Shown here: piece by piece, positions 1 through 64,000 of the stretch
How positions within the stretch are numbered: position 1 is the first letter of the stretch
Layout: every line of letters begins with the position of its first letter
NCBI GenBank assembly: GCA_034435555.1
Contig: DAOTXC010000006.1
Span: forward strand, 1,435 to 65,434
Direction of reading: 5' to 3'
Length of the DNA: 64,000 nucleotides
Origin: Anaerolineae bacterium
Lineage (GTDB): Bacteria; Chloroflexota; Anaerolineae; B4-G1; SLSP01
Position numbers and translations under genes: made by a program
Notes under the pieces: generated by a model
What the model saw: only the letters and a program-made list of their open reading frames with translations
Told to the model about the DNA's origin: nothing
The model's database searches: none

Positions 1-1
1 C

Positions 2-1033
2 ACGCTCCCCTGGCTCGCCGCCGGCCTCGTCGCCACGCTGCCCCAGTTCCTCGCCATCACCACCGGCGTCAACAACGACGCGCTGCTCTTCCCGCTCCTC
101 TGGCTCTGGCTGTGGCTGGCGCTGCGCTACCTGCGCGGGGCCACCCACCCGGCACTGCTCGGCGGCGTGCTCGGCGCGCTGCTGCTGACCAAGACGACCG
201 GCTACGGAGCACTTCCCCTCGCCGCCCTGGCGATCTACCTGCGGGGCCGCCGCGAGGGCCACGACCGCGACGGGCGCTGGCTGCTCACGCAGGCTGTCGC
301 CATCTACGCCCCCGCGCTCGCACTGGGCGCCCTCTGGTGGGGACGCAACCTCGCCGTCTACGGCTGGCCCGACCTGCTCGGCCTCCAGCGACACGACCTC
401 GTCGTGCGCGGGCAGCCCCTCACCGCCGATTGGATCGCCCGCGACGGTCTCGGTCTCTTCCTCCGCGCCGCCCTGCACACCACCTTCCAATCGTTTTGGG
501 GCCAATTTGGCTGGATGGGCGTCGTGCTCGACTCGCGGCTCTACCAGGGCTACCTCATCCTCACAATTCTGCTCGGCTGGGGCGCGCTGGCCCGGCTGCG
601 ACGTGGCCCGCTCCCCCCCAAAGCCCGCGACGGCCTCCTACTGCTGGGCAGCAGCGCCCTCCTCACGCTGGCGATGTATCTTTACTACAATCTCGGCTTC
701 GTCCAGCACCAGGGGCGCTACCTCTTCCCCGCCCTGCCCGCGCTGGCGCTCGTCGGCGCCGGCGGTTGGCTGACCCTGGGCCGCCGCTCCCTGGCGACGG
801 GGACGGCGATCACGCTGGGCGCGGGCGCGCTCCTCATCGCCGCGCTGACCTGGATCGCGGGCGACCCGGCGCTCTGGCCCGTCGCCCTCACCCTCGCCAG
901 CGCGGGCGCGGTCGCCGGCTACGGCTGGCTTCCGCCGCGCCGCCAATCGTTCGCCGCAGCGGCGCTCCTGGCGGGCCTCGCGGCGCTCGCCCTGCTCTGT
1001 CTCTGGGGCTTCATCGTGCCCCAACTGACCTGA
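2..1033 (+). CDS. GT-C family glycosyltransferase (PMT/ArnT-like), C-terminal part; the 5' end runs off the window
   Basis: An open frame from position 2 translates TLPWLAAGLVATLPQFLAITTGVNNDALLFPLLW... with multiple TM helices, which is characteristic of the GT-C/PMT family. No start within the window. Stop at 1033. Confidence 0.5.
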   Translation, partial: TLPWLAAGLVATLPQFLAITTGVNNDALLFPLLWLWLWLALRYLRGATHPALLGGVLGALLLTKTTGYGALPLAALAIYLRGRREGHDRDGRWLLTQAVAIYAPALALGALWWGRNLAVYGWPDLLGLQRHDLVVRGQPLTADWIARDGLGLFLRAALHTTFQSFWGQFGWMGVVLDSRLYQGYLILTILLGWGALARLRRGPLPPKARDGLLLLGSSALLTLAMYLYYNLGFVQHQGRYLFPALPALALVGAGGWLTLGRRSLATGTAITLGAGALLIAALTWIAGDPALWPVALTLASAGAVAGYGWLPPRRQSFAAAALLAGLAALALLCLWGFIVPQLT

Positions 1034-1053
1034 AATCCCATCTGGAGGTAAAG

Positions 1054-1443
1054 ATGACCCTGACACCCGGCTTGGTTGGCGAAGTCACCCTCGTCGTCGG
1101 CCAGGAGCACACCGCCGCCACCTACGGCAGCGGCCTGGCCCCCGTCCTCAGCACGCCGCACCTCATCGCGCTGATGGAGAACGCCTCCCAAAAGGCGCTC
1201 AATCCCCACCTGGAACCTGGCACAAGCGCCGTCGGCACGCGCATTGATATGCACCACCTGGCCGCCACCCCCATCGGCATGACCGTGCGCGTCCGCGCCA
1301 AGCTGATCGCCGTGGAGGGACAGCGGCTCACCTTCCACGTCGAGGCGTGGGACGCCGTGGATAAGATCGGCGAATGCACTCACGAGCGTTTCATCATTGA
1401 CTACGAACGCTTCATGCAGCGGGTCGCCAGCAAACAAGGGTAA
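1054..1443 (+). CDS. hotdog-fold thioesterase (FlK/PaaI-like)
   Basis: RBS GGAGG lies 4 nt upstream of ATG 1054. The 129-aa product (MTLTPGLVGEVTLVVGQEHTA...) has a hotdog-thioesterase pattern. The 112..1443 track ORF is an over-extension. Confidence 0.6.
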   Translation: MTLTPGLVGEVTLVVGQEHTAATYGSGLAPVLSTPHLIALMENASQKALNPHLEPGTSAVGTRIDMHHLAATPIGMTVRVRAKLIAVEGQRLTFHVEAWDAVDKIGECTHERFIIDYERFMQRVASKQG

Positions 1444-1651
1444 ACGGCAGCGTCAAAGGCCGTGCGGCAGCCACTCCGCGCAAGCGGCTGTGACAAATCC
1501 CTTTTGGCCACAACGGAATACCGCACGGCAGGTAAGTGGCGCTCACGGCAGTTATCCCACTTGCATTTCTGCGCATTTTGGTATATAGTAGATAAAGCCG
1601 TGATGAGCAGCGCGAGACGTTGCTCAAGTGAGACCCGGCGAAGGAGTGGCG

Positions 1652-2311
1652 ATGAATACAAAACGCAAAGATATCCCCATTGAGGATCAGTTGGCTGCTG
1701 CAGAACTGGCGCTTGACTGCGCGCTCAACGATCCGGAGATTTTGGCTGCGTTAGCCGAGTACAACTACGACGAGGCGCGGCTCCAGATCGGGCAGCTGCT
1801 CTACCAGGCCGCCTTCGATGCACAACGCCAACAGCAGGAGCGTTACAGCGACCAATTTGCTGCAACCGCCGCCTTCAACGAGTCCTTCGAGCGCGCCCGC
1901 AAAGCCTTCAATCAGGTCCGCCAGCTGGCCCGGCTCGCGGCCCAGGCCAACCCCGACCTCCCCTTCGAGAAGCTGCAGCTCAGCGGGCGCAGCGAGCAGG
2001 GCTTCGGCGCCTGGCTCGTCCAGGCCCGCATCTTCTACGAAGCCGCCCTCGGCGATCCCGTCATCCAGATCCGTCTGGCCGATTATGGCGTCACCCAGCT
2101 GAAGATACAGGCCGGCCTGGAAGCCACGAATATGGTCGAGGCGCTCAACGTGGATCAGGAACACAAAAAGGGCGGGGCGCAGGCCGCCACCAAGGCCCGC
2201 GATATGACCCTGGCCGAACTCAACCAGTGGATGAAAGCTTTCCGCCAGGTCGCCGCCATTGCGCTGGAGGACAAGCCGGAGAAGCTCGAGGCGCTGGGCT
2301 TCAGCTCGTAA
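1652..2311 (+). CDS. hypothetical all-helical protein
   Basis: AAGGAG RBS 6 nt before ATG 1652. Upstream promoter-like TTGCAT-17-TATAGT and a rho-independent terminator downstream. No recognisable motif. Confidence 0.5.
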   Translation: MNTKRKDIPIEDQLAAAELALDCALNDPEILAALAEYNYDEARLQIGQLLYQAAFDAQRQQQERYSDQFAATAAFNESFERARKAFNQVRQLARLAAQANPDLPFEKLQLSGRSEQGFGAWLVQARIFYEAALGDPVIQIRLADYGVTQLKIQAGLEATNMVEALNVDQEHKKGGAQAATKARDMTLAELNQWMKAFRQVAAIALEDKPEKLEALGFSS

Positions 2312-2333
2312 CCCCTCCCCCACACACATATCA

Positions 2334-2374
2334 CCGCCCGACGGGATTCACCCGGTCGGGCGGTTCGTTTTGTT
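2334..2374 (+). terminator. rho-independent terminator
   Basis: ccgcccgac-gggattcacc-cggtcgggcgg stem-loop followed by ttcgttttgtt. Confidence 0.6.
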
Positions 2375-2515
2375 CCACCGATTCACCCATCCCCAAAAGC
2401 TGGACTCTAATGAATTTCTAAGGTTGCGCTTATATTTTTCTAATGCACGTTGTTTATGATGAAAATGTAAACCGGACCGCGAGTCCAGAATTCAGATGTA
2501 AAAAGGAGGTGCAGT

Positions 2516-2965
2516 ATGTCTATTTTACGTCGTGAACCCTGGGGCGAGATGGTTTCGCTCCGCGAAGCAATGGATCGCCTGTTGGCCGATAGTATGGTGC
2601 GTCCCTTCGGGGCCTTGGAATCCTGGAGCGGGGGCATGCCGGAGATTGATGTGATCGAAACCGACGAAGACATCATCGTCAAGGCCACCGTGCCGGGGAT
2701 CAAGCCTGAAAATTTGGAAGTAACCACGGTGGGCGATACAGTGACGATCAAAGGCGCAGTCTCCGAGGAAGAGGAGTCCGAGAAAGAGGGCAAGGTTATT
2801 TATCGTGAGCGGCGTCAAGGTTCCTTCTGCCGTTCGTTCACTCTGCCCACCAACATCCAATCTGACAAGGCTGCCGCCGAGTTCGAGAATGGGGTGCTCA
2901 CGCTGACCTTGCCGAAGGCCGAGGAGCACCGCCCCAAGGCCATCAAGATCAAGCGCAAAAAGTAA
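2516..2965 (+). CDS. small heat shock protein, Hsp20/alpha-crystallin family
   Basis: AAAGGAGG RBS. Alpha-crystallin domain with C-terminal GVLTLTLPK motif. 149 aa. Confidence 0.88.
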   Translation: MSILRREPWGEMVSLREAMDRLLADSMVRPFGALESWSGGMPEIDVIETDEDIIVKATVPGIKPENLEVTTVGDTVTIKGAVSEEEESEKEGKVIYRERRQGSFCRSFTLPTNIQSDKAAAEFENGVLTLTLPKAEEHRPKAIKIKRKK

Positions 2966-3145
2966 TCACCGAAAAATTGTAACTGCTCAGCTTGGCTCCA
3001 AGGGGATCGTCAGATCCCCGTCAAGTCAGATTTATCCAGGACCACATTGTTATAGCAGCCTGGAATTTGCTTGTGCATCCACGCCGGATCTGACGATCCG
3101 GCTAGAGCCTGAGTAGATACGAAAAATTACATGAGGAGGTGTGGT

Positions 3146-3583
3146 ATGTCTATGTGGGAACCGATGGGAGATTTAGTTTCGTTGCGTGATGCAATGAGCC
3201 GGCTGATGGAAGAGAGTATGGTGCCACGGCGCATCGCCCGTGCGGGCCAGCAGGAGCGCGCGTTGCGCATCCCGCTGGATGCCTATGCCACCGACGAAGA
3301 GCTCGTCATCCTGGCGACGGTGCCGGGGCTGGACCCCGACGATGTGGAGATCACGCTGGAGGGCGACACGCTCACGATTAAGGGCGAGCTCAAGTCGCCG
3401 TTGGAGAATGTGGATTATTTGATCCGCGAGCGCGCTTTTGGGCCATTCTCCCGCACCTTGCAGCTCAACGTGCCTGTCGAGGCCGAGCAAGCCGAGGCGC
3501 ACTTCGAGAACGGGGTGCTGACGCTTGTGTTGCCCAAGGCCCAGGCCGTGCGGCCCCGCGTCATCAAGGTGCAATCCAAGTAA
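3146..3583 (+). CDS. small heat shock protein, Hsp20/alpha-crystallin family (paralog)
   Basis: GAGGAGG RBS 6 nt before ATG 3146. Paralogous to 2516..2965 (MxxxxDLVSLRDAM..., GVLTLVLPK). Confidence 0.88.
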   Translation: MSMWEPMGDLVSLRDAMSRLMEESMVPRRIARAGQQERALRIPLDAYATDEELVILATVPGLDPDDVEITLEGDTLTIKGELKSPLENVDYLIRERAFGPFSRTLQLNVPVEAEQAEAHFENGVLTLVLPKAQAVRPRVIKVQSK

Positions 3584-3603
3584 ACACGGCCTGCTTACAC
3601 GCA

Positions 3604-3638
3604 CAGCGCAGAGCTTTTTAGCTCTGCGCTGTTTTGTT
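3604..3638 (+). terminator. rho-independent terminator
   Basis: cagcgcagagc-ttttta-gctctgcgctg stem followed by ttttgtt. Confidence 0.7.
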
Positions 3639-3658
3639 AGGGTGCTGGTTCGCGCCCG

Positions 3659-3790
3659 TTACCCAGGCAGAATGAGCATCACCGAAGTGGGCGTCGGGTC
3701 AATGCGCACGGGTGGGGTGATGGAGACGACAACGCTCAAGATCATGCTCAGCAGAATCATCACGGTGATGATGAGGAAGATGATCTGCAT
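3659..3790 (-). CDS. candidate 43-aa hydrophobic small protein (MQIIFLIITVMILLSMILSVVVSITPPVRIDPTPTSVMLILPG)
   Basis: Read directly from the minus strand. A single TM-like segment with a weak SD (aaaggg). Below the ORF-track length cutoff. Confidence 0.2.
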   Translation of the reverse strand: MQIIFLIITVMILLSMILSVVVSITPPVRIDPTPTSVMLILPG

Positions 3791-3921
3791 CCCTTTGCTG
3801 CGATAAGGTGTCTTACTGTTTTTCACGATTTTTCACTCCCTGACTATCTTTCACACCCCACATTATAACACATTGGCGCGCTCCAAAAAGCGGGGGACGA
3901 GTGATAGCGTTTCCTCTCACG

Positions 3922-5733
3922 TTACGGCCCCCTCAGCTCCAACGCCTCGGCGTTCCACAGCGCCCCCGCCGCCGAGCTATCCGGCTGTAGTCCGAGCACC
4001 TCCGGGCGCGCCACGAACCAATAGGGCCGCCAGGTCAAGAAGAGCGTGGGCAGCTCCAGCGCCAGGGCCGCCTGCGCCTCGCCCAGCGCCGCGCGCTGCT
4101 CGTCCAGGGTCAGCGCGTTCAAGGCCCGCTCGCAGGCTGCATCGTAGACGGGCGAGGCGAACCCGCTGAAGTTCTCACCCTCCCAATCGTTCGCCGCGCC
4201 GGGGATGCGATCCGAGCGCCAGCTGCCGCACAACGCCACCGGTTCGCCGCCCCAGCCGAAGAGCACCAGATCGAAGGCGCGCCCTGCCAACGGCCCCTCC
4301 GGATTGGGCGCGTAGAGGTAGAGCGCGTCGGCGGGCTGTGGCGTCAGCCGTATCCCGCACGTCTCCGCATCCGCCGAGATGTGCGCTGCCGCCACCATGT
4401 ACCACGGCGACAGGTGCAGCGAGAGCGAGAGCGGCGTCCCCTCCGCGATGCCGGGCACGCCGTGCGCCTCGCGGAAGCCGTTGCCGTCCTCGTCGCGCCA
4501 GCCCGCCGCTTCCAGCAACGCCTGCCCTGCGGTGGGATTGTACGGCGGATTGACCGCCGTCGCGCCGGGGTAGCCCGGCGGCAGGAAACTCTGCGCGGGC
4601 AACAGCGCCGACCCCGCCAGCGCCGAGGTCAATCGCGCGCGATCAATGCAGTGTGCCAGGGCTTGCCGCACGTCGCGCTCCGCCGCCAGCGAGCGCTTGC
4701 CCTCCGGCGGGGCAATATTGAAGTCGAGCCGTAAAAAGGTCGGGCTGACATCGGCCCAGAGCACCACTTGTCCCTGCGTCGCCAGCGTCGCCCACCGCTG
4801 CCAATCAATCTTCATCGCCGGATCGGGCAAGACCACATCGCACTCACCGCTGACCAGGAGCTGCGGCCACGCAGCCATGCTCGCCTGTGGAAAGCGCACC
4901 ACCAGCGAGGCCAACTTTGGCGGTGTGCCCACGTAGTAGGGGTTAGGGACGAGGCGCACCTCGCGGCCCCGCTCCCACGCGGTGATCATAAACGGCCCGG
5001 TTCCCACCGGCTCCCGATCCGCCAGCACCTCTTCCAGCCGTAGCCCCCGCCAGCGATGGCTCGGCTGTGGGGGGAAGCCAAAGCTGACGAAATCAGCCGT
5101 CAGGTAGCCAGGAATGCCCTCCCAACGCAACGTGCGAACGTTCAGCGCCTCGAAGCGCTGCGTCCGCGCCGCCAGCTCCGCCCAGCGCCCGGTCGCCTCC
5201 GGCTCCTGCGCCAGATGATAGCCAAGGAGCGCATCCTGAGCGGTCAGCGGTTCGCCATCGGACCAGCGCAGATTGGACTGGAGCGTGAATGTTACCACCA
5301 GCTGCGGCATCATCAGCGGCGCAGTGCCGGTGTAGACGAAGACTGCTCCGCTGGCATCGGCATAGCGGCTCCCCTGAGCAACTATCACCGTGCGCGTCAT
5401 CGCGTCGCCGCTCTCCAGGGAGGGGAGCCGTTCCAGCAAGCGCGGCTCCCAGGCGTAGCCCACCCGCTCGACCGACCCTTCGTAGAAGAGCGCCAGCAGG
5501 TCGCCGCCTGCCGTGGAGGTCTCGAAGGGGCTGGCCGCCCTCGGCTCGACCGAGCAGATGATGAGCTCCTGGCGCGGCGATTCCGGCTCCGGCGATGGCT
5601 CCAGCGCGGCGGTGGCCGTGGGCTGGGGCGGCATCGCTGTGGGAGGCGAGGGCGTCGTCGTGGGGCCGCCGCACGCCATCAGCCCCATGCAGCACAGCGC
5701 CAACAGCACGCCGATTCGTTGCAGCGCCCTCAC
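3922..5733 (-). CDS. ABC transporter substrate-binding lipoprotein, family 5 (peptide/nickel type)
   Basis: Likely GTG start at 5733 (VRVRALQRIGVLLALCCMGLMACGG, lipobox LMAC) preceded by GGGAGG. It overlaps the upstream stop in a GTGA arrangement. Large periplasmic SBP_bac_5-like body. The ORF-track 5' extension is GC artefact. Confidence 0.7.
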   Translation of the reverse strand: MRALQRIGVLLALCCMGLMACGGPTTTPSPPTAMPPQPTATAALEPSPEPESPRQELIICSVEPRAASPFETSTAGGDLLALFYEGSVERVGYAWEPRLLERLPSLESGDAMTRTVIVAQGSRYADASGAVFVYTGTAPLMMPQLVVTFTLQSNLRWSDGEPLTAQDALLGYHLAQEPEATGRWAELAARTQRFEALNVRTLRWEGIPGYLTADFVSFGFPPQPSHRWRGLRLEEVLADREPVGTGPFMITAWERGREVRLVPNPYYVGTPPKLASLVVRFPQASMAAWPQLLVSGECDVVLPDPAMKIDWQRWATLATQGQVVLWADVSPTFLRLDFNIAPPEGKRSLAAERDVRQALAHCIDRARLTSALAGSALLPAQSFLPPGYPGATAVNPPYNPTAGQALLEAAGWRDEDGNGFREAHGVPGIAEGTPLSLSLHLSPWYMVAAAHISADAETCGIRLTPQPADALYLYAPNPEGPLAGRAFDLVLFGWGGEPVALCGSWRSDRIPGAANDWEGENFSGFASPVYDAACERALNALTLDEQRAALGEAQAALALELPTLFLTWRPYWFVARPEVLGLQPDSSAAGALWNAEALELRGP

Positions 5734-6614
5734 GCGGACAGGGCCTCCCGCAGCCCGGCAAGCTCCGCCTCGGAGAGCACGCCCTCCGGGGTGAGCGGGC
5801 GGCGGGCCGGCCCAAAGTCGTGGCCGAGCAGCCGCAGCCCTGCGCGCACGGCCAGGCTGCCGCCACGGCCCACGTAGCGCGTCACCTGTTGGGCGCGATA
5901 CTGGCCCGCCCGCGCCGCCTCCCAATCGCCGGCGAGGATGGCCTGGCGCACTGCCTGCCACCAGCCAGGGATGAGGTTGCCGCAGGCCAGGATTGCGCCC
6001 GCCGCGCCCGCCGCCAGCGCCGGCAGGAAGACCGTCCCCCGCCCGGCGAGCACCTGAAAATCGGCGGGGAGCTTTTCCAGCACCTCCAGCATGTAGCCGA
6101 TGTCGCCGGAGGTGTCCTTCATCCCCACGATGTTGGGATGCGCCGCCTGCAAGTCCTGGATCACCTGAACCGGGATCGGCTGGCCCACCAGCTGCGGAAA
6201 ATTGTAGAGCAGGATGGGCAAATCGGGGACCGCAGCGGCGATGTCCGCGTAGTGGCGATAGAGGCCCGCCGGCGAGGGGCGCAGGTAGTAGGGCGCAACG
6301 ATGAGCGCGGCATCAGCACCGGCGGCCTGGGCGTCGCGCGTGAGGTCGAGCACTTCGTGGGTGGCGATGGCCCCCGTCCCGGCGACGACGCGGTGCGTCT
6401 CCCCTGCCTCCGCCACAACCGCAGCGATGGCGCGGCGGCGTTCCTCGCGGGTGAGCAAAGGGAAGTCGCCGGTGGTGCCGTTCACCACGAAGCCCTGCAC
6501 ATCTGGGGCCAACAGGCGCACCAGGCGACGCATCCCGGCGGGATCGAGGCTCTCATCCGCCAGATAGGGCGTGATCAAAGCGGGAAAGATGCCGGAAAGG
6601 TCAAGTTTTAGCAT
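5730..6614 (-). CDS. DapA-family class I aldolase (4-hydroxy-tetrahydrodipicolinate synthase-like)
   Basis: GTTGDF and Schiff-base lysine context MKDTSGD. 294 aa. CAGGAGG RBS. Confidence 0.75.
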   Translation of the reverse strand: MLKLDLSGIFPALITPYLADESLDPAGMRRLVRLLAPDVQGFVVNGTTGDFPLLTREERRRAIAAVVAEAGETHRVVAGTGAIATHEVLDLTRDAQAAGADAALIVAPYYLRPSPAGLYRHYADIAAAVPDLPILLYNFPQLVGQPIPVQVIQDLQAAHPNIVGMKDTSGDIGYMLEVLEKLPADFQVLAGRGTVFLPALAAGAAGAILACGNLIPGWWQAVRQAILAGDWEAARAGQYRAQQVTRYVGRGGSLAVRAGLRLLGHDFGPARRPLTPEGVLSEAELAGLREALSA

Positions 6615-6640
6615 GATGTCCTCCTGTATGAGTCAGCGAA

Positions 6641-7702
6641 TCAACGAGTCGGCGAGCGGTCACGGCTCAGGTAGAGCAGGAGCAGGAGCGTGGCTGCGCC
6701 CAGGATGCCCAGCGCGGCGAGTTTGTAGAGCCGCGAGGAGAGCAGGAGCGCCATGACGCCAAAGAGCGCGCAGAAGCCCCAGTAGCAGAAGACGATGGTG
6801 CGCGTCGAGAGGCCCGCGTCTTGCAAGCGGAAGTGCAGGTGGCGGCGATCTCCCTGGCCCGCGCGCTCCCCGTGACGGATGCGATCCAAAATCGTCCAGG
6901 CCACATCCACGATGGGCAGCCCCATCACCAGCAATACCGTCGCCACGCGCCCGCCTGCGATCAGCCCCAGCGCGCTGAGCAGGTAGCCGAGCAGGAAGGA
7001 GCCATTGCTGCCCATGAAGATGCGCGCCGGGTGGACATTGAAGACGAGGAAGCCCAGCGAAGCGCCCAACAACGCGATGGCCTGCGGCGCGACGCTGTAT
7101 TGCCCCTCGCGGAGCATGTGCCAGGCCAGCACCGCCGCCAGAATCGCCGCGACGCCGGCGGCAAGGCCGTCCAGCCCATCGAGCCAGTTCACGGTGACGA
7201 TCATCCCGGTGATCCAGAAGAGGCTGAGCGGCACGTAGAGCCAGACGGGCAGCACAACCAGGGTGTTGGTGAAGGGATTATTGAAGCGCTCCAGGATGAT
7301 CAGCGCGGCCACGGCGATAATCGCGGCGACGAAGTAGCCGACGTACTGCATCCAGGGGGGCAGATCGAAGCGGTCATCGAGGAAACCGAAGATGAACATC
7401 CACGCGCCGCCGAGCGCCAGCCCCCAGAAGCGCCGCACTTCGTTGGGATCGGCGGTGGGGATGGGCAGCAGTGCGGTCACCAGCAGCCCGCCGAAGAAGC
7501 CCGTCGCGATCCCCACCCCGCCGAGCCGCGAGATGCGCCCCTGATGCTTGCGCCGCCCACCGGGCGTATCAGCCAGGCCCCAACGCAGCCCCAACCGGCC
7601 CGCCAGCGGGGTGACGAGCAGCGCCAGCAGGCAGGCCGTCACGCCCACGGCCAGATAACGCGGCCCGTAGCCCTCCCACATAGCGGCAGCTACGCCCTGC
7701 AC
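6641..7702 (-). CDS. glycosyltransferase family 4, MraY/WecA-like polyprenyl-phosphate sugar-1-phosphate transferase
   Basis: Multi-TM protein with FLDDRFDL and NWLDGLDGLAAG motifs typical of the MraY/WecA family. Start uncertain: GTG 7702 or ATG 7681. Confidence 0.7.
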   Translation of the reverse strand: MQGVAAAMWEGYGPRYLAVGVTACLLALLVTPLAGRLGLRWGLADTPGGRRKHQGRISRLGGVGIATGFFGGLLVTALLPIPTADPNEVRRFWGLALGGAWMFIFGFLDDRFDLPPWMQYVGYFVAAIIAVAALIILERFNNPFTNTLVVLPVWLYVPLSLFWITGMIVTVNWLDGLDGLAAGVAAILAAVLAWHMLREGQYSVAPQAIALLGASLGFLVFNVHPARIFMGSNGSFLLGYLLSALGLIAGGRVATVLLVMGLPIVDVAWTILDRIRHGERAGQGDRRHLHFRLQDAGLSTRTIVFCYWGFCALFGVMALLLSSRLYKLAALGILGAATLLLLLYLSRDRSPTR

Positions 7703-7723
7703 ATTCGCCGCAGCGCGTGCAAG

Positions 7724-8359
7724 CTACCCGGTGCCGAACTGCCGGTCGCCCGCATCGCCCAGCCCCGGCACGATGTAGGCATGTTCGTTGAGATGGTCAT
7801 CCACCACGGCCAGGTGGATGGGCACATCGGGATGCGCCTCGGAAAGCCGCTGCACGCCCTCCGGCGCGCCGATCAACCCCATGAACTTGATCCGGTTCGC
7901 GCCCCACTCCTTGAGAATGTCCACGGTCTTGACGGCGGAGCCGCCCGTTGCCAGCATGGGATCGAGAATCAGGCAGAGGGAGACAGTGGGATGAATGGGC
8001 AAACGGTTGTAGTAGGCCACCGGGCGCAAGGTCTGCTCATCGCGGAAGAGGCCGATGTGCCAGACCTCGGCGAAGGGGATCATCTCCCAGATGCCCTCGA
8101 CCATACCCAGCCCGGCGCGCAGGATGGGGATCAGGCCGACGGGTTCCTTGAGCTTGAAGCCCGCCGCCTCCGAAAGCGGTGTCTGCACTGTGGCGGGCGA
8201 GATCTCCAGGTCGCAGGTGGCCTCGTAGGCCAGCAGGAGTGTGATTTCGCGGATCAACTCGCGGAACTGCTTGGGATCTGTTTTCTTATCACGCAACAGG
8301 GTCAACTTGTGTTTCACCAGGGGATGGTTGGAGATGTGTACTGTGGCTGGAAAATTCAT
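7724..8359 (-). CDS. upp: uracil phosphoribosyltransferase
   Basis: ILRAGLGM and [13 protein letters not shown]-binding motifs. 211 aa. GAGGAAGG RBS. Confidence 0.92.
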
Positions 8360-8463
8360 CGTTTACCTTCCTCAAAAAAAGTTTTAGGCGGAGGCTCTGC
8401 ACCTCCAAGCCGGAGGCATTGTACTCACAGGATAGAGATTGTCAACAGCAACAGGGTTTCTCG

Positions 8464-9285
8464 CTACCGCATCCAGTAGGCGATGAGCGCCTCCAGGGTT
8501 CCATCTGCTTGCATCTCCTGCAAGATGGCGTCCACGGCTTCGATCAGCGCCGCATCTGCGCGCCGCGCGGCCACCACGTAACGCTCATCGGTGAGGGGCG
8601 GATCGAGGATGCGCAGCGGCGCGCCCGAAAGTCGCGCTTGCTGCGCGGCGATGTTGTCAACGATGACGCCGTCCACTTGCCCGGCGACGAGCGCGGCCAC
8701 CGCTTCCTCGGCGGTGTCCCAGGTGAGGATCACGGGCGGCGGCGCGAGCAGGGCCTCCAGGCGCAGCGCCTCCATGTGCCCCTCGGTGCCGAAGACAGCG
8801 CCCAGTCTGCGCCCACTCAGGCCCTCCAGCGCGTCAATGGTGGCGGTCTGTTGTACCATCAGCACCGCGCCGGCGTTGAAGTACGGCTGGCTGAAGGCGA
8901 AATCCCGACTGCGCGCCAGATCGGGGTAGAGCGCCGAGATGATGAGGTCGGCGCGATTGACGGTCAGCGCATCGTAAAGGCCATCGTAGCTGGTGGCGAC
9001 GAAGTGCGCTTCCACGCCCAGCCGCGCGGCGATTTGGCGCGCCAGGTCCACATCCAGCCCCATGAGGACGCCCCCGCCATCCACGAACTCAAACGGCGGG
9101 AAGCTGGGGTCCATCGCAATCCGTAAGATTCCCGATGCGCGCACTCGCGCGACCGCGTCGGGTTGGCCGGCGCAGCCCGTCAGCAACAGCGCGAGCAGCG
9201 CCAGCCATAGCATCAGCCAGCGCGGGAGTGGGAGTACTCGCCTCACCACCACGTCAGTTGATTTCAGACCACTTCGTCCGCTCAT
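8464..9285 (-). CDS. amino-acid ABC transporter substrate-binding lipoprotein (SBP_bac_3)
   Basis: LLALLLTGCAGQ lipobox followed by a type-3 SBP fold. Start uncertain (ATG 9285, GTG 9246 or ATG 9213); the track gives 9315. Confidence 0.6.
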   Translation of the reverse strand: MSGRSGLKSTDVVVRRVLPLPRWLMLWLALLALLLTGCAGQPDAVARVRASGILRIAMDPSFPPFEFVDGGGVLMGLDVDLARQIAARLGVEAHFVATSYDGLYDALTVNRADLIISALYPDLARSRDFAFSQPYFNAGAVLMVQQTATIDALEGLSGRRLGAVFGTEGHMEALRLEALLAPPPVILTWDTAEEAVAALVAGQVDGVIVDNIAAQQARLSGAPLRILDPPLTDERYVVAARRADAALIEAVDAILQEMQADGTLEALIAYWMR

Positions 9286-9793
9286 CGGCAGGGGGTGTCT
9301 CGGCGCGCTTCTCAACTGCTGACAGCAGATCGCTATGCTCCGACAACACGCGCGCGATTTCGCGCTCGACCATATCGCTGAACATCAACAGCTGGATCAA
9401 GTCCGCCTCGCCCTCAGGATCATCAGCCTCAGAGCGCCAGCGCCACAGCTCCTCCAGAACGTAATTGATGTGGCGCAGATGGCGCAGGAAGCCGCGCATC
9501 ACCTCGGTTTCGGAAGCCTGGCGCGCGCGCAGCTTGACCTGCACCCCAGGGAAGATGCCCAGGGCTTCCAGTTCCGCTTCGAGATCGCTCATCAGTTCCA
9601 GCGGTTCTTCGAATTCCTCCTGGAGGACCTCGAAACGTTCGTCGTTGGACAGCAACCACTGGAAGGTCGGCAGGTCTGTCCAGACCATCAACCCTTCCGC
9701 AGTCAATTGCTGATAGAGATAATGTATTGGGATGTAGACTTCATCGCTGGCGGCCATGATCGCCGCGACGCGATTGGTAATCGGATCGCTCAT
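9254..9793 (-). CDS. hypothetical acidic protein
   Basis: GGGAG RBS 5 nt before ATG 9793 (MSDPITNR...). No known motif. Packed in a minus-strand gene string with rarA. Confidence 0.45.
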   Translation of the reverse strand: MSDPITNRVAAIMAASDEVYIPIHYLYQQLTAEGLMVWTDLPTFQWLLSNDERFEVLQEEFEEPLELMSDLEAELEALGIFPGVQVKLRARQASETEVMRGFLRHLRHINYVLEELWRWRSEADDPEGEADLIQLLMFSDMVEREIARVLSEHSDLLSAVEKRAETPPADERTKWSEIN

Positions 9794-9826
9794 AGTTTCT
9801 CCCACAGTATAGATCGTCGCAGTGTA

Positions 9827-10513
9827 TCAGGACGATAACGTATAGCTGCCTCCCACTTCGAGCACCACCGGTTCCGTCTCTGTCTCCGCGCGGACGCGCT
9901 CCGCCCAGGCGTGCGGGTCCTGGGAGATCAGCGCCCAGGTCTCGTAGTGCATGGGGATGACGAGGCGCGGGCGCACCAGTTTGACCGCGCGCAGCGCATC
10001 ATCCGGCCCCATCGTGTAATTGTCGCCGATGGGGAGGAGTGCCACATCCACGCCCTCGTCGCCGATGAGCTGCATCGAGCTGAAGAGGCCGGTATCGCCC
10101 GCGTGGTAGATTTTCTTGCCCGCCGCGCTGATGAGCACCCCCGCAGGCATCCCGCCGTAGCTGCCATCCGGCAGCGAGGAGCCATGCACGGCGATGGTCA
10201 GCTTGACGTAACCGAAGGGGTAGTGGAAGCCGCCGCCGATGTGCTGCGCGTGGACGTTTTGGAGACCCTGCCCCCGCAGCCAGCGGGAGATCTCCGCATT
10301 GGCGATGACGATCGCGCCGGTGCGCTTGGCGATGGCGACCGTGTCGCCGATGTGGTCGCTGTGTCCATGCGTCACGATGATGTAGTCCGCGGCGACGGTC
10401 GCCGCCGTGACCGGCGCTACCGGGTTTCCCTCGAAAAAGGGATCAATGAGGAGCGGGGTTCCCTCGATATCTACTCCCCAGGTCGAATGTCCGTACCAGG
10501 TCAATGTAATCAT
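9827..10513 (-). CDS. UPF0173 metal-dependent hydrolase (metallo-beta-lactamase fold)
   Basis: HGHSDH metal-binding motif. 228 aa. Confidence 0.75.
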   Translation of the reverse strand: MITLTWYGHSTWGVDIEGTPLLIDPFFEGNPVAPVTAATVAADYIIVTHGHSDHIGDTVAIAKRTGAIVIANAEISRWLRGQGLQNVHAQHIGGGFHYPFGYVKLTIAVHGSSLPDGSYGGMPAGVLISAAGKKIYHAGDTGLFSSMQLIGDEGVDVALLPIGDNYTMGPDDALRAVKLVRPRLVIPMHYETWALISQDPHAWAERVRAETETEPVVLEVGGSYTLSS

Positions 10514-10523
10514 AGTGTCCTCC

Positions 10524-11873
10524 CTACTTCTTACCGTGTTCTCGCATGAATTTCAATGTATCAAGAATGCGCTGCTCGTAGCCGTGGCCTTTGGGCTTGA
10601 ACCAGCCGCCGGGCACGCCTTCCGGCAGATAGCGCTGGGCCACCCAGCCGGTGGGCGCGTCGTGTGGCGATTTGTACGCCGTGCGCTCTCCCAATGTCCG
10701 GTCGTAGTGCTCGCGCAAGGCCCCTTTGAAGACCTGGGTCTTGTCGCGCAGGTAGATGGGCGGCGCTTGATAGCCGTGCTCTTCGAGATAGCGGAGCGCC
10801 TGCCAATAGGCCCCCACGCTGTTCGACTTCGGCGCGGTCGCCAGATAGAGCGTCGCTTCGGCCAGATGATATTGTCCCTCCGGTAGCCCCACCCATTCGA
10901 GCGCCTGCGCGCAGCCCGCCACCACCGAGATCGCCATCGGCGAGGCCAGCCCCACATCCTCCGCCGCCAGGATCAACAGCCGCCGCATGATGAAGCGGGG
11001 ATCCTCGCCCGCCTGCACCATCTTCGCCAGGTAGTAGAGCGCCGCGTCAGCATCGGAGCCACGGATGGATTTGATGAAGGCGCTGATGGTATCGTAGTGC
11101 TCGTCGCCGGACTTGTCGTATTGCAGCGCCCGCTGCTGGATAGATTCCTCGGCGACTGCGAGCGTGATGTGCCGCACGCCGTTCTCGTCAGGCGGGGTGG
11201 ATTCGACCGCGAGCTCCAGCGCGTTGAGCGCGCTGCGCACGTCGCCGCCGGCCATCTCCGCCAGATGCGCGAGCGCGTCGGCATCCGCTTCGATGGTCAG
11301 CGCGCCGTAGCCGCGTTCCTCGTCGGCCAGCGCCCGCTGCAAGAGCGCCAGAATTTCCTCTGTGCCCAGCGACTCGAAGCGGAAGACCCGCGAGCGGCTC
11401 ACCAGCGGCGCGATGACGTAGAAGTACGGGTTCTCGGTCGTCGCGCCGATGAGGATGATCGTGCCATCTTCCACCACCGGCAGCAAGCCATCCTGCTGCG
11501 CCTTGTTCCAGCGGTGGATCTCATCCACGAGTAGGATGGTGCGCTCGCCGTACATCCCCAACCGTTCCTTGGCCTCCTGGACAACACGCCGCAGGTCGGC
11601 GACGCCGTCCAGAACAGCGTTGAGCCGCGCGAAGCGCGCGCGGGTGAGGTTGGCGATGATCATCGCCAGCGTCGTCTTGCCCGTTCCCGGCGCGCCCCAG
11701 AAGATCAGCGAGGAGAAGAGCCGGTCGGCCTCGATGGCGCGGCGCAAGAGCCGCCCCTCGCCCACGATCGGCTCCTGCCCCACAAACTCATCGAGCGTGC
11801 AGGGCCGCATCCGGGCCGCCAGGGGGGCCTGTTTCTGCAATTCAGTCTGTCGTTGATGTTCAAATAGTTCCAT
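10524..11873 (-). CDS. rarA: replication-associated recombination protein A (AAA+ ATPase)
   Basis: GAPGTGKTTLA Walker A, DEIHR Walker B and MgsA C-terminal domain. AGAGG RBS before ATG 11873; the track start at 12005 is over-extended. Confidence 0.85.
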   Translation of the reverse strand: MELFEHQRQTELQKQAPLAARMRPCTLDEFVGQEPIVGEGRLLRRAIEADRLFSSLIFWGAPGTGKTTLAMIIANLTRARFARLNAVLDGVADLRRVVQEAKERLGMYGERTILLVDEIHRWNKAQQDGLLPVVEDGTIILIGATTENPYFYVIAPLVSRSRVFRFESLGTEEILALLQRALADEERGYGALTIEADADALAHLAEMAGGDVRSALNALELAVESTPPDENGVRHITLAVAEESIQQRALQYDKSGDEHYDTISAFIKSIRGSDADAALYYLAKMVQAGEDPRFIMRRLLILAAEDVGLASPMAISVVAGCAQALEWVGLPEGQYHLAEATLYLATAPKSNSVGAYWQALRYLEEHGYQAPPIYLRDKTQVFKGALREHYDRTLGERTAYKSPHDAPTGWVAQRYLPEGVPGGWFKPKGHGYEQRILDTLKFMREHGKK

Positions 11874-12025
11874 CGGTGCCTCTAGCCCTAGTATAATCGG
11901 GTCAGCAAATGAGGCAACTGGCCTATGATTGACAGTTTCGCTCAAAGGTGTAGAGTTGACAGCGGTAATGGGTAATGGGTGATAAAGTAGCCCATCACCC
12001 GTCATTCATATTCTGGAGGCATATC

Positions 12026-13228
12026 ATGACAAAATCTACTACGAATCGTGAAACGCTCAAGGCCTTGCCCCGCAACGTCTGGGCCGTGACCATGACCAGT
12101 TTTCTCACCGACATTTCCTCCGAGATGCTCTTTCATCTCTTGCCGTTCTTCCTGGCGAATGTACTGGGTGCGGGGACGGCGGTGATCGGGCTGATCGAAG
12201 GGCTGGCGGAGACTACGGCCAGCCTGTTGAAGATCTTCTCCGGGTGGATTTCGGACCGGCTCAAGGCGCGCAAGTGGCCTGCGGTGCTCGGTTACGGCCT
12301 ATCCACCCTCGCTAAGCCCTTCTTCTTGATTGCCAACAGCTGGGTGGGTGTGCTGGTGATCCGCATGGCCGACCGGGTAGGAAAGGGGATTCGTACCGCA
12401 CCCCGCGACGCGCTGGTGGCCGATTCCATTGACGAGAAGCATCGCGGGCTGGCCTTCGGCCTGCACCGGGCCGGCGACACCGCCGGAGCGATGATCGGCA
12501 CGTTGATCGCGGCCTTCATCCTGTGGCGCACGCCGCAGGGGGCAGGGGCGCTCACCCGCGAGATCTTCCAGAGCGTCGTGTGGTGGAGCATCATCCCTGC
12601 TGTGCTGGCGGTCATCGCGCTGGCTGTCGGCGCGCGTGAGGTGACGTTCAAAGAAAAGGGCGCGCCTCAGCTCTCGCTCGCGGGCTTCGACAAGCGTTTC
12701 TACTGGTTCCTGGGCGTCATCGTCCTCTTCACGCTGGGTAACTCTTCGGATGCCTTCCTGCATCTGCGGGCGCAGGAGCGCGGGCTTGATCTGGTGCAGA
12801 TTCTGTTGATGATCGCCACCTTAAACCTGGTCTACACGGTGGTTTCCGGCCCGGCGGGCGCGCTATCGGATCGCGTGGGGCGGAGGCGAGTCATCGTTAT
12901 CGGTTGGTTGGTGTACGGGCTGATTTACCTCGGCTTTGCGCTGACCAACGCCGCGTGGCACCTGTGGGTGCTCTACGCGCTCTATGGCGTCTACTACGGC
13001 ATGGTGGAAGGCACGGCGAAGGCGCTGGTGGCCGACCTGGTGCCTGAGGCGCAGCGGGGGACCGCCTATGGCGTCTACAACGCCGCCGTGGGGATCGCCG
13101 CGCTGCCGGCCTCGGCGATAGCCGGTATCCTGTGGCAGAGCATCAACCCGGCAGCGCCCTTCTACTTCGGCGCGGCGCTGGCATTGATCGCATCCCTGTT
13201 GATCTGGCGGGTTCTGGCAAAGGCGTAG
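12026..13228 (+). CDS. MFS transporter
   Basis: GGAGG RBS 5 nt before ATG 12026. 12 TM-like segments with MFS signature loops. Confidence 0.7.
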   Translation: MTKSTTNRETLKALPRNVWAVTMTSFLTDISSEMLFHLLPFFLANVLGAGTAVIGLIEGLAETTASLLKIFSGWISDRLKARKWPAVLGYGLSTLAKPFFLIANSWVGVLVIRMADRVGKGIRTAPRDALVADSIDEKHRGLAFGLHRAGDTAGAMIGTLIAAFILWRTPQGAGALTREIFQSVVWWSIIPAVLAVIALAVGAREVTFKEKGAPQLSLAGFDKRFYWFLGVIVLFTLGNSSDAFLHLRAQERGLDLVQILLMIATLNLVYTVVSGPAGALSDRVGRRRVIVIGWLVYGLIYLGFALTNAAWHLWVLYALYGVYYGMVEGTAKALVADLVPEAQRGTAYGVYNAAVGIAALPASAIAGILWQSINPAAPFYFGAALALIASLLIWRVLAKA

Positions 13229-13281
13229 GGACATCAGCGGGCGGCTGTGATTGGGCCGCCCGCTGATGGATTGGGACCGCT

Positions 13282-14178
13282 TCAGGATTGCGCGGCCAAC
13301 AGTTGCGTGAGCAGGTCGCTGCCGGGCGGCACCAGGGTCAGTCTCCCCGCGCCTTCAAGGATCTTCTGCATCTCCAGAATCTCGAACATAGCGGCGGCCA
13401 CTTCCGGGTCGGCGGCGATGCTTTGGAGCGCCTCACCAACGATACGCGGGCGCGTCGCTGCGGCCCTGGCGAACTCGACAGCGGCCTGACGCTCGGCGGT
13501 GCTGGCGATGATGCTGACCTGGTTCGCGCCATCCTGCTTGATGGCAGCCGTCACCTGCCGCAAGCGGTTGACAACCTTCGCTTCAATCTGCTGGATCATG
13601 CTGAGATCGCGGAAATGCACCTTGCGGATGTAGATCGAGCCGAGCTTGTATCCCCATTCTTGGGAGCGCGGCGTGACCTCCTCGCGCACGGTGCGGCTCA
13701 TCGTGTGGCGATCCACGAGCATCTGATCCAGCGGTAGATTGCTCAACGAGCGCACGACGGCGTTGCTGACGTTGGCCGCCAGCGAGCCGCGCGGATCAAC
13801 ATTCTTGAAGAGATAAGCGTAGGGATCGCTGATGTACATCTCGTACCAGATGCCCACCCCCATCGGCGCGCCCTCTTCGGAGTTGACGGGGTTGCTGCGC
13901 AGATATTGCTGATCAAGGCGCATATCCAGGACGTGGCGACGGCCCAGCCAGTTGACCAGGAAGGCGGTCGGCCCGATGCGCAAGGGCAGGATGTGCAAGC
14001 CCGGTTCGTCGAAGATGCCGATGACCTTGCCAAAAAGCACGAAGACCTGGCAAGTGCCCTCCTGCACAATGGTATACAGGCCCAGCAGACGTAGGAAGAA
14101 GAGCGCAATGGGCATGATGATCCACATGGCGAAGAAAGTGACACCTGCTGCGATGATGAATTCGATGAAGGCGTTCAT
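13282..14178 (-). CDS. SPFH/band-7 family protein (stomatin/HflKC-like)
   Basis: N-terminal TM followed by an SPFH core (VQEGTCQVFVLFGKVIGIFDEPGLHILP). Confidence 0.7.
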   Translation of the reverse strand: MNAFIEFIIAAGVTFFAMWIIMPIALFFLRLLGLYTIVQEGTCQVFVLFGKVIGIFDEPGLHILPLRIGPTAFLVNWLGRRHVLDMRLDQQYLRSNPVNSEEGAPMGVGIWYEMYISDPYAYLFKNVDPRGSLAANVSNAVVRSLSNLPLDQMLVDRHTMSRTVREEVTPRSQEWGYKLGSIYIRKVHFRDLSMIQQIEAKVVNRLRQVTAAIKQDGANQVSIIASTAERQAAVEFARAAATRPRIVGEALQSIAADPEVAAAMFEILEMQKILEGAGRLTLVPPGSDLLTQLLAAQS

Positions 14179-15155
14179 GCTTCCACCTCCCGGACGATGC
14201 GTTGGGCGTGTGCGAATAGCCGCAAGCGTACATTGCGCAGATAGGCCGCCAGCGCCCCCGGGCCGCTCTCCCGTAGGGCGTGGAGCTGTTCCGCAAGCGC
14301 GGTTAGCGGTTCCACTTCGGCCTGCGCGTTGAGCGTTTCGATCTCCACGGCGCGTTTGGATTGCACAATCTTCTGGTCAGCGGCGGCCTGGGCCAGGCTA
14401 ATGTCGGATGAGACCTGGTTGTGCGCAGTGTTGATCGCGGCCAGGGCCGATTCCACCTCAGGGGGCGGGTCAATGCCGGTGATGAGCGAGGCATCGAGGA
14501 TGATGCCGTAGCGGGCGGCGGAGGTGGCGCACTCGCGCTCCATGTGATCGTTGAGGTCGCGCAGGTTCTTGCGCAGGTCGTTGATGGAGACGCCGGTGAC
14601 GATGCTCATATCGCCATCCTGGATAATCGGTGAGGGCGGCGCTTCGAAGCTGGCGATGCGCTCGCGCAGCACGGAGACGAAGTAGCCCATGACGTGGGAG
14701 ATGGGGCGCTTGACGCCGAAGAGGTAGGCGTAGAGGTTGTTCTCGGCGATGCGGTAGCGAATCTGCCCGGTGAGGCCGGTGTTGAGCTGATCCTTGGTGA
14801 CGGCTTCGAGGATGGTGCCGTTCTGATTGGCGCGCGGTTCATCCGGGTCGTAGGCCATGTTCATGATTTGGGTGGCGATGGAGACCTTGTAGACCCGTTC
14901 CCACGGCCATCTAAAGTAAGGGCCGCCCGGTTGGATGACGCGCACCACAGGATAATTGTAACGTTTTTTATGCTCCTCCGTGAGCGTCTCACCCAGGGGC
15001 GTATCGGCGGTGGTGGCGTTGCCCACCCGCTGCGCCCTCCCGAAGACGGTTTTCACAGCTCGCTCATTTTGATCCACGGTGTAGAGGCTCAGCAGTATAT
15101 AGCGGAAGAAAAACCACACGCAGAAACCCACGATCATACCCAATAGAATGCTCAT
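14175..15155 (-). CDS. SPFH/band-7 family protein (second, adjacent)
   Basis: AAGGAG RBS before ATG 15155 (MSILLGMIVGF...). SPFH core (VDQNERAVKTVFGRAQRV). 4-nt overlap with the downstream paralog. Confidence 0.7.
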   Translation of the reverse strand: MSILLGMIVGFCVWFFFRYILLSLYTVDQNERAVKTVFGRAQRVGNATTADTPLGETLTEEHKKRYNYPVVRVIQPGGPYFRWPWERVYKVSIATQIMNMAYDPDEPRANQNGTILEAVTKDQLNTGLTGQIRYRIAENNLYAYLFGVKRPISHVMGYFVSVLRERIASFEAPPSPIIQDGDMSIVTGVSINDLRKNLRDLNDHMERECATSAARYGIILDASLITGIDPPPEVESALAAINTAHNQVSSDISLAQAAADQKIVQSKRAVEIETLNAQAEVEPLTALAEQLHALRESGPGALAAYLRNVRLRLFAHAQRIVREVEA

Positions 15156-15304
15156 ACGGTTACACTCCTTTCTTGAGGGGAACGGCGGTTCCCCGTGGCT
15201 TGTTGCGCCCTCTACTACTATTGTACACCCAATTTTCCTCAAGGCGATGCGTAAAGTGTCTCATTTGCTCATCACCCGTTACTGTTTTGAGGATGAACAG
15301 CACT

Positions 15305-15340
15305 ACCAAAACCGGGCCTTGGGTAAGGCCCGGTTTTGGT
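15305..15340 (-). terminator. terminator hairpin after htpG (bidirectional shape)
   Basis: aaaaccgggcc-ttgggtaa-ggcccggtttt. Confidence 0.6.
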
Positions 15341-15369
15341 AAGATCCAAACGGTTAGCCGCTGCGGAAA

Positions 15370-17235
15370 CTACACCTCAGAGTGCGTGATCGCCGCCTCC
15401 AGCAACGCTTGCAAGCGGGGGACCATATCCGCCGGATTGGGATGCAAGCCCTCCAACAGCAGCAGATTGGCGAAGAGCTGTTCGATGCTCATGTCAATAC
15501 GCGGATCGGCGGCGTCTTGTTCCAGTAACTGGGTCAGATTCTCAATCAAAGCGTGGCGGCGGTTGAGCTCCAAAATCTTGGGCGGAACCTGATAATCCTG
15601 CTCCAACAAGCGCCGCACGCGCTGCAAGTCACGGTCGGGGCTATCGCCCGGCGAGACGAGGCGGCACGGGCTATCCTGCAACACCTTCGAGCTCCGCACC
15701 TCGGTCACACGCCCACCGAGCACCTCCTGGAAGCGCTGTCGCAACTGCTCGAAAGCCTCCTCCGGCGCGGCATCATCCTCAGCGGCGGTATCCTCGACCG
15801 CCTCCGACAAATCCAGCGCGGCATCATCCACGTTCTGCAACGGCTTCTCCTCGAAGTCGCGCAACGCCTGCATCATAAAGCCGTCCAGCGGATCAACGAG
15901 GTAGAGCACCTCGAGATCGTGCGCCCGGAAGTAATCCAGGTGCGGGCTGCGCGCTGCCGATGCGAGATCCTCGCCCAGGATGTAATAGATGGCCTCCTGG
16001 TCCGGCGCCATACGGTCGGCGTACTCCGCCAAGGAGATGAGATCATCGCCGGAGCGGGACGAGTAGAAGCGCAGCAGCGGCAGTAGATCGTCGCGCCCTA
16101 GCGGATCGGTCGCCAAACCCTCCTTGAGATACGGGCCGAACGCCTCCCAGAACAGCCGATAATCGTCGGGGCGCTCCTCAGCCAGCTCCGCCAGCGATTT
16201 GAGCGCGCGATGGGTCAACGCCTTGCGCAGATGGCGCATGGTGCGGTTGCTCTGCACAGTCTCGCGCGAGATGTTCAGCGGCAGATTGTCGGAATCCACC
16301 ACGCCCTCCATGAAGCGCAGGTACTCCGGTAGCAGCTCCTTGGTGCGCTCCTGGATGAGCACCTTGCGGGAGTAAAGCCGCAGCCCCTCATCGCGCTGTA
16401 TCCTGAACAGCCCCCGCTCGCGCGAACGCGGCACGTACAGAATGCTGCGAATATGTACCGGGGCATCCGTCACCAGATGGATGTGCAACAGCGGCTCCTC
16501 GAAGTCCAGCGTCAGCTGGCGGTAGAAATCAGCGTAGGCCCCCTCCTCCACCTCGCTGGGCGCTTGACGCCACAGCGCGGTACGCTGATTGGCGAGCTTG
16601 TCGCGGACATAAATCGGAAACGAGACGTAATCGGAGTGGCGCTTGACGATCTGCTCCAGCCGCCAGGCCGACGCGAACTCGCTCGCGTCCTCTTGCAGCT
16701 GCACTTCGATGGTTGTGCCCCGCGTGGCCTTGTCGGCGGGGGCCAGCGTGTAGGAGTTCTCGCCGCGCGAGGTCCACGTCCACGCCTCAGCCTCAGGCTG
16801 ATACGAGCGCGAGGTCACACGCACCTCATCCGCCACCATGAAGACCGCGTAGAAGCCCACCCCAAACTGCCCGATGATGTCGCCCGGTCGCTGGCCCTCC
16901 TCCAAATTCTTGAGGAACGCCATCGCGCCGGAATGAGCAATCGTCCCCAAATTCTCGACGAGCTCCTCGCGGGTCATACCGATGCCCGTATCGGAGACGG
17001 TGAGCGTCCGCGCTTCCTCATCGAATTCGATGTGGATAGCGAGCTCCGCATCCGGGTCGAGCACCTCCCGGTTGGTGAGCAGCTCAAACTGGATGCGATG
17101 CAGCGCATCCGAAGCGTTCGAGAGCAGCTCCCGCAAGAAAATCTCCCGCTCCGTGTAGAGCGAATGCGCCAGTATGTGCAACAACTGCTGCACCTCAGCC
17201 TTAAATGCAAGTTCTTCATTCGTTTTCTCTGCCAT
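15370..17235 (-). CDS. htpG: molecular chaperone HtpG (Hsp90)
   Basis: [16 protein letters not shown] ATPase motif. 621 aa. AGGAGG RBS. Confidence 0.92.
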
Positions 17236-17392
17236 CCATGACCTCCTGGAAATCTAAAAATTAGCAAATGCCCACTCTTAAAGCTACCAGAAGAACATTA
17301 GAATGGCATTAGCTTTTGTCATTTTTCTCACGTCACAAGCGATATATAATCCGATTGCTGTCCACACTGCAAATAAAGCCAAGGAGATACAG

Positions 17393-18724
17393 ATGCGAAC
17401 CTTGATCAAAGATGTTACCATCATCACCCTGGACGAGGCCGACCGCATTCTCCCCCGAGCCGAGCTGGCCCTGGAGGATAGGGCCATCGTCGCCGTCGGG
17501 GAAGCGCCCGCGGCCTTCGTCCCCGACGAGACAATTGACGGGCGCGAGCTCGTGGCGCTCCCCGCCTTCTTCAACGCGCACACCCACGCCGCCATGACGT
17601 TGGAGCGCGGCTGGGCCGAAGACCTCCCCTTCCCCCGCTGGCTCGATGAGAAGATTTGGGTCGCAGAATCGGCCCTCACCGAGACAGATGTCTACTGGGG
17701 CGCGGCCCTCGCCGCCGCTGAGATGCTCCGCGCGGGCATTGTGGGCTTCGCCGACCACTACTTCTGGATGGATCAGACCGCCCGCGCTGTGGAGGAATGC
17801 GGCATGAAAGCGCTGCTGGCCTGGTGTCACTTCGGCAACGGCGACGAGCAGGAGGTCGGCGGCATCTCCTTCGAGGAGACCGCGGCCTTCGTCGAGCGGT
17901 GGCAGGGCGCCGCCGACGGGCGCATCCGCACCACGCTGGGGCCGCACTCGCCCTACATGACGCCGCCCGCCGTGCTCGCGCAAATCGCCGAGACCGCCCA
18001 TCGGCTCAACGTGGGCGTCCACATCCACCTGAGCGAGTCGCCGGAGCAGCTGCAAAGCTCGCTCGACACGTACGGGCGCAGCCCCACGGCCCACATCGCC
18101 GCGCTCGGCCTGCTCGATCTTCCGCAGCCCGCCCTCGTCGCCCACTGCAACGCGCTGCTGGCGGAGGACTTCACCCTGCTGGCCGAGAAGGGCGCTTACG
18201 TCGCCCACACGCCCAAGACCTACCAGAAGCTCGCCATGACGATGCCGCCGCTTGTGGAGCTGCTGGCCCACGGGGTCAACATTGCGCTCGCCACCGATGG
18301 CCCCGCCTCCAACAACGACCTCAATCTGCTGGAGGTGATGCGGCTGACGGGGCTGCATCAGAAATTCGCGCACGCCGACCCGGAAATTCTGCCGCGCACG
18401 CAGCTACTCCGGCTGGCGACGCAAAGTTCGGCGGCGGCGCTCGGCTTCTCACAGAGCGGGATGCTGGTTCCCGGTCGCCCGGCGGATCTCGTCCTCTTCG
18501 ACACGACCGCGCCCCACTGGATTCCGCGCCACGATGTGGCAGCGGGCATCGTCTATACGGCGCATCCTGGCGATGTGGCCTACGTCTGGTGCGAGGGGCA
18601 GCTGCTCTATCGCCGGGGCGAATTCCTCACGCTCGATATCGAGCACATCCGTTGGGAGGCGGAAAAACGCGCCTACCGCATGGTCGGCAAGCCGATGACC
18701 TCACTGCGCGCCTATCGGGACTGA
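17393..18724 (+). CDS. amidohydrolase, MtaD-like (5-methylthioadenosine/SAH deaminase family)
   Basis: AAGGAG RBS 6 nt before ATG 17393. FFNAHTHAAM metal-binding HxH motif. 443 aa. Confidence 0.75.
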   Translation: MRTLIKDVTIITLDEADRILPRAELALEDRAIVAVGEAPAAFVPDETIDGRELVALPAFFNAHTHAAMTLERGWAEDLPFPRWLDEKIWVAESALTETDVYWGAALAAAEMLRAGIVGFADHYFWMDQTARAVEECGMKALLAWCHFGNGDEQEVGGISFEETAAFVERWQGAADGRIRTTLGPHSPYMTPPAVLAQIAETAHRLNVGVHIHLSESPEQLQSSLDTYGRSPTAHIAALGLLDLPQPALVAHCNALLAEDFTLLAEKGAYVAHTPKTYQKLAMTMPPLVELLAHGVNIALATDGPASNNDLNLLEVMRLTGLHQKFAHADPEILPRTQLLRLATQSSAAALGFSQSGMLVPGRPADLVLFDTTAPHWIPRHDVAAGIVYTAHPGDVAYVWCEGQLLYRRGEFLTLDIEHIRWEAEKRAYRMVGKPMTSLRAYRD

Positions 18725-18867
18725 AAATACTTGAGCAGGTATTGGACGCAGATTCGCGCTGATTTTCGCTGATTTTAAGAATTATCTGCGTGAATCTGCG
18801 TCCTGATACTCTAACGAAACGGGGCGTGCTTGCAAGCATGCCCCGTCCTCATTGCCCGTTTGATACG

Positions 18868-20673
18868 TCAGCTGGTCAACGCCTCCAGCCGATCCACCAA
18901 CGACGCCAACACGTCAAAGGCCGTATCCACCGGCTCCGGCTGCGTCAGATCAACGCCCGCCAGTTGCAACGCCTCCAGCGGATAGCACGACGCGCCCGCT
19001 GCCAGGAAGCGCTGGTAGTTCGTCACCGCGTCCGGCTCGCCCGCGAGCACCCGCTTCGCCAACGCATTGGCCCCCGCGATGCCCGTGGCGTACTTGTAGA
19101 CGTAATAATCCTCGTACAAGTGCCCAAAAGTCGCCCAGGTGATACCCACCCGGTCGTGGTCAACGGCCATCTCGTCGCCGTACCCCTCCGCGAAGAGCTC
19201 CGCCATCAGCGCGATCAGCCCGTCGGCGGTGAGGCCCTCGCCGCGCTCCACGCGCTCGTGCGCCTCCAGCTCGAAGCGGGCCAGGGTCGGCATGATGAAG
19301 AAGTAGCGGTGGAAGTTCGACATCGCCTCCTCAATCAGGTTGATCTGGAAGCGCGGATCGGTCTGCGTCTCGAGCAGGTGCGCGCGCACCAACGCCTGGT
19401 GGAAGTTCGAGGCGACCTCGGCGACGAAGAGCGAGTACTGGCTGTAGATGATCGGCTGATTCTGCCAGGTGAGGTAGGAGTGCAGCGAGTGGCCGAGTTC
19501 GTGCGCCAGCGTGCTCAGGCTGAAGATCGAATCGTTGTAGTTCATCACGATGAAGGGGTAGGTTCCCGGCCAGCCGGCGGAAAAAGCCCCGGCGGTCTTC
19601 CCCTTGGTGGGGTAGACATCCACCCAACGCTGCTCCAGGCAGCCGCGCCGCACCGTGGCGACGTACTCCTCGCCCATCGGCGCTAACCCCTCGCAAATCC
19701 AATCCACGGCCTGCAAATAGGGAATCTCCACCGCGCTCTCGGTCAAGGGCGCCCAAATATCGTAGGGATGCAAGGTCTCCACGCCCAGAATCTTGCGGCG
19801 CAGCGCCCAATAGCGATGCCAGGTGGGTAGATTTTGCCGGAAGGTGTCAATCAAGTTGTAGAAGACCTCGGTGGGAACATTGAGCGCGAAGAGCGACTTC
19901 TCCAATGTCGAAGGATGCCGCCGCGTGCGCGTCTGGAAGACATCCTGCTTGATCGAGGTGGTCAAGGTTGTTGCCAGTGTGTTCTTGAAGGCCAAATACT
20001 GATCGGCGTAGTGCTCCCAGGCCGTGCGGCGCACCTCGCGGTCGGGATTCTCCAACAGCTTGTTGAGCGTTCCCTGGGTCAGCGGATACTCGGCGCCATC
20101 GCTGCCCACCGCCGGCTCGAATTGAAAATCGGCGTTGGTGAGCACGCCGGCGATTGACTCCGGCCCAGAGAAGGGATCGGCCAGCAGCCCCAGCACCGTC
20201 TCGACCTCCGCCGAGCGCACATGCGCCTGCCGCCGGAAGAGATTATCCACGTAATGCGCGAGCTGCGCCAGGCGTGGCTCCTCGGCCAGCCACGCGGTCA
20301 ACGTCTCCTGGCCCAATTCCAACAGCTCCGGGTCGAAGAAGGCTACCGCCGCCATCAGCTGCCCCATCAACCCACGAGCGCGACTCGCGCGGGCGGCGGC
20401 CTCCTGATCGGTCAGATCAACCTGTTGGCCGACCAGGGCATACATGTAGAGCTGGCCCCCTCGACGGTAGAGCGCCTCAAGCAACTCAAAGGCATCAGCC
20501 AACACTGCCGGCCCTTTTGCCAGCCGCCCCTGCAAGTCGTGCATTTTGGGCAGTTCTTCAGTAAATGCCCGGAACTCGGCCTCCCATACCTCTGGTGAGG
20601 CAAAGACGCTCTCTGCGTTCCACTTGTACTGTGGATCCACCTCACTTCGTACTCGCACTTGCTTCTCAGCCAC
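18868..20673 (-). CDS. pepF: oligoendopeptidase F, M3B family
   Basis: HELGH zinc motif. 601 aa. GTG start with AAGGAG RBS. Confidence 0.85.
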   Translation of the reverse strand: MAEKQVRVRSEVDPQYKWNAESVFASPEVWEAEFRAFTEELPKMHDLQGRLAKGPAVLADAFELLEALYRRGGQLYMYALVGQQVDLTDQEAAARASRARGLMGQLMAAVAFFDPELLELGQETLTAWLAEEPRLAQLAHYVDNLFRRQAHVRSAEVETVLGLLADPFSGPESIAGVLTNADFQFEPAVGSDGAEYPLTQGTLNKLLENPDREVRRTAWEHYADQYLAFKNTLATTLTTSIKQDVFQTRTRRHPSTLEKSLFALNVPTEVFYNLIDTFRQNLPTWHRYWALRRKILGVETLHPYDIWAPLTESAVEIPYLQAVDWICEGLAPMGEEYVATVRRGCLEQRWVDVYPTKGKTAGAFSAGWPGTYPFIVMNYNDSIFSLSTLAHELGHSLHSYLTWQNQPIIYSQYSLFVAEVASNFHQALVRAHLLETQTDPRFQINLIEEAMSNFHRYFFIMPTLARFELEAHERVERGEGLTADGLIALMAELFAEGYGDEMAVDHDRVGITWATFGHLYEDYYVYKYATGIAGANALAKRVLAGEPDAVTNYQRFLAAGASCYPLEALQLAGVDLTQPEPVDTAFDVLASLVDRLEALTS

Positions 20674-20712
20674 GTTTTGCTCCTTAATTTTTTAAGATGA
20701 TATGCGCACGGC

Positions 20713-21465
20713 CTAGCCGAGCAGTAGTTTAATCGCCATCGCAATCAGGGCCAGATTGAAGACCACCCGGATCGCTTTTTCGCCACGGTCAATCGTGACA
20801 TTGGAGCCGATAAAGCCCCCCACAGCGTTGCCCACGGACAGCAAGATGCCCGTCAGCCAGTCCACATTACCACGCATCGCAAAAATCGCCAACACCGGAA
20901 TCGTGTAGACCCCCACAATGATGACTTTGTGCATGTTGACGCGCACCAGGTCCATCCCCATCACGCGGTGCAGAATCGCCATCATGATCAACCCTACCCC
21001 GGCCTGGATGAAGCCGCCGTAAAAGCCTGCCGCGACCATCAACACGTAGCCCCACCTGCGTCGCTGCGGCGTGGACACAACCTCGACGCCGTCCTCCTTA
21101 CCTTTTTCCTTGCGCGTCATCACCACCATCACGCCGATCATCACCAGCGCCAGCACCCGGTCGAACCAGACGCCGCGCAAGCTGTTGCCCAACCAGGCCC
21201 CCAATACCGCGCCCGGCAATGCACACAGCGACAATTTGAAGCTCAAGCGAAACTCGGAGTACCCTTTGCGCCAGAAGCCGACCGTCGCCACGAAGTCCTG
21301 CACGATCATAGCGACGCGATTGGTGCCATTGACCAATGGCCCTTCCATGCCCAAGAAGCGCATGACCGGCATATTGATCAACGAGCCGCCGCCCGCCATC
21401 ACGTTGATAAAGCCGGAAGCGGTTCCCGCTGCAAACAGCAATAACACCTTTAGCCAGAAATCCAT
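20713..21465 (-). CDS. TauE/SafE family sulfite/anion exporter
   Basis: 250 aa with about 8 TM segments and two Gly-rich internal repeats typical of TauE. Confidence 0.65.
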   Translation of the reverse strand: MDFWLKVLLLFAAGTASGFINVMAGGGSLINMPVMRFLGMEGPLVNGTNRVAMIVQDFVATVGFWRKGYSEFRLSFKLSLCALPGAVLGAWLGNSLRGVWFDRVLALVMIGVMVVMTRKEKGKEDGVEVVSTPQRRRWGYVLMVAAGFYGGFIQAGVGLIMMAILHRVMGMDLVRVNMHKVIIVGVYTIPVLAIFAMRGNVDWLTGILLSVGNAVGGFIGSNVTIDRGEKAIRVVFNLALIAMAIKLLLG

Positions 21466-21548
21466 TTTTCTCCTTTTGCAAATCTGAAAATTTCAGTACG
21501 TTCTTATAGCAGACCGCCTTGAACGTACTCAAAACCCCTCAACCCGGT

Positions 21549-23024
21549 TCACCCATCTGCCAGCGCATCGCGGATGAAAGCTGCCAGATCAGCCTTGAGC
21601 TGCGCCAGCGACGGCTGATGGACGTACATCATGTGGCCCGACTCATAGTAGGCCAGCGAGATATTCTCGCGCAGCGCCGGCTCGATGCCCAGGTGGTTGA
21701 TGGTGTACTCGGTGGCGAAGTAGGGCGTCGCCAGATCGTAGTAGCCGTTCGCCACAAAGACCTTGAGGTGCGGATTCTGGCAGAGCGCCCCCCGCAGCGT
21801 CTCCGCGACGTTGACGTAGCGATTCTGATATTTGCTGTAATCCCACTCCTTGTAGAGGCTGTTGAGCGCCTCGTAGGGCAGATCGCTCTCGAACTCGAGC
21901 TCCGCGCGCACGTAATGGTTGAGCATCGCCGTGTAGCAGCCCTGAATCACCGCGTAGCTGGGATCGAAGTCAAAACGCTCACCCGCCGCGTCCCGGTCCG
22001 GGCCGGTGAAGCGCGCATCCAAGCGCCCCACGGACAACCGCTGCTCGCGCAGCAGCTCCTTCACAAAGCGGAAGATGTTGATCCGCAGGTTCGTCCGTTC
22101 GATGTAGGCCGGGGAAAGCCCCGTGTACCGGGCCAGCTGCGCCCCGATTTCCACCCGCTCATCGGCGGGGAGCGCGTCCCCCTGCATCAGCGCGAGCGTG
22201 TACGGCCCCCGCGCGAAAGCCTCCACCTCATTCAGCGTGCGGCGCAGATCCACCTGAAGTTCTGCCTCCAATCGGCCATGATACCACGCCGTCGCCGTGT
22301 AGGTCGGCAGGAAGAGGATGTAGGGCAGATCGTTGCCAGGGTCGAAATTCGCGGTCTGGAAGCTCAAAATCGAGGAGATCAACATGATCCCGTTGAGGTA
22401 CATCCCGTGCCGCGTCTGCAAATGCCCCGCCAGCCCCGCCGCGCGCGTCGTGCCGTAGCTTTCGCCTGCCAGGAACTTGGGCGATCCCCACCGCTGGAAG
22501 CGCGTCGCGTAGAGGCGGATGAACTCCCCCACCCACTCGATGTCCGGCTCGATGCCGTGGAACTGCTTGGCCTCCTCGCCCGGCGCCGCCCGGCTGTACC
22601 CCGTGCTCACCGGGTCAATGAAGACCAGGTCGGTCACGTCCAACAGCGATGAGGCGTTATCCACCAACCGCCCCGGCGGGCGCGGCGCGGCCCCCTCCGC
22701 ATCGGCCATCTCCACCCGGCGCGGCCCTAGCACGCCCAGATGCAGCCAGACCGACGACGACCCCGGCCCTCCGTTAAAGGCGAAAGTGATGGGCCGCTGG
22801 GTAATATCCTCGACGTCGTCGCGGGTGTAGGCCACGAAGAAGAAGATCGCCTTGGGGCGATCCGGCTCCGCTTTAAGCACCAACGTCCCCGCCGTGGCGG
22901 TGTAGGCGATGGCCTGCCCGTCAATGACAATCGTGTGCTGCGTCTGCTGGAGCACCTCCGGCGGCGCGAGCGGCTGCTCCTCCGGCTCGGCCTGCGCTTG
23001 ATCCGTATCCTGCTTTTCGTTCAT
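21549..23024 (-). CDS. serine carboxypeptidase, S10 family
   Basis: FAFNGGPGSSS and GESYG catalytic serine motifs. 491 aa. Confidence 0.65.
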   Translation of the reverse strand: MNEKQDTDQAQAEPEEQPLAPPEVLQQTQHTIVIDGQAIAYTATAGTLVLKAEPDRPKAIFFFVAYTRDDVEDITQRPITFAFNGGPGSSSVWLHLGVLGPRRVEMADAEGAAPRPPGRLVDNASSLLDVTDLVFIDPVSTGYSRAAPGEEAKQFHGIEPDIEWVGEFIRLYATRFQRWGSPKFLAGESYGTTRAAGLAGHLQTRHGMYLNGIMLISSILSFQTANFDPGNDLPYILFLPTYTATAWYHGRLEAELQVDLRRTLNEVEAFARGPYTLALMQGDALPADERVEIGAQLARYTGLSPAYIERTNLRINIFRFVKELLREQRLSVGRLDARFTGPDRDAAGERFDFDPSYAVIQGCYTAMLNHYVRAELEFESDLPYEALNSLYKEWDYSKYQNRYVNVAETLRGALCQNPHLKVFVANGYYDLATPYFATEYTINHLGIEPALRENISLAYYESGHMMYVHQPSLAQLKADLAAFIRDALADG

Positions 23025-23193
23025 TTATCGCTCCTCAAAGATGATCTTGTGCCGCCATAGTTTAGCCTATCTAAGCAATTTGGCAATTGCCAAACGCCCA
23101 AGCTGGGCTATAATAGACGTGTGAACGTGCAAACGTGTGAACACAAAGGGAGGGCCACATGGACGACCACATACTAGGAAAAACCGAGGTCAA

Positions 23194-24252
23194 ATGAAAC
23201 CCCGCATCTACATCGCCTACACCGGCGGCACCATCGGGATGCAGAAGACCGCCGACGGCTACGCACCCGCGCCCGGCTATCTCGCCGAGCGCCTCGCCGC
23301 CATGCCGGAGCTCCAATCACCCCACATGCCGGAGTACGTCATCCACGAGTACGACCCGCTGCTCGATTCCTCCGACATGACGCCCGCCGATTGGACGAAG
23401 ATCGCGCAAGACATCGCCACCCACTACAACGCCTACGACGGCTTCGTCGTCCTTCACGGCACCGACACGATGGCCTACACCGCCTCGGCGCTGGCCTTCA
23501 TGTTGCAGGGCCTCGGCAAGCCTGTCATCCTCACCGGCTCGCAGATCCCGCTCTGCGAGGTGCGCAACGACGCCCGCGAGAACCTCATCACTGTGCTGCA
23601 TCTGGCGGCGCACACCCCCATCCCCGAAGTCTGCCTCTACTTTGGCGACAAGCTCCTGCGCGGCTGCCGCGCCACCAAAACCGACGCCGTCGGCTTCGAC
23701 GCCTTCAGCTCGCCGAACTTCCCGCCGCTGGGCGCGGTGGGGATCAACATCCACCTCGCCCACGACCTCTTCCGCCCGCCGCCACCGCCCGACACCGCCC
23801 TGCGGGTCGAACCGCTCCAGCCGGTGCAGGTGACGGCGCTGCGGCTCTTCCCCGGCATCCCGGCGGAAGTCGTCCGCAACATCCTGCGCCCGCCGCTCAA
23901 GGGGCTGGTGCTGGAGACCTACGGCGTGGGCAACGGCCCCACCGGCGACGCGGATTTCATCGCCGCGCTGACCGAGGCGCACGCGCGCGGCGTCATCATC
24001 CTCAACTGCACCCAATGTCTGCGCGGCAGCGTGGACCTGAGCGGGTACGCCACCGGCGCAGCGCTGGCGCGGGCCGGCGTCCTCAGCGGCTACGATATGA
24101 CCCCGGAGGCCGCCCTCACCAAACTCTACTACCTGCTGAGCCAGGGCGGGCCGCTTCCCCAGATCAAACGCCTGCTGCAAACCGACCTCCGGGGCGAGCT
24201 CACCGTGCCCGCCGCACAAGAAGTTAGCGCATTTGCACAACCTGACCCTTAA
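23194..24252 (+). CDS. ansA: L-asparaginase, type I
   Basis: ATG 23194 (MKPRIYIAYTGGTIGM; TGGTI threonine motif). 352 aa. Confidence 0.85.
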   Translation: MKPRIYIAYTGGTIGMQKTADGYAPAPGYLAERLAAMPELQSPHMPEYVIHEYDPLLDSSDMTPADWTKIAQDIATHYNAYDGFVVLHGTDTMAYTASALAFMLQGLGKPVILTGSQIPLCEVRNDARENLITVLHLAAHTPIPEVCLYFGDKLLRGCRATKTDAVGFDAFSSPNFPPLGAVGINIHLAHDLFRPPPPPDTALRVEPLQPVQVTALRLFPGIPAEVVRNILRPPLKGLVLETYGVGNGPTGDADFIAALTEAHARGVIILNCTQCLRGSVDLSGYATGAALARAGVLSGYDMTPEAALTKLYYLLSQGGPLPQIKRLLQTDLRGELTVPAAQEVSAFAQPDP

Positions 24253-24368
24253 AGGTACAATCACGACACGCAGCACAGGTACAATTCCTATGTGACTTTG
24301 GCACACCAACAGTATTGAAACGTCGCTCGGACTGCCAGTCCGCGTTACGACTATTTTGGAGGAAACAA

Positions 24369-27300
24369 ATGTCCCTCGCTGAAACGCTGATCGTGACGCT
24401 TGGCCGTTCAATCGCCAATGCCCTGGTCAAACGCTGGCTGAGTAAGGAGCCGGCTCAGACTCTCACCAGTAATCTTATTGACCTGGCGGCCAAAGAGGGG
24501 CAACGTCGCTTCAAGGGGCATCAGGAACTCCAGCGGGTGGAGCAGCTGGGCGAACACATCGCCGAGCAATTGCGCCCCCTGGTAGAGAACTTCCGCCTGC
24601 TGCCCAACGAACGCGAGGCGCTTATTTTCGAGGTGGCAACCACGCTGAAGGAGGCCGAAATCTCCGCCGAACAACTCCTCGCGCTGCAACTGGATCATAA
24701 AGCGCTGGCGCGTCGCCTGCGCAAGGCCCGCCCGGAAGCGACCCTGACGCTATCTGCCGCACAAACGGAACACTATGAGCAATTGTTAGACCAGGCCGCC
24801 CTCGCCATCCTCAAAATCAGCGCCGAGTTCCCCAGCTATCAACGGCTGCTGGATACCCGCCAACTCCAGGAGCACGCGGCACTGATCGAGGTGGTCAACG
24901 CCATCCTCTATCGCCCCGCCGGGGAGGATGCGCAATTCCGCAACGCCTATCAGCGGCAAATCCAGCGCAAGCTGGAGCGCGCCGAGGAATCGGGCGCACC
25001 ACGCCTGGAAGAACTCAGCAAAGATCAGAGCCTGAGCGTGGCCTATGTGGAGCTCAAAGTTACCTACCCAACCGCTGAGGACAGGGATGCACCCCCGCAA
25101 GCGGCGGACTTTCTGTCGCACGCCGACCGGCGCGAGGGCCACCCCACAGAGCGGACTTGCGCCGCCAGCGAACTGCTTGCCGATACCCGGCGGCTGGTGC
25201 TCCGGGGCGAGGCTGGTTCCGGCAAGACCACTCTGCTGCAATGGCTTGCACTGCGCGCTGCCCACGGTGATTTTCCCAAACAGATGGCGAATTGGAACGA
25301 TCACGTTCCTTTTCTCATCCGCCTGCGGGAATATGTGAATGCCGACTTCCCCACGCCGGAGCAATTTGTCGAGAAACTGACCTCCACCATCGCGGGAACG
25401 ATGCCACACGGCTGGGTCCACCGGCAACTGGAAGCCGGCAAAGCCCTGATTCTAGTGGATGGCGTGGACGAGCTGCCAGAGGCTCAACGGCCCGCCATGT
25501 TGGAACGTTTGCAAGACCTGTTGGAGACCTATCCCCTGGCTCGTTACATCGTGACCTCCCGCCCGCCCGCACTCAAAGCGGAACGCTGGCCCGAATGGAA
25601 CGACTGGATCGCGGGCGCAGGCTTTACCGAGGCGGCGCTCCAACCTATGAGCCAGGCGCAGTACGAGGCTTTTATTGCCCGCTGGTACCAGGCGCTACCC
25701 GAGAATACCGCGCAGCGTGCGGAAGGCGCTGCGCACCTCCAACGCCTCTTACGCCAGCGCCCGTCCCTGCGCCGGCTGGCGACCAACCCGCTCCTCTGCG
25801 CCTTGCTCTGTGCGCTCCACAAAAAGCGTGGCGATAACCTGCCCACGGTGCGGCTGCAGCTCTACCGAGAGAGCGTCGAGATACTGTTGGAAAGTCGAGA
25901 TACCAAACGCGGCGTGCCAGTGAACGCAGATTACCCAAAACTAAGCCTGGATCAACAACTGGCGCTGATGCGGAGCTTTGCGGGCTATCTGCTGCGCAAC
26001 GGGTACACCGACATAGACATAGCGCAGGCGGACCAACATTTTGCCAACCGGCTGGCCTTTATGAGCCTCCCCCCGGAAGTGACCGGCGAGCGCGTGCGTC
26101 GCTTCTTCGTCGAGCGGACCAACCTGCTGCACGAGCCGGTTGTGGGGCGGGTGGATTTCCGCCATCGCACCTTTCTGGAATACCTCGCTGCCGACCAGAT
26201 TGTGGAAGACGACGAATTTGGGCTGTTGAAAACACATACCAACGATGATCAATGGCGCGAAGTGGTGATTTTGGCCGCCGGGCTGGCCCGCCGCAACGAA
26301 AGCGAGGACTTGCTCACATGGTTACTGGAGCAAGGTCCCCTAGGCAGCCTCCTGGCAGTCGCCTGCCTGGAAACTGTGGTGGAGCTCTCCCCCGCCGTGC
26401 GCGAGGCGGTGCTAACCCGCGCGCGAGAACTGCTTCCACCGCAGGATAGTGACCAGGTGACGCTCTATGCCGCCGCCGGGCCGTCACTGGTGCCGCTGCT
26501 CGCGCCAGATCCAGCCCACGATGCCCAAGCGCGCCTCCGCTGCATTGAGGTGCTGGGGCGCATCGGCGGCGAGGCCGCCCGGCAACAATTGGCCCGCTAT
26601 GCCCAGGATTACGCGCAACGGAAAAGCGAAGAACACGATCTGCAAGAAACCCACGCCCTTGCCACGGCCTGGGCCAACTTTGACCCGGAGACCTACGCCC
26701 GCGAGGTCCTCACTTACTTGCCTGAGCTCTGGTGCGAAGGGGTGCCATTCGACAACCTCGGCCCATTCGCCACCCTCACCCAACTGCAAACACTGATTCT
26801 CAAAATTCTCCTGGTCAGCAACCTCAGCCCGCTCGCCAATCTCACCAAACTCCAGCGCCTGGCTCTCATGCACATGCCAGTTGATGATCTCACTCCACTC
26901 CGAACCCTCACTCAATTGCAACGTCTGGATCTGCTACAAACCCCGGTCAGCAATCTACGCCCGCTCTCCCCCCTCACCCAACTGCAAGCCCTAAGTCTCA
27001 TCAGCACCCAGATCAGCGATCTCCATCAGCTTGCCAACCTCACCCAACTGCAAAGCCTGGATCTCAGCGGTAGCCCGGTCAGCGACCTCAGCCCGCTCGC
27101 CAATCTCAGGCAACTGCAAAGCCTAGTTCTCGGCGGTGCCCCAGTCAGCGACCTCAGCCCACTCGCCGCCCTTACTCAACTGCAACGCCTTGATCTTGGC
27201 TACACCCGGGTCAGCGACCTCAGCCCACTTACCGACCTCACGCAACTGCAATGCCTGGATCTTGGCTACACCCGGGTCAGCGACCTCAGCCCACTTACCG

Positions 27301-27737
27301 ACCTCACACAACTGCAACACCTCGATCTCCCCAACACCCCAGTCAGCAACTTACGCCCCCTCGCCGCCCTCACCCAACTGCAACGCCTGGATCTCAAATA
27401 CACCCAGGTAAGTGACCTCAGCCCGCTTGCCGATCTTACGCAACTGCAACGCCTGGATCTCGACCGCACCCAAGTCAGCGACCTCAGCCCACTTACCGAC
27501 CTCACACAACTGCAACGCCTGGATCTCGAAGGCACCCAAGTCAGCGACCTCAGCTCACTCACTGCCCTCACCCAACTGCATAGTCTAGCTCTCCGCCACA
27601 CCCAAGTCAGCAACCTACGCCCGCTGGCAGCGCTGCCGGCCCTGCGCTATGTGCTTGTAGACAAGCACATAGATATCACCCCTCTTCGCCACCGTCACGA
27701 GCTCCAAATTACTTACGAATTGCGTGAGTATAGATGA
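24369..27737 (+). CDS. NACHT-family STAND NTPase with C-terminal leucine-rich repeats (bacterial NLR-like protein)
   Basis: GGAGG RBS 6 nt before ATG 24369. N-terminal helical domain of about 270 aa. NACHT motifs present: Walker A GEAGSGKTTLL, Walker B KALILVDGVDE, YIVTSRP and NPLLCALLCAL. At least 14 tandem 22-aa LRRs (LTQLQRLDLxxTxVSDLSPL). Confidence 0.85.
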   Translation: MSLAETLIVTLGRSIANALVKRWLSKEPAQTLTSNLIDLAAKEGQRRFKGHQELQRVEQLGEHIAEQLRPLVENFRLLPNEREALIFEVATTLKEAEISAEQLLALQLDHKALARRLRKARPEATLTLSAAQTEHYEQLLDQAALAILKISAEFPSYQRLLDTRQLQEHAALIEVVNAILYRPAGEDAQFRNAYQRQIQRKLERAEESGAPRLEELSKDQSLSVAYVELKVTYPTAEDRDAPPQAADFLSHADRREGHPTERTCAASELLADTRRLVLRGEAGSGKTTLLQWLALRAAHGDFPKQMANWNDHVPFLIRLREYVNADFPTPEQFVEKLTSTIAGTMPHGWVHRQLEAGKALILVDGVDELPEAQRPAMLERLQDLLETYPLARYIVTSRPPALKAERWPEWNDWIAGAGFTEAALQPMSQAQYEAFIARWYQALPENTAQRAEGAAHLQRLLRQRPSLRRLATNPLLCALLCALHKKRGDNLPTVRLQLYRESVEILLESRDTKRGVPVNADYPKLSLDQQLALMRSFAGYLLRNGYTDIDIAQADQHFANRLAFMSLPPEVTGERVRRFFVERTNLLHEPVVGRVDFRHRTFLEYLAADQIVEDDEFGLLKTHTNDDQWREVVILAAGLARRNESEDLLTWLLEQGPLGSLLAVACLETVVELSPAVREAVLTRARELLPPQDSDQVTLYAAAGPSLVPLLAPDPAHDAQARLRCIEVLGRIGGEAARQQLARYAQDYAQRKSEEHDLQETHALATAWANFDPETYAREVLTYLPELWCEGVPFDNLGPFATLTQLQTLILKILLVSNLSPLANLTKLQRLALMHMPVDDLTPLRTLTQLQRLDLLQTPVSNLRPLSPLTQLQALSLISTQISDLHQLANLTQLQSLDLSGSPVSDLSPLANLRQLQSLVLGGAPVSDLSPLAALTQLQRLDLGYTRVSDLSPLTDLTQLQCLDLGYTRVSDLSPLTDLTQLQHLDLPNTPVSNLRPLAALTQLQRLDLKYTQVSDLSPLADLTQLQRLDLDRTQVSDLSPLTDLTQLQRLDLEGTQVSDLSSLTALTQLHSLALRHTQVSNLRPLAALPALRYVLVDKHIDITPLRHRHELQITYELREYR
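26775..27650 (+). repeat. 66-bp tandem DNA repeats encoding the LRR array
   Basis: Near-identical 66-nt units (...cagcgacctcagcccacttaccgacctcac(a/g)caactgcaacgcctggatct...) are visible directly in the sequence. Confidence 0.8.
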
Positions 27738-27744
27738 AAATGTA

Positions 27745-27786
27745 GGACGGGCCGCTGGCCCGTCCCGACAGGCGAGCCGCCTGTTC
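27745..27786 (+). terminator. tandem GC hairpins after the NLR gene (putative terminator, poor U-tract)
   Basis: ggacgggcc-gct-ggcccgtcc followed by acaggcg-agcc-gcctgt. Confidence 0.4.
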
Positions 27787-27837
27787 CACGTTCTACTTCA
27801 GAGAAGAGGAAAAGCCGCGCATTCTCAGTCCTCTCAA

Positions 27838-27865
27838 TTGACACACGCCCCGTTGCGGCTAAAAT
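27838..27865 (+). promoter_or_regulatory. sigma70-like promoter TTGACA-16-TAAAAT upstream of 27921
   Basis: ttgacacacgccccgttgcggctaaaat. Confidence 0.45.
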
Positions 27866-27920
27866 AAAGCCATTAATTCGCTGACTCGTTGACTCGCTGA
27901 TTCGCACAAAGGAGCAATCT

Positions 27921-30902
27921 ATGAAAATAACCTTTACCCTCAATGGCACACAACGTGAGTTCGATACGCACCCCCGCGAGACCCTCTTCGCGCTGCTGCG
28001 CCGGGCCGGACTGCGCAGCCTCAAATTCGGCAGCGAAGATGGCACGGATGGCTACAGCACCGTCCTCATTGATGGGCATCCGCGCAGCGCCACCATCACG
28101 CTCGCGGCCCAGGTTGCGGGGAAAGAGATTCTCACCCTTGAAGGGCTGGGCGGCCCCCAGAAGCGCGGTTGGAAGGGCAGCGCGGCGCTGCACCCGCTCC
28201 AGCGCGCCTTCATCGAGACCGGCGCGATCCAGAGCGGCTACGATACGCCCGCGCTGATCCTCGCGGCCAAGGCGCTGCTCGACCGCAACCTCAACCCCAC
28301 CGAGGCCGAAGTCCGCGATAGCATCAGTGGCATCGTCTCCCGCGAGACGGGCTACACCAAGCCGGTGGAGGCGATCCTTCGCGCGGCGGCCTATCTGCGC
28401 GGCGAGGACCCCGGCCCCATCGAGGGCGGCCCCGGCAACGAGATGTTCACGATGCCGGAGGGGCTGCTCCCGCCCACCGAACCGCCCGCCCCGCTGGATA
28501 GCGCCGGGATGGGCGGCGGCACGCAGACGCGCACCCTGATCCAACCCAAGGTTATCCTCACCGAGGAGGCCGCTGCCTTCCGCGTGGTGGGGCAACCGCT
28601 CCCCAAAGTGGATGCGCCCAAACTGGCGCAGGGCAAGGCCGCCTTCGTCGCCGATTTCGAGCAGCCGGGGATGCTCTACGCGAAGGTGCTCCACAGCCCG
28701 CACGCCCACGCCCGCATCAAGGAGATTGACACCCGCGAGGCCGAGGCGCTGCCCGGCGTCCACGCCGTGCTCACCCACAAGAACGTCCCGCGCGTCGTCT
28801 ACTCCACCGCCGGGCAATCCTACCCCATCCCCGGCCCGCTGGATTACGTGAGCTTCGATGATAAGGTGCGCTACGTGGGCGACCGCGTCGCCGCCGTCGC
28901 CGCCGAAAGCCCGGAGATTGCAGCCCAGGCCGTCGAGCTCATCAAGGTGCAGTACGAGGTGCTGGAGCCGGTGCTCGACTTCCGCACCGCCAGCGATGAG
29001 GGCGCGCCCGTCATCCACGATCAGGACGACTACGTCCCCTTCGGCGAAAGCGACCCCAGCCGCAATATCGTCGCCAAAGTGCGGATTGCGCTCGGCGACA
29101 TGGACGCGACGCTGGCGGCCTCCGAGCATGTCTTCGAGACGGAAGTCATCACGCAGAAGATGAAGCACATCCCCCTGGAGCCGTGGGTCTGCCTCACCTA
29201 CTGGGACTCCGATGACCGGCTGGTGATTATGACCTCGACCCAGGTCCCCTTCCACGTGCGCCGCATCCTCGCGCCCGTGCTGGGGCTTTCGGAGGGGCAG
29301 ATTCGCGTGATCAAACCGCGCATCGGCGCAGCCTTCGGGAACAAGCAGGAGATCTACGAGGACATCGCCGCCCATCTCACCATCGCCACGGGCCGCCCAG
29401 TGCTCTTCGAGCTCACCCGCGAGGAGCAGTTCATCTACACCGTCACCCGCCACCCGATGCTCGTCCGCTTCCGCATCGGCGTGGATAAGAACGGGCGCAT
29501 GACCGCGCAGGATATGTACGCGCTGAGCGACACCGGGGCCTACGGCGGGCACGGCCTCACCGTGTTGGGCAACACCGGCCACAAGACGCTGCCGCTCTAC
29601 AACACGCCCGTCGTGCGCTTCCACGGCGATACCGTCTACACCACCCGCCCGCGCGCCGGGGCCTATCGCGGCTACGGCGTCACGCAGGGCGTCATCGCCA
29701 CCGAGACGCTCATCACCCAGGCCGCCGAGGCGCTGGGGATGGATCCGCTGGAATTCCGGCTCAAGAACATCATCGAGCCGCACACCGAGAACATCATGAG
29801 CAAGGTGTGGAGCGAGGGCCGTGAGGCGCAGGGCGAGATGATCGAGACCTGTGCGTTGCGCGAGGCGGCGAATCAGGGCGCGGCGGCTGTCGGCTGGTAC
29901 GAAAAGTACGGCAATCCCGAATGGCGCGAGATTCCCGGCAAGCCGCACCTCAAGCGCGGCATCGGCGTGGTCTTCCTGATGCAGGGGTCGGGCATTCCGC
30001 ACCTCGATATGGGCGCGGCGAGCATCAAGATGAACGACGACGGCACCTTCAACCTGCTCATGGGCGCGACCGACCTGGGCACCGGCTCGGATACCGTGCT
30101 GGCGCAGATCGCTGCCGAGGTCATCGGCTGCCGGTTGGAGGATATGATCGTCTACTCATCTGACACCGACATGACCCCGTTCGACGTGGGCGCGTATGCT
30201 TCGAGCACGACGTACATCAGCGGCGGGGCCGCCGCGCGCGCCGCCGAGCAGGTCGCCGCGCAGATCAAGGCCGTGGCCGCCGAGATGACCGGGCTGGAGC
30301 CGGAGGCACTCACGCTGCATGATAGCGCCGTCTGGACGCCCGACGGGTACAGCATCAGCTACCGCGACATCGCCATGCACTCGCTGCACCAGCACAACCA
30401 GCACCAGATCATGGGCCAGGCCTCGTTCCTCAGCCCCGTCAGCCCACCGCCGTTCGCGGCGCAGTTCGCCGAGGTGACGGTGGACACGGAGACGGGCCAG
30501 GTGACGTGCGACCGGCTGCTCATCGCGCTGGACTCCGGGCAGATCATCAACCCGCTCACCGCGAGCGGGCAGGCAGAGGGCGGCATGTTGCAGGCGCTCG
30601 GCTACGGCCTCACCGAGGAGCTCGTCTACGACGAGGAAGGGCGCACCGTCAACCCGCGCTTTGACGACTACCGCGTCTTCCGCGCCGACGAGTCGCCGCC
30701 GATGGAGACGCTCTTCATCGAGACCTTCGAGCCGAGCCACCCCGTGGGGGCCAAATCGGTCTCGGAGATCGTCGTCAATGGCGCGGCCCCGGCAGTCATC
30801 AACGCGGTCTACAACGCCACCGGCGTCATGCTCAAGGAGACGCCGCTCACCCCGGAGCGGGTCTGGCGCGCGCTCCGCGAGGCGGAACAGGTCGCGGCGT
30901 AA
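27921..30902 (+). CDS. xanthine dehydrogenase-family molybdopterin hydroxylase fused to a Cys-less CoxS-like N-terminal domain
   Basis: The N-terminus aligns motif-for-motif with [2Fe-2S] CoxS/XdhC-type subunits (…KFGSEDGTDGYSTVLIDG…HPLQRAFIETGAIQSGYDTPA…SGIVSRETGY…) but contains no cysteine. It is followed by an a/b-hammerhead and Mo-binding domains (GAAFGNK; C-terminal ...SVSEIVVNGAAPAVINAVYNATG). AGGAG RBS. Confidence 0.7.
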   Translation: MKITFTLNGTQREFDTHPRETLFALLRRAGLRSLKFGSEDGTDGYSTVLIDGHPRSATITLAAQVAGKEILTLEGLGGPQKRGWKGSAALHPLQRAFIETGAIQSGYDTPALILAAKALLDRNLNPTEAEVRDSISGIVSRETGYTKPVEAILRAAAYLRGEDPGPIEGGPGNEMFTMPEGLLPPTEPPAPLDSAGMGGGTQTRTLIQPKVILTEEAAAFRVVGQPLPKVDAPKLAQGKAAFVADFEQPGMLYAKVLHSPHAHARIKEIDTREAEALPGVHAVLTHKNVPRVVYSTAGQSYPIPGPLDYVSFDDKVRYVGDRVAAVAAESPEIAAQAVELIKVQYEVLEPVLDFRTASDEGAPVIHDQDDYVPFGESDPSRNIVAKVRIALGDMDATLAASEHVFETEVITQKMKHIPLEPWVCLTYWDSDDRLVIMTSTQVPFHVRRILAPVLGLSEGQIRVIKPRIGAAFGNKQEIYEDIAAHLTIATGRPVLFELTREEQFIYTVTRHPMLVRFRIGVDKNGRMTAQDMYALSDTGAYGGHGLTVLGNTGHKTLPLYNTPVVRFHGDTVYTTRPRAGAYRGYGVTQGVIATETLITQAAEALGMDPLEFRLKNIIEPHTENIMSKVWSEGREAQGEMIETCALREAANQGAAAVGWYEKYGNPEWREIPGKPHLKRGIGVVFLMQGSGIPHLDMGAASIKMNDDGTFNLLMGATDLGTGSDTVLAQIAAEVIGCRLEDMIVYSSDTDMTPFDVGAYASSTTYISGGAAARAAEQVAAQIKAVAAEMTGLEPEALTLHDSAVWTPDGYSISYRDIAMHSLHQHNQHQIMGQASFLSPVSPPPFAAQFAEVTVDTETGQVTCDRLLIALDSGQIINPLTASGQAEGGMLQALGYGLTEELVYDEEGRTVNPRFDDYRVFRADESPPMETLFIETFEPSHPVGAKSVSEIVVNGAAPAVINAVYNATGVMLKETPLTPERVWRALREAEQVAA

Positions 30903-30920
30903 TCGAAGAATCACAGCCAG

Positions 30921-30958
30921 CAGCGGGCGGCAGAATTTCTGTCGCCCGCTGTTTTGTC
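30921..30958 (+). terminator. rho-independent terminator
   Basis: cagcgggcg-gcagaatttctgt-cgcccgctg followed by ttttgtctc. Confidence 0.7.
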
Positions 30959-31251
30959 TCTCGCGCTCCGGCGCAAAGGGCTTGTCACACCTCGCCCCCT
31001 GCTTCCAAGCGCCTGACAGGAGACCGCCCCTCGAGCACCCCCATCACCCATCACCCGTCCCCCTCACCCCTTCAGAAGCAAATTTAATCCGACTGTAATT
31101 CAATCTTAACCCTCCCCTGCCAGATTCCGCTTTATAATGAAACTACAGGGACAAAAAAAGTTATCCACTGCCTCGCCACGTCACTTGAACGTTCACTTGG
31201 TCAATAAGTCGAAAATTCGCTGACCCGCTGACTCGCATAGGAGGTGCGCTC

Positions 31252-34200
31252 ATGCGTAAAGGTATGCTCTTTGTAGGAACGCTAATATTGGCCGCGCTCT
31301 TGCTCGTCGCCCTGTTGGCCGGACTTGAGCGAGCCGAGGCCGCCCCCACCCTGCCCACGCCGACGGGCTGCGTCGTCGTGTCGGCCAACATCATCACCGA
31401 TACGATTTGGGACGGTGATTGTTATCTCGTGACCACCGACACGGTCGCCATCATGCCCGACGTCAGCCTTACCATCACACCCCCGCTCAGTGGAACTCTG
31501 GTGCGTTTCCAGCCCGGCGCGCAGTTGCAGGTCTTGGGCACGTTGCAAGCCCTGGGGACGGAGACCCGTCCCATCACCTTCACCTCGGCAGCCGCCACGC
31601 CCGTACCCGGCGATTGGATCGGCATCATCCTGGAAGATGACGCACAGAACGACCGGGACATCATCCGGTACGCTGTCATCGAGTACGCCCGCACGGGGGT
31701 CAAAGTCAACGACGAGGACTTCGTGGAACTCACGCACAACCGCTTCCGCTACAACGGCGGGCCAGGCCCCCGCGATGGCGCGATCAGTGGGGACGCCGAC
31801 AACGCCACCATCACGCACAACGTCATCCACGACTGCCGCAACGGGCTGTCACTCAACGAATCCTTCAACAACGTGATCAGTCACAACAGGCTCTATAACA
31901 TCGAGGCGTATGGCATCCGCCTCTTCGCCGCCACGACCTCCGGCGGCTCGTCCAACCAGATCACCCACAACGAGATTCACGATTGCCAGCTGGCGGCGCT
32001 GCGCCTGGAGATCGGTTCGCAGAACGTGGTGCTGAGCAACACGCTCTATCTCAACGCTGGCAGCGCGGCCATCTTCGTGGATCAGGCGCTCAGCCGCTTC
32101 GAGGGAAATCTGGTCATCGCCAACGGCGCGCCCGGTTACGGCGGCGCGGTCGTGGTGACGGACACCTCCACGCTCTCGGCGATCAGCCGCAACATCATCC
32201 ACGACCCGCACGGCGACGCGCTCGCCTACGATGCCAGCGCGCCATCGCCGGTTCTCGCCACGGCGGGGAACGCCCTCTGCGCGCCGGCGGGCTACGCCTT
32301 GAACAACGGAGCAGGCAACGTGAGCGCGCCCACGAACTGGTGGGGCGCGAACGATCCGGCGGCGGCCATCTTCGGCCCGGTGGACGCCAGCAATCCCATC
32401 ACGCTGGCGCTCGCGGCGGAGGCGATCACGCTCCCCGCCGACGGCCACGCGACGGCGCTGCTCACCGTGACCTTCCGCGCCCCGGATGGGACGATTGTCC
32501 CTGCGCTGCCGCCCGGCGCGCCGGGCTTCGCCCCCGACCCGCGCGAGATCGCGCTGACGACGAGCCTGGGGACGCTCAGCGCGCCCGCTGTCGCCATTGA
32601 TGCGCAGGGCGAGGCCCTCTTCGCACTGACCGCGCCCACCACAGCGGGCACGGCGGTCGTCACTGCGACGGGCTTCTGCGGCTACCCGGTCACGGCAACC
32701 GTGACCTTCGCCGCGACCGACATCGCCATCACCAAGACCACCGCCATCACCGAAGCGGCGCTAGGGGAACCGATCACCTACACGCTGCACTACGCCAACC
32801 TGAGCGGCAGTCTCGCCAGCCATGTCCTCCTCACCGACACGCTGCCCACCGGCACGCACTACATCGCCGATAGCAGCGGGCTTTCGGTCACGTTGCTGCC
32901 GAGCGAGGTGGTCTGGGCGCTGCCCGATCTCGCGCCCTCGGCGACGCACACCTTCACGCTGGTGCTCGGCATCGAGGAAGCGCCCGAACTCTGCGACGCC
33001 ACGCTGGTCAACACGGCGACGCTCACCACCGCCACGGAGGACACCGATCCAAGCAACAACCTCGCCGTCGCACCGCCTGTCGCCATCACTTGCCCCGGCT
33101 ACGTGGACCTGGTCGTGGTGAAGGATGACAATGTCGGCCCGCTGACCGCCTATCACGCGACGGACACGCCACTAGGACAATGGCTCCACAGCGTGCGGCC
33201 CGTCACGGCCCACCGCGAGTTCGTCTACGAGGGCGATTTCGTCACCTATACGATTGCGCTCTTCAACGATGGGCCGGAGACCGCCACCGGGATCATCCTC
33301 ACCGAGACGCTGCCGCTCCACACGACCTACGTGGAGCGGGGCTTCGGCTGGATCGCCGTGGATACGCGCACCTACACCCTCGCCGCGCCCCCGCTCGCGC
33401 CCGGCGAGGGATTCCTCACCTACATGGTCGTGCAGGTGGGCGAAACCCTGCCCGAAGGCGTAAACAACCTGGTCAACCTGGTCTGCGCCTTCGCCGCCGA
33501 GCCGGAGCTCGACCCGAACGATAATTGCAACTACGAGGATACGCCCGTCGTGCGGCGCGCGCTGCGGGTCTCCAAATCGGCCCCGATGTGCATCTCGCCG
33601 GGGCAGGCCTTCTACTACACGCCGCGCTACACGAACACCAACAGCCTCACCGGCTACACCAACGTCCCCCTCACCGACACGCTGCCGGCCTACGTGAGCT
33701 ACGCGGGATCGCCTGTGGGGAATTGGAGCTGCGCCGGCGGCGTCTGCACCGCCACCCTCCCGGAGATCCCCGCCAACACGAGCGCCCGTGGGCCGGTGCT
33801 GCCCGTCCAGCTCAGCGCCGCCTATCCCCTCACCGGCACAGGGCTGATTACCAACACCATCGAGATCAGCGGCGGGTTCCGCTTCGTGCTGGTCTCCACC
33901 GTGGATCTCGGCCCCGATCTGGTTGTGGTGAAGAACGACAACGTCGGGCCGACGCCGCGCGCGACGGCCTTCCTCCAGCAGCAGATCGAGCGGCAGCTCT
34001 ACGGCGCGCCGCGCGCGACCAGCGCCGCAGTGCGGGAGTACGTCCGTCCCGGCGAGATCATCAGCTACACGATCCTCTACGTCAACAGCGGCGTGCTGAC
34101 GGCGACCGAGGTGGTGCTCACCGAGCATCTGCCCCAGTACACGCGCTACCTGGGCGGCGGCTGGGACGATGCGGGCGGCGGGCGTTACACGCTCGCTGTG

Positions 34201-35403
34201 GGCGATCTGGCCCCTGGTCAGGGCGGCGAGGCAGTCTTTATGGTCGAGGTGATTGACCCCTTCCCGCTCGGCGTGGATCGGGTGCTCAACCGCGTGAACA
34301 TCGCCGGCGCGGAGGTGGAATGTGATACCACGAACAACACCTCCTACGACGATACGCCGGTGCAGACCGCGACGCGGCTCTACGTCGCCGCGCGCGACTC
34401 GGAAACGATTGAGGTCTTTGCTGGGACCAATTTCGCCTCGCTGGGTGCATTCGACGCCGGCCCCATCCCCTTCGGCATGGCGGCCTGGGATGGGCAGCTC
34501 TACGTCGCCAACTTCGAGGATGCCACCTTCACCAGCACCGTCTCCAGCTTCGATCTGACCACCCACGCGCCCATCCACACCGTGGATGTGGGACGGCATC
34601 CCACCTACCTGGCGGCGCTGAACGGGCGCATCTACGTCACCAACCACAGCGGCGGCGAGGGCATCACCGTTATTGATGCAGCAACCGGCGCGGTCATCGC
34701 GCGGCTCAGCCCGAACCAGCCGGGCGTCTACGACTTCGGCTTCTTCGGCATCACCGCCGACACAGCTCGGAATCGCATCTACACCACCAAGCGCTACATG
34801 GGCGGCATGGGGCTGTGGGTCATCACGCCCACAGCCAGCGGCTACACCTTCGAGCAAGCCATCGCCACGGACGCCACGCCGTACGCTGTGGCCTATAATC
34901 CCAACAACGATCGCATCTACATCACCTTCGCCCAGCTGAACGAGCTGCGCGTCTACGACGCCGAGACGCTGACCCAGGTCGCCGCCTACGCGACCGGCGT
35001 GCAAGACCCCAACGATCCCGGCTATGGCGGGCAAGGGTTGGCGGTGATGGGCGAGTGCGCCTACGTCAGCAACTACGCGGCAGGCTCAATCACCGTGGTG
35101 GCCGAAGGGCCATGCTGGGAAGGAGAACGGCCCGAGGCAGGACCAGCGCCCGGCGTCCCCCTCAGCGGCGATCACCGCCTTTACCTGCCGCTGGTGCTGC
35201 GCGGGATGCAAACGTATCCCAACATCCGCACCGTGCCGGTGGAAGGCCGCCCGAAGGGGCTGGCTGCGCAGGATGGGCTGATCCTCGTCACCTTGCCGGA
35301 GGAAAATCGCGTCGTGGTGCTTGATGCGCAATTGCTCCAGATCGTCCGGGAGATTCTCGTGGCAGGAGAACATCCCCACACACTCTTGTTGACCGAGCCG
35401 TAA
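31252..35403 (+). CDS. large secreted surface protein: right-handed beta-helix (PbH1) + DUF11 repeats + YVTN-type beta-propeller
   Basis: Signal peptide MRKGMLFVGTLILAALLLVALLAGLERAEA. Repeated (I/V)THNxIHDC beta-helix turns. DLVVVK(D/N)DNVGP DUF11 starts. C-terminal LYVANF…IYVTNHSGG YVTN repeats. 1383 aa. Confidence 0.65.
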   Translation: MRKGMLFVGTLILAALLLVALLAGLERAEAAPTLPTPTGCVVVSANIITDTIWDGDCYLVTTDTVAIMPDVSLTITPPLSGTLVRFQPGAQLQVLGTLQALGTETRPITFTSAAATPVPGDWIGIILEDDAQNDRDIIRYAVIEYARTGVKVNDEDFVELTHNRFRYNGGPGPRDGAISGDADNATITHNVIHDCRNGLSLNESFNNVISHNRLYNIEAYGIRLFAATTSGGSSNQITHNEIHDCQLAALRLEIGSQNVVLSNTLYLNAGSAAIFVDQALSRFEGNLVIANGAPGYGGAVVVTDTSTLSAISRNIIHDPHGDALAYDASAPSPVLATAGNALCAPAGYALNNGAGNVSAPTNWWGANDPAAAIFGPVDASNPITLALAAEAITLPADGHATALLTVTFRAPDGTIVPALPPGAPGFAPDPREIALTTSLGTLSAPAVAIDAQGEALFALTAPTTAGTAVVTATGFCGYPVTATVTFAATDIAITKTTAITEAALGEPITYTLHYANLSGSLASHVLLTDTLPTGTHYIADSSGLSVTLLPSEVVWALPDLAPSATHTFTLVLGIEEAPELCDATLVNTATLTTATEDTDPSNNLAVAPPVAITCPGYVDLVVVKDDNVGPLTAYHATDTPLGQWLHSVRPVTAHREFVYEGDFVTYTIALFNDGPETATGIILTETLPLHTTYVERGFGWIAVDTRTYTLAAPPLAPGEGFLTYMVVQVGETLPEGVNNLVNLVCAFAAEPELDPNDNCNYEDTPVVRRALRVSKSAPMCISPGQAFYYTPRYTNTNSLTGYTNVPLTDTLPAYVSYAGSPVGNWSCAGGVCTATLPEIPANTSARGPVLPVQLSAAYPLTGTGLITNTIEISGGFRFVLVSTVDLGPDLVVVKNDNVGPTPRATAFLQQQIERQLYGAPRATSAAVREYVRPGEIISYTILYVNSGVLTATEVVLTEHLPQYTRYLGGGWDDAGGGRYTLAVGDLAPGQGGEAVFMVEVIDPFPLGVDRVLNRVNIAGAEVECDTTNNTSYDDTPVQTATRLYVAARDSETIEVFAGTNFASLGAFDAGPIPFGMAAWDGQLYVANFEDATFTSTVSSFDLTTHAPIHTVDVGRHPTYLAALNGRIYVTNHSGGEGITVIDAATGAVIARLSPNQPGVYDFGFFGITADTARNRIYTTKRYMGGMGLWVITPTASGYTFEQAIATDATPYAVAYNPNNDRIYITFAQLNELRVYDAETLTQVAAYATGVQDPNDPGYGGQGLAVMGECAYVSNYAAGSITVVAEGPCWEGERPEAGPAPGVPLSGDHRLYLPLVLRGMQTYPNIRTVPVEGRPKGLAAQDGLILVTLPEENRVVVLDAQLLQIVREILVAGEHPHTLLLTEP

Positions 35404-35466
35404 TTGACTTCTCTGAATTCGGGGTATACTGAGAGAAAGTCACCCTGAATGTGAAGGAGAAAAACC

Positions 35467-35778
35467 ATGATCAACCGAGGACGTGAAATCGCCAAGATGA
35501 TGGGGTACGAGACCACCGACGCGCTGTTAGCGGCGATGGGCAGCGGTGAGCTGATCCTGATCAAGTTGCCCGAAGGCGACCAGCTCAGCGCCATCGAATG
35601 GCTGCACGCGCAGCTGGACAAGGTCGAAGACGAAGGATTAGCTGCTGTTTTGGAGGAGATCGCCGCCGGACTGGAACTCGCGCTGGAGCTCCATCGCTAT
35701 CCCCCTGACAGTGACGTTTGCGAGATGGATCTGCCGCACGGCTGGCCCAGCTACTGCGAAAAGCCCTCCCGCGAATAA
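35467..35778 (+). CDS. hypothetical small acidic protein (103 aa)
   Basis: Own promoter (TTGACT…TATACT), GAAGGAG RBS, and a strong terminator immediately downstream. Confidence 0.45.
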   Translation: MINRGREIAKMMGYETTDALLAAMGSGELILIKLPEGDQLSAIEWLHAQLDKVEDEGLAAVLEEIAAGLELALELHRYPPDSDVCEMDLPHGWPSYCEKPSRE

Positions 35779-35794
35779 TAGCGCCACATTTATA

Positions 35795-35825
35795 GCCCCC
35801 CGCTCACGCGGGGGGCTTTTGGTTG
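35795..35825 (+). terminator. rho-independent terminator
   Basis: gccccccgc-tcac-gcggggggc followed by ttttggttg. Confidence 0.8.
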
Positions 35826-35923
35826 CCAAATTTCATCGCGTCCACATCGCACCTTCATCATTCCTTCACATAGAGCGGTTATAATCAAAAGCGTAAATCA
35901 AATCACTACCGTGGAGGTATCAG

Positions 35924-36622
35924 ATGAAATACAATCGAAAACAAACAAGTTGGCTGATGGGATTGACCACCGCGCTGCTGATCGCGCTGTTACTGCCGAG
36001 CGTCACGCTCGCCGCCGGAGGACCGCCTCCGGATCGTGGAAATGCTGCTTCCGGGCAGATGGGCACTATCGGGACGCTGGATGAAGCTACCGAGGCCGCG
36101 CTCGTTGAGGCGCTGGAGGAAGAATATGGCGCGCTCGCGCTCTACCAGGGGATCATCGCCGACTTCGGCGAGGTCGCGCCATTCGTCGCTATCGCCCGCT
36201 CGGAGCAACAGCACGTCAACGCTCTGCTGCGCCTCTTCAGCCGCTACGAACTGACCGCACCCGCTGCACCCGCCTTCGATACGCTGCCCAGCTTCGACAC
36301 GCTGGAAGCGGCCTGTGAGGCCGGCGTCGCCGCCGAGATCGCCGATGCCGCGCTCTATGACACGCTCCTCGAAAGCGTAAGCGCCCCGAACGTCGTCCGG
36401 GTCTTCACCCGCTTGCAGGCCGCCTCGCTTGAGCAGCACCTGCCCGCCTTCGAGGCCTGCGCCAGCGGCGAACCTTACGTCGGTGAGGGGCCAGCCACGC
36501 AGACGATGGCAATGAATCAGGGGCAGAATCGCCCCGCCGAGTTGAATGCGCTGGGCGAGCAACTCCAGCAGGGCTTGCGCAATCTCATGCGCAACGCGGG
36601 GGAGGCGCTCTGCGGACGCTAA
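35924..36622 (+). CDS. secreted ferritin-like DUF2202 family protein
   Basis: GGAGG RBS. Signal peptide. EEEYGALALYQG…ARSEQQHVNALLRLF ferritin-like helices. Confidence 0.55.
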   Translation: MKYNRKQTSWLMGLTTALLIALLLPSVTLAAGGPPPDRGNAASGQMGTIGTLDEATEAALVEALEEEYGALALYQGIIADFGEVAPFVAIARSEQQHVNALLRLFSRYELTAPAAPAFDTLPSFDTLEAACEAGVAAEIADAALYDTLLESVSAPNVVRVFTRLQAASLEQHLPAFEACASGEPYVGEGPATQTMAMNQGQNRPAELNALGEQLQQGLRNLMRNAGEALCGR

Positions 36623-36643
36623 CCCGCATCCCGCCTAAACACA

Positions 36644-36677
36644 AACCGGCCCGCCATGTGCGGGCCGGTTTGCATTG
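36644..36677. terminator. bidirectional terminator between convergent genes
   Basis: aaccggcccgc-catgt-gcgggccggtt. Confidence 0.6.
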
Positions 36678-36684
36678 CCGATGA

Positions 36685-37509
36685 TTACGCTTCGACAAGC
36701 CTCCGGTAAAGCTCCGGGCGGCGATCGCCGACCGTGTCCATCTCGAACTCGCCAGGGCGCAGCACCAGCCGCTTCTGGCGCGCGAGCGTCGGATCAATCT
36801 CTGCGTAGCAGATCTCCGCATCCGTGCCGGCCTGGGCCAACACCTGCCCGCCGGGATCAACGATCTGGCTCCAGCCGAAGAAGCCGAAGCCGCTCTCCTT
36901 GCCCACACGGTTGCAGGCGAGCACGAAGACGCGGTTTTCCAGCGCGCGCGTCCGCGTGACGTACTGCGGCGCGTTCTGCGACCCTTCGGGCCAGTTCGTG
37001 GGCAACGCGACGATGTCCGCACCGGCGAGCGCCAGCGCCCGCATCGCCTCCGGGAAGCGCAGGTCGTAGCAGACGATGATCCCGATCCGCCCCAATGAAG
37101 TCTCCCACACCTGGAAGCCCGTGTCGCCGGGCGTCGTCACCCGATCCACACCCAGGAAGGGCAGATGCGCCTTGCGATAGATGCCCACCAGGCCCTCCGG
37201 CCCGATGAGCGCGGCCACATTATACACGCGCTCCCCCACCCGCTCCAGCAGCCCGATGACGAGATAGGCGCTGGCGTCAGCGCAGGCGGCGTGGAGCGCC
37301 TCCGTCGTCGGGCCGGGGATGAGATCGGCGGCGGCGCGGGCGGCTTCGAGCGTTGCGAAGCCATAGCCGGAGGTCGCGCACTCCGGGAAGACGACCAGGC
37401 GCGCCCCAGCTGCTGTCGCCTCCTGAAAGAGCGCCAGGGCTTGCGCCAGATTGCCCGCGTTCTGTCCCAACTGCGGGTCGAATTGCGCCACAGCTACCTT
37501 CGCTTGCAT
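36685..37509 (-). CDS. carbon-nitrogen hydrolase (nitrilase superfamily)
   Basis: Catalytic E (FPECATSGY) and C (VCYDLRFPE) context. 274 aa. Confidence 0.75.
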   Translation of the reverse strand: MQAKVAVAQFDPQLGQNAGNLAQALALFQEATAAGARLVVFPECATSGYGFATLEAARAAADLIPGPTTEALHAACADASAYLVIGLLERVGERVYNVAALIGPEGLVGIYRKAHLPFLGVDRVTTPGDTGFQVWETSLGRIGIIVCYDLRFPEAMRALALAGADIVALPTNWPEGSQNAPQYVTRTRALENRVFVLACNRVGKESGFGFFGWSQIVDPGGQVLAQAGTDAEICYAEIDPTLARQKRLVLRPGEFEMDTVGDRRPELYRRLVEA

Positions 37510-37541
37510 GATAAACCTCCAACGCCGTTATAAAATCCCGT

Positions 37542-38030
37542 TTAGGCTTCGGTCTCTTTCAAATCCTCGTAAAAAGCGTCAAGGTCCACCTGAGAGAAAA
37601 GGCTATCCAGCAAATTAAAAGCGCGGATCACCTCCTTGCATTGCTCCATCTCCATGGACTTGATCCAATGGACGATGTGCGCTTCGGTGTGGCGCAAAAT
37701 GCCCTCGTACTCCGCGCGCCCCGTCTCCGTCAGTACCAAGAGAACCCGCCGGCGATCCTCCGTGTCCCGCGTGCGCGCCACGAGGTCTCGCGACTCTATC
37801 CCCTGGATCAGCTTGGACATGGTGGGCAGCGAGACGCCCTGGGATTCGGCCAGGCCGGAGAGGCATTGCCCGCCCTCGCGGTACAGGCGCGCCATCACCC
37901 GGAATTGCGGCTCAGTGAAGAGGCCCGCGCTGTGGATGCGCAAATCCTTGCGCATCAGGCGCGAGAGGCGCGGCGTCACCTCGATGATGCTATGCGCGCA
38001 TTCCAGCAATACTCTATCTTTTTCAGTCAT
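37542..38030 (-). CDS. MarR-family transcriptional regulator
   Basis: GGAGG RBS 5 nt before ATG 38030. wHTH core (LSGLAESQGVSLPTMSKLIQGIESRDLVAR). Confidence 0.8.
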   Translation of the reverse strand: MTEKDRVLLECAHSIIEVTPRLSRLMRKDLRIHSAGLFTEPQFRVMARLYREGGQCLSGLAESQGVSLPTMSKLIQGIESRDLVARTRDTEDRRRVLLVLTETGRAEYEGILRHTEAHIVHWIKSMEMEQCKEVIRAFNLLDSLFSQVDLDAFYEDLKETEA

Positions 38031-38083
38031 CAAAACCTCCAACTCTACCCGATGATTCGCACCATCAAGCACGATACCAACAG

Positions 38084-39676
38084 TTACAATCCCAGCGTGC
38101 GCTTACCAGCCCAATGCAACAGCGGAAAGTGTGCATCGTCCAGGCCCGGACTCCACTCCAAGAATTCGGGCGGATCCGTCAAAGCGGCCCCGGATGCGAT
38201 CCGGCAGAAGACCAGATGCGTCTCCCAACCCCACGGATCGCGCGAAGCCACCGAAATCCACGTCCCCGTATTGACAACATTGATGCGCTGCGCCACATCA
38301 CAATCCGCAGCAGCGACATCAGGTGTACACGTCTGCGTATCGGATACGCAGACGTAACGCTGCTTGGGGATATGGGTGTGGCCCAAGATCAAGGCGCGCA
38401 AAGGGACATCCAACTGGCGGAAGCAATGCGCCAAATGGCACGCGACCTCCGGCATGTAATCCAGGTGTTCGTCACCGTTGACAATCGAGGCCCAGATGCT
38501 GCTGCCGTTCAGCAGCACGAAGCTCAAGAACAGATACAACAACCCGCCTTCAACCGATCCCCAGACGACGAAGCTATACAGGCTCACCACGCCGGCGACG
38601 AATCCCAACAGGCTGAGTAGGCCAATCGAGAGCTGCTCCAGGATCAACTTGCCCCAGACCTCCCACGAAAAAGAGCTGCGCTCCTGCGCCACCCCCACGA
38701 TCTCAGCGATCAACGCCGCCGGTAAGCCATTGTAGGATTCGAGCGGCGTCGGGTTAGGGATGTCCACCTGATCGAGCTCCGCCTGCTTGCGTCGCAGCTC
38801 CCGCCAGGCCCAAAAGAGATCCGCAAATCGCCGCAAGAGCACCGCCAGGCCATATAGCGCGTTCTCCCGAAACATCCACACAATCGCCCGCGTGGTCGGG
38901 CGCACATTATCGGCGTAGGGATGGGTCTCTTCCAGCAGATTATAGACGTAACGCGACATCAACAGGCCACGCGGCAACTCCAACAACTGCGGCTTGTGGG
39001 GCAACACCGGATTTAGCATATTGCGGAAGGCATTGGTCGGCTCGTATTGACTGCCGTGCTCGATATACAGCCCGCGCTCGCGATCGTAGTAAAACCACGG
39101 CTCGAAAGCGAGCGCCACATCCAACTGCTCCCGCACCAGCTCGGGCAGAGCGGCGTGATGTTGCCGATAGGCCGCATACGCATCAGCGACCACATCGCGC
39201 AACGCCTGCTGCACCTCCGGCCAATGCAGTTCGGGATCGTGGTTACCTTTGATGAAGAGTACCCGGTTGCCCTGCGCCACAAACCATCCCAAAGCCGCGA
39301 AGAACTGGGGATGGCCCTGCGCCATCTGCTGCACCTTCCAAACGCTCTCCGCCGGCGAAGTTCCCAGACCATACTTCTGCCGGTGGCTGCTCAGCCACTT
39401 GTACTGGCTCACCCCCGTCACCCGCCGCAGTTCCTCCCCCTCGTTGGGCAGTGTCGTAACCTGGATGAAGTCGAAGGTGTCGCCGTTGAGGATCAACAAC
39501 CACGGCTTGTCCTGGTAACGTGGGGCCGGACGCAACGCCTGGTGGTGGCGCAAAAAAGCAAAGAACTGTGCATCGTAGAAGAAATCCTCCGAACGCGCAT
39601 AGCCTCCCTCCTCGGCCTTCCATCCCTCGCTCAGATGCAGGTCGCTCACGATCAGAAGATTTTCAGCAGGCTCCAT
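38084..39676 (-). CDS. membrane-associated calcineurin-like metallophosphoesterase
   Basis: AGGAGG RBS before ATG 39676 (MEPAENLLIVSDLHLSEG). GNHD and GHTH motifs with a hydrophobic hairpin between them. Confidence 0.6.
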   Translation of the reverse strand: MEPAENLLIVSDLHLSEGWKAEEGGYARSEDFFYDAQFFAFLRHHQALRPAPRYQDKPWLLILNGDTFDFIQVTTLPNEGEELRRVTGVSQYKWLSSHRQKYGLGTSPAESVWKVQQMAQGHPQFFAALGWFVAQGNRVLFIKGNHDPELHWPEVQQALRDVVADAYAAYRQHHAALPELVREQLDVALAFEPWFYYDRERGLYIEHGSQYEPTNAFRNMLNPVLPHKPQLLELPRGLLMSRYVYNLLEETHPYADNVRPTTRAIVWMFRENALYGLAVLLRRFADLFWAWRELRRKQAELDQVDIPNPTPLESYNGLPAALIAEIVGVAQERSSFSWEVWGKLILEQLSIGLLSLLGFVAGVVSLYSFVVWGSVEGGLLYLFLSFVLLNGSSIWASIVNGDEHLDYMPEVACHLAHCFRQLDVPLRALILGHTHIPKQRYVCVSDTQTCTPDVAAADCDVAQRINVVNTGTWISVASRDPWGWETHLVFCRIASGAALTDPPEFLEWSPGLDDAHFPLLHWAGKRTLGL

Positions 39677-39684
39677 CTCCCCTC

Positions 39685-40335
39685 CTAATGGCTGTCTTCC
39701 TCGCCGGTCAGCCCCAACAGGCGCGCGCGCACATAAGCCCGCAATTGCTGCTGCACCTCGTCCACAGCAGCGAGCGCATCCACAGTCACCCAGCGCCCAG
39801 GCTCCGCCGCCGCCAATGTCTGGTATCCGCACCGCACGCGACGGTGAAACGCCACGGCCTCCCGATCCAGCCGATTCATCTCCTCGCCGCCGATCACGCG
39901 CCGCCGCAGCCCCTCCTCCACCGGCAGATCGAGCAGAAAGGTGACATCCGGGCGCAGGCCGGTCGTGGCGAACTCCGTGATCTGCCGCAGCGCCTCGAGG
40001 GAGAGGCCGCGCCCGTAGCCCTGATAAGCGTAGGTGCTATCGTAATAGCGGTCGCACAGGACGATCTTTCCCGCCACCAGCGCCGGGCGGATCACCTCCG
40101 CCACCAATTGCGCCCGCGAGGCCGAATAGAGCAAAATCTCCGCCGTCGCCGCCATCTCCGCATGTTGCGGATCGTGGACGAGCGCGCGCACCCGCTCCCC
40201 GATGGCCGTGCCGCCCGGTTCGCGCGTGACCAGCACGTCCCATCCCAACGACTTCAGCCAAGCCGCCAACAACGGGATCTGCGTGCTCTTCCCGCTGCCC
40301 TCCGGCCCCTCCAGAGTGATAAACAAGCCCGGCAT
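39685..40335 (-). CDS. tmk: thymidylate kinase
   Basis: LEGPEGSGKST P-loop. 216 aa. Confidence 0.85.
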   Translation of the reverse strand: MPGLFITLEGPEGSGKSTQIPLLAAWLKSLGWDVLVTREPGGTAIGERVRALVHDPQHAEMAATAEILLYSASRAQLVAEVIRPALVAGKIVLCDRYYDSTYAYQGYGRGLSLEALRQITEFATTGLRPDVTFLLDLPVEEGLRRRVIGGEEMNRLDREAVAFHRRVRCGYQTLAAAEPGRWVTVDALAAVDEVQQQLRAYVRARLLGLTGEEDSH

Positions 40336-40340
40336 GACGA

Positions 40341-41879
40341 CTACTTCCGGTAGATCCGCACCCGTCGCTGAGGCTCCTCACCGAAGGACTGCGACCGCAG
40401 ATCCATCGCCCGCGCCATCTCGTGCTGCCGCCGCCGCACGTAGGAGGCTTGCGGCTCCAACTCCACCACATCCGCCCCGCTCAACACGCGCAACACCGCC
40501 TGCTCCGTCTCCTGCATCGCCCGGGCAAAGGCATCCGACTCCTGCGCGTCCAGGCGGAAGAGATCCACCAGGAACGATTCCATCTGCGCGGTCGTATTCG
40601 CCCGGATGACGTAGACCGGCGTGCGCCGCCGCTCCGCATCCGTCACGATGCGCGGGCGCTTGCGGAACTGTTGCTTCGAAGTCAACACTACTTCCGCATC
40701 GCCCAGCTGATCCACGACGTTGATGGGCACGCGCAGTTTTTTAGCCGACGAGATCAAGCGATTGCGCGCCACACCAAAGGGGAAGATCGCCACCTCGCGC
40801 AAGGGGCGTGAAGGACGGGCATCGCTGCCCTGCCGGAAGCCCGGTTGCGCTGCCTGTTCCAACATCGGTGCGGGGGCCGGCAGGCCATTCTCCTTTTGGA
40901 TGTTGCCCTGCTCATCGCGATAACGCAACTCTGCCCGTGGCGGACTCCCTCGCAAGAGCAAATCCACCGCCTCCGCTACGTTGGGATGAATCAGCAATCG
41001 CTGCCGATCCTGGAGCTCCACGAGGATGTCGAAGGTGGGCGGCGCGCGGCGTTCCAGCACCGTCTTCTGCGTGCCGCGCCGCCGGGCCTCCTCGTCCGAA
41101 AGCGTCACGCTTTCGATCCCCCCGACCAGGTCGGAGAGCGTCGGGTTGAGCAGCAGGTTATCGAGCGTGTTACCGTGCGCGGTGGCGATCAGCTGGACGC
41201 CGCGCTCGGCAATCGTGCGCGCAGCTTCAGCCTCCAACGCCCGCCCAATCTCGTCAATGACGATGACTTCGGGGTTGTGGTTCTCCACCGCTTCGATCAT
41301 CACCTCATGTTGCAGGTTGGGCATCGCCACCTGCATCCGCCGCGCGCGTCCCACTGCCGGGTGCGGGATGTCCCCATCGCCACCAATCTCGTTGGAGGTA
41401 TCCACGATGATCACGCGCTTCTGCTGCGCCAACACCCGCGCCGCCTCGCGCAACATCGTCGTCTTGCCCACGCCGGGCCGCCCCAGCAGGAGGACGCTCT
41501 GCCCCGACTCGATCAAGTCCTGCACGATCTCAATCGTGCCGTAGACCGCGCGCCCCACCCGGCAGGTCAGCCCCACCACGTCGCCTTGACGGTTACGGAT
41601 CGCCGCGATGCGATGCAACGTCCGCGCCAGCCCGGCCCGGTTGTCCGCATCGAAGTCCCCCAGCCGCGTCACCACATCCTCGATCTCTTCGCGGGTTACT
41701 TCGGCGCCGCGCAACACCTGCTCGGTATCAACGTAACGCGCCGTGGGCACGCGCCCCAAATCCAGGATCACCTCCAACAGGTCATCCTTACGTCCCAGCT
41801 CGTACAACGTAGCGCGCAGATCCTCTGGGAGGACATCGAGCAACGCTGTCAAGTCATCTACAATATAATTTTCTCTCAT
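40341..41879 (-). CDS. R3H-domain AAA ATPase (Ycf45-like)
   Basis: GRPGVGKTT Walker A, VIVIDEIG Walker B, and a C-terminal nucleic-acid-binding-like region. 512 aa. Confidence 0.55.
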   Translation of the reverse strand: MRENYIVDDLTALLDVLPEDLRATLYELGRKDDLLEVILDLGRVPTARYVDTEQVLRGAEVTREEIEDVVTRLGDFDADNRAGLARTLHRIAAIRNRQGDVVGLTCRVGRAVYGTIEIVQDLIESGQSVLLLGRPGVGKTTMLREAARVLAQQKRVIIVDTSNEIGGDGDIPHPAVGRARRMQVAMPNLQHEVMIEAVENHNPEVIVIDEIGRALEAEAARTIAERGVQLIATAHGNTLDNLLLNPTLSDLVGGIESVTLSDEEARRRGTQKTVLERRAPPTFDILVELQDRQRLLIHPNVAEAVDLLLRGSPPRAELRYRDEQGNIQKENGLPAPAPMLEQAAQPGFRQGSDARPSRPLREVAIFPFGVARNRLISSAKKLRVPINVVDQLGDAEVVLTSKQQFRKRPRIVTDAERRRTPVYVIRANTTAQMESFLVDLFRLDAQESDAFARAMQETEQAVLRVLSGADVVELEPQASYVRRRQHEMARAMDLRSQSFGEEPQRRVRIYRK

Positions 41880-42128
41880 AGGCTCCCAATCATTAGCTAA
41901 AAGTCGAGATTACACTCGCGTCCCAATTTTACCATGATCGTCGAAAGTGACAAAGCAAAAGTAAGATGGGCTAACTATACGCCGCTCCTTCGAAAATAGC
42001 AGGCGTAAGACAGGTTGGCAACCTGTCTTACATTTTTGTGCTGGATGGTGTGCGCCAGCACCGCTGTCTCCCTTGACGAATGGCCGCTCTGTGCTACAAC
42101 ACTCGCATCAATCCGCGGAGGTATAGAG

Positions 42129-42509
42129 ATGAGAAAAGTCATTGCCACCCCCAACGCGCCCCAGGCTGTCGGGCCTTATTCCCAGGGCATCCAGGCCGGG
42201 ACGTTGATCTTCACTGCCGGGCAGCTGGGCATTGATCCCGCTACCGGCCAATTCGCCGGCGACGTCGCCGCGCAGACCCACCAGGCGCTTCACAACCTGC
42301 GGGCCGTGCTCCAGGCCACCGGCAGCGACCTCGAGCACATCGTCAAGACCACCATCTTTGTCGCCGACATGGGCGACTTCAAGACGGTCAACGCCGTGTA
42401 TGGGGAATACTTCCCCGCCGCCCCACCCGCCCGCTCCACCGTTGAGGTGGCGGCCCTGCCATTGGGCGGATTGGTCGAAATCGAAGCAATTGCTCTCCTG
42501 CCGGAGTAA
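42129..42509 (+). CDS. ridA: RidA/YjgF family reactive-intermediate deaminase
   Basis: GGAGG RBS. GPYSQG…TTIFV signature. 126 aa. Confidence 0.85.
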   Translation: MRKVIATPNAPQAVGPYSQGIQAGTLIFTAGQLGIDPATGQFAGDVAAQTHQALHNLRAVLQATGSDLEHIVKTTIFVADMGDFKTVNAVYGEYFPAAPPARSTVEVAALPLGGLVEIEAIALLPE

Positions 42510-42513
42510 GGCG

Positions 42514-43809
42514 TTAGGTGATCGCTGGCTGCGGGGCAAGCCTTCCCAGGAAGTACCACGCCAGCAGGTTGACCACCACCGCTGCCGCGAACAACGCCGA
42601 GAGGCCCAGCCAATCCACCAGCCCACCCGCCAGCCCGCTGGATAAGAGCGCCAGCCCCAAGACGGTGTTGGCAAAGCCCAGATAGAGCGGGCGGTCATCC
42701 TCCGGTGCGAGGTCGAGCAGAAGATTCTGTCCCGCGACCCAATCCGCCGGCGAGAAGAGCGCCACCAGCACAAAGAGCGGGTAGGCCAGCCAATAGCCGG
42801 GGAAGGCAAACCGGGTGAGCAGTCCCGCGCGCGCCAGCGCGAGGATACCCAAGCTGAAGAGCGCCGTCGCTACCCAGCCCAACGTCGCCAACCGCAGCAC
42901 CCAACGCCGCCCCTTGTGATCCGCCAGCCAGCCCAGCGGGTAGTTCGAGAGCAACTTGCCGAAGGTCAGCACCGCGAGGAAATTGCCCACCGCGGACTCC
43001 GGCGCTGCCAGCACCCGCTGCGTCAGCAGTGTGTAAAAGGGGAGGACGCTCGTCCCCAAGGCGGCGCAGCTCCGGCCCAGTAGCAGGTAGCGATAGTCGG
43101 TGTCATTGCGGAAGGCCATCACTCCGCGCCGCAGCTGTTCCCGCAGCGGCGCGCCAGCCCGCCGCGTCCCCTCCGGCTCGCGCGTGAAGCAGAACGCGGC
43201 CATCGCCACTCCACCCGCCACCGCACCGATGAGGATCAACAGTGCGTAGTTGCGCGGATAGGGCAATTCGCTCAGCAAGACCCTCTCGACGATCCGCGTT
43301 CCCAACAGCCCCAGCAACCCTCCAAAGAGCAGCCGCATCCCAAAGAGCTGCCCGCGCGCCCGCATCGGAATCGTCTTGACCGTCACCTCCATGAAGGGGA
43401 TGCCCGCCGCACCCGCCGCCACCCGCGAGGCCAAAAAGAGCAGGTAGAAGAGCACCAACAGGGCCGCCGGCGCACTGATCCACCACAGCGCCGCCGCCAG
43501 CGCCAGCCAGGTGAAAAAGCGCGCCACCGAGATCACCTGGTAGAGAGGCATCTTGCGTGTGCTCTGCTGCACCTTCCCCGAAAGAAAGAGCTGGGGAAAA
43601 AACCACCCCCCGCTGGAGATCGGCAGGATCAGACCCAATAGCAGATTGGACGTGGTAAGCCGGCTCACGAACCAGACCAACACCAGGGTCGGGTCCATCA
43701 ACGTCTCAGCGAAGGAGAAGAACATCCCATTGACGACGTTCAGCACGAAGGCCCGCCGGCTCTCCTGACGCGAGATGTGCAATCCATTCAGTTGTTGCAT
43801 AGCCACCAC
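42514..43809 (-). CDS. MFS transporter
   Basis: 431 aa with 12 predicted TM segments. Confidence 0.6.
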   Translation of the reverse strand: MVAMQQLNGLHISRQESRRAFVLNVVNGMFFSFAETLMDPTLVLVWFVSRLTTSNLLLGLILPISSGGWFFPQLFLSGKVQQSTRKMPLYQVISVARFFTWLALAAALWWISAPAALLVLFYLLFLASRVAAGAAGIPFMEVTVKTIPMRARGQLFGMRLLFGGLLGLLGTRIVERVLLSELPYPRNYALLILIGAVAGGVAMAAFCFTREPEGTRRAGAPLREQLRRGVMAFRNDTDYRYLLLGRSCAALGTSVLPFYTLLTQRVLAAPESAVGNFLAVLTFGKLLSNYPLGWLADHKGRRWVLRLATLGWVATALFSLGILALARAGLLTRFAFPGYWLAYPLFVLVALFSPADWVAGQNLLLDLAPEDDRPLYLGFANTVLGLALLSSGLAGGLVDWLGLSALFAAAVVVNLLAWYFLGRLAPQPAIT

Positions 43810-43932
43810 CTGACCAGCGGATGATAACGCGCTAACTATACCCCAATCTTACCGTTTGCAAACCGGGGCGACAGTTACAAAAAAGTCCGCCCGTGAGGGT
43901 CACGGGCGGACTGCACTTTGACTCAACTCAGG

Positions 43933-46900
43933 TTAACGGCTTCCCAGGACGTTGTGCAATGCTTCACACGCCGGGCAGCCCCCGCCGGGTCGGATAATCG
44001 CGTAGCCGTCCTGCGGGTCGTACTCATAGCGCACGAAGTCAATGTTCCACACGATGATGCACCGCACCATGCCGGTGTTCGCCCCCAGGCTTGCAGCCTC
44101 GGCCAGCCAGGCCGCCTGCTGCGCGTTGTTGATACCCCGCGCCCAGGCGAAAGCATCGGAGAAGGTCGGGACGCCCTCCTGGGAGGCATAGCCCATCTCG
44201 GTATAGAAGACCTGCCGCTGCCCACGGAAGATGTTGTAGTAGAGCTCCGTCTGCGGCAGGAAGTACCAGGAGTGGTGCGTGCTGCCGGTTGGGTGGCCGC
44301 TGCGCGCCGAAGGCGCGGTCGCGCCCGCGTTATGGTGCGCGCCGATGTAGTCCATACAGTTGGCCGCGCCCGCGTTGTACAGGCCCTCCATCCACGGCTG
44401 ATCGTCACACCCGTTGGGGCCACAGCCGCCGAAGTAACCGGTCGGCGCCGGGGCCGCGCTGATGACCGCGCTACCCGGGTTCGCCGCCTTGATAGCTCGA
44501 TAGGAAGCGCACAGGAGATTGGTGTAGGCTTGCGGGCTGATGTGCCCGATTTGCCACTCGCGATCAATGTTCGGCTCGTTCCATACCTCGATGGCGTCAG
44601 CGCCGGCGGCGGCCAAGCTCGCCACCCAGTTAGCATAATCCTGCTCGAAGCCGGGCTGCGTCACCATACCGGGGCCACCGATAGCGCTCACCTGAATCTT
44701 GAAGCCGCGCGCGTGCGCCGCGTTGATGAGCCAGGAGGGATCGTCACCGTAGTGGACCTGCACTTTGGCCCAGTTCATCCCAGAGTAGTGCATCAGCTCG
44801 GCGTAGGGGAAGGCGTAATCGCGGATGTGGCCGCCCAGCTCGAAGCTGCCGCCAGCGACCGGTGTGACCGGCCCCGGGGCGGGCGCAGGCGCAGCCTGCT
44901 CCTCGCCTGCAGCGATGACTACCGTGACGCCGCCGCCGCTGATTTGCGTATTCCCCACCGCCAAGGCCCAGACACCTGTGAAGTTACCGTCCCTGTCGGG
45001 CGCGGTCATCTCCACGCTGATGTCCACCTCAGCGCCGACCGCCACAGACCCCACCTCGACCGAATTCGCCGAGGTCATCTGCTCACCGCGCACGTAGACC
45101 AAAACGGTATTCTCCGGCCAATCCTCCGAACCGGAGTTGCGCAAGCGCCAGGTCTTGGTGAAGGATTCCCCCTTCTCGAAGCGCGTGTTGTCGGGGACGG
45201 TCACATCGGTCACGAAGGCCGCCGCCAACCCCGCCGTCGTCGCGGGCGTGTCGTCCTCAGGCTCCTCAGGTTCATCGTCCTCAAGCTCAGTTTCGCCCGT
45301 TGCCACCGCCTGCGAATCGGCCACGATCAAGGAGACATCACCGCGCTCCTGACCATCCACACTCACCGCGATGCGGTAGGTGCCGGTGATCTCCGGCGCG
45401 GTCCAGGTGAAGCTGGGCTGATCGAAGGTCGCCGTTGTCCGTATCTGCTGTCCGGCCGGGTCGGAGACCTGCCAAACGATTTCGGGCAGCGTGTAAGTCG
45501 TGGTGGGCGCTTGCGCCTGATACACATCCAGCACCTCCAGAATCCCCGGCACGTTGCCCGCATCCAGGATGTCATTGACGACCACTGCGCCCAGGTGATA
45601 GCGCGCCGCGAGATCGAGGCGGGTGCGCAAGAACTGCGGCGTCCCCAGCCAGATCTGCCGACCCACCGCCAACACCTTGGCCGCGCCGGTGGTCGCATCC
45701 ACCTCGGTGGAGACCACCGGGGAGAGCTGGAAGTTCAATGCCGTGCCAGGCTCCACCGACTCGCCATTCAATTGCGGGGCCTGCAAATCGCCGATGGGCA
45801 GCGCCTCGGTCATCGGCAGCGTGGTCTCCCCATCCGTGCTCAGGGTCGTGTAGACAGGGGCCAGGGAATAGCGGCTGACCTGCGTGGTTCCCCAGGCCAA
45901 GAGCTGCTCGGCCTCGCCGCCGGGCGTGTAAGCCTCCGGCGAGAGGGGCATCAGCACCCGCACCTGATCGGCAGCGACGCCCAACCCGCGCCAGGCATAG
46001 CCGCCCGTGTCCCAGGAGCCATCAGCGTTGCGCACCGGCGTCTCGACGGTTACAGCCAGCCAGACCCCATACTCGTGCAGGGAGTCGGCCAGCGCCCCAA
46101 CGAGCGCCAGATAGGTCTCGCGCTCCGTGCGCTCCAGCCCCCGGTAGTCGAGCACGACGCCAGCATAGCCACCATTGCGCACCAGCGCCGTCACATTCTC
46201 GACGTGCGCCACGCGGTCCGCCTCGATGTTGAGCATATCGCGCACCAGGCCCACATTGGCAGCGTGCCCAGGAACCCAGTTACGCACGACCACGGCCAGC
46301 GGCGCGCCGCCCGCCCCCCCATTGGGGAGCGCCGTTGGATCGCCCACCAGCGATCCCAACGTGCCCAACATCATCCCGGTGATATTGAACTCGGTCAGCG
46401 CCCCGGTCGGCCCGGTGGGCAACCGTTCCGCCACATTGGTCGCCAACGCCTGCACAACCGGCTGGGTTTGCACCACCATCACGGCGCTCGGCAAGCGCGT
46501 CGTCTCAGCAACCAGGACTTCTGGCTCATTCGCGCGGTCAATGCGCGCGGGCATCCAGTACCAGGCGGCCCCATCCCAACCGTAGAGATCCAACGTCTCC
46601 CACGGCTCTGCCTCGTTGGGGACAATCACCTCAAGAACGATGGGGCTATCGCCCTCACCGCGCCATTCGAGGGTGTAGTAGGGGCTTTTGGGGACAAGCG
46701 AGCTGGGCAGCGATTCACGCGCCGCCGCTACCGCTTCATTCTGGGTATTGAGAAAGTCGGCGCGCGGCACCGATCCCAACCGCAACCGCACATCGCTGGC
46801 TGCTTCGAGATTGACGGCAACGCCATTTTGACGCAGCGTGTTCGCTACCTCCTCCGACATCATCTTCACGGTCAAGCCGTCGGGATGGGTGAGCGAGGGA

Positions 46901-47283
46901 TTGCGAGCGTTGAGCGTCTCATAACCGCTGCCATCGGCGATGTGCGCCCAAAGGGAAATCGGGGGAATGGAGATGAAGAGCAGGAAGATCAACACCAGGC
47001 CAACCACGACCAACCAGCCGCGCCCTTGTAGCGCGTTGCGCAACTGCGTGACGCTGCCGCCAAGACGCGCCAACGGCGTCGGCTTGGAAGACTCCATCGC
47101 TTCCAGGCTGACCAAAGCGGGGCCACCCGCACTTGAAGCAGGCTCCGCCACACTCTCAGCAGCCGATGCGGACTCCGTTGGGAGAGCTGCTGCTACTACC
47201 GGGGCCTCTGTCGCCGTCGCTTCGCTCGCGCCAGCGCCCACATCCGTTTCAACGATCTCATTTGGCTGAATATTTTCAGTCAT
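43933..47283 (-). CDS. membrane-anchored multidomain glycoside hydrolase (GH18-like + NBR1-like Ig domain + clan GH-A/GH5-like C-terminal domain)
   Basis: GGAGG RBS before ATG 47283. Single N-terminal TM. NBR1/FW-like segment (FEKGESFTKTWRLRNSGSEDWPENTVL). C-terminal AIEVWNEPN catalytic-acid motif of clan GH-A. Confidence 0.55.
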   Translation of the reverse strand: MTENIQPNEIVETDVGAGASEATATEAPVVAAALPTESASAAESVAEPASSAGGPALVSLEAMESSKPTPLARLGGSVTQLRNALQGRGWLVVVGLVLIFLLFISIPPISLWAHIADGSGYETLNARNPSLTHPDGLTVKMMSEEVANTLRQNGVAVNLEAASDVRLRLGSVPRADFLNTQNEAVAAARESLPSSLVPKSPYYTLEWRGEGDSPIVLEVIVPNEAEPWETLDLYGWDGAAWYWMPARIDRANEPEVLVAETTRLPSAVMVVQTQPVVQALATNVAERLPTGPTGALTEFNITGMMLGTLGSLVGDPTALPNGGAGGAPLAVVVRNWVPGHAANVGLVRDMLNIEADRVAHVENVTALVRNGGYAGVVLDYRGLERTERETYLALVGALADSLHEYGVWLAVTVETPVRNADGSWDTGGYAWRGLGVAADQVRVLMPLSPEAYTPGGEAEQLLAWGTTQVSRYSLAPVYTTLSTDGETTLPMTEALPIGDLQAPQLNGESVEPGTALNFQLSPVVSTEVDATTGAAKVLAVGRQIWLGTPQFLRTRLDLAARYHLGAVVVNDILDAGNVPGILEVLDVYQAQAPTTTYTLPEIVWQVSDPAGQQIRTTATFDQPSFTWTAPEITGTYRIAVSVDGQERGDVSLIVADSQAVATGETELEDDEPEEPEDDTPATTAGLAAAFVTDVTVPDNTRFEKGESFTKTWRLRNSGSEDWPENTVLVYVRGEQMTSANSVEVGSVAVGAEVDISVEMTAPDRDGNFTGVWALAVGNTQISGGGVTVVIAAGEEQAAPAPAPGPVTPVAGGSFELGGHIRDYAFPYAELMHYSGMNWAKVQVHYGDDPSWLINAAHARGFKIQVSAIGGPGMVTQPGFEQDYANWVASLAAAGADAIEVWNEPNIDREWQIGHISPQAYTNLLCASYRAIKAANPGSAVISAAPAPTGYFGGCGPNGCDDQPWMEGLYNAGAANCMDYIGAHHNAGATAPSARSGHPTGSTHHSWYFLPQTELYYNIFRGQRQVFYTEMGYASQEGVPTFSDAFAWARGINNAQQAAWLAEAASLGANTGMVRCIIVWNIDFVRYEYDPQDGYAIIRPGGGCPACEALHNVLGSR

Positions 47284-47751
47284 GTACTTATCCTCCATAA
47301 CCTTAACTTAGCCTATGCTAAGAAAAACCGCCGACATTGTATCACATGGCCCCAGAATGGCAAGGGTAAATCCAAATTTCAAAAAATAGTATTTAAAGAT
47401 ATAAAACATGCGAACGCGAGAAGCGGGGGATGAACGGGGGCGGAAAAAGAGGGGGGATACGTAACGGGTGATGAGGCGATTTATTAACGCCACCCATTTT
47501 CCCATCACCCTTTACCCTCTCCCAGAAAAGCCCATCGCCCCCGGCACGCAAGCTAGAATATGCTATAATAGAAGGTGGTTTCTTTGCTACACGAGGAAAT
47601 TCATCTCCCTTATCGAAGTGGGCCAACCGCACTTCCCAAGTGATCGCCCGACGCGCCCCTAGGGGCTTGATGTATTTCCCCGTTGGAACGACCGCCTGAG
47701 GGCATCAAACAGGCGCATCTCATCACGCCAAGAGCGAAAGGAGTAAGAAAA

Positions 47752-48855
47752 ATGGACGAACACAAAATGCCCATCACGGTTATTGGAGCAGGTCACGGCG
47801 GCAAAGCGATGGCCGCTGATCTGGGGGCGCGCGGCTTCCAGGTGACGCTCTACAATCGCACGTATAGCCACATTGAAGTCATCGCCCTGCGAAAGGGCAT
47901 CGTGCTACTTACCGAAGACGGACGAGAAAACTTCGCCCCCATCCACAAAGTCACCTCTGAGATGGAAGAGGCACTGCAAGATGCCAAGCTGATCATGGTG
48001 GTGATCCCTGCCTTCGGCCACCGCGACGTTGCGTTTCAGGCAGCGCCCTATTTGCGAGACGATCAAGTCGTCGTGCTGAATCCGGGACGCACTGGCGGCG
48101 CGCTGGAGTTCGCGCAGGCCCTCCACGAGAGCGGCACACCGCATCGCCCCATCATCTGCGAAGCAGAGACCTTCCTCTTTGCCTCGCGCAGCATCGGCCC
48201 CGCCGAGGCGCGCATCTTCCGCACCAAATTCTCGGTGCCCGTCGCCGCCCTGCCCACGACCCACACAGAAGAAGCCCTGGCAATGCTGAACGTCGCCTAC
48301 AGCCAATTCATCCCCGCCAAAAGTATCCTCAACACCAGCATGAACAATATGGGTGCCATCTTCCATCCGGCGCTAACGCTGCTCAACGCCGGATGGATCG
48401 AAAGCACCCTCGGTAACTTCCAGTTTTATATGGAGGGCGTCACCCAATCTACGGCCCGCGTGCTGGAAGTCCTGGATCGCGAGCGTGTCACGGTCGCATC
48501 GGCGCTGGGAATCCAGGCTCAAACCGCACGCGAATGGCTCTATCGCGCTTACGCAGCCCAGGGCGACACACTCTTCGAAGCGATGCGCGCCAATCCCGGC
48601 TATCAGGGCATCAAGGCCCCCAACCGCCTGCAACACCGCTACATCTCTGAGGAGATACCGTGCAGCCTCATCCCCATCGCGCTGCTGGGCAGACAGTATG
48701 GCGTCGAGACACCCACCATGCACACCATCATCCATCTGGCTAACATCGTACATGGCGTAGATTATTGGAGTCGAGGCCGCACACCGGAGCGCCTGGGCAT
48801 CCAGGGGATGTCAGTACAAGAACTCCATCGCTATGTCAAGACTGGCGAACGCTAA
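47752..48855 (+). CDS. NAD(P)-dependent opine (octopine/nopaline) dehydrogenase-family oxidoreductase
   Basis: AAGGAG RBS. N-terminal Rossmann ITVIGAGHGGKAMA. Length and pattern typical of the Octopine_DH family. Confidence 0.55.
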   Translation: MDEHKMPITVIGAGHGGKAMAADLGARGFQVTLYNRTYSHIEVIALRKGIVLLTEDGRENFAPIHKVTSEMEEALQDAKLIMVVIPAFGHRDVAFQAAPYLRDDQVVVLNPGRTGGALEFAQALHESGTPHRPIICEAETFLFASRSIGPAEARIFRTKFSVPVAALPTTHTEEALAMLNVAYSQFIPAKSILNTSMNNMGAIFHPALTLLNAGWIESTLGNFQFYMEGVTQSTARVLEVLDRERVTVASALGIQAQTAREWLYRAYAAQGDTLFEAMRANPGYQGIKAPNRLQHRYISEEIPCSLIPIALLGRQYGVETPTMHTIIHLANIVHGVDYWSRGRTPERLGIQGMSVQELHRYVKTGER

Positions 48856-48875
48856 TTCGGCCCCCCTGAAACACA

Positions 48876-48912
48876 CTCCCGGCAGTTCTTCCGAATCGCC
48901 GGGAGTTTTTGG
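48876..48912 (+). terminator. rho-independent terminator
   Basis: ctcccggc-agttcttccgaat-cgccgggag followed by ttttt. Confidence 0.75.
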
Positions 48913-49094
48913 TATAGTTGCGCATTCCGCAAAAACGAATAAAGTTAGGCACAGTTCATTGTGGCAAGCAGAGCAAACGCGCCGCGCCACGATTGTTTTT
49001 GGGGCTGAAGGACGACGCGAATATTGTAACCGGTAGTCTTTGGGCAACGATAGAAAAGATTTTGAGATTTGCTGATTTTCAATGGAGGTACGTT

Positions 49095-50735
49095 ATGCGA
49101 ATTCTGGCCGGCGCCCTGGGCGATTGTGTGCACGTGGCCGGCGTGACGCGCTTTCTCAACCTGGCCGCCCAACAGGGCCACGAGACGCGCTTCACCGGCC
49201 CCGCCACCGATGTCGAGGCCTTTATTGATCTGGCGCACGCCTTCAACCCCGATCTTATCGGCGTGAGCTACCGCCTGACACCGGAGAACGCCCGGCATGT
49301 GCTGAAAGAGTTCTGGCGTCTGGTCGAGGCCGCCGGCCTGCAAGGACGACGCTTCGTCTTCGGTGGGACGCCGCCCGTGGCCGCCATCGCGCGCGAGCTG
49401 GGCGGCTTTGAGGCCGTCTTCGATGGCAGCGAACCACCCGACGCCGTGATCCGCTACCTGCGCGGCGAGACCCTCGACGCCGCCGAGGAGACGCCGCCCC
49501 CCCAAGAGACCATCGCCCGCATCCGCTGGAAAGCACCCTACCCGCTGCTGCGCCACCACTTCGGCATTCCGGCGCAGACCATCGCGCCCACCGTGGCGGG
49601 CATCGCACAAATCGCCGCCGCCGGCGCGCTCGATGTCATCTCCCTCGGCGCGGATCAGGATGCCCAGGCACACTTCTTCCGCCCTGACCTGCAAAATCCC
49701 GCCAGCAAGGGGGCCGGCGGTGTCCCCTACCGCACCGAGGACGATCTCCGCGCACTCTACGCCGCCAGCCGGCAGGGCAACTACCCGTTGCTGCGCTCCT
49801 ACTCCGGCACCGCCGACCTGCTCCGCTACGCCGACACCCTCCGCCGCACCCTCAACAACGCCTGGTGCGCCACCTCGCTCTTCTGGTTCAACGCGATGGA
49901 CGGACGCGGCCCGCTCAGCCTCGAGGTGTCGTTGCGCGATCACCTCGCGCTCATGGCCTGGCACGGCGAGCGCGACATCCCCGTCGAGGGCAACGAACCC
50001 TACCACTGGGGGATGCGCGATGCCCCCGACGTCATCTCCGTGGCGGTCTCCTACCTCTACGCCTACAACGCCAAAAAGGCCGGCGTGCGCGACTACATCA
50101 CCACCTACATGTTCGAAAGCCCGCCCCTGCTCTCCAACCGCATGGACCTGGCAAAGGCCCTGGCCCAGATCGCAGTGGCCGAATCCTTTGTAGATGATAC
50201 CTTCCGCATCTGGCGGCAGACGCGCACCGGCCTGCTGAGCTACCCGGTGAACGTACCCCGCGCCCGCGCCCATCTGGCCGAATCCGTCTACCTGCAGATG
50301 GCCCTTCAGCCTTCCCTCATCCACATCGTGGGCTACACCGAGGCCGATCACGCCGCCACCGCCGATGAGGTCATCGAATCGGCAGCGATGGCCCGGCAGG
50401 TCATCGCCACCGCCCTCCAGGGCCAGCCGGACATGACCGCCGATCCGCGCATCCAAGCGCGCATCGCCACGCTGGTTGAGGAGGCCCATGTACTGCTTGA
50501 GGCCATCCGCAAGCTGGGCGCCGATGCCGCCGAAGATCCCTTAAGCGACCCCGCGACCCTGGCCCGCGCAGTGCAGGTCGGCCTGTTGGATGCGCCGCAG
50601 CTCCGCCGCAACCCCTTCGCCCGTGGCGAGATTCGCACCCGCGCCGTGGATGGCGCTATCGTCGCTGTGGACGAAAACGGTCAGCCGCTCTCCGAAGCGG
50701 ACCGCATCCGCAAGTTAGGGTTGGGGCTGATATAG
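49095..50735 (+). CDS. cobalamin-binding domain (GlmS/MutS-like) fused to a glutamate mutase E (methylaspartate mutase epsilon)-like domain
   Basis: GGAGG RBS 6 nt before ATG 49095. N-terminus MRILAGALGDCVHVAG…VSYRL…FGGTPP mirrors the B12-binding DxHxxG…SxL…GG Rossmann domain starting at beta-1 as in GlmS. C-terminal ~410 aa show GlmE-like blocks (…LLDAPQLRRNPFARGEIR…). Confidence 0.45.
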   Translation: MRILAGALGDCVHVAGVTRFLNLAAQQGHETRFTGPATDVEAFIDLAHAFNPDLIGVSYRLTPENARHVLKEFWRLVEAAGLQGRRFVFGGTPPVAAIARELGGFEAVFDGSEPPDAVIRYLRGETLDAAEETPPPQETIARIRWKAPYPLLRHHFGIPAQTIAPTVAGIAQIAAAGALDVISLGADQDAQAHFFRPDLQNPASKGAGGVPYRTEDDLRALYAASRQGNYPLLRSYSGTADLLRYADTLRRTLNNAWCATSLFWFNAMDGRGPLSLEVSLRDHLALMAWHGERDIPVEGNEPYHWGMRDAPDVISVAVSYLYAYNAKKAGVRDYITTYMFESPPLLSNRMDLAKALAQIAVAESFVDDTFRIWRQTRTGLLSYPVNVPRARAHLAESVYLQMALQPSLIHIVGYTEADHAATADEVIESAAMARQVIATALQGQPDMTADPRIQARIATLVEEAHVLLEAIRKLGADAAEDPLSDPATLARAVQVGLLDAPQLRRNPFARGEIRTRAVDGAIVAVDENGQPLSEADRIRKLGLGLI

Positions 50736-50922
50736 GTAGCAGCGCCGCAACGATATTTTGACTTTTGAACTAAACCATAGGATAATAAAAAAAGGAAATC
50801 GTAAGAATTTGGTGGCGCGCACGAGGCACGAGGGTAACTGCGATTTGCATATCGCGCAAGCTCCCTGATGCACGCCAAAAAACTTGACGCTTCCCGGTTG
50901 ATCTGACCCAAGGAGGGGTATA

Positions 50923-53742
50923 GTGTCCGAGATTACCCTGCTGGAATACGAAACCGAAGTTGATGAGCTCATCGAAGAGGCGCGTTACCTCGAGGCGCTG
51001 GCGCATATCCGGCACATCCTCAGCCAGTACCCCCGCTACATCGGGGCCTACTACCTGCTGGGCAAAACGATGCTGGAAGCCGACCTGCCCGAGCTCGCCA
51101 TGGATATGTTCCGGCGCGTTCTTTCTGCCGACCCGGAGCACCTGCTGGCGCGGATCGGGCTGGGCATGGCCCACCTCCAGCGCGAGAACATCAATGGCGC
51201 AATCTGGAATCTCGAACGGGCCTTCGAGCTCAACCCTAGCAACCAGGACATCGCCGAAGAACTGCGCCGTCTTTACGGTCGCCGCGACGGTCTGGAGCCG
51301 CCACACGCGCCCCTCACCCAGGCCGGCCTGGCGCGGCTCTACCTCCGTGGCAATCTCTACAACCGCGCGGTCGAAGTATTGCAGAATCTCATCGTCGAGG
51401 AGCCTCAACGCGCCGACCTGCACCTCGCGCTCGCCGAGGCCTACTGGCGCGATGACCAAATCGTCCAGGCCTCCGACGCCTGCCAGCAGACCCTCGACCA
51501 CCTCAAATACTGCCTCAAGGCGAACCTGATCCTCGGCAACCTGTGGCTCGATAGCGGGCAGGAAGAGGGCGAACGCTATCTCAAGCGCGCCCAAGAGACC
51601 GATCCCACCAACCAAATGGCGCAGGAGCTCTTCGGCAGCCAGTCGGCCCTCAAACCACAGACCGTCTCGCTGGAACGGCTCACCTATCAGCCCGAAGCCA
51701 TCCCCGTTGACCGCGAATCCGCGTGGTTCAAACACCTGGAGAACACCTCGGTTTCTATCGGCATCTCCGAGGCGATGCCCGAAATGACCGACAGCGAGAT
51801 GCGCCTTGTGGATATCACCGCCGCTCTCGAAGCCCAGATCGAAATCCCCGACTGGCTCCGCGACATGGGGCCGCTGGATGGGGGCGATACCGACAGCTGG
51901 ATGGACGAGTTGGCTGCCATCGAGGAGACCGCCGCGCCACAGGATGACACCTTCTGGCTCGATGAGGCCGAAGCCCCCGCCGCAGCCGTAGCGGAAGAGG
52001 AAGGCATCCCCGATTGGATGCGCGAGCTCGAGCCTGCCGCCGAGGCCGAACCCTCCGCGCTTCTCGATGAAGATATCCCTGATTGGATGCAGGACCTGGA
52101 ACCTAGCCAGGATGCCAAAGCCAAGGCTGCCTGGATGGATGAGCTCACCGCCGCCGAAGAGGCCGTTGAGGATGAAAAAGCGCCCGACTGGCTCGGCGAG
52201 CTCCAGGCCCCCGATGAGACCGAAGCCGACGCCATGTTCGGCTGGGACTCCTTCGCTACCGAGGAAGAAGAGGTCGCTGAAGAGGAAGCGGGAGAACTCC
52301 CCGATTGGCTGCGCGAACTCGAACCCGCCGCTGAAGAAGCCATCGCCGACGAGGACGAAGAGGTCCCCGATTGGCTCAGCGAACTCCAGGTCCCCGACGA
52401 GGCCGCCGCGCTCCCCGAAGCGCCCGCCGCTGCCACCGAAGCCGACGCCATGTTCGGCTGGGACTCCTTCGCTGCTGAGGCTGAGGAGGAGGAAGTCGCC
52501 GAAGAGGAAGCAGGAGAACTCCCCGATTGGCTGCGCGAACTCGAACCCGCCGCTGAAGAAGCCGTCGCCGACGAGGACGAAGAGGTCCCCGATTGGCTCC
52601 AAGAAATCTCTGAGCCAGACACAATAACTGAAGAAGAAGAAGAACTGCCCGACTGGTTACAGGAACTCGCACCACCCACCGATGAGGAAGTCCTCGCGAC
52701 CGTGGATGAAGAGGAGCTACCAACCTGGTTGGATGAAATCCAGATCCCGGAAGAGCTAACCCTCCCCGAGCCTGAGCCTGAGCCGGAACCCGCCGCCCCC
52801 GACCTCGAGGGCGACATGCTCTCCGGCGACGACGCCCTCGCCTGGCTCCAGAGCCTCATCGCCGGCAAGGAAGACGAACTCCGCGCCCAGGTCGAGCAGG
52901 AGAGCGCCGCCCGCACCGCCGAAATCCTCGGCCGCAAGCCCGCAGCCCCCGCTCCCGAACCGGAGCCGGAGACCCCGGTCGCCGTGGCGGAACCCGAACC
53001 CGAACCCGAACCGGAGCCGGAACCCGTCGCCCCCGACCTCGAGGGCGACATGCTCTCCGGCGACGATGCCCTTGCCTGGCTCCAGAGCCTCACCGCCGGC
53101 AAGGAAGACGAACTCCGCGCCCAGGTCGAGCAGGAAAGCGCTGCTCGCACCGCCGAAATCCTCGGCCGCAAGCCCGCCGCTCCTGCCCCAGAACCGGAGC
53201 CGGAACCGCCGGTCGCCATTGCTGAACCAGAAGCAGAAGAGGACTTCTTCGGCTGGTCCACACTCAGCGAGGAAATGCCCGAACCTCCCGCGGTGCAACC
53301 GCAAGAACCCAAACCGCTCACCTCCTTTGGGTTCACAGATTTTGAAGAGGAAGCCCAGGCCGAGGTCGTTGAAGTCGAGCCGGAACCCGAACCAGAGCCA
53401 GAGCCAGAGATTGAAGCTCCCGCACCCGCAGCCGCGCCGGAGACCGAACTGGACGCAGCCCGCGCGCATGTCGCGGAGCACGAGGACGATTATCGCGCGC
53501 GCATCGCACTGGCCCGCGCCCTTTGGCAGGCGGACGAAATCACCGAGGCGCTGGAACATTACAGCGTCCTGATTCGGGTCAACCAGCGGATGGAAGATGT
53601 CATGGCCGATTTGAAGCGGTACGCCGCCGACCAGCCCCGCAACACCCCACTCTTGCGCACCCTGGGCGATGCCTACATGAAGAACGGCCTGGTCAACAAG
53701 GCGCTCGATGCCTACAAGCGAGCGATGCAATCCTATCGCTGA
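50923..53742 (+). CDS. TPR-repeat protein with long acidic PDW(L/M)-repeat low-complexity core
   Basis: AGGAGG RBS 6 nt before GTG 50923. N- and C-terminal TPR helices. About 10 (I/L)PDWL(R/Q)EL(E/Q)P motifs, PEPEPEPEP runs and two ~80-aa near-identical segments. Confidence 0.6.
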   Translation: MSEITLLEYETEVDELIEEARYLEALAHIRHILSQYPRYIGAYYLLGKTMLEADLPELAMDMFRRVLSADPEHLLARIGLGMAHLQRENINGAIWNLERAFELNPSNQDIAEELRRLYGRRDGLEPPHAPLTQAGLARLYLRGNLYNRAVEVLQNLIVEEPQRADLHLALAEAYWRDDQIVQASDACQQTLDHLKYCLKANLILGNLWLDSGQEEGERYLKRAQETDPTNQMAQELFGSQSALKPQTVSLERLTYQPEAIPVDRESAWFKHLENTSVSIGISEAMPEMTDSEMRLVDITAALEAQIEIPDWLRDMGPLDGGDTDSWMDELAAIEETAAPQDDTFWLDEAEAPAAAVAEEEGIPDWMRELEPAAEAEPSALLDEDIPDWMQDLEPSQDAKAKAAWMDELTAAEEAVEDEKAPDWLGELQAPDETEADAMFGWDSFATEEEEVAEEEAGELPDWLRELEPAAEEAIADEDEEVPDWLSELQVPDEAAALPEAPAAATEADAMFGWDSFAAEAEEEEVAEEEAGELPDWLRELEPAAEEAVADEDEEVPDWLQEISEPDTITEEEEELPDWLQELAPPTDEEVLATVDEEELPTWLDEIQIPEELTLPEPEPEPEPAAPDLEGDMLSGDDALAWLQSLIAGKEDELRAQVEQESAARTAEILGRKPAAPAPEPEPETPVAVAEPEPEPEPEPEPVAPDLEGDMLSGDDALAWLQSLTAGKEDELRAQVEQESAARTAEILGRKPAAPAPEPEPEPPVAIAEPEAEEDFFGWSTLSEEMPEPPAVQPQEPKPLTSFGFTDFEEEAQAEVVEVEPEPEPEPEPEIEAPAPAAAPETELDAARAHVAEHEDDYRARIALARALWQADEITEALEHYSVLIRVNQRMEDVMADLKRYAADQPRNTPLLRTLGDAYMKNGLVNKALDAYKRAMQSYR
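51840..53420 (+). repeat. in-frame tandem and dispersed DNA repeats encoding the acidic repeat region
   Basis: The ~230-bp duplications at ~52795..53030 and ~53030..53260 are near-identical at the DNA level, as are shorter repeats around 52230..52600. Confidence 0.7.
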
Positions 53743-53782
53743 TTCGCCGATTCGCTGACTCGATTACTCATAGGAGGTCATC

Positions 53783-54244
53783 TTGGAACAGACTCTCATC
53801 ATCCTCAAACCGGATGCCGTGCAACGCGGCTTGATAGGCGAACTGATAGGCCGGATCGAGCGGCGAGGGCTGCGCATCGCGGCCCTCAAGATGATGCGCA
53901 TCACCCCGGAACTGGCGGAGCGCCACTACGGCGAGCACGAGGGCAAGCCCTTCTACGAACCGCTGGTCAAATTCATCACCAGTGCGCCGGTCGTCGCCAT
54001 GGTCGTCACCGGGCCACAGGCGATCACGCTCATGCGCACGATGATGGGAAAAACCGATTGCAAGCAGGCCGATCCCGGCACTATCCGTGGCGACTACGGC
54101 CTCTCCAACCGCCACAATCTGGTGCATGGTTCCGATAGCCCCGAATCTGCTGCGCGCGAGATCGCCCTCTTCTTCACGCCCGATGAGATCCACTCCTACC
54201 AGCGCGCGCTGGAACCCTGGGTTGATCCCGACGCCAGCTGGTAG
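53783..54244 (+). CDS. ndk: nucleoside diphosphate kinase
   Basis: TTG start after AGGAGG. NLVHGSDS active-site His. 153 aa. Confidence 0.9.
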   Translation: MEQTLIILKPDAVQRGLIGELIGRIERRGLRIAALKMMRITPELAERHYGEHEGKPFYEPLVKFITSAPVVAMVVTGPQAITLMRTMMGKTDCKQADPGTIRGDYGLSNRHNLVHGSDSPESAAREIALFFTPDEIHSYQRALEPWVDPDASW

Positions 54245-54369
54245 CCAAACCTGAGTCACACTTTACCGCGCCCGGTGGGTCCAATGGACACTTGCCGGGC
54301 GCGGCGATTTGCCAACCCGTCCCTTTCGTGATAAACTTCTCTGCTGCAAGTCACATGCAAGGAGTCACT

Positions 54370-55140
54370 ATGCGGTCAGCGAAAGCCTTATATTACGGAA
54401 TCATTGTGGTACTACTTCTGGCGCTCAACGGAGCCGGACACAGCCTGGCGGCCCCGCTGGCGCAGGATTCGGTGTGGAATGTCACCTACCCTACTGACGG
54501 CGCTGTCGTCAGTGGCGAAGTCACCATCACCGGCACCGCCACCCACGCCAACTTCAACTCCTACGGCCTGCTCTATGCCGCCGGCCCGAACCCCACGGAG
54601 CAATCCAACTGGATCCCCATTGTCCTCAATGTGCAAACCATGGTCGTCAATGGACCGCTTGCATCCTGGGATACCACCCAAATCCCTAACGGGCAATATA
54701 CCCTGGCGCTGGCCGTCTACGAAGTAGGTAACGATACCCCCAATTTGCACTTCGTCAATAGCATCACCGTGCAGAACGAAGCCGCCACCCCCACGCCCGC
54801 GCCCACCGACACCCCCATGCCTGAAGAGACCACCGATCCCGGCGTGACCGATCCTGGCGTTGGCCCGGTCGTCCCCACCATCGAGCAGCCGCCCACCGCC
54901 ACGCCCCGGCCCACCGCCACACCCGACCCAGGGGGCGTCATTGAAGATGATGTCCAGACCCCAACCGAAGGTGCTGCCGCCATTGACGCGCTCTTCGCAC
55001 CGGGCGCGCTCAAAGAAGCCTTCTGTCAGGGCGCGTGGATTGCCGTGCTCATCTATGTCATCGGCGGGCTTTACCTGGCCGCCAAGGCCGCCTGGCGCTA
55101 CTACCGACGCCAACAGTACCGCAGCAGGGTCAATGGCTGA
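54370..55140 (+). CDS. hypothetical secreted Pro/Thr-rich protein with C-terminal membrane anchor
   Basis: AGGAG RBS. Signal peptide, PT-rich linker and C-terminal TM. Its stop overlaps the pth start. Confidence 0.45.
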   Translation: MRSAKALYYGIIVVLLLALNGAGHSLAAPLAQDSVWNVTYPTDGAVVSGEVTITGTATHANFNSYGLLYAAGPNPTEQSNWIPIVLNVQTMVVNGPLASWDTTQIPNGQYTLALAVYEVGNDTPNLHFVNSITVQNEAATPTPAPTDTPMPEETTDPGVTDPGVGPVVPTIEQPPTATPRPTATPDPGGVIEDDVQTPTEGAAAIDALFAPGALKEAFCQGAWIAVLIYVIGGLYLAAKAAWRYYRRQQYRSRVNG

Positions 55141-55717
55141 TTTCACCCTGATCGTCGGACTCGGCAATCCAGGCCCGCGCTACGCACAAAATCGCCACAA
55201 TATCGGCTTTCAGACCGTCGAAGCGCTCGCTAAGGCGGGCGGACTGGAGTTCACCCGCACCGAGCACCACGCCCGCACCGCGCATGGCACATTGGCCGGT
55301 GAGCGCGTCATCCTGGCCCAGCCCCAGACGTGGATGAACGAGAGCGGCAAGGCCGTCGCACCCCTGCTGCGCTTCTACAAAGTCCCGCTCGACCGCCTGC
55401 TCGTCATCTACGACGATCTCGACATCCCCTTGGGCGCGCTCCGCTTCCGCCCCGCAGGCAGCGACGGCGGACACCGGGGCATCCGCTCCATCATCCAGCA
55501 CCTGGGCGATCAGAGCTTCCCCCGCCTGCGACTCGGCATCGGACGGCCACCGGGACAGATGGACCCTGCCGCCTACGTACTGCAAAACTTCAGCGAAGAT
55601 GAAGCCCCCGTGCTGTGGGATGTGCTGCGGCTCGCCTGCGATACCGTCCACACCTGGCTGCGCGAGGCCGACCCAACTCTCGACCGTGGCACGACCCTGT
55701 ACGTAACCGCACCGTAG
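55133..55717 (+). CDS. pth: peptidyl-tRNA hydrolase
   Basis: LIVGLGNPG motif. 194 aa. Overlaps the upstream stop (ATGGCTGA). Confidence 0.85.
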   Translation: MADFTLIVGLGNPGPRYAQNRHNIGFQTVEALAKAGGLEFTRTEHHARTAHGTLAGERVILAQPQTWMNESGKAVAPLLRFYKVPLDRLLVIYDDLDIPLGALRFRPAGSDGGHRGIRSIIQHLGDQSFPRLRLGIGRPPGQMDPAAYVLQNFSEDEAPVLWDVLRLACDTVHTWLREADPTLDRGTTLYVTAP

Positions 55718-55735
55718 TTGTTCCAAAGGAGAAAC

Positions 55736-58700
55736 GTGAGCGCACCCTTCCACGGCCTGCTTGAGTGGATCGAGGCACATCCGGCCTACGTGAAGCTACA
55801 ACAGCAGCTCCAGACCGGGCTGGAGCTCCCTCCCCAGCCGCTCCTGCCTGCGGCGACCCCGGCGCTGCTCGCTACTCTTACCCCGCACCTCGAAGTGCCC
55901 CTCCTCGTCGTCGTGCCCGGTGTTGAAGAGAGCCGCCGCCTATTGCAAGCCCTGCGCTTCTGGCTCGGGCCGGATGCGCCACTGCTCCCCTACCCGGAAC
56001 CACCCACCCTACCCTACGAGCACGCCCCCTGGACGCCGGAGACCATCGCCGACCGCACCCACGTGCTCGCCACACTCTTCCTGCACCGCATGGGCGCACA
56101 GGAGGGCCAACCGCCGCTCATCGTGGCCTCGCTGCGGGCGTTGATGCAGCGGACGCTTCCCTATCGCCAGTTCCGCCGCGCCGCCCGCCATCTCGAACCG
56201 GGCCACCGTGAACCGCTCACGAGCCTCATCCGCCATTGCAGCAACATCGGCTACGAAGCCGTCAGCGTCGTCGAAACGCCGGGGCAGTACAGCCACCGTG
56301 GCGGCATCCTCGACATCTTCCCGCCGCACACCCCCACCCCCTACCGGTTGGAGTTTTTTGGCGACGAGATTGATTCGCTGCGCACCTTCGATCCTGCTAC
56401 GCAACGCTCCATCGCGCGCGCGGCGGGCTTCTGGCTCACGCCTGTGCGGGAGGCGCTCCCCCGCGACAGCGAGCGCGCCCGCCTGGCCCTCGACCGCCTG
56501 CTCACCCGCCCCATCCCGCCCGAATTGCACGGGCAGCTCGAACAAGAACGCCAGGCGCTCGAGGCCGGGGTTCCCTTCCCCACGCTGGAGTATTACCTCC
56601 CCTACCTTTACCAGGAGGTCGGCGCGCTACCGCACCATCTGCCCGACGAGGCGCTGGTGGTGCTCTACAACGCCCCGCAGCACGCCCCGCGCTGGGCCGC
56701 CCTCGAAGCCGAGGCGCTGGCGCAGCGCGAGCGCGCCACTGCAGAGAACCTCCTCCCGTCCGATGCCCCCAGCCCCATCCTCACCTGGGAACATTGGCAA
56801 GAGGCGCTGGGCGGACGGCGCACGCTGGCCTTCGGCTACGACGAAAGCGCCCCACTCGGTGAGGCGCTCAGCGCCGGGCCGCACTTCGCCGGGCGGCTCG
56901 ATGAGGCGATGGGCCGCATCCGCCAGTGGGTCTCCATCGGCGATCAGGTCGTCGTGCTCAGCCGGCAGGCCGAGCGGCTGGCCGAACTCTGGCAGGATTT
57001 CACCTCGCCGCCGGTGCTCAAAGCGCTGCCCCAAGCGCCGCAAAGCCTCATCACCTTCGTGAACGCGAGCGCGCCCGGCGGCTGGCAGCTGCACACCACC
57101 GCCGGGACACGCCACCTCATCACCGATGAGGAGCTCTTCGGCTGGCAATTGCCCGAACCGCGCCGCCGCCCGCGCCGCCGCGTTACGGCCCCCGAATTCC
57201 CCTTCGCCGACCTGGAACCGGGGAACGCCGTCGTCCACGAGGACTACGGCATTGGTCTCTTCCAGGGGCTGGTCCAGCGCAGCGTGGACGACATCACCCG
57301 CGAGTATCTGCTGCTGGAATACGCCGGGCGCGACCGCCTCTACGTCCCCATCCACCAGGCCGACCGGCTGAGCCGCTATGTGGGGCCGGAGAGCTTCACG
57401 CCATCGCTCAGTCGGCTGGGCAGCGCGGAGTGGAGCGAGGCCAAGACGCGCGTCCGTCAGGCTACCGCGGAGATGGCCCGCGAGCTGCTGGAGCTCTACG
57501 CCGCCCGGCAGATTGTGGAGGGGTACGCCTTCGCGCCCGACACGCCCTGGCAGGCCGAGCTCGAGGCGGCCTTCCCCTACATCGAGACGGAGGATCAGCT
57601 GCAGGCGATTGCCGCCGTCAAAGAGGATATGGAGCAGACGCGCCCGATGGATCGCCTCATCTGCGGCGACGCGGGCTACGGCAAGACCGAGGTCGCGCTG
57701 CGAGCCGCCTTCAAAGCGGTGATGGATGACAAACAGGTCGCCCTGCTCGTGCCCACCACGGTGCTGGCGCAGCAACATTTCCAGACCTTCCAGCAGCGCC
57801 TGGCCCCCTTCCCCGTGCGCGTGGAACTGCTCTCCCGCTTCCGCACCGGCGCGGAGCAGCGGCAGGTATTGGCTGAGATGACCGCCGGGCAAGTGGACAT
57901 TGTCATTGGAACGCATCGCCTCCTCCAGAAGGATGTGAGGTTCAAGGATTTGGGGCTGGTCATTATTGATGAGGAACAACGCTTCGGGGTCGGCCACAAG
58001 GAGCGGCTCAAGCAGCTGCGCACCGAGGTGGATGTACTCACGCTCACCGCCACCCCCATCCCCCGCACGCTCTACATGGCGCTGACCGGCGTGCGCGATG
58101 TGAATATCATCGAGACGCCGCCTCAGGAGCGGCTGCCCATCTCCACCTACGTCGGCCCCTACGAAGCCGACATCGCCCGCCGGGCGATCCTGCGGGAGGT
58201 ACAACGGGGCGGGCAGGTCTTCTACGTGCACAACCGCGTGGAATCCATCCGCAGCGTCGCCTCGCGGCTCCAGCAGCTGGCGCCGGAGGCGCGCATCGGC
58301 GTGGGGCACGGGCGGATGCGCGAGCGGGAGTTGGAGCGGGTGATGCAGAAATTCACGGGGGGGGAGATTGATGTACTGCTGGCGACAACGATCATCGAGA
58401 GCGGGCTGGATTTCCCCAACGCAAACACGCTCATCGTGGAGCGGGCTGACCGCTTTGGATTGGCGCAACTCTACCAGTTGCGCGGGCGCGTGGGCCGGGG
58501 GACGCGCCGGGGCTACGCCTATTTCTTCCACGGGCGGCGCGTCAAAGATGAGGCCCGGCAGCGGCTGGACGCGCTGCAAGAGACCGGCAGCGTGGGCGGC
58601 GGCTTCTCTATCGCGCTACGCGATCTGGAGCTGCGCGGCGCGGGCGATTTGCTGGGCACGCGCCAACACGGGAGCATCGCCGCAGTGGGCTTCACGCTCT

Positions 58701-59242
58701 ACACGCGAATGTTGACCCGCGCCGTCGAGCGGCTCAAGGCGGAGCGCGCGGATCAACCGGTCCCCCCGCGCCCGCTGGGGTCAATCACCATCGAGTTGCC
58801 GCTGGCCGTGGGCCTGCCGCCCGAATACGTCCCCGACGACACATTGCGCCTGCAACTCTATCGCCGGCTGGCGGAGCTCACCCTTGAGGACGAGATCGCC
58901 CAATTGCAGGAGGAGCTCCAGGATCGCTTCGGGCCGCTGCCGAAGACCGCGCAGAATCTGCTCTACCAGCTGCGGCTCAAGGTGCTGGCCCGCGATGCGC
59001 GCATCCCCTCCATCGCGGTGGAGAGCGGGCAGATCGCCCTGCGCCTCCCGTGGCTGCAACAGTTGGAGAACGAGCAGCTCATCACACTGCGCCTCACGCT
59101 CCGCGCCCACGAAGCGCGGGTGGGTCGCCGCGAAATCTGGCTTCCCATCTCCTGGGAGCAGGAGCAATGGCGACAGAATCTCGAAAGCGTCCTGGAGGCG
59201 CTGGCGGGCTGGTGGGAAGCGCAAGCGCCCACAACCGATTAA
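55736..59242 (+). CDS. mfd: transcription-repair coupling factor
   Basis: [11 protein letters not shown] Walker A, DEEQRFGV, and TRG/translocation module. GTG start after AAGGAG. Confidence 0.9.
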
Positions 59243-59251
59243 CCCAAGCGA

Positions 59252-59287
59252 AACCGGGGACGAGAATCTCGTCCCCGGTTTGTTGTT
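59252..59287 (+). terminator. rho-independent terminator
   Basis: aaccggggacgag-aat-ctcgtccccggtt followed by tgttgtt. Confidence 0.75.
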
Positions 59288-59394
59288 GAAATAGCCAGCC
59301 CTCAGTGAGAAGAAATGACTCACAAGCCGACCTCCAAAAAAACCAAAGAGACTAACGAAAATTAACTAAACGAAACAAGATAAATTACACGTTG

Positions 59395-59423
59395 TTGACT
59401 TCTGTGTGGCTATCTCCTATAAT
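59395..59423 (+). promoter_or_regulatory. consensus sigma70-type promoter TTGACT-17-TATAAT with AT-rich UP region
   Basis: ttgacttctgtgtggctatctcctataat. An A-rich tract lies 5' of it. Confidence 0.55.
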
Positions 59424-59487
59424 GAAGTCAGACTCGGTTGGGTACTTTTTCGGGGCAGCAACGTTGTAACAACAAAAGGAGAGTAAA

Positions 59488-60315
59488 ATGACTAAACCCG
59501 CCCACACCATCTACATCGTTTCCGGCGGCAGCGGTGCCAGCGGCGAGCAGGTCGTGCATACCGTGTTGGTGCAATTCCCAGAAAATCACGTGCGGGTCAT
59601 CACCATGCCGCATGTGCGGCAACGCGCGCAAGTCGAAGAGATTATTGCGCAGGCGGTTGTCACAGGAGGCACCATCGTCCACACGCTGATTGAAACGCCG
59701 CTGCGCGAGTTACTGGTGCAAGAGACCGCCGCCCACGGCGTCCCTGCCTTCGATGTGATGGGGCCGCTGCTGACCCACTTAAGCGAAACGCTGGGCCAAC
59801 CGCCCCTGGAACAACCCGGCCTCTATCGCCGGCTCAACCGCGCCTATTTCGAGCGGGTCGCAGCGATTGAATACACGATGGCGCACGATGACGGGCAACG
59901 CCCGCATGGGTGGCACGAAGCGGAGATCATGTTGACAGCCGTCTCCCGGGCCGGCAAAACGCCGCTGAGCATGTATCTGGCGGTGCTCGGCTGGAAGGTC
60001 GCCAACCTGCCGCTCATCATGGGCATCCCCACCCCGCCGGAGCTCTTCGAACTCAACCCCCATCGCGTCTTTGGGCTGATGATTTCCCCGGCGCAGCTTG
60101 TCCGTCACCGCCAGGAGCGCCGGCAGCGCATGGGCGCGCCGGGCCTGGACAGCTACACCGACTACGAGACCATCAAACAGGAGCTCCAGGCTGCGGAACA
60201 GATCTTCCGACGCGGCAAATTCCAGATACTCGATGTCACCGACCGCCCCATCGAAGCCAGCGCGGATGACATCATCAAGCGCGTGACCGATTACTTCGGC
60301 AAAAAGCCGCGCTAG
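59488..60315 (+). CDS. pyruvate,phosphate dikinase / PEP synthase regulatory protein (DUF299 kinase-pyrophosphorylase)
   Basis: AAAGGAG RBS. P-loop VSRAGKTPLSMYLA. 275 aa. Confidence 0.8.
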   Translation: MTKPAHTIYIVSGGSGASGEQVVHTVLVQFPENHVRVITMPHVRQRAQVEEIIAQAVVTGGTIVHTLIETPLRELLVQETAAHGVPAFDVMGPLLTHLSETLGQPPLEQPGLYRRLNRAYFERVAAIEYTMAHDDGQRPHGWHEAEIMLTAVSRAGKTPLSMYLAVLGWKVANLPLIMGIPTPPELFELNPHRVFGLMISPAQLVRHRQERRQRMGAPGLDSYTDYETIKQELQAAEQIFRRGKFQILDVTDRPIEASADDIIKRVTDYFGKKPR

Positions 60316-60414
60316 GGTGCCTCCCTGCAAGCAGTAACGCTAGTACAGGATTTTATTAGATAAGTATTGATTTTATATGGTATAATAGAGTCAACACAAC
60401 TTGGGAGGCACGAG

Positions 60415-60849
60415 ATGCGCAAGCGAGCACAACAAATCCAGCTGTTCGGGTTGGCGCTGATCCTTCTAGTTCTGACCGGCTGCGGGGCCGCCAGCATAGC
60501 TGCACCGGCAGCAGAAGCCATCATCATCGAACCCACATTGCCCCGCAATCTGAGCGTAGCGGAGGTACACGCGCTGTACACCGACCCCGATGTGACCGTG
60601 ATTGATGTACGTGAAGCGTGGGAATATGCCGAGGGCCACATCCCTGGCGCATTGCTCCTGCCGCTCGATCAACTCCCGGCCCGATTGAACGAAATCCCGA
60701 CCGACCAGATGGTCATCTTCGTCTGCCGCAGCGATAATCGCAGCGGTCAGGCAACGAACTACGCCCGCCAGCGAGGGTTCACCAACGTCCACAATATGCT
60801 CGGCGGCATGATCGCCTGGCAAGCGGCAGGCTACGACATTGACAACTGA
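60415..60849 (+). CDS. rhodanese-domain lipoprotein
   Basis: GGGAGG RBS. Extended -10 TGGTATAAT upstream. LTGCGA lipobox. Active-site Cys loop CRSDNRS. Confidence 0.75.
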   Translation: MRKRAQQIQLFGLALILLVLTGCGAASIAAPAAEAIIIEPTLPRNLSVAEVHALYTDPDVTVIDVREAWEYAEGHIPGALLLPLDQLPARLNEIPTDQMVIFVCRSDNRSGQATNYARQRGFTNVHNMLGGMIAWQAAGYDIDN

Positions 60850-61120
60850 TTGCAAGCCGATAACAAGGCGGGAGGCAGTCATGCCTCCCACTTGCTGGTG
60901 AATGCCAATTATCCAACAGGATGCACATTGTACCCTCACACACTTGCCGCCCACACGATCCGAATTATACTGAAGCCTGCTTGTCCCGCGCGCGAAGTAA
61001 ACGCTCCGCGCCACGACTATTTTCGAGGAGACATTATGTTCCTTCAGCACACCACCGAGGACAAAAATGCAGGACAGGTTGGCAACCTGTCTTACGACTA
61101 CTATTTTCGAGGAGGCAAAT

Positions 61121-62164
61121 ATGACCTTACCCGCTATCCCTATGGATGAAATGCTCAATTTCTTGATGCGCTTGCTCAACACGCCCAGCCCCACCGGCGA
61201 TGTGGAGCCGGCCATGGCCGTCACCGCAGAGGCGTTCAATGAGCTGCCCGTCACGCTCAGCCGCACTCGCAAGGGCGGCCTCGTCATCACCTGGGACGGC
61301 GACGTCAGCCACCCCCGCGCCCTCACCGCCCACAACGACACCCTCGGCGCGATGGTGCGCGAGATCAAATCCAACGGACGGCTCAAACTCACCCAAATCG
61401 GCGGCTACGATTGGGGCGCAGTGGAGAACGAGGGCTGCACCATCGTCACCACCGACGGGCGCACCTATCGCGGCACCATCGTCACCACCAAGGCCTCCGT
61501 CCACATCTTCGGCGCGGAGGCGCGCGACCTCAAACGCGACGCCGAGGGGATGGAAGTGCGCCTTGACGCCCGCACGACCAAGAAGGAAGAGACCGAGGCG
61601 CTGGGCATCGCCGTGGGCAATTTCATCTACCTCGACCCCCGCGTCGAGCTCAACGACGGCTTCCTCCGCTCCCGCCATCTGGATGACAAGGCCGGCGTCG
61701 CCGCGATCTATGGCGCGCTGCTGGCCCTCCACCGCGCGGGATTGGCCCCCCGCTACCGCCTCACCGCCCTCATCTCCAACTATGAGGAAGTCGGCCACGG
61801 CGGGGCGGTCGGCTTCCCGGCGGATGTGGAGGAGCTAGTGGCGATTGATATGGCCGCCGCCGGGCCGGGGCAGGCCTCGGACGAGTTCAGCGTGGGCATC
61901 TGCGCCAAAGACAGCGGCGGCCCGTACTCCGCGCCGCTGCGCCGCCGCCTGGAGGCCCTCGCCCGCGAGCACGACATCCCCTACCAGGTGGATACCTACC
62001 CCTACTACGGTTCGGATGGCGAGGCCGCCTGGCGCGCCGGCGCCGACTTCGAGGTGGCGCTCATCGGCCCCGGTGTGGAAGGCTCCCACGCCTACGAGCG
62101 CACCCATCGCGACGCCCTCGAGGCCACCGCCCAACTCATCGCTGCCTACCTGCTCGCCTCATGA
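61121..62164 (+). CDS. M42-family aminopeptidase (FrvX-like)
   Basis: GAGGAGG RBS. HLDDKAGVAAI metal-binding motif. 347 aa. Confidence 0.75.
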   Translation: MTLPAIPMDEMLNFLMRLLNTPSPTGDVEPAMAVTAEAFNELPVTLSRTRKGGLVITWDGDVSHPRALTAHNDTLGAMVREIKSNGRLKLTQIGGYDWGAVENEGCTIVTTDGRTYRGTIVTTKASVHIFGAEARDLKRDAEGMEVRLDARTTKKEETEALGIAVGNFIYLDPRVELNDGFLRSRHLDDKAGVAAIYGALLALHRAGLAPRYRLTALISNYEEVGHGGAVGFPADVEELVAIDMAAAGPGQASDEFSVGICAKDSGGPYSAPLRRRLEALAREHDIPYQVDTYPYYGSDGEAAWRAGADFEVALIGPGVEGSHAYERTHRDALEATAQLIAAYLLAS

Positions 62165-62913
62165 ACGCGCCCCCCTCGCTCATCCGCTACGATACCAGCC
62201 CGCGCTCCGATCTGGTGCGCTTCTTCCGCGTCTTCCGGCTTGCCGGACGCGATCTCTTCGAGCAGATGTTCGTCCTGGGGCTGACCAATATCGCCGCGAT
62301 GCTCCTGTTGGGCGCGTGGACGGCCCTCCCGCAACTGCTGCCGCTCGCCGCCTTCGCCCCGCCACTGCTCGCGGGGCTGTGGAGCGCCGCCGCCCGCGTC
62401 GCCCGCGCCGAGGAAACCTCCTTCCACGATGTCTGGGAGGGCGCGCAGGATCACTTCGCGCGCTCGTGGCTGCTGGCTGCTGTCTCGGTTGTCGTCTACG
62501 GCGTCGTCTGGATGAACATCACCTTCTACACCCAGGAAAACGTCCCCCTCCCCTTCGAAGCCGGGCCGTGGGTCGTCACCCTGCTCCTGACCTTCTGGCT
62601 GCTGGCGGGCATCTTCTGGACGCTCTACTGGAGCTACATCCTCGCCTGGCTCACCTTTGAGGAACCGCACCTCTGGCCCGCGCTCAAGGGCGCGGCCTGG
62701 CTCCTCATCAGCCATGGCCCCTTCACGATTCTGCTCGCCGTCCTGATTGCGCTCTTCTTCGTGCTCAACACCTTCGTCCACGGCCTGCTCCTCTTCATCA
62801 CCTGGGCCGTGCTGGCCTGTTTCACCACGCGCAGCGTGCAGGTCCTCCTACACGGTATCCCCCAAGAGCTCCCCCCCGAAGTGCTTGAGCGCATCCTGGA
62901 GCAACAGCGATGA
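62161..62913 (+). CDS. hypothetical polytopic membrane protein
   Basis: ATGA overlap with the upstream stop. About 6 TM segments. No motif recognised. Confidence 0.45.
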   Translation: MNAPPSLIRYDTSPRSDLVRFFRVFRLAGRDLFEQMFVLGLTNIAAMLLLGAWTALPQLLPLAAFAPPLLAGLWSAAARVARAEETSFHDVWEGAQDHFARSWLLAAVSVVVYGVVWMNITFYTQENVPLPFEAGPWVVTLLLTFWLLAGIFWTLYWSYILAWLTFEEPHLWPALKGAAWLLISHGPFTILLAVLIALFFVLNTFVHGLLLFITWAVLACFTTRSVQVLLHGIPQELPPEVLERILEQQR

Positions 62914-63992
62914 CGGCGCTCTCCTGGCAGCTCCCTTACCTCACCGCCGACCTGCCCGGCATCGGTGGCGTCATCCGCGCGGAAATGACAGATTTCATCG
63001 TCGAGGAGGTCCCCGCTTACGAACCCTCCGGCGAGGGCGAGCACACCTTCTTCGCCGTCGAAAAGACGGGGCAGCCCACCTTCCGGCTGATCAAAGAGCT
63101 GGCGAGTCGGCTAGGCATCTCTGAGCGCGATATCGGCTACGCGGGGCTGAAGGACGCCCGCGCCGTGGCCCGGCAGACCCTCTCCGTGCCCAACGTCCCG
63201 CCGGAGACCCTGCTCGCGCTGGAACTCGATCAGGCCCGCGTGCTCTGGGCCGAGCGCCACATCCACAAGCTGCGCATCGGACACCTGCGCGGGAACCGCT
63301 TCACCCTCCGCATCCGCGAGACCGTTCCCGATGCTGCCGAGCGCGTCGCCGCCATCCTCGCCGTGCTCACCGAGCGCGGCGTCCCCAACGGTTACGGGCC
63401 GCAACGCTTCGGGCGGCGCGGCGACAACGCTGCCGTGGGCCTCGCCCTGCTGCGCAATGACCGCGCCGCGCTCCGCGAGTTGGGCGTGCGCCAGGTTCCC
63501 TATCACCTGCGCCGCCTCTACCTCAGCGCGCTGCAATCCGCGCTCTTCAACCAACTGCTGGCGGCGCGCATCGCCGGCGGCACAATGGATCGCATGTTGC
63601 TCGGCGACGTCGCCAAGAAGCAGGAGACGGGGGGCATCTTCAACGTGGAGGATTTGGAGGCCGAGCAACCACGCGCGCAAGCGTGGGAGATCAGCCCCAC
63701 CGGCCCCATCTACGGCTACAAGATGCGCGCGGCCCAGGCCGATGCCGCCGCGCTGGAGGCTGACATCCTCGCGCAGGCCGGGCTGATGCTGGAGGATTTC
63801 CGCCCGGCGAAGCTCAAAGGCTCGCGCCGCCCGCTGCGCTATCGCCTTGACGCGCTGGAATGGCAGCTGGAGGAACCGCACACGCTCGTCATCGCCTTCT
63901 TCGCGCCCAAAGGCTCCTTCGCCACCCTGCTCCTCCGCGAGCTGATGAAGACCGATCAAGTTCTGGAAGAAGATGATGACCCTGATGCTTGA
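62910..63992 (+). CDS. truD: tRNA pseudouridine(13) synthase
   Basis: GYAGLKDARAV catalytic Asp motif and PNGYGPQRFG. 360 aa. Confidence 0.8.
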   Translation: MTALSWQLPYLTADLPGIGGVIRAEMTDFIVEEVPAYEPSGEGEHTFFAVEKTGQPTFRLIKELASRLGISERDIGYAGLKDARAVARQTLSVPNVPPETLLALELDQARVLWAERHIHKLRIGHLRGNRFTLRIRETVPDAAERVAAILAVLTERGVPNGYGPQRFGRRGDNAAVGLALLRNDRAALRELGVRQVPYHLRRLYLSALQSALFNQLLAARIAGGTMDRMLLGDVAKKQETGGIFNVEDLEAEQPRAQAWEISPTGPIYGYKMRAAQADAAALEADILAQAGLMLEDFRPAKLKGSRRPLRYRLDALEWQLEEPHTLVIAFFAPKGSFATLLLRELMKTDQVLEEDDDPDA

Positions 63993-64000
63993 TTTGGATG

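Follow-up and report, generated by a model that had tools for sequence, protein, structure and literature searches.

The window, i.e. the whole stretch of 64,000 nucleotides analyzed here, carries a genuine single-gene bacterial NLR (24369..27737, + strand), in which an NNH1 domain, a NACHT module and an LRR region follow each other in this order. Together with only its own promoter and terminator signals, the gene forms a strain-variable cassette (indel) of 3,621 bp (24216..27836, +). Most likely, the protein is a sensor of phage or of another conflict. We consider it probable that it represents a single-gene NNH1-NACHT-LRR NLR of the bNACHT16 family, encoded by an accessory cassette of one gene that belongs to an uncultured, Anaerolineae-like population of Chloroflexota, and mediating infection-triggered growth arrest or death. 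The architecture is already known and the system is not of a new kind; the new information obtained here is the population-level presence or absence of the cassette.

Gene, expression signals and domain organization

ORF calling provided an open frame from a TTG at 24315 to position 27737, within which the ATG at 24369 leads to a protein of 1122 aa plus stop codon. The TTG was rejected as start codon in favor of the ATG on the basis of the ribosome binding site, GGAGG at 24358..24362 (+), read from the sequence 6 nt 5′ of the ATG, and of the homologs, whose conserved N-terminus starts at Met1. Inside the cassette, a consensus scan detected the promoter-like sequence TTGCAC-17-TACAAT (24233..24261, +), which is a match to the consensus only. 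Directly 3′ of the stop codon, two tandem GC-rich hairpins (27745..27785, +) were found as candidate terminator; folding resulted in an MFE of -34.8 kcal/mol and a z of -3.65, and no clear U-tract was present at the hairpins on the + strand. Promoter-like sequence, ribosome binding site and hairpins had all been listed in a preliminary description of this DNA made from its letters, and all were recovered. Searching the whole window with Rfam gave zero matches.

The N-terminal domain (24369..24989, +) is an all-alpha bundle followed by a low-confidence linker (residues 208-265). Pfam assigns it to NNH1 (PF22733; residues 9-180; 98.4 bits, cut-off 27), and the match spans positions 2-176 of the 177-position profile. 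The NACHT module (25188..26213, +; residues 274 to ~615) comprises the NTPase domain, a helical domain and a winged helix, and PF05729 matches residues 274-441 with 76.2 bits, well above the curated cut-off of 26.7; the HMM check proposed in the preliminary description thus recovers NACHT. Also, the motifs named there are all present: Walker A GEAGSGKTT with K286 (25206-25232, +; residues 280-288), Walker B LILVDGVDE with D364/D367/E368 (25446-25472, +; residues 360-368), TSRP (residues 396-399) with the sensor R398, and NPLLCALLC (residues 473-481). The winged helix bears His599 within FxHRTF (26163-26165, +). These motifs and His599 are near-invariant among 114 homologs, with K286, D364/D367/E368, R398 and H599 conserved to at least 99%. 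A helical spacer (26214..26708, +; residues ~616-780), recognized from the secondary structure of the full-length model with a pLDDT of ~90, connects the NACHT module to the LRRs. The whole-protein model has a pLDDT of 86, and Foldseek matched it to NLRC4, NOD2 and NLRP3 over ~1,000 columns (E 6e-18 to 1e-12). The NCBIfam model EruA (NF058535), describing a NACHT antiphage protein, reached 43.3 bits and thereby missed its equivalog cut-off of 1000.

The LRR sensor domain (26709..27698, +) consists of a degenerate N-cap unit, 13 clean units of 22 residues each (residues 803-1088; 26775-27632) and a degenerate C-cap unit. The at least 14 internalin-type repeats counted earlier thus correspond to 13 clean plus 1-2 degenerate units. 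Pfam LRR_4 matches six stretches with 133.5 bits in total, and on the DNA level TRF detected a period of 66 nt with 12.2 copies. A higher-order repeat of 198 nt, at which TRF hinted, was dropped, as self-BLAST identities at offsets of 66, 132, 198 and 264 nt gave no support. The units resemble each other internally and vary at positions 6, 8, 10, 11 and 13; high internal repeat conservation with such variable positions is a pattern tied to diversifying NLR sensors. The repeats are internalin-like: the NCBIfam model internalin_A matches with E 1e-59, yet its 202 bits fall far short of the cut-off of 1600 and come from the LRR region alone, and local Foldseek matches were InlA (40% identity) and Roco LRRs.

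Presence and absence of the cassette in the population

One metagenome contig (L084) represents an empty haplotype, which equals window positions 24075-24215 plus CG plus window positions 27837-38903 with 99.86% identity. The cassette is thus replaced by the dinucleotide CG, and ansA is joined straight to the promoter of the Mo-enzyme gene. This promoter-like sequence, TTGACA-16-TAAAAT (27838..27865, +), lies just outside the right cassette boundary and is present in filled and empty haplotypes. The same sample also contains the filled haplotype. Since positions 24216-27836 are missing from L084, NLR gene, promoter and terminator constitute a strain-variable one-gene unit. The possibility of a syntenic core gene, raised in the preliminary description as a counter-argument, does not hold, because the gene is absent from an otherwise near-identical haplotype of the same sample.

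At the cassette ends, zero terminal inverted or direct repeats of at least 8 nt and no target-site duplication were found, and a transposon model was therefore rejected. A recombinase inside the indel is likewise missing, so that the cassette shows none of these three signs of a mobile element. Its sole ORF of at least 250 aa is the NLR gene, and all shorter ORFs overlap this gene in other frames. Comparing L084 with the window, we found no SNP clustering near the junction, which would be a sign of a recombination tract. The homology of ansA in relatives ends at about residues 356-358, i.e. at the end of the empty-site ansA, which indicates that the cassette was probably gained by insertion rather than exposed by a deletion in the other strain. 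A scan for ansA in a genome collection of species representatives identified a best relative (L004) with a rearranged locus, and an exact look-up of ansA from its internal ATG returned no record.

Other NLR-bearing haplotypes are marked by an IS110-family insertion point at 27909..27910. Two of them (L001 and L003) part from the window at 27909/27910, and a further contig (L086) carries an IS110 transposase (DEDD_Tnp_IS110 plus Transposase_20). The NLR protein is 100% identical in three to four metagenome assemblies; hence, variation due to an arms race is not visible at this depth. Filled, empty and IS-flanked haplotypes in near-identical strains provide a clean natural experiment, in which the NLR gene behaves as a self-contained accessory unit.

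The flanking genes encode an asparaginase (ansA) and a Mo enzyme of the aldehyde-oxidase/xanthine-dehydrogenase family, as had been described, and are unrelated to the NLR gene. The lower GC noted by eye was borne out by calculation: the NLR gene has a GC of 0.611 and a GC3 of 0.703, whereas 11 other genes have a GC3 of 0.80-0.90. The GC3 is low gene-wide (0.70-0.73) with its minimum of 0.66 in the LRR part. The dinucleotide delta* of the cassette is 105 vs 48 +/- 22 in other windows, placing it in the top 2%.

Homologs and related systems

More than 100 full-length homologs with NNH1-NACHT-LRR architecture were found in many phyla, largely in Chloroflexota, Cyanobacteria (Nostoc) and Actinomycetes, and also in Burkholderiales and Vibrio (bNACHT16). 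The closest homolog found is at most 44% identical to the NLR protein. Kibby et al. (bioRxiv 10.1101/2022.07.19.500537; Cell 2023) catalogued NNH1+NACHT+Imm-LRR proteins in NACHT clade 4, with bNACHT16 as tested example. With this and with hundreds to thousands of relatives, the earlier statement that NACHT+LRR is uncommon in bacteria was overstated. The architecture has been termed "bona fide bacterial NLR", a group seen as relatives of animal NLR ancestors, to which the gene described here is a divergent Chloroflexota addition.

The protein bNACHT16 (Vibrio campbellii WP_005534681; 950 aa) likewise combines NNH1, NACHT and LRR in the same order in a single gene and has the conserved winged-helix His. 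BLASTP against its first 399 aa, as printed in Table S2, showed 29% identity for residues 29-407 (E 3e-43), collinear over NNH1 and the NTPase domain. Architecture and this match would place the NLR protein in clade 4. It differs from bNACHT16 in its length of 1122 aa, in a higher number of LRR units and in its host, an uncultured Chloroflexota instead of a Vibrio.

Animal NLRs such as NLRC4, NOD2 and NLRP3 are alike in having NACHT followed by LRRs, Walker A/B, the sensor Arg and the winged-helix His, but identity is 15-17% and their LRRs are of the ribonuclease-inhibitor type with 28-29 residues, in contrast to the bacterial/internalin type with 22 residues found here. Measured by the features of the animal NLR family (NACHT, ribonuclease-inhibitor-type LRRs, and a Death-fold CARD/PYD or BIR N-terminus), the protein falls outside this family. 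With Avs and other STANDs covered by PADLOC, it shares the logic of an N-terminal effector, a STAND NTPase and a C-terminal repeat sensor in one gene; Avs differ by mostly TPR-like sensors and by effectors that are nucleases, SIR2 and similar enzymes. The suggested comparison with Avs gave no match to any PADLOC Avs model; the best PADLOC matches of the protein, none of them significant, were PDC-S68/PDC-S60 (E 8e-4 to 3e-3) in the P-loop region only. Listeria internalins and a Chlorobium Roco LRR have the same solenoid of 22-residue units, with 31-40% identity in the repeat region. With both, it is the repeat scaffold alone that is common; the NLR protein stays below the family cut-off for class 1 internalins and has neither a signal peptide nor anchoring domains.

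Proposed function and alternative explanations

The reading as candidate defence or abortive-infection STAND sensor, put forward in the preliminary description, is supported by domains, motifs, homologs and their neighborhoods, and the match to bNACHT16. The explanation preferred here also draws on the empty site in the population, the deviating GC3 and dinucleotide composition, the IS110 element beside the gene in other haplotypes, the whole-protein match to animal NLRs and the variable LRR positions. In the model outlined here, the steps of which are based on knowledge of NLRs and bNACHTs, the resting protein would be an autoinhibited, nucleotide-bound monomer. The concave face of the LRRs, on which the variable repeat positions are located, may bind either a protein of the phage or one of the host that infection has changed. 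Binding would release the NACHT module for oligomerization, for which K286 and D364/D367/E368 are presumably required and which His599 would restrain; the motifs themselves are directly visible in the protein. Oligomerization would then gather the NNH1 helical domains, leading to growth arrest or cell death before phage release. This toxic step of NNH1 clustering is supported by bNACHT16, a protein of the same architecture: its hyperactive mutants, altered at the equivalent positions (the winged-helix His or Thr584), are toxic to E. coli and inhibit its growth (Kibby et al., bioRxiv 10.1101/2022.07.19.500537). Antiphage activity is known for many other bNACHTs (Kibby et al.). For bNACHT16, the text of that paper describes only the toxicity of hyperactive alleles, the heat map being a figure, and the texts covered contained no phage-defence phenotype for NNH1-NACHT-LRR proteins. 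This counts against the model, as do the PADLOC result for the protein, the absence of defence genes within ~10 kb, the modest hydropathy of the first NNH1 helix, the enzyme domains ahead of NNH1 in some clade-4 relatives and the identity of the protein across assemblies.

As predicted, the N-terminal domain is helical, and it can now be named NNH1; its role as effector, also proposed earlier, is still what we infer. Searching with its structure gave a generic helical bundle and no informative structural match, so that any output mechanism can be proposed only indirectly. NNH1 might act by perturbing membranes via its conserved N-terminal helix or by recruiting a conserved host factor. In its extreme form, the first option would make NNH1 a cell-death executioner not recognized before, in which NACHT oligomerization frees the N-terminal helices to form a membrane-disrupting bundle. 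This would be the NACHT-based bacterial equivalent of the fungal HeLo mechanism or of the CC-NLR resistosome in plants, located here on a cassette that segregates naturally. This is a speculative proposal of low probability. The likeness to plant CC-NLR resistosomes (ZAR1) and to the NLR partners of fungal HeLo/HET-S-type proteins is an analogy only, consisting of an all-helical N-terminus with a first helix (residues 3-23) that is conserved and moderately hydrophobic, its hydropathy of 1.2 being under the usual transmembrane threshold of 1.6. Plant CC-NLRs differ by an NB-ARC NTPase instead of NACHT, and the Pfam models Rx_N, HeLo and MLKL_NTD as well as structural comparison gave no match in the NLR protein.

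Alternatively, NNH1 might be a mere adaptor or spacer and the true effector a host protein encoded elsewhere and recruited upon oligomerization, making the gene alone a sensor within an incomplete system. In some clade-4 relatives, a calcineurin-like or PNP_UDP_1 enzyme domain is located N-terminal to NNH1, which is why NNH1 may be a spacer or adaptor instead of the effector, and an "adaptor" class is recognized among N-terminal domains (Kibby et al.). The absence of a catalytic signature in NNH1 (Pfam) and the generic structural matches point in the same direction. Against this, hyperactivated bNACHT16 is toxic alone in E. coli, so any partner must be broadly conserved, and no conserved partner gene occurs in the cassette or in the neighborhoods of four homologs, two of which adjoin toxin-antitoxin or AbiE genes; this agrees with the earlier description of a stand-alone gene with no effector gene nearby. 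Furthermore, a profile search with NNH1 yielded 2,269 clusters at 50% identity, and among the best 150 family members, nearly all have NNH1 from residue 1 onward, with the conserved first helix. We regard the adaptor role as quite improbable. As the cassette supplies promoter and terminator itself and lacks a partner gene, the system is self-contained.

A conflict or cell-death NLR could also respond to a trigger other than phage, for example in kin or non-self recognition or in programmed death in the filaments of a multicellular bacterium, similar to fungal HET-type NLRs. The relatives are mostly found in lineages with filamentous or multicellular members (Chloroflexota, Cyanobacteria (Nostoc), Actinomycetes), but unicellular lineages have homologs too, among them Burkholderiales and Vibrio (bNACHT16). 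High internal conservation of the repeats typifies fungal allorecognition NLRs and has also been reported in Actinobacteria and Cyanobacteria, and presence/absence polymorphism in one population would fit as well. There is also no surrounding defence island: PADLOC on the ten neighbors revealed no defence genes within ~10 kb. However, the locus shows no second allele or "het"-like partner gene, the alternative state being simply empty, and the experimentally characterized bacterial NACHT proteins are antiphage. Taken together, such a trigger appears unlikely. STAND NTPases include transcription regulators. A non-immune function, either as housekeeping or regulatory STAND NTPase in MalT/AfsR-like signal transduction or as secreted internalin-like LRR adhesin, would thus have a precedent, and the LRRs resemble internalin A. 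Yet a DNA-binding domain, a signal peptide, a wall anchor and an internalin inter-repeat domain are all absent in Pfam and NCBIfam searches, the internalin score is far below its cut-off, a near-identical strain dispenses with the gene, and the gene differs in composition from the rest of the genome, which leaves such a function hardly probable.

NNH1 is widespread, and this gene makes the question of its output mechanism concrete. The conserved His599 permits the direct design of toxic hyperactive alleles.

Domain architecture of the NLR protein

The region between ansA (asparaginase) and the gene of a Mo enzyme holds one long ORF, 24315..27737 (+) when read from a TTG, which encodes 1122 aa from the ATG at 24369. 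This ATG is likely the start codon, because GGAGG is located 6 nt upstream and the conserved N-terminus of the homologs starts at the matching Met1. A promoter-like TTGCAC-17-TACAAT (24233-24261, + strand) was identified by sequence match, and two strong tandem hairpins (27745-27785; -34.8 kcal/mol, z -3.65) follow the stop codon.

Pfam matches far over the curated cut-offs were obtained for NNH1 (PF22733, residues 9-180, 98.4 bits), NACHT (PF05729, residues 274-441, 76.2 bits) and, in the C-terminal part, LRR_4 (133.5 bits). Thereby, the NACHT domain proposed in the preliminary description was recovered by HMM, and all motifs named there were located: GEAGSGKTT at 280-288, LILVDGVDE at 360-368, TSRP at 396-399 and NPLLCALLC at 473-481. 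Among 114 aligned full-length homologs, none deviates at K286, D364, D367, E368 or R398, and 113 keep the winged-helix H599 (FxHRTF), which corresponds to H443 of NLRC4.

A full-length AlphaFold model based on a 56-sequence alignment reached a pLDDT of 86 and a pTM of 0.73. Over ~1,000 aligned columns, the whole chain matched NLRC4 (4kxf, E 6e-18), NOD2 (5irm, E 4e-17) and NLRP3 (6npy, E 1e-12), and in the PDB the LRR part matched the Chlorobium Roco LRR domain and, with 40% identity (E 1.7e-23), internalin A. In a separate model (pLDDT 80), the N-terminal domain is predicted to be all-alpha, with about eight helices packed in a bundle that extends to residue 207, beyond which a linker is modelled with low confidence; Rx_N, HeLo and MLKL_NTD gave no Pfam match in this domain. 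Its most hydrophobic segment is the first helix (residues 3-23; 19-residue Kyte-Doolittle mean 1.2, under the usual transmembrane threshold), conserved from Met1 with the consensus M-[PS]-L-L-E-T-L-A-L-T-L-G-A-A-[VI]-A-K-A-I-L-K-x-W-L.

The LRR part comprises 13 clean 22-residue units (residues 803-1088) with one degenerate unit at either side, corresponding to a DNA period of 66 nt. Mean pairwise identity of units 5-13 is 69% at the amino-acid and 77% at the nucleotide level, and units 7 and 8 share 94% of their DNA sequence. The leucine scaffold of the unit is fixed, and variation is found mostly at positions 6, 8, 10, 11 and 13, which in the LxxLxLxx convention fall on the concave-face beta-strand and the adjacent loop. 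A statistical association links repeats of 'high internal conservation' to NLR-type ATPases and to diversification through repeat shuffling. In the LRR-coding region (26500-27750), the repeated LTQLQRLDL...VSDLSPL codons also result in a strongly negative GC skew (-0.28 to -0.41) and a GC3 of 0.66, lower than elsewhere in the gene.

A variable cassette between ansA and the Mo-enzyme gene

An exact search for the protein identified three contigs (3.8-4.0 kb), one from each of three independent assemblies, and the NLR gene is the sole gene on every one of them. The same kind of search with the downstream Mo enzyme led to a 36.7-kb contig (L084), whose sample is shared with the NLR-bearing contig L001. 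L084 consists of window positions 24075-24215 (3' part of ansA), CG, and positions 27837-38903 at 99.86% identity. The stretch missing from it, 24216-27836 (3,621 bp), coincides exactly with the NLR gene plus promoter-like site, RBS and hairpins; the gene is therefore not a universally syntenic core gene. We infer the empty junction from assembled contigs, and a k=141 de Bruijn assembly can contain it only if k-mers span it. SNPs between the filled and empty haplotypes are spread evenly, with no clustering at the cassette junction.

In the empty haplotype, ansA ends with ...ELTVPAAD and a TGA overlapping the -35-like TTGACA of the promoter-like site of the Mo gene. In the window, the different last 11 residues and the stop codon are encoded by the cassette, at 24216-24252. 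Since homology of ansA relatives ends at about residue 356-358, i.e. at ...ELTV, the empty form looks ancestral and the window form appears to be an insertion. The cassette ends carry no direct or inverted terminal repeats ≥8 nt, and no recombinase was found within the cassette. Its dinucleotide signature is outlying (delta* 105 vs 48 ± 22, top 1.8%). The lower GC noted by eye was borne out, with a GC3 of 0.70 for the NLR gene vs 0.80-0.90 in eleven other window genes, a deficit spanning the whole gene and not the LRRs alone.

Beyond 27909, the NLR-bearing contigs L001 and L003 no longer follow the window but continue with low-GC sequence, which a metagenome scan assigned to the end of an IS110-family element (window 27909/27910; L001 3836-3974; L003 3772-3814); its 494-aa transposase (DEDD_Tnp_IS110 and Transposase_20) is seen on contig L086 (1-2014). 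In this NLR-bearing haplotype, from two other samples, the element is inserted 12 nt upstream of the Mo-enzyme ATG, directly 5' of the RBS. The same end lies beside an unrelated Ser/Thr kinase gene in metagenome contig L085, and the element is therefore multicopy. Given the empty L084 and the IS-flanked L001 and L003, the ansA/Mo intergenic region has at least three states (filled, empty and IS-bearing).

Genomic neighbourhood in the window and in homologs

The Mo-cofactor enzyme beside the NLR gene belongs to the aldehyde-oxidase/xanthine-dehydrogenase family; an M3 peptidase, TauE, an S10 peptidase and a beta-helix/DUF11 protein are encoded farther away. No neighbour is common to four homologs on long contigs, and PADLOC gave no family match for ten window neighbours except a trivial HtpG ATPase-domain overlap; the system thus consists of one gene and has no conserved partner in these contexts. 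One homolog is located between RelB/ParE, PIN and AbiEi/AbiEii genes, another adjoins MazE/PIN and a GIY-YIG gene, and two of the four lie amid housekeeping genes. In this small sample, defence or toxin-antitoxin genes thus surround some homologs but are no regular feature of their neighbourhoods.

The closest relative genome found, an Anaerolineales MAG (contig CAZDDI010000020.1), was compared with window 23137-35403 and has a 90% aa identical Mo enzyme. Its gene order is Mo enzyme, beta-helix/DUF11 protein and ansA (73%), vs ansA, NLR, Mo enzyme and beta-helix protein in the window, so the neighbourhood was rearranged between the relatives. The window's beta-helix/NosD protein (31252-35403, +; 1383 aa, right-handed) contains three DUF11 (CLIPPER) repeats. 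A 1121-aa protein (43933-47298, -) has an N_BRCA1_IG Ig-like domain as its sole Pfam match, and a 582-aa ORF (38084-39832, -) gave no Pfam or PADLOC match at E ≤ 1e-5. The perfect palindrome GTAAGACAGGTTGGCAACCTGTCTTAC occurs within a repeat of ~90-100 nt at two intergenic sites (~42005-42031 and ~61069-61095) and in the unrelated contig L085 (2471-2570), with a chance expectation of 0 matches; the repeat had no Rfam match and may be REP- or MITE-like.

Family, precedent and candidate function

A word-indexed search with 8,000 scored candidates yielded at least 702 proteins at E ≤ 1e-10. NNH1, NACHT and LRR_4 annotations are present in 108 of the 120 best matches, most of them ~1,000-1,250 aa long, and named sources include Chloroflexota, KSB1, Cyanobacteria (Nostoc), Actinomycetes, Acidobacteriota and Burkholderiales. 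The closest non-identical relative among the matches listed shares only 44% identity. An NNH1 profile was also used for an exhaustive HMM search of 1.84 billion representatives. E ≤ 1e-3 was reached by 2,269 clusters (50% identity) and E ≤ 1e-30 by 906, and in almost all of the 150 best matches NNH1 starts at residue 1-5.

Kibby et al. (bioRxiv 10.1101/2022.07.19.500537) use NNH for 'NACHT N-terminal helical domain', place LRRs among 'antigen-receptor type' sensors and list NNH1+NACHT+Imm-LRR proteins in NACHT clade 4 (Table S1), among them bNACHT16 of Vibrio campbellii, which was used in experiments. Its first 399 residues (Table S2) are collinear with residues 29-407 of the NLR protein (29% identity, E 3e-43). 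Conte et al. (2025) named bacterial NACHT+LRR proteins 'bona fide bacterial NLRs'. The view that the NACHT+LRR order is uncommon in bacteria thus holds only relative to the TPR-like type, which dominates among STAND sensors overall, but the architecture is catalogued and has many relatives. It is also partly tested, and the protein described here is a divergent addition, made slightly more interesting by a cleanly polymorphic locus (filled, empty or IS-bearing) and by the wide distribution of NNH1.

The proposed reading as a stand-alone bacterial NLR and candidate defence sensor is supported by the intact motifs of the NTPase and its regulation, the tripartite architecture, bNACHT16 homology, the single-gene cassette and accessory status. 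On binding of a ligand to the LRR face, autoinhibition would be relieved and NACHT would oligomerise, and clustered NNH1 domains would then stop growth or kill the cell. Protection against DNA and RNA phages is known from many other bNACHT proteins. A role in allorecognition or programmed death in filamentous bacteria is unlikely, and non-immune roles are poorly supported.

NNH1 itself is a candidate effector, with its N-terminal position, its conserved first helix and the toxicity of bNACHT16 alone in a heterologous host in favour, and the lack of a catalytic or pore-forming signature against. In bNACHT16, hyperactivating substitutions of the winged-helix His, and T584P, inhibit growth of E. 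coli. In some clade-4 relatives, NNH1 is preceded by a calcineurin-like or PNP_UDP enzyme, which suggests a possible spacer or adaptor role; that NNH1 acts as adaptor only is unlikely.

Follow-up and report, generated by a model that had tools for sequence, protein, structure and literature searches.

What does the N-terminal domain of a bacterial NLR-like protein do if it is not an enzyme? The question is raised by a gene in the 64,000-nucleotide stretch of DNA analysed here (the window), from an uncultured member of the Anaerolineae (Chloroflexota), in which positions 24369-25180 translate to MSLAETLIVTLGRSIANALVKRWL..., coordinates and peptide both being exact. The assignment to this group was inferred from HtpG, which is 75% identical to that of an Anaerolineales MAG. 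We find that the positions given almost certainly encode two parts of a monocistronic bacterial NLR (NNH1-NACHT-LRR), namely its NNH1 domain (PF22733) and its pre-NACHT segment, and that this NLR is a homolog of bNACHT16, a clade 4 protein of Kibby et al. Because its architecture of NNH1, NACHT and ~12 LRRs matches that of bNACHT16, the window protein can be regarded as an addition to a known family that has no assigned function, and it is in itself an ordinary member of a family that is already catalogued. Our literature search found no paper giving NNH1 a function, and the family carries no functional annotation in the sources examined.

Gene and domain layout

The features of the gene are collected in Table 1. 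We take the ATG at 24369 as the correct start, not the upstream TTG at 24315, because of the GGAGG shortly before it and because homologs align from their own Met1. The scan placed the T-tail version of the hairpin that follows the stop codon on the minus strand; its stem is palindromic.

Pfam assigns residues 9-180 to NNH1 (E = 7.5e-29, profile positions 2-176 of 177), with a score of 101.5 bits for the fragment of residues 1-270 and 98.4 bits for the whole protein against a gathering cutoff of 27. The Pfam model begins at about residue 8, so that the first half-turns of helix 1 are left out. AlphaFold2 (AF2) predicts nine helices for residues 1-186 (pLDDT 86.5, pTM 0.78), and residues 26-50 have both the lowest confidence and the lowest conservation within the domain. 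NNH1 lies directly N-terminal to the NACHT NTPase, which is the effector position in bacterial NACHT proteins according to Kibby et al. The preliminary description of this DNA had recognised the N-terminal domain of an NLR-like protein, and the NNH1, NACHT and LRR assignments bear this out; the name that the domain already has in Pfam was absent from it. The same description took about 250 residues to be all-helical, which holds for the bundle of residues 1-186 but not for residues 187-270, where one more helix is accompanied by two short strands (230-234 and 261-265) and a variable loop of low confidence (pLDDT < 50 at residues 219-227 and 244-255). This segment also carries the most conserved motif of the family, the invariant columns F190, Y194, L202, G209, L222, A225 and Y226 of the homolog alignment, and we read it as a pre-NACHT segment because the motif directly precedes the Walker A at 280. 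Walker B (LILVDGVDE) has its first residue at 360. The sensor consists of ~12 units of 22 aa, visible in the DNA as 66-nt repeats of 73-75% identity (Tandem Repeats Finder).

Table 1. The NLR gene, its flanking signals and the parts of its protein (window positions)
Feature	Position	Strand	Basis
Promoter-like site TTTGCA-18-TACAAT, 5' of the NLR gene, overlapping the end of the asparaginase gene	24232..24261	+	Consensus scan, pattern match only
Shine-Dalgarno GGAGG, ATG 6 nt downstream	24358..24362	+	Sequence read
Whole gene: single-gene bacterial NLR, 1122 aa, NNH1-NACHT-helical/WHD-LRR	24369..27737	+	ORF, translation, Pfam domains
NNH1 domain proper, residues 1-186, nine-helix bundle	24369..24926	+	Pfam PF22733, AF2
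Helix 1, residues 3-25	24375..24443	+	AF2 secondary structure, family conservation, hydrophobicity
Pre-NACHT segment, residues 187-270: helix and strand motif, variable loop, strand into P-loop	24927..25180	+	Alignment, conservation, AF2
NACHT NTPase core, residues 274-441	25188..25691	+	Pfam NACHT, E = 3.5e-21
Walker A GEAGSGKT, residues 280-287	25206-25229	+	Motif position
C-terminal LRR sensor, residues ~796-1100	26754..27668	+	Pfam LRR_4, E = 1.5e-39; NCBIfam internalin-like match
GC-rich hairpin directly 3' of the stop codon, possible terminator	27744..27766	.	Scan

A widespread family and its relation to bNACHT16

The NNH1 profile retrieved 1911 cluster representatives at E ≤ 1e-3 (~1,900 clusters at 50% identity), in records that carry labels such as Chloroflexota, Cyanobacteria, Actinobacteria, Planctomycetota and Proteobacteria. 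Each of the 40 aligned homologs matches Pfam NNH1, and the domain starts at or before protein residue 5 in 212 of 236 homologs (90%). A word-indexed homolog search returned nothing for the 270-aa fragment alone and returned homologs for residues 1-700. Public collections contain a protein identical to that of the window (P0001), and a search of the GTDB representative genomes with the NLR protein found no relative. In two further proteins, P0037 and P0039, an unrelated N-terminal domain precedes a NACHT-LRR chassis that is 44% identical to the query. We also looked for stand-alone NNH1 proteins, as known for Bell, and the short matches were gene fragments, either continuing into NACHT or broken off within the domain. 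The window holds no second NNH1 copy. PADLOC did not match the NLR protein to known defence systems, giving only P-loop-level matches at E ≥ 8e-4. With respect to gene neighbourhood, no neighbouring gene is common to four homolog loci and the window, although three of those homolog loci have an alpha/beta-hydrolase gene nearby.

The most informative homolog is bNACHT16, which Kibby et al. singled out as the bacterial protein most like human NLRs and which scores 108.5 bits with the NNH1 profile. The two proteins are 29% identical over 388 aa spanning NNH1 and NACHT (BLASTP, E = 2e-45). Kibby et al. reported that H-to-L/P and T584P alleles of bNACHT16 inhibit the growth of E. coli. The WHD motif FxHxT, which was mutated to hyperactivate that protein, occurs in the query as FRH599RT601F, so that H599L and T601P are likely the equivalents of the hyperactivating alleles, judging from the shared motif. 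H599 and T601 probably correspond to H443 and S445 of NLRC4 and to T584 of bNACHT16. In Table S2 of the same study, the 'Phage Defense' column for bNACHT16 names no phage, and one gene is given for its operon. Table S1 lists, in the same clade, proteins with PNP_UDP or calcineurin-like enzymes in place of the N-terminal part of NNH1.

A conserved hydrophobic helix at the extreme N-terminus

AF2 places helix 1 at residues 3-25 or 3-24 with a pLDDT of ~80. The helix had been described as hydrophobic, basic and amphipathic. It is hydrophobic and has a net charge of +2, but its amphipathicity finds no statistical support: 41% of shuffles reach its Eisenberg moment of 0.226, calculated over 24 residues. 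It is in its conservation across the family that the helix exceeds chance. In 214 of 236 homologs (91%) no other 19-mer of the domain is as hydrophobic as helix 1, and the median Kyte-Doolittle value of the helix across homologs, 1.44, equals or exceeds those of the ZAR1 and HET-S helices. Equal hydrophobicity would be expected of a core helix buried in any globular helical domain. The best 19-mer of the query itself reaches 1.22, below the transmembrane threshold of 1.6. We considered helix 1 as a signal peptide or classical transmembrane segment and rejected this on the basis of that value, of E5 and of the lack of an N-terminal basic n-region.

Across the family the helix bears a signature of E5 (84% acidic), G12 (87-88%), K17 (95% basic), K21 (89% basic) and W23 (95%), with G12 sitting mid-helix. 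The query differs from the family at N17, K26, E203 and S208, and helix 1 of bNACHT16 (MPIFEGFLALSSVLCKTGFQIIAG) is without G12 and W23. Coevolving pairs connect helix 1 to H2 (17-38, 20-36, 20-40), H3 (23-57), H7 (14-135, 15-143) and H8 (22-165) at low power (Neff 214), a pattern that is consistent with a helix sheathed by the rest of the bundle. Among these pairs, the coevolution of K17 with D38 points to a salt bridge within the domain rather than to contact with lipid.

Searches for HeLo, MLKL, CC-NLR and Bell relatives

The N-terminal domain had been likened to the MADA-type N-termini of plant CC-NLRs and to HeLo and MLKL bundles, with AlphaFold and Foldseek named as the check. That check gave no match in the PDB at E ≤ 0.001, the best values being 0.46 and 1.2 with a TM-score ≤ 0.44; MLKL, HeLo and CC/ZAR1 were absent from the top 50 and Bab was also unmatched. 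The NNH1 profile found zero matches among PDB sequences. At the level of Pfam profiles, the HeLo (PF14479), Hell, Helo_like_N (PF17111), Rx_N (PF18052) and RPW8 (PF05659) families were without a match among the best 25 of 37 families for the 40 members. The MADA consensus (MADAxVSFxVxKLxxLLxxEx) is matched by the query at 2 of 13 defined positions (M1 and A4), with a family median of 1 and a maximum of 3. The proposed likeness found no direct backing in structure, profile or motif searches. SesA (PF17107) was matched by one of the 40 members (E = 0.006, 17.2 bits, below the cutoff of 26.3), with residues 167-211 aligned to profile positions 56-101. We rejected this match as evidence for a HeLo-like N-terminal helix, as these residues adjoin NACHT and lie away from helix 1.

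Two further comparisons were made with the N-termini of other bacterial NLRs. Aligned by hhalign to clade-14 bNACHT N-termini, NNH1 gave weak matches of 1-2% probability, with P 0.022 and probability 2.2% for residues 1-52 (reversed control P 0.33). A helix-1 HMM was run against bNACHT01/02/04/11/12/22, bNACHT16, P0037 and the N-termini of HET-S, MLKL and ZAR1. It did not single out the clade-14 N-termini; empirical p values ranged from 0.015 (bNACHT02) to 0.56, the others were not significant, bNACHT22 was not scored and nothing survives correction for 11 tests. This HMM test is without power, because it barely recognised a true member, bNACHT16 (1.8 bits, p 0.043).

NNH1 as a possible output module

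Several lines of evidence point to NNH1 as the output module of the protein, namely its N-terminal start, the hydrophobic helix 1 with its signature, the single-gene loci and the toxicity of hyperactive bNACHT16. By analogy with that toxicity, and from the position of the domain, we infer that NNH1 may serve as the effector; a membrane-attacking role is plausible, and the choice of the membrane as target is speculative. We hypothesize, with some hesitation, that NNH1 may be a built-in, non-enzymatic death or growth-arrest module whose clustered helices would perturb the membrane. In the resting state, helix 1 would lie against the bundle's other helices. Binding of a trigger by the LRRs would lead the NACHT module to oligomerise, many NNH1 copies would become clustered, and helix 1 would be freed on a flexible tether formed by residues 26-50. 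The clustered N-terminal helices could then enter and perturb the cytoplasmic membrane, resulting in cell death or arrest.

It would seem unlikely, but deserves most weight among the alternatives, that NNH1 is an adaptor or scaffold, in which bundles clustered by NACHT recruit, activate or sequester a conserved cellular protein in a death-fold or CARD-like manner and make no contact with the membrane. Kibby et al. recognise, in bacterial NACHT proteins, a class of N-terminal 'adaptor' domains that are not catalytic, and their Table S1 has one NNH1+NACHT+EACC1 protein, where EACC1 stands for 'effector-associated constant component'. NNH1 is itself all-helical and has neither catalytic residues nor a structural relative, and its conserved surface-type residues D38, D109, S129 and E142 could form an interface. 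However, no conserved partner gene was found at the five loci (four homolog loci and the window). Since bNACHT16 from Vibrio needs no co-expressed partner to be toxic in E. coli, any partner would have to be broadly conserved. An adaptor also leaves unexplained why the domain starts at residue 1-5 and why, in ~90% of members, hydrophobicity peaks in the first helix, features that belong to the case for a membrane-directed output module.

The swapping of N-terminal domains bears on a further alternative, by which NNH1 would be mainly a regulatory cap or neck that auto-inhibits NACHT and shapes the oligomer, with the harm coming from elsewhere, for instance from runaway NTP hydrolysis or aggregation of the NLR. 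We consider this distinctly improbable. The proteins of Table S1 that have an enzyme at the N-terminus keep an NNH1 stretch of 43 to 105 aa (Calcineurin-conf+NNH1+NACHT+LRR and PNP_UDP+NNH1+NACHT+Imm-LRR), which we read as a NACHT-proximal linker; the most conserved motif (residues 190-229) adjoins NACHT, and the weak SesA match falls within the NACHT-adjacent segment as well. These arguments apply only to the C-terminal part, whereas it is the N-terminal 100-140 residues, with helix 1 among them, that enzymatic effectors replace, as expected for an interchangeable output domain, and the signature of helix 1 is strongly conserved.

Even if helix 1 meets the membrane, it could do so as a constitutive peripheral anchor that docks the sensor to the inner membrane, perhaps in readiness for incoming phage components, and not as a killing device. 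The basic residues K17, K21 and K25 and the aromatic W23 that flank the hydrophobic helix are typical of interfacial helices, and its N-terminal position is strictly kept. Yet the coevolution that ties helix 1 to four other helices of the bundle suggests burial at rest, K17 is paired with D38, the hydrophobic moment is not elevated and the toxicity of hyperactive bNACHT16 would go unexplained, which together leave the anchor a very small likelihood. Least credible of all is that the sequence and Foldseek searches missed an all-alpha enzyme, for instance a HEPN-like one or some other helical hydrolase: the family has no conserved Arg/His/Asp/Glu constellation, its 30 best-conserved positions being mainly hydrophobic with the addition of D38, D109, S129, E142 and D203, and neither the PDB nor BFVD gave any match at E < 0.3. 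No enzymatic or DNA-binding fold was found, either of which would have refuted the reading in the preliminary description. The preliminary description, which had seen no enzymatic motif, is upheld here, as apart from NNH1 the fragment has no above-threshold match in Pfam, NCBIfam or PADLOC.

If NNH1 is indeed a membrane attacker released by oligomerisation, the plant resistosome design of helical executioner, STAND NTPase and LRR would be fully formed in bacteria, and the Bell/HeLo/MLKL/CC story would extend to LRR-bearing bacterial NLRs. If it is an adaptor instead, it would define a new signalling fold. The family signature of E5, G12, K17, K21 and W23, together with H599 and T601, offers precise mutation targets.

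Comparison with known systems

The query and bNACHT16 have in common the NNH1+NACHT+LRR architecture (NNH1+NACHT+Imm-LRR in bNACHT16) and the single-gene operon; they differ in host and length, bNACHT16 being a Vibrio protein of 950 aa and the query an Anaerolineae protein of 1122 aa.

Among membrane-targeting modules, NNH1 can be compared with Bell and Babybell (Bab). Like NNH1, they form part of bacterial NLR-type NTPases or act alongside them, and they have a hydrophobic helix at the extreme N-terminus with a central conserved glycine, G11 in Bab and G12 in NNH1, and G11 of Bab helix 1 was found to be essential by Ibarlosa et al. (bioRxiv 10.1101/2024.11.07.622273). In that work it is proposed that the helical N-termini of antiphage NLRs (Avast2, bNACHT02/11/23) have a membrane-targeting helix in common with the Bell and Hell domains. 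The 'MEPIS' motif of ~15 aa occurs in Bab, Hell, Avast2 and bNACHT02/11/23. Between 'MEPIS' N-termini and NNH1 there is a weak, collinear and not significant alignment (M..E..l.lG..aK.ilK.WL.d for NNH1, Mdpi..el...gi..a.k.l..kils..W for the other); the list of MEPIS-bearing proteins of Ibarlosa et al. does not include NNH1 or bNACHT16. In Bell and Babybell, which are ~80-100 aa long, about four other helices cup helix 1, whereas NNH1 has ~186 aa in nine helices, and helix 1 of NNH1 is probably sheathed by others. Members of the HeLo/Bell/MLKL/CC group typically have an acidic residue at position 2-3 (Dyrka et al., bioRxiv 10.1101/2020.01.06.895854); in contrast, position 2 or 3 is acidic in only 3% of 188 NNH1 members and position 5 in 84%, and NNH1 is without an amyloid motif.

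The action that we propose would make NNH1 a functional analogue of the Bell/Babybell, HeLo, MLKL and CC-resistosome modules, and its likeness to CC-NLR, HeLo and MLKL proteins is a resemblance of design rather than proven homology. One could go further and regard NNH1 as a so far unrecognised offshoot, strongly diverged, of the HeLo/Bell/CC modules that target membranes, which would make NNH1-NACHT-LRR proteins true bacterial resistosomes, LRR-triggered oligomers with an N-terminal helix pore or channel, and the closest prokaryotic counterpart of plant CC-NLRs; this is conceivable, if rather unlikely. NNH1 does possess the hydrophobic helix at the extreme N-terminus that is a trait of the HeLo/Hell/SesA/MLKL superfamily. 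Plant CC-NLRs use NB-ARC as their NTPase where the query uses NACHT, and the logic common to the query, the plant CC-NLR resistosomes (ZAR1/NRC4, MADA; Adachi et al. 2019, PMC6944444) and the HeLo/Hell/SesA and MLKL proteins is that a single polypeptide joins a helical domain at its N-terminus to a STAND NTPase and an LRR sensor, the functional helix coming first in the chain.

Identity of the NLR and its family

We regard the identity of the window protein as settled: it adds a member to the NNH1-NACHT-LRR (bNACHT16-like) family. The N-terminal peptide quoted in the preliminary description was exact, with translation giving a protein that starts MSLAETLIVTLGRSIANALVKRWL. Because the ATG at 24369 coincides with Met1 in essentially all aligned homologs and is preceded by GGAGG, we assign the protein a length of 1122 aa. 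Pfam recognised three modules in it, while the NCBIfam matches were limited to internalin-like LRRs and distant models of antiphage NACHT proteins, and a PADLOC scan returned matches at the P-loop level only. The NNH1 domain itself is not new: Kibby et al. (bioRxiv 10.1101/2022.07.19.500537) gave it its name.

By sequence, the protein is a direct homolog of bNACHT16: the two are 29% identical across 388 aa (E 2e-45), and the NNH1 profile matches bNACHT16 at 108.5 bits. bNACHT16 from Vibrio campbellii is an NNH1+NACHT+Imm-LRR protein of clade 4 (Kibby Table S1, bioRxiv 10.1101/2022.07.19.500537) that inhibits growth in E. coli when it carries NLRC4-type hyperactivating substitutions (H to L/P; T584P); it is listed with no phage under "Phage Defense" and with an operon of one gene (Kibby et al.). 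No paper found in our literature search gives a function for NNH1.

A search with residues 1-700 found 677 relatives; among the 120 listed, nearly all have NNH1+NACHT and most have LRRs too, and source names include KSB1, Chloroflexota, Nostoc, Amycolatopsis, Planctomycetota and Burkholderiales. The profile of residues 1-186, searched against 1.84 billion cluster representatives, matched 1911 proteins at E <= 1e-3, of which 581 reach E <= 1e-30; the short matches are fragments, so no stand-alone NNH1 was seen.

Features of the NLR gene and its product
Feature	Position	Strand	Basis or state
ORF	24315 (TTG) to stop 27737	+	sequence read
Shine-Dalgarno GGAGG	24358-24362	+	precedes ATG 24369
Promoter-like site	24232-24261		pattern scan
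GC hairpin 3' of stop	27744-27766		scan
NACHT	residues 274-441		Pfam
Walker A GEAGSGKT	residues 280-287		intact
Walker B LILVDGVDE	from residue 360		intact
WHD motif FRH599RT601F	residues 599 (H) and 601 (T)		intact
LRR_4, multiple units	C-terminal 300 residues		Pfam

The LRR-coding array (window 26755-27625) has ~12 tandem units, each 66 nt (22 aa) long and 73-75% identical in DNA to the others. It resembles the repeats of 'high internal conservation' that have been discussed in fungal and bacterial NLRs and that may diversify through unequal recombination.

Genomic neighbourhood

The window is chromosomal. Asparaginase and S10 peptidase genes lie upstream of the NLR gene, and downstream come a molybdenum hydroxylase gene and one for a surface protein with DUF11/beta-helix domains; more distant genes encode HtpG, MgsA, Mfd and oligopeptidase F. 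HtpG shares 75% identity with its counterpart in an uncultured Anaerolineales MAG, its remaining matches being Anaerolineae or Chloroflexota. The gene following the NLR has its own strong promoter-like site, and the window holds a single NNH1. Two large ORFs nearby encode probable surface proteins unrelated to the NLR: one of 1383 aa (31252-35403, +) with beta-helix/NosD, four DUF11 repeats and Ig-like domains, and one of 1121 aa (43933-47298, -) whose sole Pfam match is the Ig-like domain N_BRCA1_IG.

The NLR gene likewise stands alone amid unrelated housekeeping genes in the four loci of homologs compared, from Nostoc, Amycolatopsis and two metagenomic contigs, with no partner gene common to all. 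An alpha/beta-hydrolase gene occurs near it in three of them (L014:10733-11935, L017:9980-10813, L016:13817-14557), directly downstream in Nostoc and Amycolatopsis and three genes off in the third; none adjoins the window gene, and the proximity could be chance.

An identical NLR gene was found on three short contigs (3.8-4.0 kb) from other metagenomes, all beginning inside window 24075-24139. Two of them, L001 (3836-3974) and L003 (3772-3814), break abruptly from the window directly after 27909 (27909/27910) into AT-rich sequence (GCTTACTATCATAAAG...), where the window continues with the RBS and the beginning of the Mo-hydroxylase gene. This pattern suggests a structural polymorphism at strain level flanking the NLR gene.

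[quoted passage not shown]

The region had been described as an amphipathic N-terminal helix followed by ~250 all-helical residues. AlphaFold2 predicted the helix (residues 3-25, helix 1) in both models, and in the 270-residue model (pLDDT 77) the region is helical to about residue 219; beyond this come a variable loop of low confidence and strands at 230-234 and 261-265. The most conserved motif (F190, Y194, L202, G209, L222, A225, Y226) lies in this tail, leading into the P-loop, and we read the tail as a pre-NACHT segment outside the helical effector.

The amphipathic character found no statistical support. Helix 1 is hydrophobic with a few basic residues; its hydrophobic moment over 24 residues (0.226) is equalled by 41% of shuffles and its best Kyte-Doolittle 19-mer scores 1.22, so it is not demonstrably amphipathic, nor is it a classical transmembrane segment. 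The robust observation is its evolutionary conservation. NNH1 starts at residue <=5 in 212 of 236 homologs and the N-terminal helix is the domain's most hydrophobic 19-mer in 214 of them (median score 1.44; >=1.6 in 27%). The family signature is M-[PAS]-[LI]-Φ-E5-T-L-x-L-x-L-G12-x-A-[IV]-A-K17-x-Φ-Φ-K21-Φ-W23-L-x-D26, with position 5 acidic in 84%, G12 in 87%, position 17 basic in 95%, position 21 basic in 89%, W23 in 95% and position 26 acidic in 86%. Helix 1 belongs to the better-conserved helices (2.21 bits; domain mean 1.91), though it is not alone in this.

The query is atypical for its family at several of the best-conserved positions, namely N17 (window 24417-24419; K/R in 95%), K26 (24444-24446; D/E in 86%), E203 (24975-24977; D in 89%) and S208 (24990-24992; F in 86%), and it also has H135, Q142, F154 and Y157. 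These departures may reflect altered regulation or mild decay. The query keeps D38, the coevolution partner of K17; in the family, this pair resembles an internal salt bridge.

NNH1 as the likeliest output module

Calcineurin-conf+NNH1(43 aa)+NACHT+LRR and PNP_UDP+NNH1(105 aa)+NACHT+Imm-LRR proteins exist (Kibby Table S1, bioRxiv 10.1101/2022.07.19.500537). Since these short NNH1 spans are annotated just before NACHT, we infer that the enzymes take the place of the N-terminal part of NNH1 and that the NACHT-proximal part stays. Two NACHT-LRR homologs (P0037 and P0039) are 44% identical to the query over NACHT-LRR and 42-44% identical across 76% of query residues 1-700, and have an unrelated N-terminal region of ~290 aa without a Pfam match, a case of an N-terminal domain swap on one chassis. 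That region also starts with a hydrophobic, glycine-rich segment (MSEQTMERIVDTVLGMISLAGGGTFVKL).

Taken with the solitary setting of the gene and with the toxicity that hyperactive bNACHT16 shows without a partner, such swaps make NNH1 the likeliest output module of the NLR. The membrane-active role first proposed for it is a reasonable hypothesis that matches recent thinking on bacterial NLR N-termini; the "amphipathic" argument for it is weak, and none of the homology or fold tests run was positive. We tentatively favour a membrane-directed killing module, at somewhat below even chances. It is unlikely that NNH1 serves as an adaptor or scaffold, and a mainly regulatory role is more doubtful still; other readings share the remainder.

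Comparison with known N-terminal modules

The proposed likeness to HeLo, MLKL and MADA-type CC domains was not borne out in sequence tests. A lenient Pfam scan of 40 family members found NNH1 in all 40, and HeLo, Helo_like_N, Rx_N and RPW8 were absent from the 25 families listed of 37. One member had a sub-threshold SesA match (E 0.006), in which homolog residues 167-211 align to SesA profile positions 56-101 of 122. Because this match lies on the helix adjoining NACHT and not on helix 1, we rejected it as evidence for a HeLo-like head; it may be chance, or the NACHT-proximal linker, rather than the effector head, may be the part common to bacterial and fungal NACHT proteins. The query agrees with the MADA consensus, MADAxVSFxVxKLxxLLxxEx (PMC6944444), at 2 of 13 positions (NNH1 family median 1). 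Bell, HeLo, Hell, MLKL, RPW8 and Rx_N have an acidic residue at position 2-3 (Dyrka et al., bioRxiv 10.1101/2020.01.06.895854), a trait of 3% of NNH1 members.

The most relevant precedent is the E. coli abortive-infection protein Bab, whose solved Babybell domain has a hydrophobic N-terminal helix cupped by four helices and an essential central G11; its "MEPIS" N-terminal region is common to Bab, Hell, Bell and the antiphage NLRs Avast2 and bNACHT02/11/23, in subfamilies that outside helix 1 have diverged "nearly beyond recognition" (Ibarlosa et al., bioRxiv 10.1101/2024.11.07.622273). bNACHT02/11/23 belong to clade 14 (NACHT+SNaCT), outside the NNH1 group. NNH1 resembles the MEPIS group in its central Gly, K-x3-K and W-L-K-D/E. 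With the bNACHT02/11/23 N-termini (Kibby Table S2) and 113 relatives, hhalign aligned the NNH1 N-terminus collinearly but weakly (P 0.022, probability 2%; reversed control P 0.33), and a helix-1 HMM had no discriminating power, bNACHT16 itself reaching only 1.8 bits; the link is thus suggestive but unproven.

Mean-field DCA, of low power at 243 sequences (Neff 214), gave sensible helix-helix registers, such as H4-H7 at 81-132, 86-139, 89-140, 90-143 and 93-147. It paired helix 1 with H2 (17-38, 20-36, 20-40, 26-39), H3 (23-57), H7 (14-135, 15-143) and H8 (22-165). These contacts would fit an ordinary buried core helix equally well; they suggest that helix 1 is enclosed by other helices at rest, an arrangement that would parallel Bab, HET-S and inactive ZAR1.

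Follow-up and report, generated by a model that had tools for sequence, protein, structure and literature searches.

Octamer repeat arrays directly upstream of ribosome-binding sites in an Anaerolineae genome belong to a dispersed family of short tandem repeats

Four tandem arrays of an octamer with the consensus YTCGYYGA stand directly before the ribosome-binding sites (RBS) of four genes in a 64,000-nucleotide stretch of an Anaerolineae genome (the window). These arrays belong to a satellite-type family of short tandem repeats, dispersed and built on the unit TTCGCTGA, that is characteristic of Chloroflexota, especially Anaerolineae. In this species, each copy lies between a transcription start or a preceding stop codon and the Shine-Dalgarno (SD) sequence, and would thus be transcribed as a 5' leader or an intercistronic spacer. 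We read the arrays, with confidence that is about evenly balanced, as a satellite that selection has confined to untranslated leaders, where it would be passive.

RESULTS

Octamer arrays in the window

All four sequences that a first-pass annotation had quoted from these loci were found where it had placed them. In register, arrays A to D (Table 1) each comprise two to three tandem TTCGCTGA-type units followed by one degenerate unit (YTCRCAYA-like) and then by a strong SD sequence, GGAGG or AAGGAG, with the start codon 5 to 7 nt further on. The orientation is sense to the downstream gene in 4/4 cases, and the gap between the last full unit and the start codon is 20 nt for arrays A and B, 24 nt for array C, and 18 nt for array D. 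According to Pfam annotation, the genes downstream of the four arrays share no common pathway. Homologues of the DHDPS protein of the window carry the names of Anaerolineae or Chloroflexota.

Table 1. Octamer arrays, neighboring features, and related short tandem repeats. Positions are those of the window unless a locus in another assembly is named.
Feature	Position	Strand	Description
Array D	6656-6633; 6625..6656 with degenerate unit	-	Three full units, CTCGCCGA CTCGTTGA TTCGCTGA, then degenerate ctcataca-GGAGG-5-ATG; GGAGG 6624-6620; ATG of DHDPS-family gene 6614
GGTAATG x2.4	11964-11980		Reverse complement of the CCCATCA CCCGTCA doublet, just upstream of it
CCCATCA CCCGTCA doublet	11991..12004	+	Ends 21 nt before ATG 12026; followed by GGAGG
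Hairpin between convergent genes	18745..18809	+	-34.8 kcal/mol, z = -8.4
Predicted sigma-70-type promoter	27838..27865	+	TTGACA-16-TAAAAT, 11/12 matches; just 5' of array A
Array A	27877-27900 (units 27877-27884, 27885-27892, 27893-27900); up to 27908 with degenerate unit	+	Three full units, TTCGCTGA CTCGTTGA CTCGCTGA, then degenerate fourth ttcgcaca-AAGGAG-6-ATG; ATG 27921
SD of gene A	27909..27914	+	AAGGAG, 8 nt past last full unit
Gene after array A	27921-30902	+	Fused 2Fe-2S/molybdopterin XDH-family enzyme (Pfam)
CCCATCA x4.4 tract	31040-31069		183 nt upstream of gene B
Array B	31216-31231; 31216..31239 with degenerate unit	+	Two full units, TTCGCTGA CCCGCTGA, then degenerate ctcgcata-GGAGG-7-ATG; abuts GGAGG 31240-31244; ATG 31252
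Gene after array B	31252-35403	+	DUF11/beta-helix surface protein (Pfam)
Array C	53735-53758; 53735..53766 with degenerate unit	+	Three full units, ATCGCTGA TTCGCCGA TTCGCTGA, then degenerate ctcgatta and ctcata-GGAGG-5-TTG; GGAGG 53773-53777; ndk TTG start 53783
GT4-DHDPS junction	L168		(GACTACAA)x3.5
GT4-DHDPS junction	L170/L171		CCCTACT/CGCTACTT-type units
GT4-DHDPS junction	L166		Reverse CGAATNNN units past stop, and TTCGCCGA TTCACCAT TTCGCAAT before SD
POR leader	L166/L167		GACTATCC GACTACAG GACTAAG

The first base of array A lies 11 nt past the -10 box of a near-consensus promoter, and in the transcript predicted from this promoter the array would span about +5 to +32. Judged by this predicted start site, little of the 5' leader of the XDH-family Mo-enzyme gene lies outside array A. 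The spacers between cistrons at arrays C and D, of 40 nt and 26 nt, respectively, are taken up by the arrays. The first unit of array C holds the TGA stop (53740-53742) of a TPR gene (50923-53742), and the second unit of array D holds the TGA stop (6643-6641) of a GT4 glycosyltransferase gene (6641-7702). Both stops agree with the open reading frame (ORF) list and confirm the earlier observation that the motif contains the stop codon of the preceding gene at the ndk and DapA-like loci.

These positions bear on the proposal, made in the first-pass annotation, that the motif defines a dedicated promoter or operator class, with the tandem 8-bp repeats binding a transcription factor or belonging to a special promoter. 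Some regulators do typically bind direct repeats that precede genes, and array A does adjoin a promoter. However, array A lies past both the -10 box and the start site predicted from it, arrays C and D reach into the 3' end of the preceding coding sequence within operons whose genes are only 26 to 40 nt apart, and the same arrays occur within ORFs elsewhere. With a period of 8 bp, consecutive sites would also not face the same side of the helix. We regard a DNA-level role as very unlikely, and the proposal was set aside.

Just upstream of the promoter of array A, positions 24369 to 27737 encode a NACHT-NTPase protein that has an NNH1 domain at its N terminus and a long run of 22-amino-acid leucine-rich repeats (66-nt period, 12 copies).

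A further copy of the motif had been reported at 18750 to 18775, between convergent genes. This sequence is a 10-nt repeat, (CGCTGATTTT)x2 at 18757-18776, located in the loop and arm of a strong, terminator-like hairpin (Table 1) that is probably a bidirectional terminator. At best, the copy is a degenerate relative of the octamer repeat, and it was dropped as a member of the leader class.

Frequency and placement of arrays compared to chance

Whether the motif is more frequent than expected depends on the unit that is counted. Counted singly, the 8-mer CTGAYTCG shows no enrichment in the window (7 observed versus 5.6 expected), whereas loci with at least two exact units in tandem numbered 4; 300 dinucleotide shuffles gave 0.02 such loci on average and never more than 1. 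The earlier expectation of a frequency above chance thus holds in the window for tandem arrays and fails for the single octamer. A bias in position toward gene starts, also anticipated, was found for 4/4 arrays in the window, which end 18 to 24 nt before a start codon. When positions were drawn at random from the 6 kb of non-coding sequence of the window, in either orientation, the chance of an array falling in the observed zone was P = 0.072 for each array and 2.8e-5 for all four.

A fifth array was found outside the window, in ~8 kb of the same species to its left (L163). Array E (L163 4177-4192, sequence TTCGCTGACTCGCTGA) is in the sense orientation; 13 nt separate it from AAGGAG, and 26 nt from the GTG start of a POR/TPP enzyme gene. 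This arrangement was predicted from the pattern first noticed in the window, and array E brings the tally to 5/5. Across the same-species sample, which totals ~77 kb, every array is in the sense orientation, has two to three units, and ends 18 to 26 nt before a start codon. A chance similarity of C/T-rich sequence near SD sites would fit the unremarkable count of the single 8-mer, but it is refuted by the tandem arrays and by the predicted fifth site, as well as by the hundreds of arrays in related genomes, and is hardly credible.

The same species was present in three to four other metagenome assemblies at ~99.6% identity. Array C was unchanged in three other assemblies, array D was unchanged in L163/L164, and no copy-number variation between strains was found for these two arrays (four assemblies, ~99.6% identity). 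The TPR gene upstream of ndk carries a 234-nt tandem duplication (window 52765-53232), at which the same-species contig L001 is ~230 nt shorter, indicating a one-copy difference between strains.

Each unit junction reads GAYTC, which raised the idea of a link to the CcrM/HinfI site, GANTC, yet the window contains 134 such sites versus 149 +/- 13, neither depleted nor enriched, and this idea was abandoned.

Predicted RNA properties of the leaders

The first-pass annotation had also suggested a translation-initiation enhancer. In a structural version of this reading, the tract, whatever its sequence, would keep the RBS single-stranded or would give the 30S an unstructured landing pad (a standby site). 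Enhancers act in the zone upstream of the SD sequence, and the arrays occupy that zone. Leaders A, C, and D are less stable than dinucleotide shuffles (z = +0.96, +2.28, and +1.95, respectively), three-unit arrays are nearly free of self-structure (-1.7 kcal/mol), and relatives have different units at the same position, all of which is consistent with a structural role. In A, B, and D, however, native arrays did not raise the predicted probability of an unpaired RBS (-16 to +3) above that obtained with shuffled arrays; the gain was only marginal in C, and in E the native array gave a lower value. In addition, longer arrays fold (-24 kcal/mol for 12 units), and a strong SD sequence is already present in all five genes.

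The part of the suggestion that stands is the bias in position and orientation relative to the RBS, by which an enhancer is possible, and the part that lacks support is improved accessibility, the one version put to the test. The idea that the arrays keep the RBS open found no support in silico, where native arrays performed no better than shuffled or inverted ones, and a structural enhancer appears improbable.

Searches of the window for recognized elements returned 0 matches to Rfam covariance models at the gathering score and no tRNA in a tRNA scan. Palindromic structure of the REP, BIME, or MITE type was absent from leaders A to D, which fold no better than shuffles.

The octamer family in other genomes

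A scan for three exact units in one genome per species (GTDB) matched at least 120 stretches. Among the matches listed, 72/120 were from Chloroflexota, mostly from Anaerolineae metagenome-assembled genomes (MAGs), and the variants TTCGTTGA and CTCGCCGA occurred in Saprospiraceae and other Bacteroidota, Latescibacterota, Acidobacteriaceae, and Burkholderia. Arrays in these listed matches were 3 to 17 units long, often with other 7- to 8-nt repeats alongside.

The distribution of the family is patchy. In 567 kb of Mfd-relative loci (63 to 71% identity and lower), no arrays were found except the same-species copy, and ndk-Mfd synteny was not kept. A relative with 69% DHDPS identity (L170/L171) had four to five forward arrays in 14 to 17 kb, each located 21 to 37 nt before a start codon. 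The possibility of a tiny dispersed repeat family, one of the three explanations offered in the first-pass annotation, is borne out by the occurrence of the same array in many Chloroflexota, before other genes in a related species, and in reverse within ORFs and past stop codons elsewhere.

The arrays are also assembly breakpoints, with one end of many MAG contigs falling inside an octamer array (L016, L021, L029, L048, L050, L064, L082, and L115). A practical consequence is that octamer arrays break metagenome assemblies.

Three species of Burkholderia (L020, L054, and L097) carry (TTCGCTGA)n with 5, 7, and 5 units at an orthologous locus. The arrays follow the same flank (cgatcgtYctgtacc), showing that copy number changes between species outside Chloroflexota.

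Phage was considered as a vector and rejected, with only 13 stretches found in a viral collection. Within the searchable literature, a string search for the octamer array found no paper, and no work linking Anaerolineae with intergenic tandem repeats was found.

Orientation of arrays and copies inside genes

The forward strand of an octamer array presents TGA every 8 nt, reaching frames 0, 2, and 1, whereas the reverse strand, (TCAGCGAA)n, is stop-free in all frames and encodes the cyclic peptide SANQRISE. The three-frame stop holds for arrays of at least three units and fails for array B, and families built on other units (e.g., CCCATCA and GACTACAA) do not have it. At Chloroflexota loci selected by pattern, arrays abutting an SD sequence and start codon were sense in 12 cases versus antisense in 4, while overall 33 were antisense versus 14 sense to flanking genes. 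This antisense excess can be attributed to the TGA every 8 nt on the forward strand and the stop-free reverse strand.

Within called ORFs of other Chloroflexota, the arrays were reverse in 39/39 cases, and the host ORFs are real by Pfam, encoding LeuA, MutS, the XDH Mo-subunit, AccC, and a PMT-family (PMT_2; GT39-like) glycosyltransferase. Comparison of XDH with an orthologue lacking the array revealed a clean 16-amino-acid (48-nt) in-frame insertion. Reverse arrays also join neighboring genes into one stop-free ORF, creating apparent AnmK-MurQ and CoxM-CoxS fusions (L003 2896-5064; L022 1156-2706; L119), and between two MAGs the length of the CoxM-CoxS linker differs by exactly 8 amino acids, the equivalent of 3 units. 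Gene calls in these other loci were made with a heuristic GC3-based caller, which merged ORFs across reverse arrays; many of these merged ORFs proved to be real. By these crude gene calls, ~15 reverse arrays start 1 to 16 nt past a stop codon. Forward and reverse arrays can be present in the same genome (e.g., L023, L034, and L069), and the window contains no coding or reverse copies.

One in-frame insert in an XDH Mo-subunit (L122 1664-1730) consists of (CGAATCAG)x3.5 followed by the heptamer (CAATTCG)x4, a composite suggesting that different short-unit arrays travel or grow together.

A peptide search with the short query (SESANQRI)5 returned 6 weak matches. Two 60-amino-acid "hypothetical proteins" labelled Escherichia coli (P0001 and P0006) match the SESANQRI-repeat peptide at 100% and 80% identity, respectively, and may reflect contamination or an array that went unnoticed in E. 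coli assemblies. A practical effect on annotated Chloroflexota proteins is that the arrays produce apparent fusions of genes and unusual peptides of low complexity (SESANQRI).

Unit turnover at orthologous leaders

The GT4-DHDPS junction is syntenic in four relatives, each with a short tandem repeat (STR) just before the SD sequence, and the unit differs between them (Table 1). Repeats were also present in the POR leader of L166/L167, and other orthologous leaders were without such repeats. An unbiased TRF survey (period 6 to 10) of the window, L163, L166, and L168 to L170 identified 30 non-coding repeats, 14 of which end within 30 nt of a start codon, versus 4.7 expected (p = 6e-5). Placement of a short-unit repeat directly before the RBS is an architecture shared across the clade, in which units turn over rapidly and TTCGCTGA is the commonest. 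Judging from the tracts in Table 1, the heptamer CCCATCA is possibly a second family with the same architecture as the octamer arrays; the unit is also found before a PAP2 gene in a relative (L170 7150-7173).

Turnover of units bears directly on the main alternative to a satellite, in which the arrays are a post-transcriptional site. By this reading, (UUCGCUGA)2-3 at about -20 to -45 would be bound by a trans-acting factor, which could be a single-strand-binding protein such as ribosomal protein S1 or a cold-shock-domain protein, or an RNA with the complementary (UCAGCGAA)n, such as a 3' untranslated region (3'UTR) containing a reverse array. Through this factor, genes without a functional link would come under shared translational control. 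The tight position of the arrays (18 to 26 nt before the start), their strictly forward orientation in two species, the conservation of the unit sequence across distant Chloroflexota, and the coexistence of forward and reverse arrays in single genomes all agree with such a site, and similar roles have been suggested for the TAACTGA repeats (PMC4679880) and the heptamers of Nostoc (bioRxiv 10.1101/2022.06.06.494920). However, units differ at orthologous leaders and several unit families occur per genome, so that several co-evolving factors would be needed, which argues against a single factor. The lack of a common pathway among the downstream genes, the many arrays that lie within ORFs elsewhere, where a leader role is impossible, the lack of an identified candidate factor, and the absence of a reverse array from the window also weigh against this explanation, which we consider possible, if rather unlikely.

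DISCUSSION

A satellite filtered by selection

The reading we favor, a satellite passive in untranslated leaders, can be stated as a sequence of steps. Octamer arrays would arise and spread by slippage and ectopic copying, rather than as a promoter element, and the sites at which copies survive would be set by selection. Because UGA recurs every 8 nt and reaches all three frames by three units, forward copies would not persist in ORFs. Forward copies would then be left only in leaders and spacers, while the stop-free reverse copies would be tolerated in frame within genes and just past stop codons, the locations observed in other genomes. The leader tract itself would be passive, lengthening the spacer by 16 to 24 nt of weakly structured RNA. 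At arrays C and D, a frame-independent stop would end upstream translation a few nucleotides before the RBS. At most, an array may modulate translation initiation or coupling, and it would not act as a dedicated switch.

Several lines of evidence point to a satellite. The number of tandem loci far exceeds that in shuffles (4 versus 0.02), and the family is dispersed and patchy. All 39 in-ORF arrays are antisense, in hosts that are real by Pfam (among them the CoxM-CoxS and AnmK-MurQ joins), units have turned over at the orthologous GT4-DHDPS and POR leaders, and the arrays show no special RNA property, with no Rfam family and RBS accessibility equal to that of shuffled arrays. Precedents are provided by the TAACTGA repeats (PMC4679880) and the short-unit satellites of Chloroflexus (PMC6749651).

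Other observations count against a satellite that is entirely passive. In two unbiased species samples, 9/9 TTCGCTGA-type arrays were forward, which is not obviously predicted, and reverse copies are common in the non-coding DNA of other genomes. Repeats of unrelated units pile up within 30 nt of start codons (14/30 versus 4.7), and not in convergent or long intergenic regions, in which neutral DNA would be expected to build up. The retention of an STR at the same junction in four species, with a differing unit, could reflect selection for the tract itself. To our knowledge, no mechanism by which arrays of this kind spread has been described, which also counts against the satellite reading.

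A broader and more speculative idea, which we find quite doubtful, is that repeats ~20 nt before start codons represent a general convergent post-transcriptional code of filamentous bacteria (Anaerolineae, Beggiatoaceae, Nostocales, and Saprospiraceae). Forward leader arrays would be read by a single-strand-binding factor or would be paired with reverse arrays in the 3'UTRs or ORFs of other transcripts, and the arrays would be written by an as yet unknown templated-insertion activity. If such a code is real, the translation of otherwise unrelated genes would be linked.

Comparison with known repeat systems

The MIRU elements, reportedly described by Supply et al. in 1997 as units of 46 to 101 bp with small ORFs coupling translation, resemble the octamer arrays as tandem repeats in operon spacers that have one orientation and overlap the upstream stop codon. 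Octamer units are 8 nt long and without a small ORF, and by these features the arrays are not MIRUs. Rickettsia palindromic elements (RPEs), which Ogata et al. are said to have reported in 2000 as about 100- to 150-bp sequences inserted in frame in genes, offer a parallel for the tolerance of in-frame insertion in real proteins, seen here for reverse octamer arrays in other Chloroflexota. However, RPEs are palindromic and are not tandem octamers, and a coding copy is absent from the window.

The cyanobacterial STRR sequences, reportedly described by Mazel et al. in 1990, are tandem 7-nt units dispersed in non-coding DNA. STRRs are heptamers of heterocystous cyanobacteria, whereas the arrays described here are octamers in a genome with Anaerolineae- or Chloroflexota-named homologues, and they are not members of that class. 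Heptamers in Nostoc lie within 30 nt of start codons, and a regulatory role has been proposed (bioRxiv 10.1101/2022.06.06.494920). The STRR and Nostoc repeats are similar to the octamer arrays in having several unit families per genome, often located within 30 to 100 nt of starts, and in being suspected of a regulatory role. They differ in the unit, the unit length, and the phylum, and their position relative to the SD sequence is not described as fixed.

Within Chloroflexota, (GATAGRA)n in Chloroflexus aurantiacus is a dispersed short-unit satellite (Subirana & Messeguer 2019, PMC6749651), and the authors of that survey inferred a transposition-like spread of short-unit satellites. This family shares with the octamer arrays its species specificity, a single short unit at many loci, and a Chloroflexota host. 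The unit is different, and the survey gave no position or orientation relative to start codons.

The closest anatomy is that of the TAACTGA intergenic direct repeats of marine Beggiatoaceae, some Cyanobacteria, and Bacteroidetes (MacGregor 2015, PMC4679880). TAACTGA sets consist of 2 to 6 tandem copies upstream of unrelated genes, mostly forward to the nearby start, and the forward strand has stops in all three frames, so the sets overlap the ends of upstream ORFs (PMC4679880). Reverse copies lie in ORFs or directly past stop codons and are mixed with related 7- to 8-mers; the repeats are without predicted RNA structure and are patchy and lineage specific (PMC4679880). The octamer arrays share these traits. 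In both families, a short unit ending in CTGA forms tandem sets scattered before unrelated genes; the five octamer sets have 2 to 3 units and precede XDH-family, DUF11, ndk, DHDPS-family, and POR/TPP genes. Octamer arrays are forward to the start in 5/5 cases in this species and in the 4 clear cases in L170/L171, at 18 to 37 nt, and arrays C and D contain the upstream stop, with TGA in all frames. Reverse octamer copies are found in ORFs or past stops in other Chloroflexota and are absent from the window.

The two families also differ. The unit here is an octamer, YTCGYYGA, and not a heptamer, and a TAACTGA doublet with up to 2 mismatches is absent from the window. The host belongs to the Chloroflexota, a phylum not mentioned in the earlier report (PMC4679880). 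The TAACTGA repeats of BOGUAY end ~1 nt from the start, and SD sequences there are rare (PMC4679880), whereas here GGAGG or AAGGAG sits between array and start codon, and the array does not replace the SD sequence.

The octamer arrays are the counterpart of the TAACTGA and STRR heptamer repeats, and their anatomy matches that of the TAACTGA repeats almost point for point. Repeats of 7 to 8 nt before start codons have been noted for years in Beggiatoaceae, Cyanobacteria, and Bacteroidetes without explanation. The arrays described here add a fourth phylum, Chloroflexota, and an octamer unit that is forward before starts and reverse in frame within genes, together with unit turnover at orthologous leaders and a location upstream of a canonical SD sequence. 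The phenomenon looks general, and the octamer arrays offer a system for separating a selfish, selection-filtered satellite from a translation-control element.

Follow-up and report, generated by a model that had tools for sequence, protein, structure and literature searches.

The known reactions of adenosylcobalamin (AdoCbl) isomerases number only about a dozen, and further ones are seldom found. The window, by which we mean the whole 64,000-nucleotide stretch of Anaerolineae DNA analysed here, carries a gene that the initial annotation took for a natural fusion of a glutamate mutase S-like B12-binding domain to a glutamate mutase E-like barrel. The question is whether this protein is a glutamate mutase in one chain, another kind of B12 enzyme, or no longer an enzyme at all. 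We favour, at a probability of about 60%, an uncharacterised AdoCbl isomerase that acts on an amino-acid-like substrate in concert with an opine dehydrogenase. No binding or activity data are available.

The gene and its cobalamin-binding domain

The features of the gene and of its N-terminal domain are as follows.

49095..50735, forward strand: gene for the 546-aa single-chain B12-binding/GlmE-like protein, stop codon included (translation, homologues, AF2 model)
49084..49088, forward strand: Shine-Dalgarno sequence GGAGG, 6 nt 5' of ATG 49095
49095..49469, forward strand: cobalamin-binding Rossmann domain, aa 1-125 (PF02310; by Foldseek, similar in fold to GlmS, corrinoid proteins and the HCM small subunit)
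49122..49142, forward strand: D10-C11-V-H13-V-A-G16 ligand motif, read as CxHxxG, with His13 as the presumed lower cobalt ligand
49266..49277, forward strand: S58-Y-R60-L61, the SxL counterpart (family and MutS alignments)
49359..49367, forward strand: F89-G90-G91, the GG motif (family alignment)

The open reading frame is a genuine gene: it has the GGAGG site, its homologues run into thousands, and AF2 models it with confidence (pLDDT 90.7, pTM 0.80). Its translation contains MRILAGALGDCVHVAG..., VSYRL and FGGTPP, exactly as reported before. A longer start at TTG 48918 was rejected as unnecessary, since the GGAGG directly precedes ATG 49095 and the homologue alignments begin from this Met. 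The homologues fall into at least 6,783 clusters at 90% identity, with 762 representatives at 50% identity, and at least 594 species genomes carry the family. Numbers of this size, like the Pfam match of the B12 domain, go far past what chance would give. The metagenome scan was seeded with alignment A3, alignment A2 being too divergent for a seed. Most carriers are Anaerolineae and some are Bacillota; a sister clade takes in Rikenellaceae and Clostridiales MAGs as well as gut and rumen metagenome contigs. No homologue was found in the plasmid collection searched. Such an S-E fusion had been considered unusual, but it is common in nature, although uncharacterised. About 30 positions of the family alignment are invariant and many more are nearly so, mainly in the barrel domain.

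The Rossmann domain opens directly at β-1, without a helical cap domain. Pfam recognised B12-binding (PF02310) on aa 2-104 with 36.4 bits against a cut-off of 32.1, and Foldseek matched the domain to GlmS (1i9c_A, TM 0.74), the HCM small subunit (4r3u_C, TM 0.80) and 1y80 (TM 0.82). The lack of a B12-binding fold would have refuted the initial annotation, and the fold is present.

The Asp of the canonical DxHxxG motif hydrogen-bonds the cobalt-ligand His. Judged from the sequence, the motif of this protein is best read as CxHxxG, with Cys11 at the canonical Asp position. C11, H13 and G16 are nearly invariant in the family alignment and D10 is not, and in the MutS alignment C11 falls on D14 and H13 on H16. 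The D-C-V-H stretch had been interpreted as a His-Asp spacing shifted by one residue. The residues are indeed there, but they do not represent a merely shifted Asp: the Cys fills the canonical site and the residue at His-3 is variable (among 46 representatives D in 17, N in 12, E in 9, and others). Across the family CxHxxG was found in 164 proteins and DxHxxG in 12; the sister clade retains DxHxxG. To our knowledge, a cobalt-ligand motif with Cys in place of its Asp is without precedent. In the second motif an invariant Arg60 aligns with the canonical Leu of SxL, and the distance from His13 to S58 is 45 residues, the same as in MutS. One family member, P0153, has lost the ligand His entirely. 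Since the canonical Asp and Leu are both replaced, the cobalamin binding mode could differ or be lost, and there are no cofactor-binding data.

The barrel domain and its active site

Two further features belong to the C-terminal part of the protein.

49515..50732, forward strand: GlmE-like TIM barrel with C-terminal subdomain, aa ~141-546 (AF2 model, Foldseek, alignments; PF06368 in relatives)
50340..50342, forward strand: Glu416, counterpart of GlmE Glu330 (alignments; nearly invariant in both clades)

The barrel strands lie at aa 151-155, 181-184, 232-236, 258-260, 297-299, 333-340, 371-378 and 408-410. The best Foldseek matches were GlmE structures (6h9e_B, E 2e-15 over 445 columns; 1cb7_B, E 7e-15), followed by KamD and OraE (E ~1e-10) and then by MCM and HCM, all of them AdoCbl isomerases. 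The C-terminal subdomain of GlmE could also be aligned to the query by sequence. PF06368 had no match in the 546-aa query; it matched 10 of 20 family members weakly, and only P0126 just passed the cut-off (27.5 against 26.6 bits). The NCBIfam model NF002612 scored 10.9 on the query against a cut-off of 110, and the NCBIfam equivalogs for glutamate mutase subunits scored far under their cut-offs. Whether started from the protein, the family profile or the P0126 barrel, sequence searches of the PDB returned B12-domain matches only and no GlmE, and hhalign with narrow profiles gave weak results. The earlier proposal of a GlmE-like C-terminal part of ~410 aa was thus borne out by the fold and by PF06368 in the relatives, though Pfam and PDB sequence searches could not detect it in the query. 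It would have fallen had this part been unrelated to GlmE, and there was no methyltransferase barrel among the closest folds. A B12 Rossmann domain and a GlmE-type barrel do stand in one chain, so the fusion reading holds.

In GlmE the arginine claw of Arg66, Arg100 and Arg149 binds the two carboxylates of the substrate (PMC10947579), Glu171 hydrogen-bonds the substrate amine (PMC10947579, PMC4413051) and Glu330 contacts the adenosyl ribose (PMC4413051). In our alignments the claw positions are taken by His155, Gln191 and Tyr236, which are conserved in the core and sister clades (L-INS-i, E-INS-i, hhalign). Glu171 corresponds to Ala256, or to Ser/Pro261 in a weaker hhalign comparison with a single GlmE sequence, and is never acidic. 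The three alignment methods concur that the claw and Glu171 are replaced and that Glu330 is retained as Glu416. The invariant Arg153 and Arg234 stand two residues before His155 and Tyr236 on the same strands, and the scaffold motifs G68, D96, N143/P145 and G151-T-x-D154 are kept from GlmE. These equivalences come from remote sequence alignments (hhalign E 0.0037) and not from coordinate superposition. Around Glu171, Tyr177 and Tyr181 the methods disagree and the alignment is ambiguous; a global MAFFT alignment of full-length sequences put GlmE on the B12 domain and was discarded except for its C-terminal part. Since the substrate pocket has been rebuilt, as far as such alignments can tell, the 546-aa enzyme is not a glutamate mutase. 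The substrate had been left open from the start, and this was right because the glutamate-binding residues are absent. The features of an AdoCbl isomerase which we observed are the cap-less B12 domain on a TIM barrel and the adenosyl-contact Glu, together with a reactivase that occurs in relatives and not in the window.

The opine dehydrogenase partner and the gene neighbourhoods

The region upstream of the mutase gene contains the following features.

47752..48855, forward strand: CENDH-type opine dehydrogenase, the partner gene (PF02317; 1BG6), with its start uncertain between TTG 47683, ATG 47752 and ATG 47767
~48876..48915, forward strand: terminator-like hairpin and T-run, in the 239-nt spacer between the opine dehydrogenase and mutase genes

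The upstream gene had been described as opine-dehydrogenase-like, in agreement with its match to PF02317 (Octopine_DH; E 8e-48, 162.7 bits) and its full-length match to CENDH (1BG6, E 7e-66). The counterparts of CENDH His202, Arg292 and Asp297, which we take to be catalytic, are His, Arg and Glu in the copy of the window. It is not mere context, as first supposed, but a conserved partner: in 81 of 82 related loci it adjoins the mutase on the same strand. It lies upstream in 27 loci and downstream in 54, with the order flipping between clades, and therefore the adjacency survives rearrangement. The dehydrogenase gene also adjoins P0126, P0174, P0221 and P0192 and is present in 58 of the 78 sister-clade loci. 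The linkage is observed and the joint action is inferred; the dehydrogenase is probably the functional partner of the mutase. Since the glutamate-binding residues are absent and an opine dehydrogenase is nearly always adjacent, the pair probably performs an undescribed B12 reaction. We know of no opine dehydrogenase reported to work with a B12 enzyme, and the open-access literature searched held no paper that combines AdoCbl or B12 with an opine dehydrogenase or with the term 'glutamate mutase-like'.

The 239-nt spacer is unusually long, the gaps in close relatives being 12-50 nt. The terminator that had been noted before the gene exists as a hairpin with a T-run, but such sites are no commoner in the window than in shuffled sequence. 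The length of the spacer and the hairpin suggest that the two genes are possibly not co-transcribed in the source organism. No element of the spacer was conserved among relatives, and its fold z-score was -1.39. An Rfam scan gave no match and no cobalamin riboswitch, and a riboswitch-controlled leader was rejected. Downstream follows the TPR protein, as noted earlier and seen by Pfam. The scanned ORFs of the window include no methylaspartase, also as stated before, and no MutL or cobalamin genes; there is no adenosyltransferase gene in the window.

The neighbourhoods of relatives are richer. At four loci (L038, L064, L011 and L012) the cassette has a MutL-family reactivase gene as its immediate neighbour, and in P0155 and P0170 MutL is fused to the mutase. 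The sister-clade loci are polysaccharide clusters with ATP-grasp ligases: they contain LAL-type ATP-grasp (33), ATPgrasp_ST (25), DegT (22), Bac_transf and GT2 genes, as well as proteins which resemble RmlA and RmlB by sequence. An AsnB-like gene is found in 11 of 83 core-clade loci, and P0126 has a fused GSH-S/RimK ATP-grasp domain followed by a Peptidase_C26 gene. The context for a cell-envelope role therefore comes chiefly from the sister clade. Other relatives are surrounded by Opp transporters and an AAT-family hydrolase, and these surroundings look catabolic.

Proposed mechanism, rival readings and known systems

In an AdoCbl isomerase coupled to an opine dehydrogenase, the N-terminal base-off/His-on cobalamin domain, with His13 as the ligand, would close over the GlmE-type TIM barrel. 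The use of AdoCbl is itself inferred, and so is the radical chemistry: substrate binding would trigger Co-C homolysis, Glu416 would place the adenosyl radical for the abstraction of a hydrogen atom, and the substrate radical would then undergo a 1,2-rearrangement. The adjacent NAD(P)H-dependent opine dehydrogenase would complete a two-enzyme cassette by making or consuming the mutase substrate. The class of this substrate is likewise an inference; it may be amino-acid-like or opine-like, and its distal carboxylate may have lost its charge through conversion to an amide. Glycans or peptides of the cell envelope might receive the product in related clades, by the action of ligases of the ATP-grasp or AsnB type. 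We can also offer a more detailed, merely tentative version, in which an undescribed AdoCbl carbon-skeleton rearrangement acts on an amino acid modified at its nitrogen or side chain, the branched product is ligated by an ATP-grasp or AsnB-type enzyme onto envelope glycans or peptides, and the Cys-for-Asp exchange tunes or redox-gates the lower ligand in a new way. Candidate substrates are glutamine, a γ-glutamyl-amide or an opine-type compound, which would explain why the distal-carboxylate Arg100 became Gln and why the amine-binding Glu171 was lost.

Could the protein still be a genuine, fused glutamate mutase? It would convert glutamate to (2S,3S)-3-methylaspartate, and the opine dehydrogenase would then process it, for instance by deaminating it oxidatively towards 2-oxobutyrate or by turning it into an opine. 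GlmE is the top structural match, PF06368 is seen in relatives, Glu330 and the scaffold motifs are conserved, and the linked MutL-type reactivases are typical of glutamate mutase operons. However, the three claw arginines and Glu171 have all given way to other conserved residues (His, Gln, Tyr and Ala), no methylaspartase gene was found nearby and the subunit equivalogs of NCBIfam stay far below their cut-offs, which leaves this reading quite improbable. Unlikely, too, is a PLP- and AdoCbl-dependent aminomutase of the lysine 5,6- or ornithine 4,5-type, whose relocated amine the adjacent dehydrogenase would oxidise, in the manner of Kdd in lysine fermentation and Ord in ornithine fermentation. 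In the Rossmann domain of KamE and OraE, the lysine that binds PLP follows the ligand His at a distance of ~11 residues. Here residue 24, 11 after H13, is Ala, and no Lys is conserved by the family in aa 14-30. In favour of the aminomutase, K354 is a nearly invariant Lys, and the folds of KamD and OraE come next after GlmE, which is five orders of magnitude ahead of them. The pairing of a mutase with an NAD(P)-dehydrogenase does parallel the lysine and ornithine pathways, as in OAM/DAPDH coupling (PMC4413051), but the partner is an opine dehydrogenase and not a diamino-acid dehydrogenase. A weak NCBIfam match to the lysine 5,6-aminomutase β subunit (Lys_5_6_beta) reached 16.5 bits against a cut-off of 280, and the assignment based on it was rejected.

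Opine dehydrogenases require a carbonyl partner, and an AdoCbl-dependent eliminase could supply it by radical migration and elimination, the carbonyl then being coupled reductively to an amine. The His, Gln, Tyr, Asp and Asn which replace the claw in the pocket are typical for hydroxyl or amine binding. Known AdoCbl eliminases have large subunits of other families, however, and no solved eliminase was among the top fold matches; we give this possibility little weight. A catalytically dead or repurposed protein, such as a B12 sensor or scaffold, would be compatible with the Asp-to-Cys and Leu-to-Arg changes within the B12 motifs and with the missing ligand His of P0153. The many invariant positions, the strict pairing with an enzyme gene and the reactivases linked to the family make it very doubtful. 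The least credible reading is a corrinoid methyltransferase. Source annotations do use the names 'methionine synthase' and 'MCM cobalamin-binding subunit', and the best PDB sequence matches of the B12 domain are corrinoid proteins, but such names reflect the B12 domain only. Neither Pfam nor Foldseek detected a B12-binding_2 cap or an Hcy, pterin or MtaB-type barrel, and all whole-chain fold matches are AdoCbl isomerases; the conservation of the adenosyl-contact Glu and the link of the family to MutL also speak against a methyltransferase. The 'methionine synthase' annotation was rejected because of the absent cap and methyltransferase barrel and the whole-chain folds.

What remains is a large family that combines the full catalytic scaffold of glutamate mutase with a rebuilt substrate pocket and whose pairing with an opine dehydrogenase is strictly conserved. 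Should the family be active, it defines a new B12-dependent reaction and ties the surface chemistry of abundant uncultured bacteria to the supply of cobamides. It would then also be an experiment of nature on what the His-Asp dyad does. With only two genes in the cassette, and with cultured carriers such as Bellilinea caldifistulae, a direct test is feasible.

Among the known systems, GlmS/GlmE of Clostridium cochlearium and C. tetanomorphum (MutS/MutE; EC 5.4.99.1) shares with the query the cap-less B12 Rossmann domain, the GlmE-type barrel together with its C-terminal subdomain, the adenosyl-contact Glu, several scaffold motifs and, in relatives of the query, MutL/GlmL-family reactivases. 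Glutamate mutase operons have separate glmS-glmL-glmE genes together with methylaspartase, whereas the query joins both parts in a single chain that begins with the S domain, carries CxHxxG and SxR motifs, has the claw and Glu171 replaced, and is accompanied by an opine dehydrogenase and not by methylaspartase. OraSE/KamDE has the same barrel-plus-Rossmann AdoCbl architecture, gave the second-best folds and also has an NAD(P)-dependent dehydrogenase after it in the pathway; the query differs in its domain order, in the family of the dehydrogenase and in lacking the PLP lysine at the expected site. The fused isobutyryl-CoA mutase IcmF is likewise a natural single-chain AdoCbl mutase with an N-terminal B12 domain and a fused repair factor, as MutL is in some relatives of the query. 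IcmF differs in its barrel, which is of the MCM type and binds CoA esters where that of the query is of the GlmE type, and in its helper, a G-protein chaperone in place of an ASKHA-type reactivase. The partner gene, for its part, is homologous over its full length to CENDH, N-(1-D-carboxylethyl)-L-norvaline dehydrogenase, and has counterparts of His202, Arg292 and Asp297.

A B12 domain without a cap, joined to a GlmE-type barrel in one chain

The mutase is a single chain of 546 aa with the N-terminus MRILAGALGDCVHVAG. This N-terminal sequence and the VSYRL and FGGTPP motifs, all named in the initial annotation, are present exactly in the translation. Since a GGAGG lies 6 nt upstream of the ATG at 49095 and homologues align starting at its Met, an earlier start at TTG 48918 was unnecessary and we rejected it. 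The mutase gene and the adjacent CENDH-type opine dehydrogenase (ODH) gene, together called the cassette, are arranged as follows.

about 47752-48855: ODH gene, upstream of the mutase
48856-49094: 239-nt spacer containing a terminator-like hairpin
49095-50735 (+): mutase gene

Pfam placed a B12-binding domain at aa 2-104 (36.4 bits, gathering score 32.1) and matched nothing in the other ~420 aa. NCBIfam gave only sub-threshold matches, all to B12-binding proteins or domains. At 90% identity the homologues fall into at least 6,783 clusters, annotated merely as 'cobalamin B12-binding domain-containing protein', 'methionine synthase' or 'MCM cobalamin-binding subunit'; 'hypothetical' and 'cobalamin-binding protein' also occur among the family's cluster names. 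At 50% identity there are 762 representatives. At least 594 species genomes contain the family. Most belong to Anaerolineae or other Chloroflexota and some to Bacillota, and the cultured Bellilinea caldifistulae is among its hosts. In the open-access literature searched no paper covers it, nor does any curated family or solved structure. One relative of 732 aa (P0131) has a weak C-terminal match to Peptidase_M15_3, a cell-wall peptidase family.

We predicted the structure with AlphaFold2 from an alignment of 20 sequences; the model is confident (pLDDT 90.7, pTM 0.80), and Foldseek was used to compare it with the PDB.

Foldseek matches of the mutase model in the PDB
Top: glutamate mutase epsilon subunit (6h9e_B, 1cb7_B); E 2e-15 and 7e-15, ~440 aligned columns, TM 0.58-0.67
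Next: lysine 5,6-aminomutase KamD and ornithine 4,5-aminomutase OraE; E ~1e-10
Third: methylmalonyl-CoA and 2-hydroxyisobutyryl-CoA mutases; E 1e-7 to 1e-6

The N-terminal domain matched GlmS (TM 0.74), the HCM small subunit (TM 0.80) and also corrinoid proteins. PF06368 was detected in 10 of 20 family members (best E 4e-7), and in P0126, a relative at 45% identity, it passed the gathering score over model positions 21-383. Plain hmmsearch aligned the C-terminal subdomain to GlmE. Because fold matches and supporting sequence evidence agree, the proposal of a fusion of GlmS (S) and GlmE (E) parts was correct; a barrel unrelated to GlmE or the lack of a B12 fold would have refuted it, and in the Foldseek comparison neither was the case. 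The helical cap domain is absent from the mutase, the same arrangement as in the cap-less B12 domains of AdoCbl isomerases such as GlmS and MutS.

Across the aligned family, Cys11, His13 and Gly16 are near-invariant and Asp10 is not. Profile alignment to MutS (1BE1) paired them with Asp14, His16 and Gly19, respectively. From this pairing and the conservation we read the predicted cobalamin motif as CxHxxG, with Cys in place of the canonical Asp. The motif had been described as a one-residue shift of the His-Asp spacing (DCVH); it is indeed non-canonical, but Cys11 occupies the Asp position and Asp10 is unconserved. CxHxxG was present in 164 fetched family proteins, and the canonical DxHxxG in 12, all from a sister clade of ~610-aa relatives. 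The His-3 position, in 46 representatives, was D (17), N (12), E (9), S (3), Q (2), P (2) or G (1), and is often acidic yet unconserved. In the SxL counterpart, S58-Y-R60, the spacing is canonical and an invariant Arg60 takes the place of Leu; the GG motif is present. In one 549-aa relative (P0153) the Cys-x-His motif is lost altogether (GDPKYTNE) and the barrel alignment shows Arg where the mutase has Gln191; this member may have degenerated or diverged.

A rebuilt and conserved substrate pocket

We aligned the barrel to C. cochlearium GlmE (sequence from PDB 1cb7_B) by barrel-only MAFFT L-INS-i, by MAFFT E-INS-i and by hhalign, in which a profile of the core clade (close relatives) plus the sister clade was matched to one of GlmE (E 0.0037, 426 columns). 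The three methods agree on the equivalences below, which are remote alignments without coordinate superposition; they differ over the Tyr177/Tyr181 region of GlmE.

GlmE residues and their mutase equivalents
Arg66: His155, replaced
Gly68: Gly157, conserved
Asp96: Asp187, conserved
Arg100: Gln191, replaced
Asn143 / Pro145: Asn229 / Pro231, conserved
Arg149: Tyr236, replaced
Gly151-Thr152-x-Asp154: Gly238-Thr239-x-Asp241, conserved
Glu171: Ala256, replaced
Lys326: Val412, replaced
Glu330: Glu416, conserved

In GlmE, the 'arginine claw' of Arg66, Arg100 and Arg149 grips both carboxylates, Glu171 hydrogen-bonds the substrate amine and Tyr177 contacts the acrylate fragment (PMC10947579), while Glu330 touches the adenosyl group and promotes homolysis (PMC4413051). 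The mutase thus retains the adenosyl-contact Glu but has other residues at every glutamate-binding position (Arg66, Arg100, Arg149 and Glu171). These substitutes are in turn conserved across both the core clade and the sister clade. Two residues ahead of the Arg66 and Arg149 positions, and on the strands that carry them, lie invariant Arg153 and Arg234, which could still hold an alpha-carboxylate. From the Gln in place of Arg100 we infer that the substrate's distal group is something other than a free carboxylate. KamE and OraE carry a PLP lysine 11 residues past the ligand His; the mutase lacks it, residue 24 being Ala.

Strict linkage to an opine dehydrogenase; other neighbouring genes

As the initial annotation had proposed, an opine-dehydrogenase-like gene precedes the mutase: ODH is homologous over its full length to N-(1-D-carboxylethyl)-L-norvaline dehydrogenase of Arthrobacter (1BG6, E 7e-66). 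It looks competent, with His, Arg and Glu aligned to His202, Arg292 and Asp297 of 1BG6. Among 82 loci of mutase relatives at 54-81% identity, 81 carry an ODH orthologue on the same strand within 1.6 kb. It lies upstream in 27, mainly of the closest clade, and downstream in 54, of the 55-60% identity clade, so the adjacency outlived a change in gene order. The pairing persists in more distant relatives: P0126 also has ODH upstream, and in the sister clade ODH directly adjoins the mutase, often with overlapping stop and start codons. ODH was present in 58 of 78 sister-clade metagenome loci. The gap is only 12-50 nt in the closest relatives, against an unusually long 239 nt here. The claimed terminator corresponds to a terminator-like hairpin. 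The spacer gave no Rfam match and is not conserved in relatives, and its fold z-score of -1.39 is unremarkable.

MutL/GlmL-family proteins are reactivation factors for glutamate mutase. A gene of this family (PF13941, E 7e-167) adjoins the cassette in two Bacillota loci (order GntR-MutL-ODH-mutase) and is adjacent to it in two Anaerolineae loci; in P0155 and P0170, MutL is fused to the mutase C-terminus. This linkage speaks against the mutase being a methyltransferase or a sensor and argues for AdoCbl radical catalysis, which remains inferred. In one locus (L012), genes for an OppBCDF-like transporter and for a hydrolase of the AAT family (PF03417) also lie upstream, and transporter-plus-AAT genes precede the S-E-MutL fusion P0155 too. 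No MutL, cobalamin or methylaspartase genes were found in the scanned window ORFs, which bears out the earlier remark on methylaspartase, and Rfam found no riboswitch at the mutase locus.

With shadow ORFs excluded, unbiased clustering of neighbour ORFs showed no further gene family exceeding 17 of the 83 loci. An AsnB-type asparagine synthase and a DUF5698/DUF2179 membrane protein recurred (11 loci each). The mutase of P0126 carries a fused GSH-S/RimK ATP-grasp domain, and a Peptidase_C26 gene comes next. The glycan context comes chiefly from the sister clade.

Sister-clade neighbours in 78 metagenome loci, with their usual positions, confirmed by Pfam on cluster representatives
L-amino-acid-ligase-type ATP-grasp: 33 loci, directly upstream
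'Sugar-transfer associated' ATP-grasp (ATPgrasp_ST): 25 loci, directly downstream
DegT aminotransferase: 22 loci, within cluster
Bac_transf: 13 loci, within cluster
GT2: 11 loci, within cluster
Aldo/keto reductase: 11 loci, within cluster

RmlA- and RmlB-like proteins (sequence resemblance only, no domain scan) and an LPG_synthase_TM protein also recur. Judged by gene content, the sister-clade loci are polysaccharide biosynthesis clusters.

Other genes observed in the window are listed here.

24315-27737 (+): 1140-aa STAND NTPase combining NNH1, NACHT and leucine-rich-repeat domains, an NLR-like arrangement of a type associated with anti-phage defence in bacteria
27921-30902 (+): xanthine-dehydrogenase-family molybdoenzyme with a fused [2Fe-2S] domain
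31252-35403 (+): 1383-aa DUF11/beta-helix surface protein, next after the molybdoenzyme
35924-36622 (+): DUF2202 gene, about 12 kb from the cassette
43933-47298 (-): 1121-aa protein with an N_BRCA1_IG Ig-like domain, upstream of the cassette
50923-53742 (+): 939-aa TPR protein whose long, acidic, Pro/Glu-rich mid-region contains many 'PDWL' repeats and which has, in translation, a ~70-aa near-perfect duplication (APDLEGDMLSGDDALAWLQSL.AGKEDELRAQVEQESAARTAEILGRKPAAPAPEPEPE)

A DUF2202 gene also lies directly downstream of P0155 (L084 7827-8699; L085 8174-9046), which may be coincidence. In the 81%-identical locus, a similar ~1054-aa N_BRCA1_IG protein (L001 522-3686) is encoded a few kb upstream of the cassette; other genes intervene there, so local synteny is only loose.

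Proposed reaction and relation to glutamate mutase

We propose that AdoCbl would bind base-off with His13 on the cobalt, and that substrate binding would set off Co-C homolysis; a hydrogen atom would then be abstracted, the substrate radical would undergo a 1,2-rearrangement and the hydrogen would be returned. By C-N redox chemistry that depends on NAD(P)H, ODH may feed or remove the substrate or product, and ATP-grasp or AsnB-type ligases would then join the product to glycans or peptides. Where Opp and AAT genes accompany the cassette, the pathway may work towards recycling. Compounds of the glutamine or gamma-glutamyl-amide type, opine-type amino acids and 2-hydroxy acids are the candidate substrates.

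We rate the family as belonging within the AdoCbl isomerases, its use of AdoCbl being inferred. As far as remote alignments can tell, the mutase is not a glutamate mutase, though it presumably works like one. Glutamate mutase is the closest known enzyme, and the mutase fails to match it in the claw residues, Glu171, the curated profile cut-offs and the operon context.
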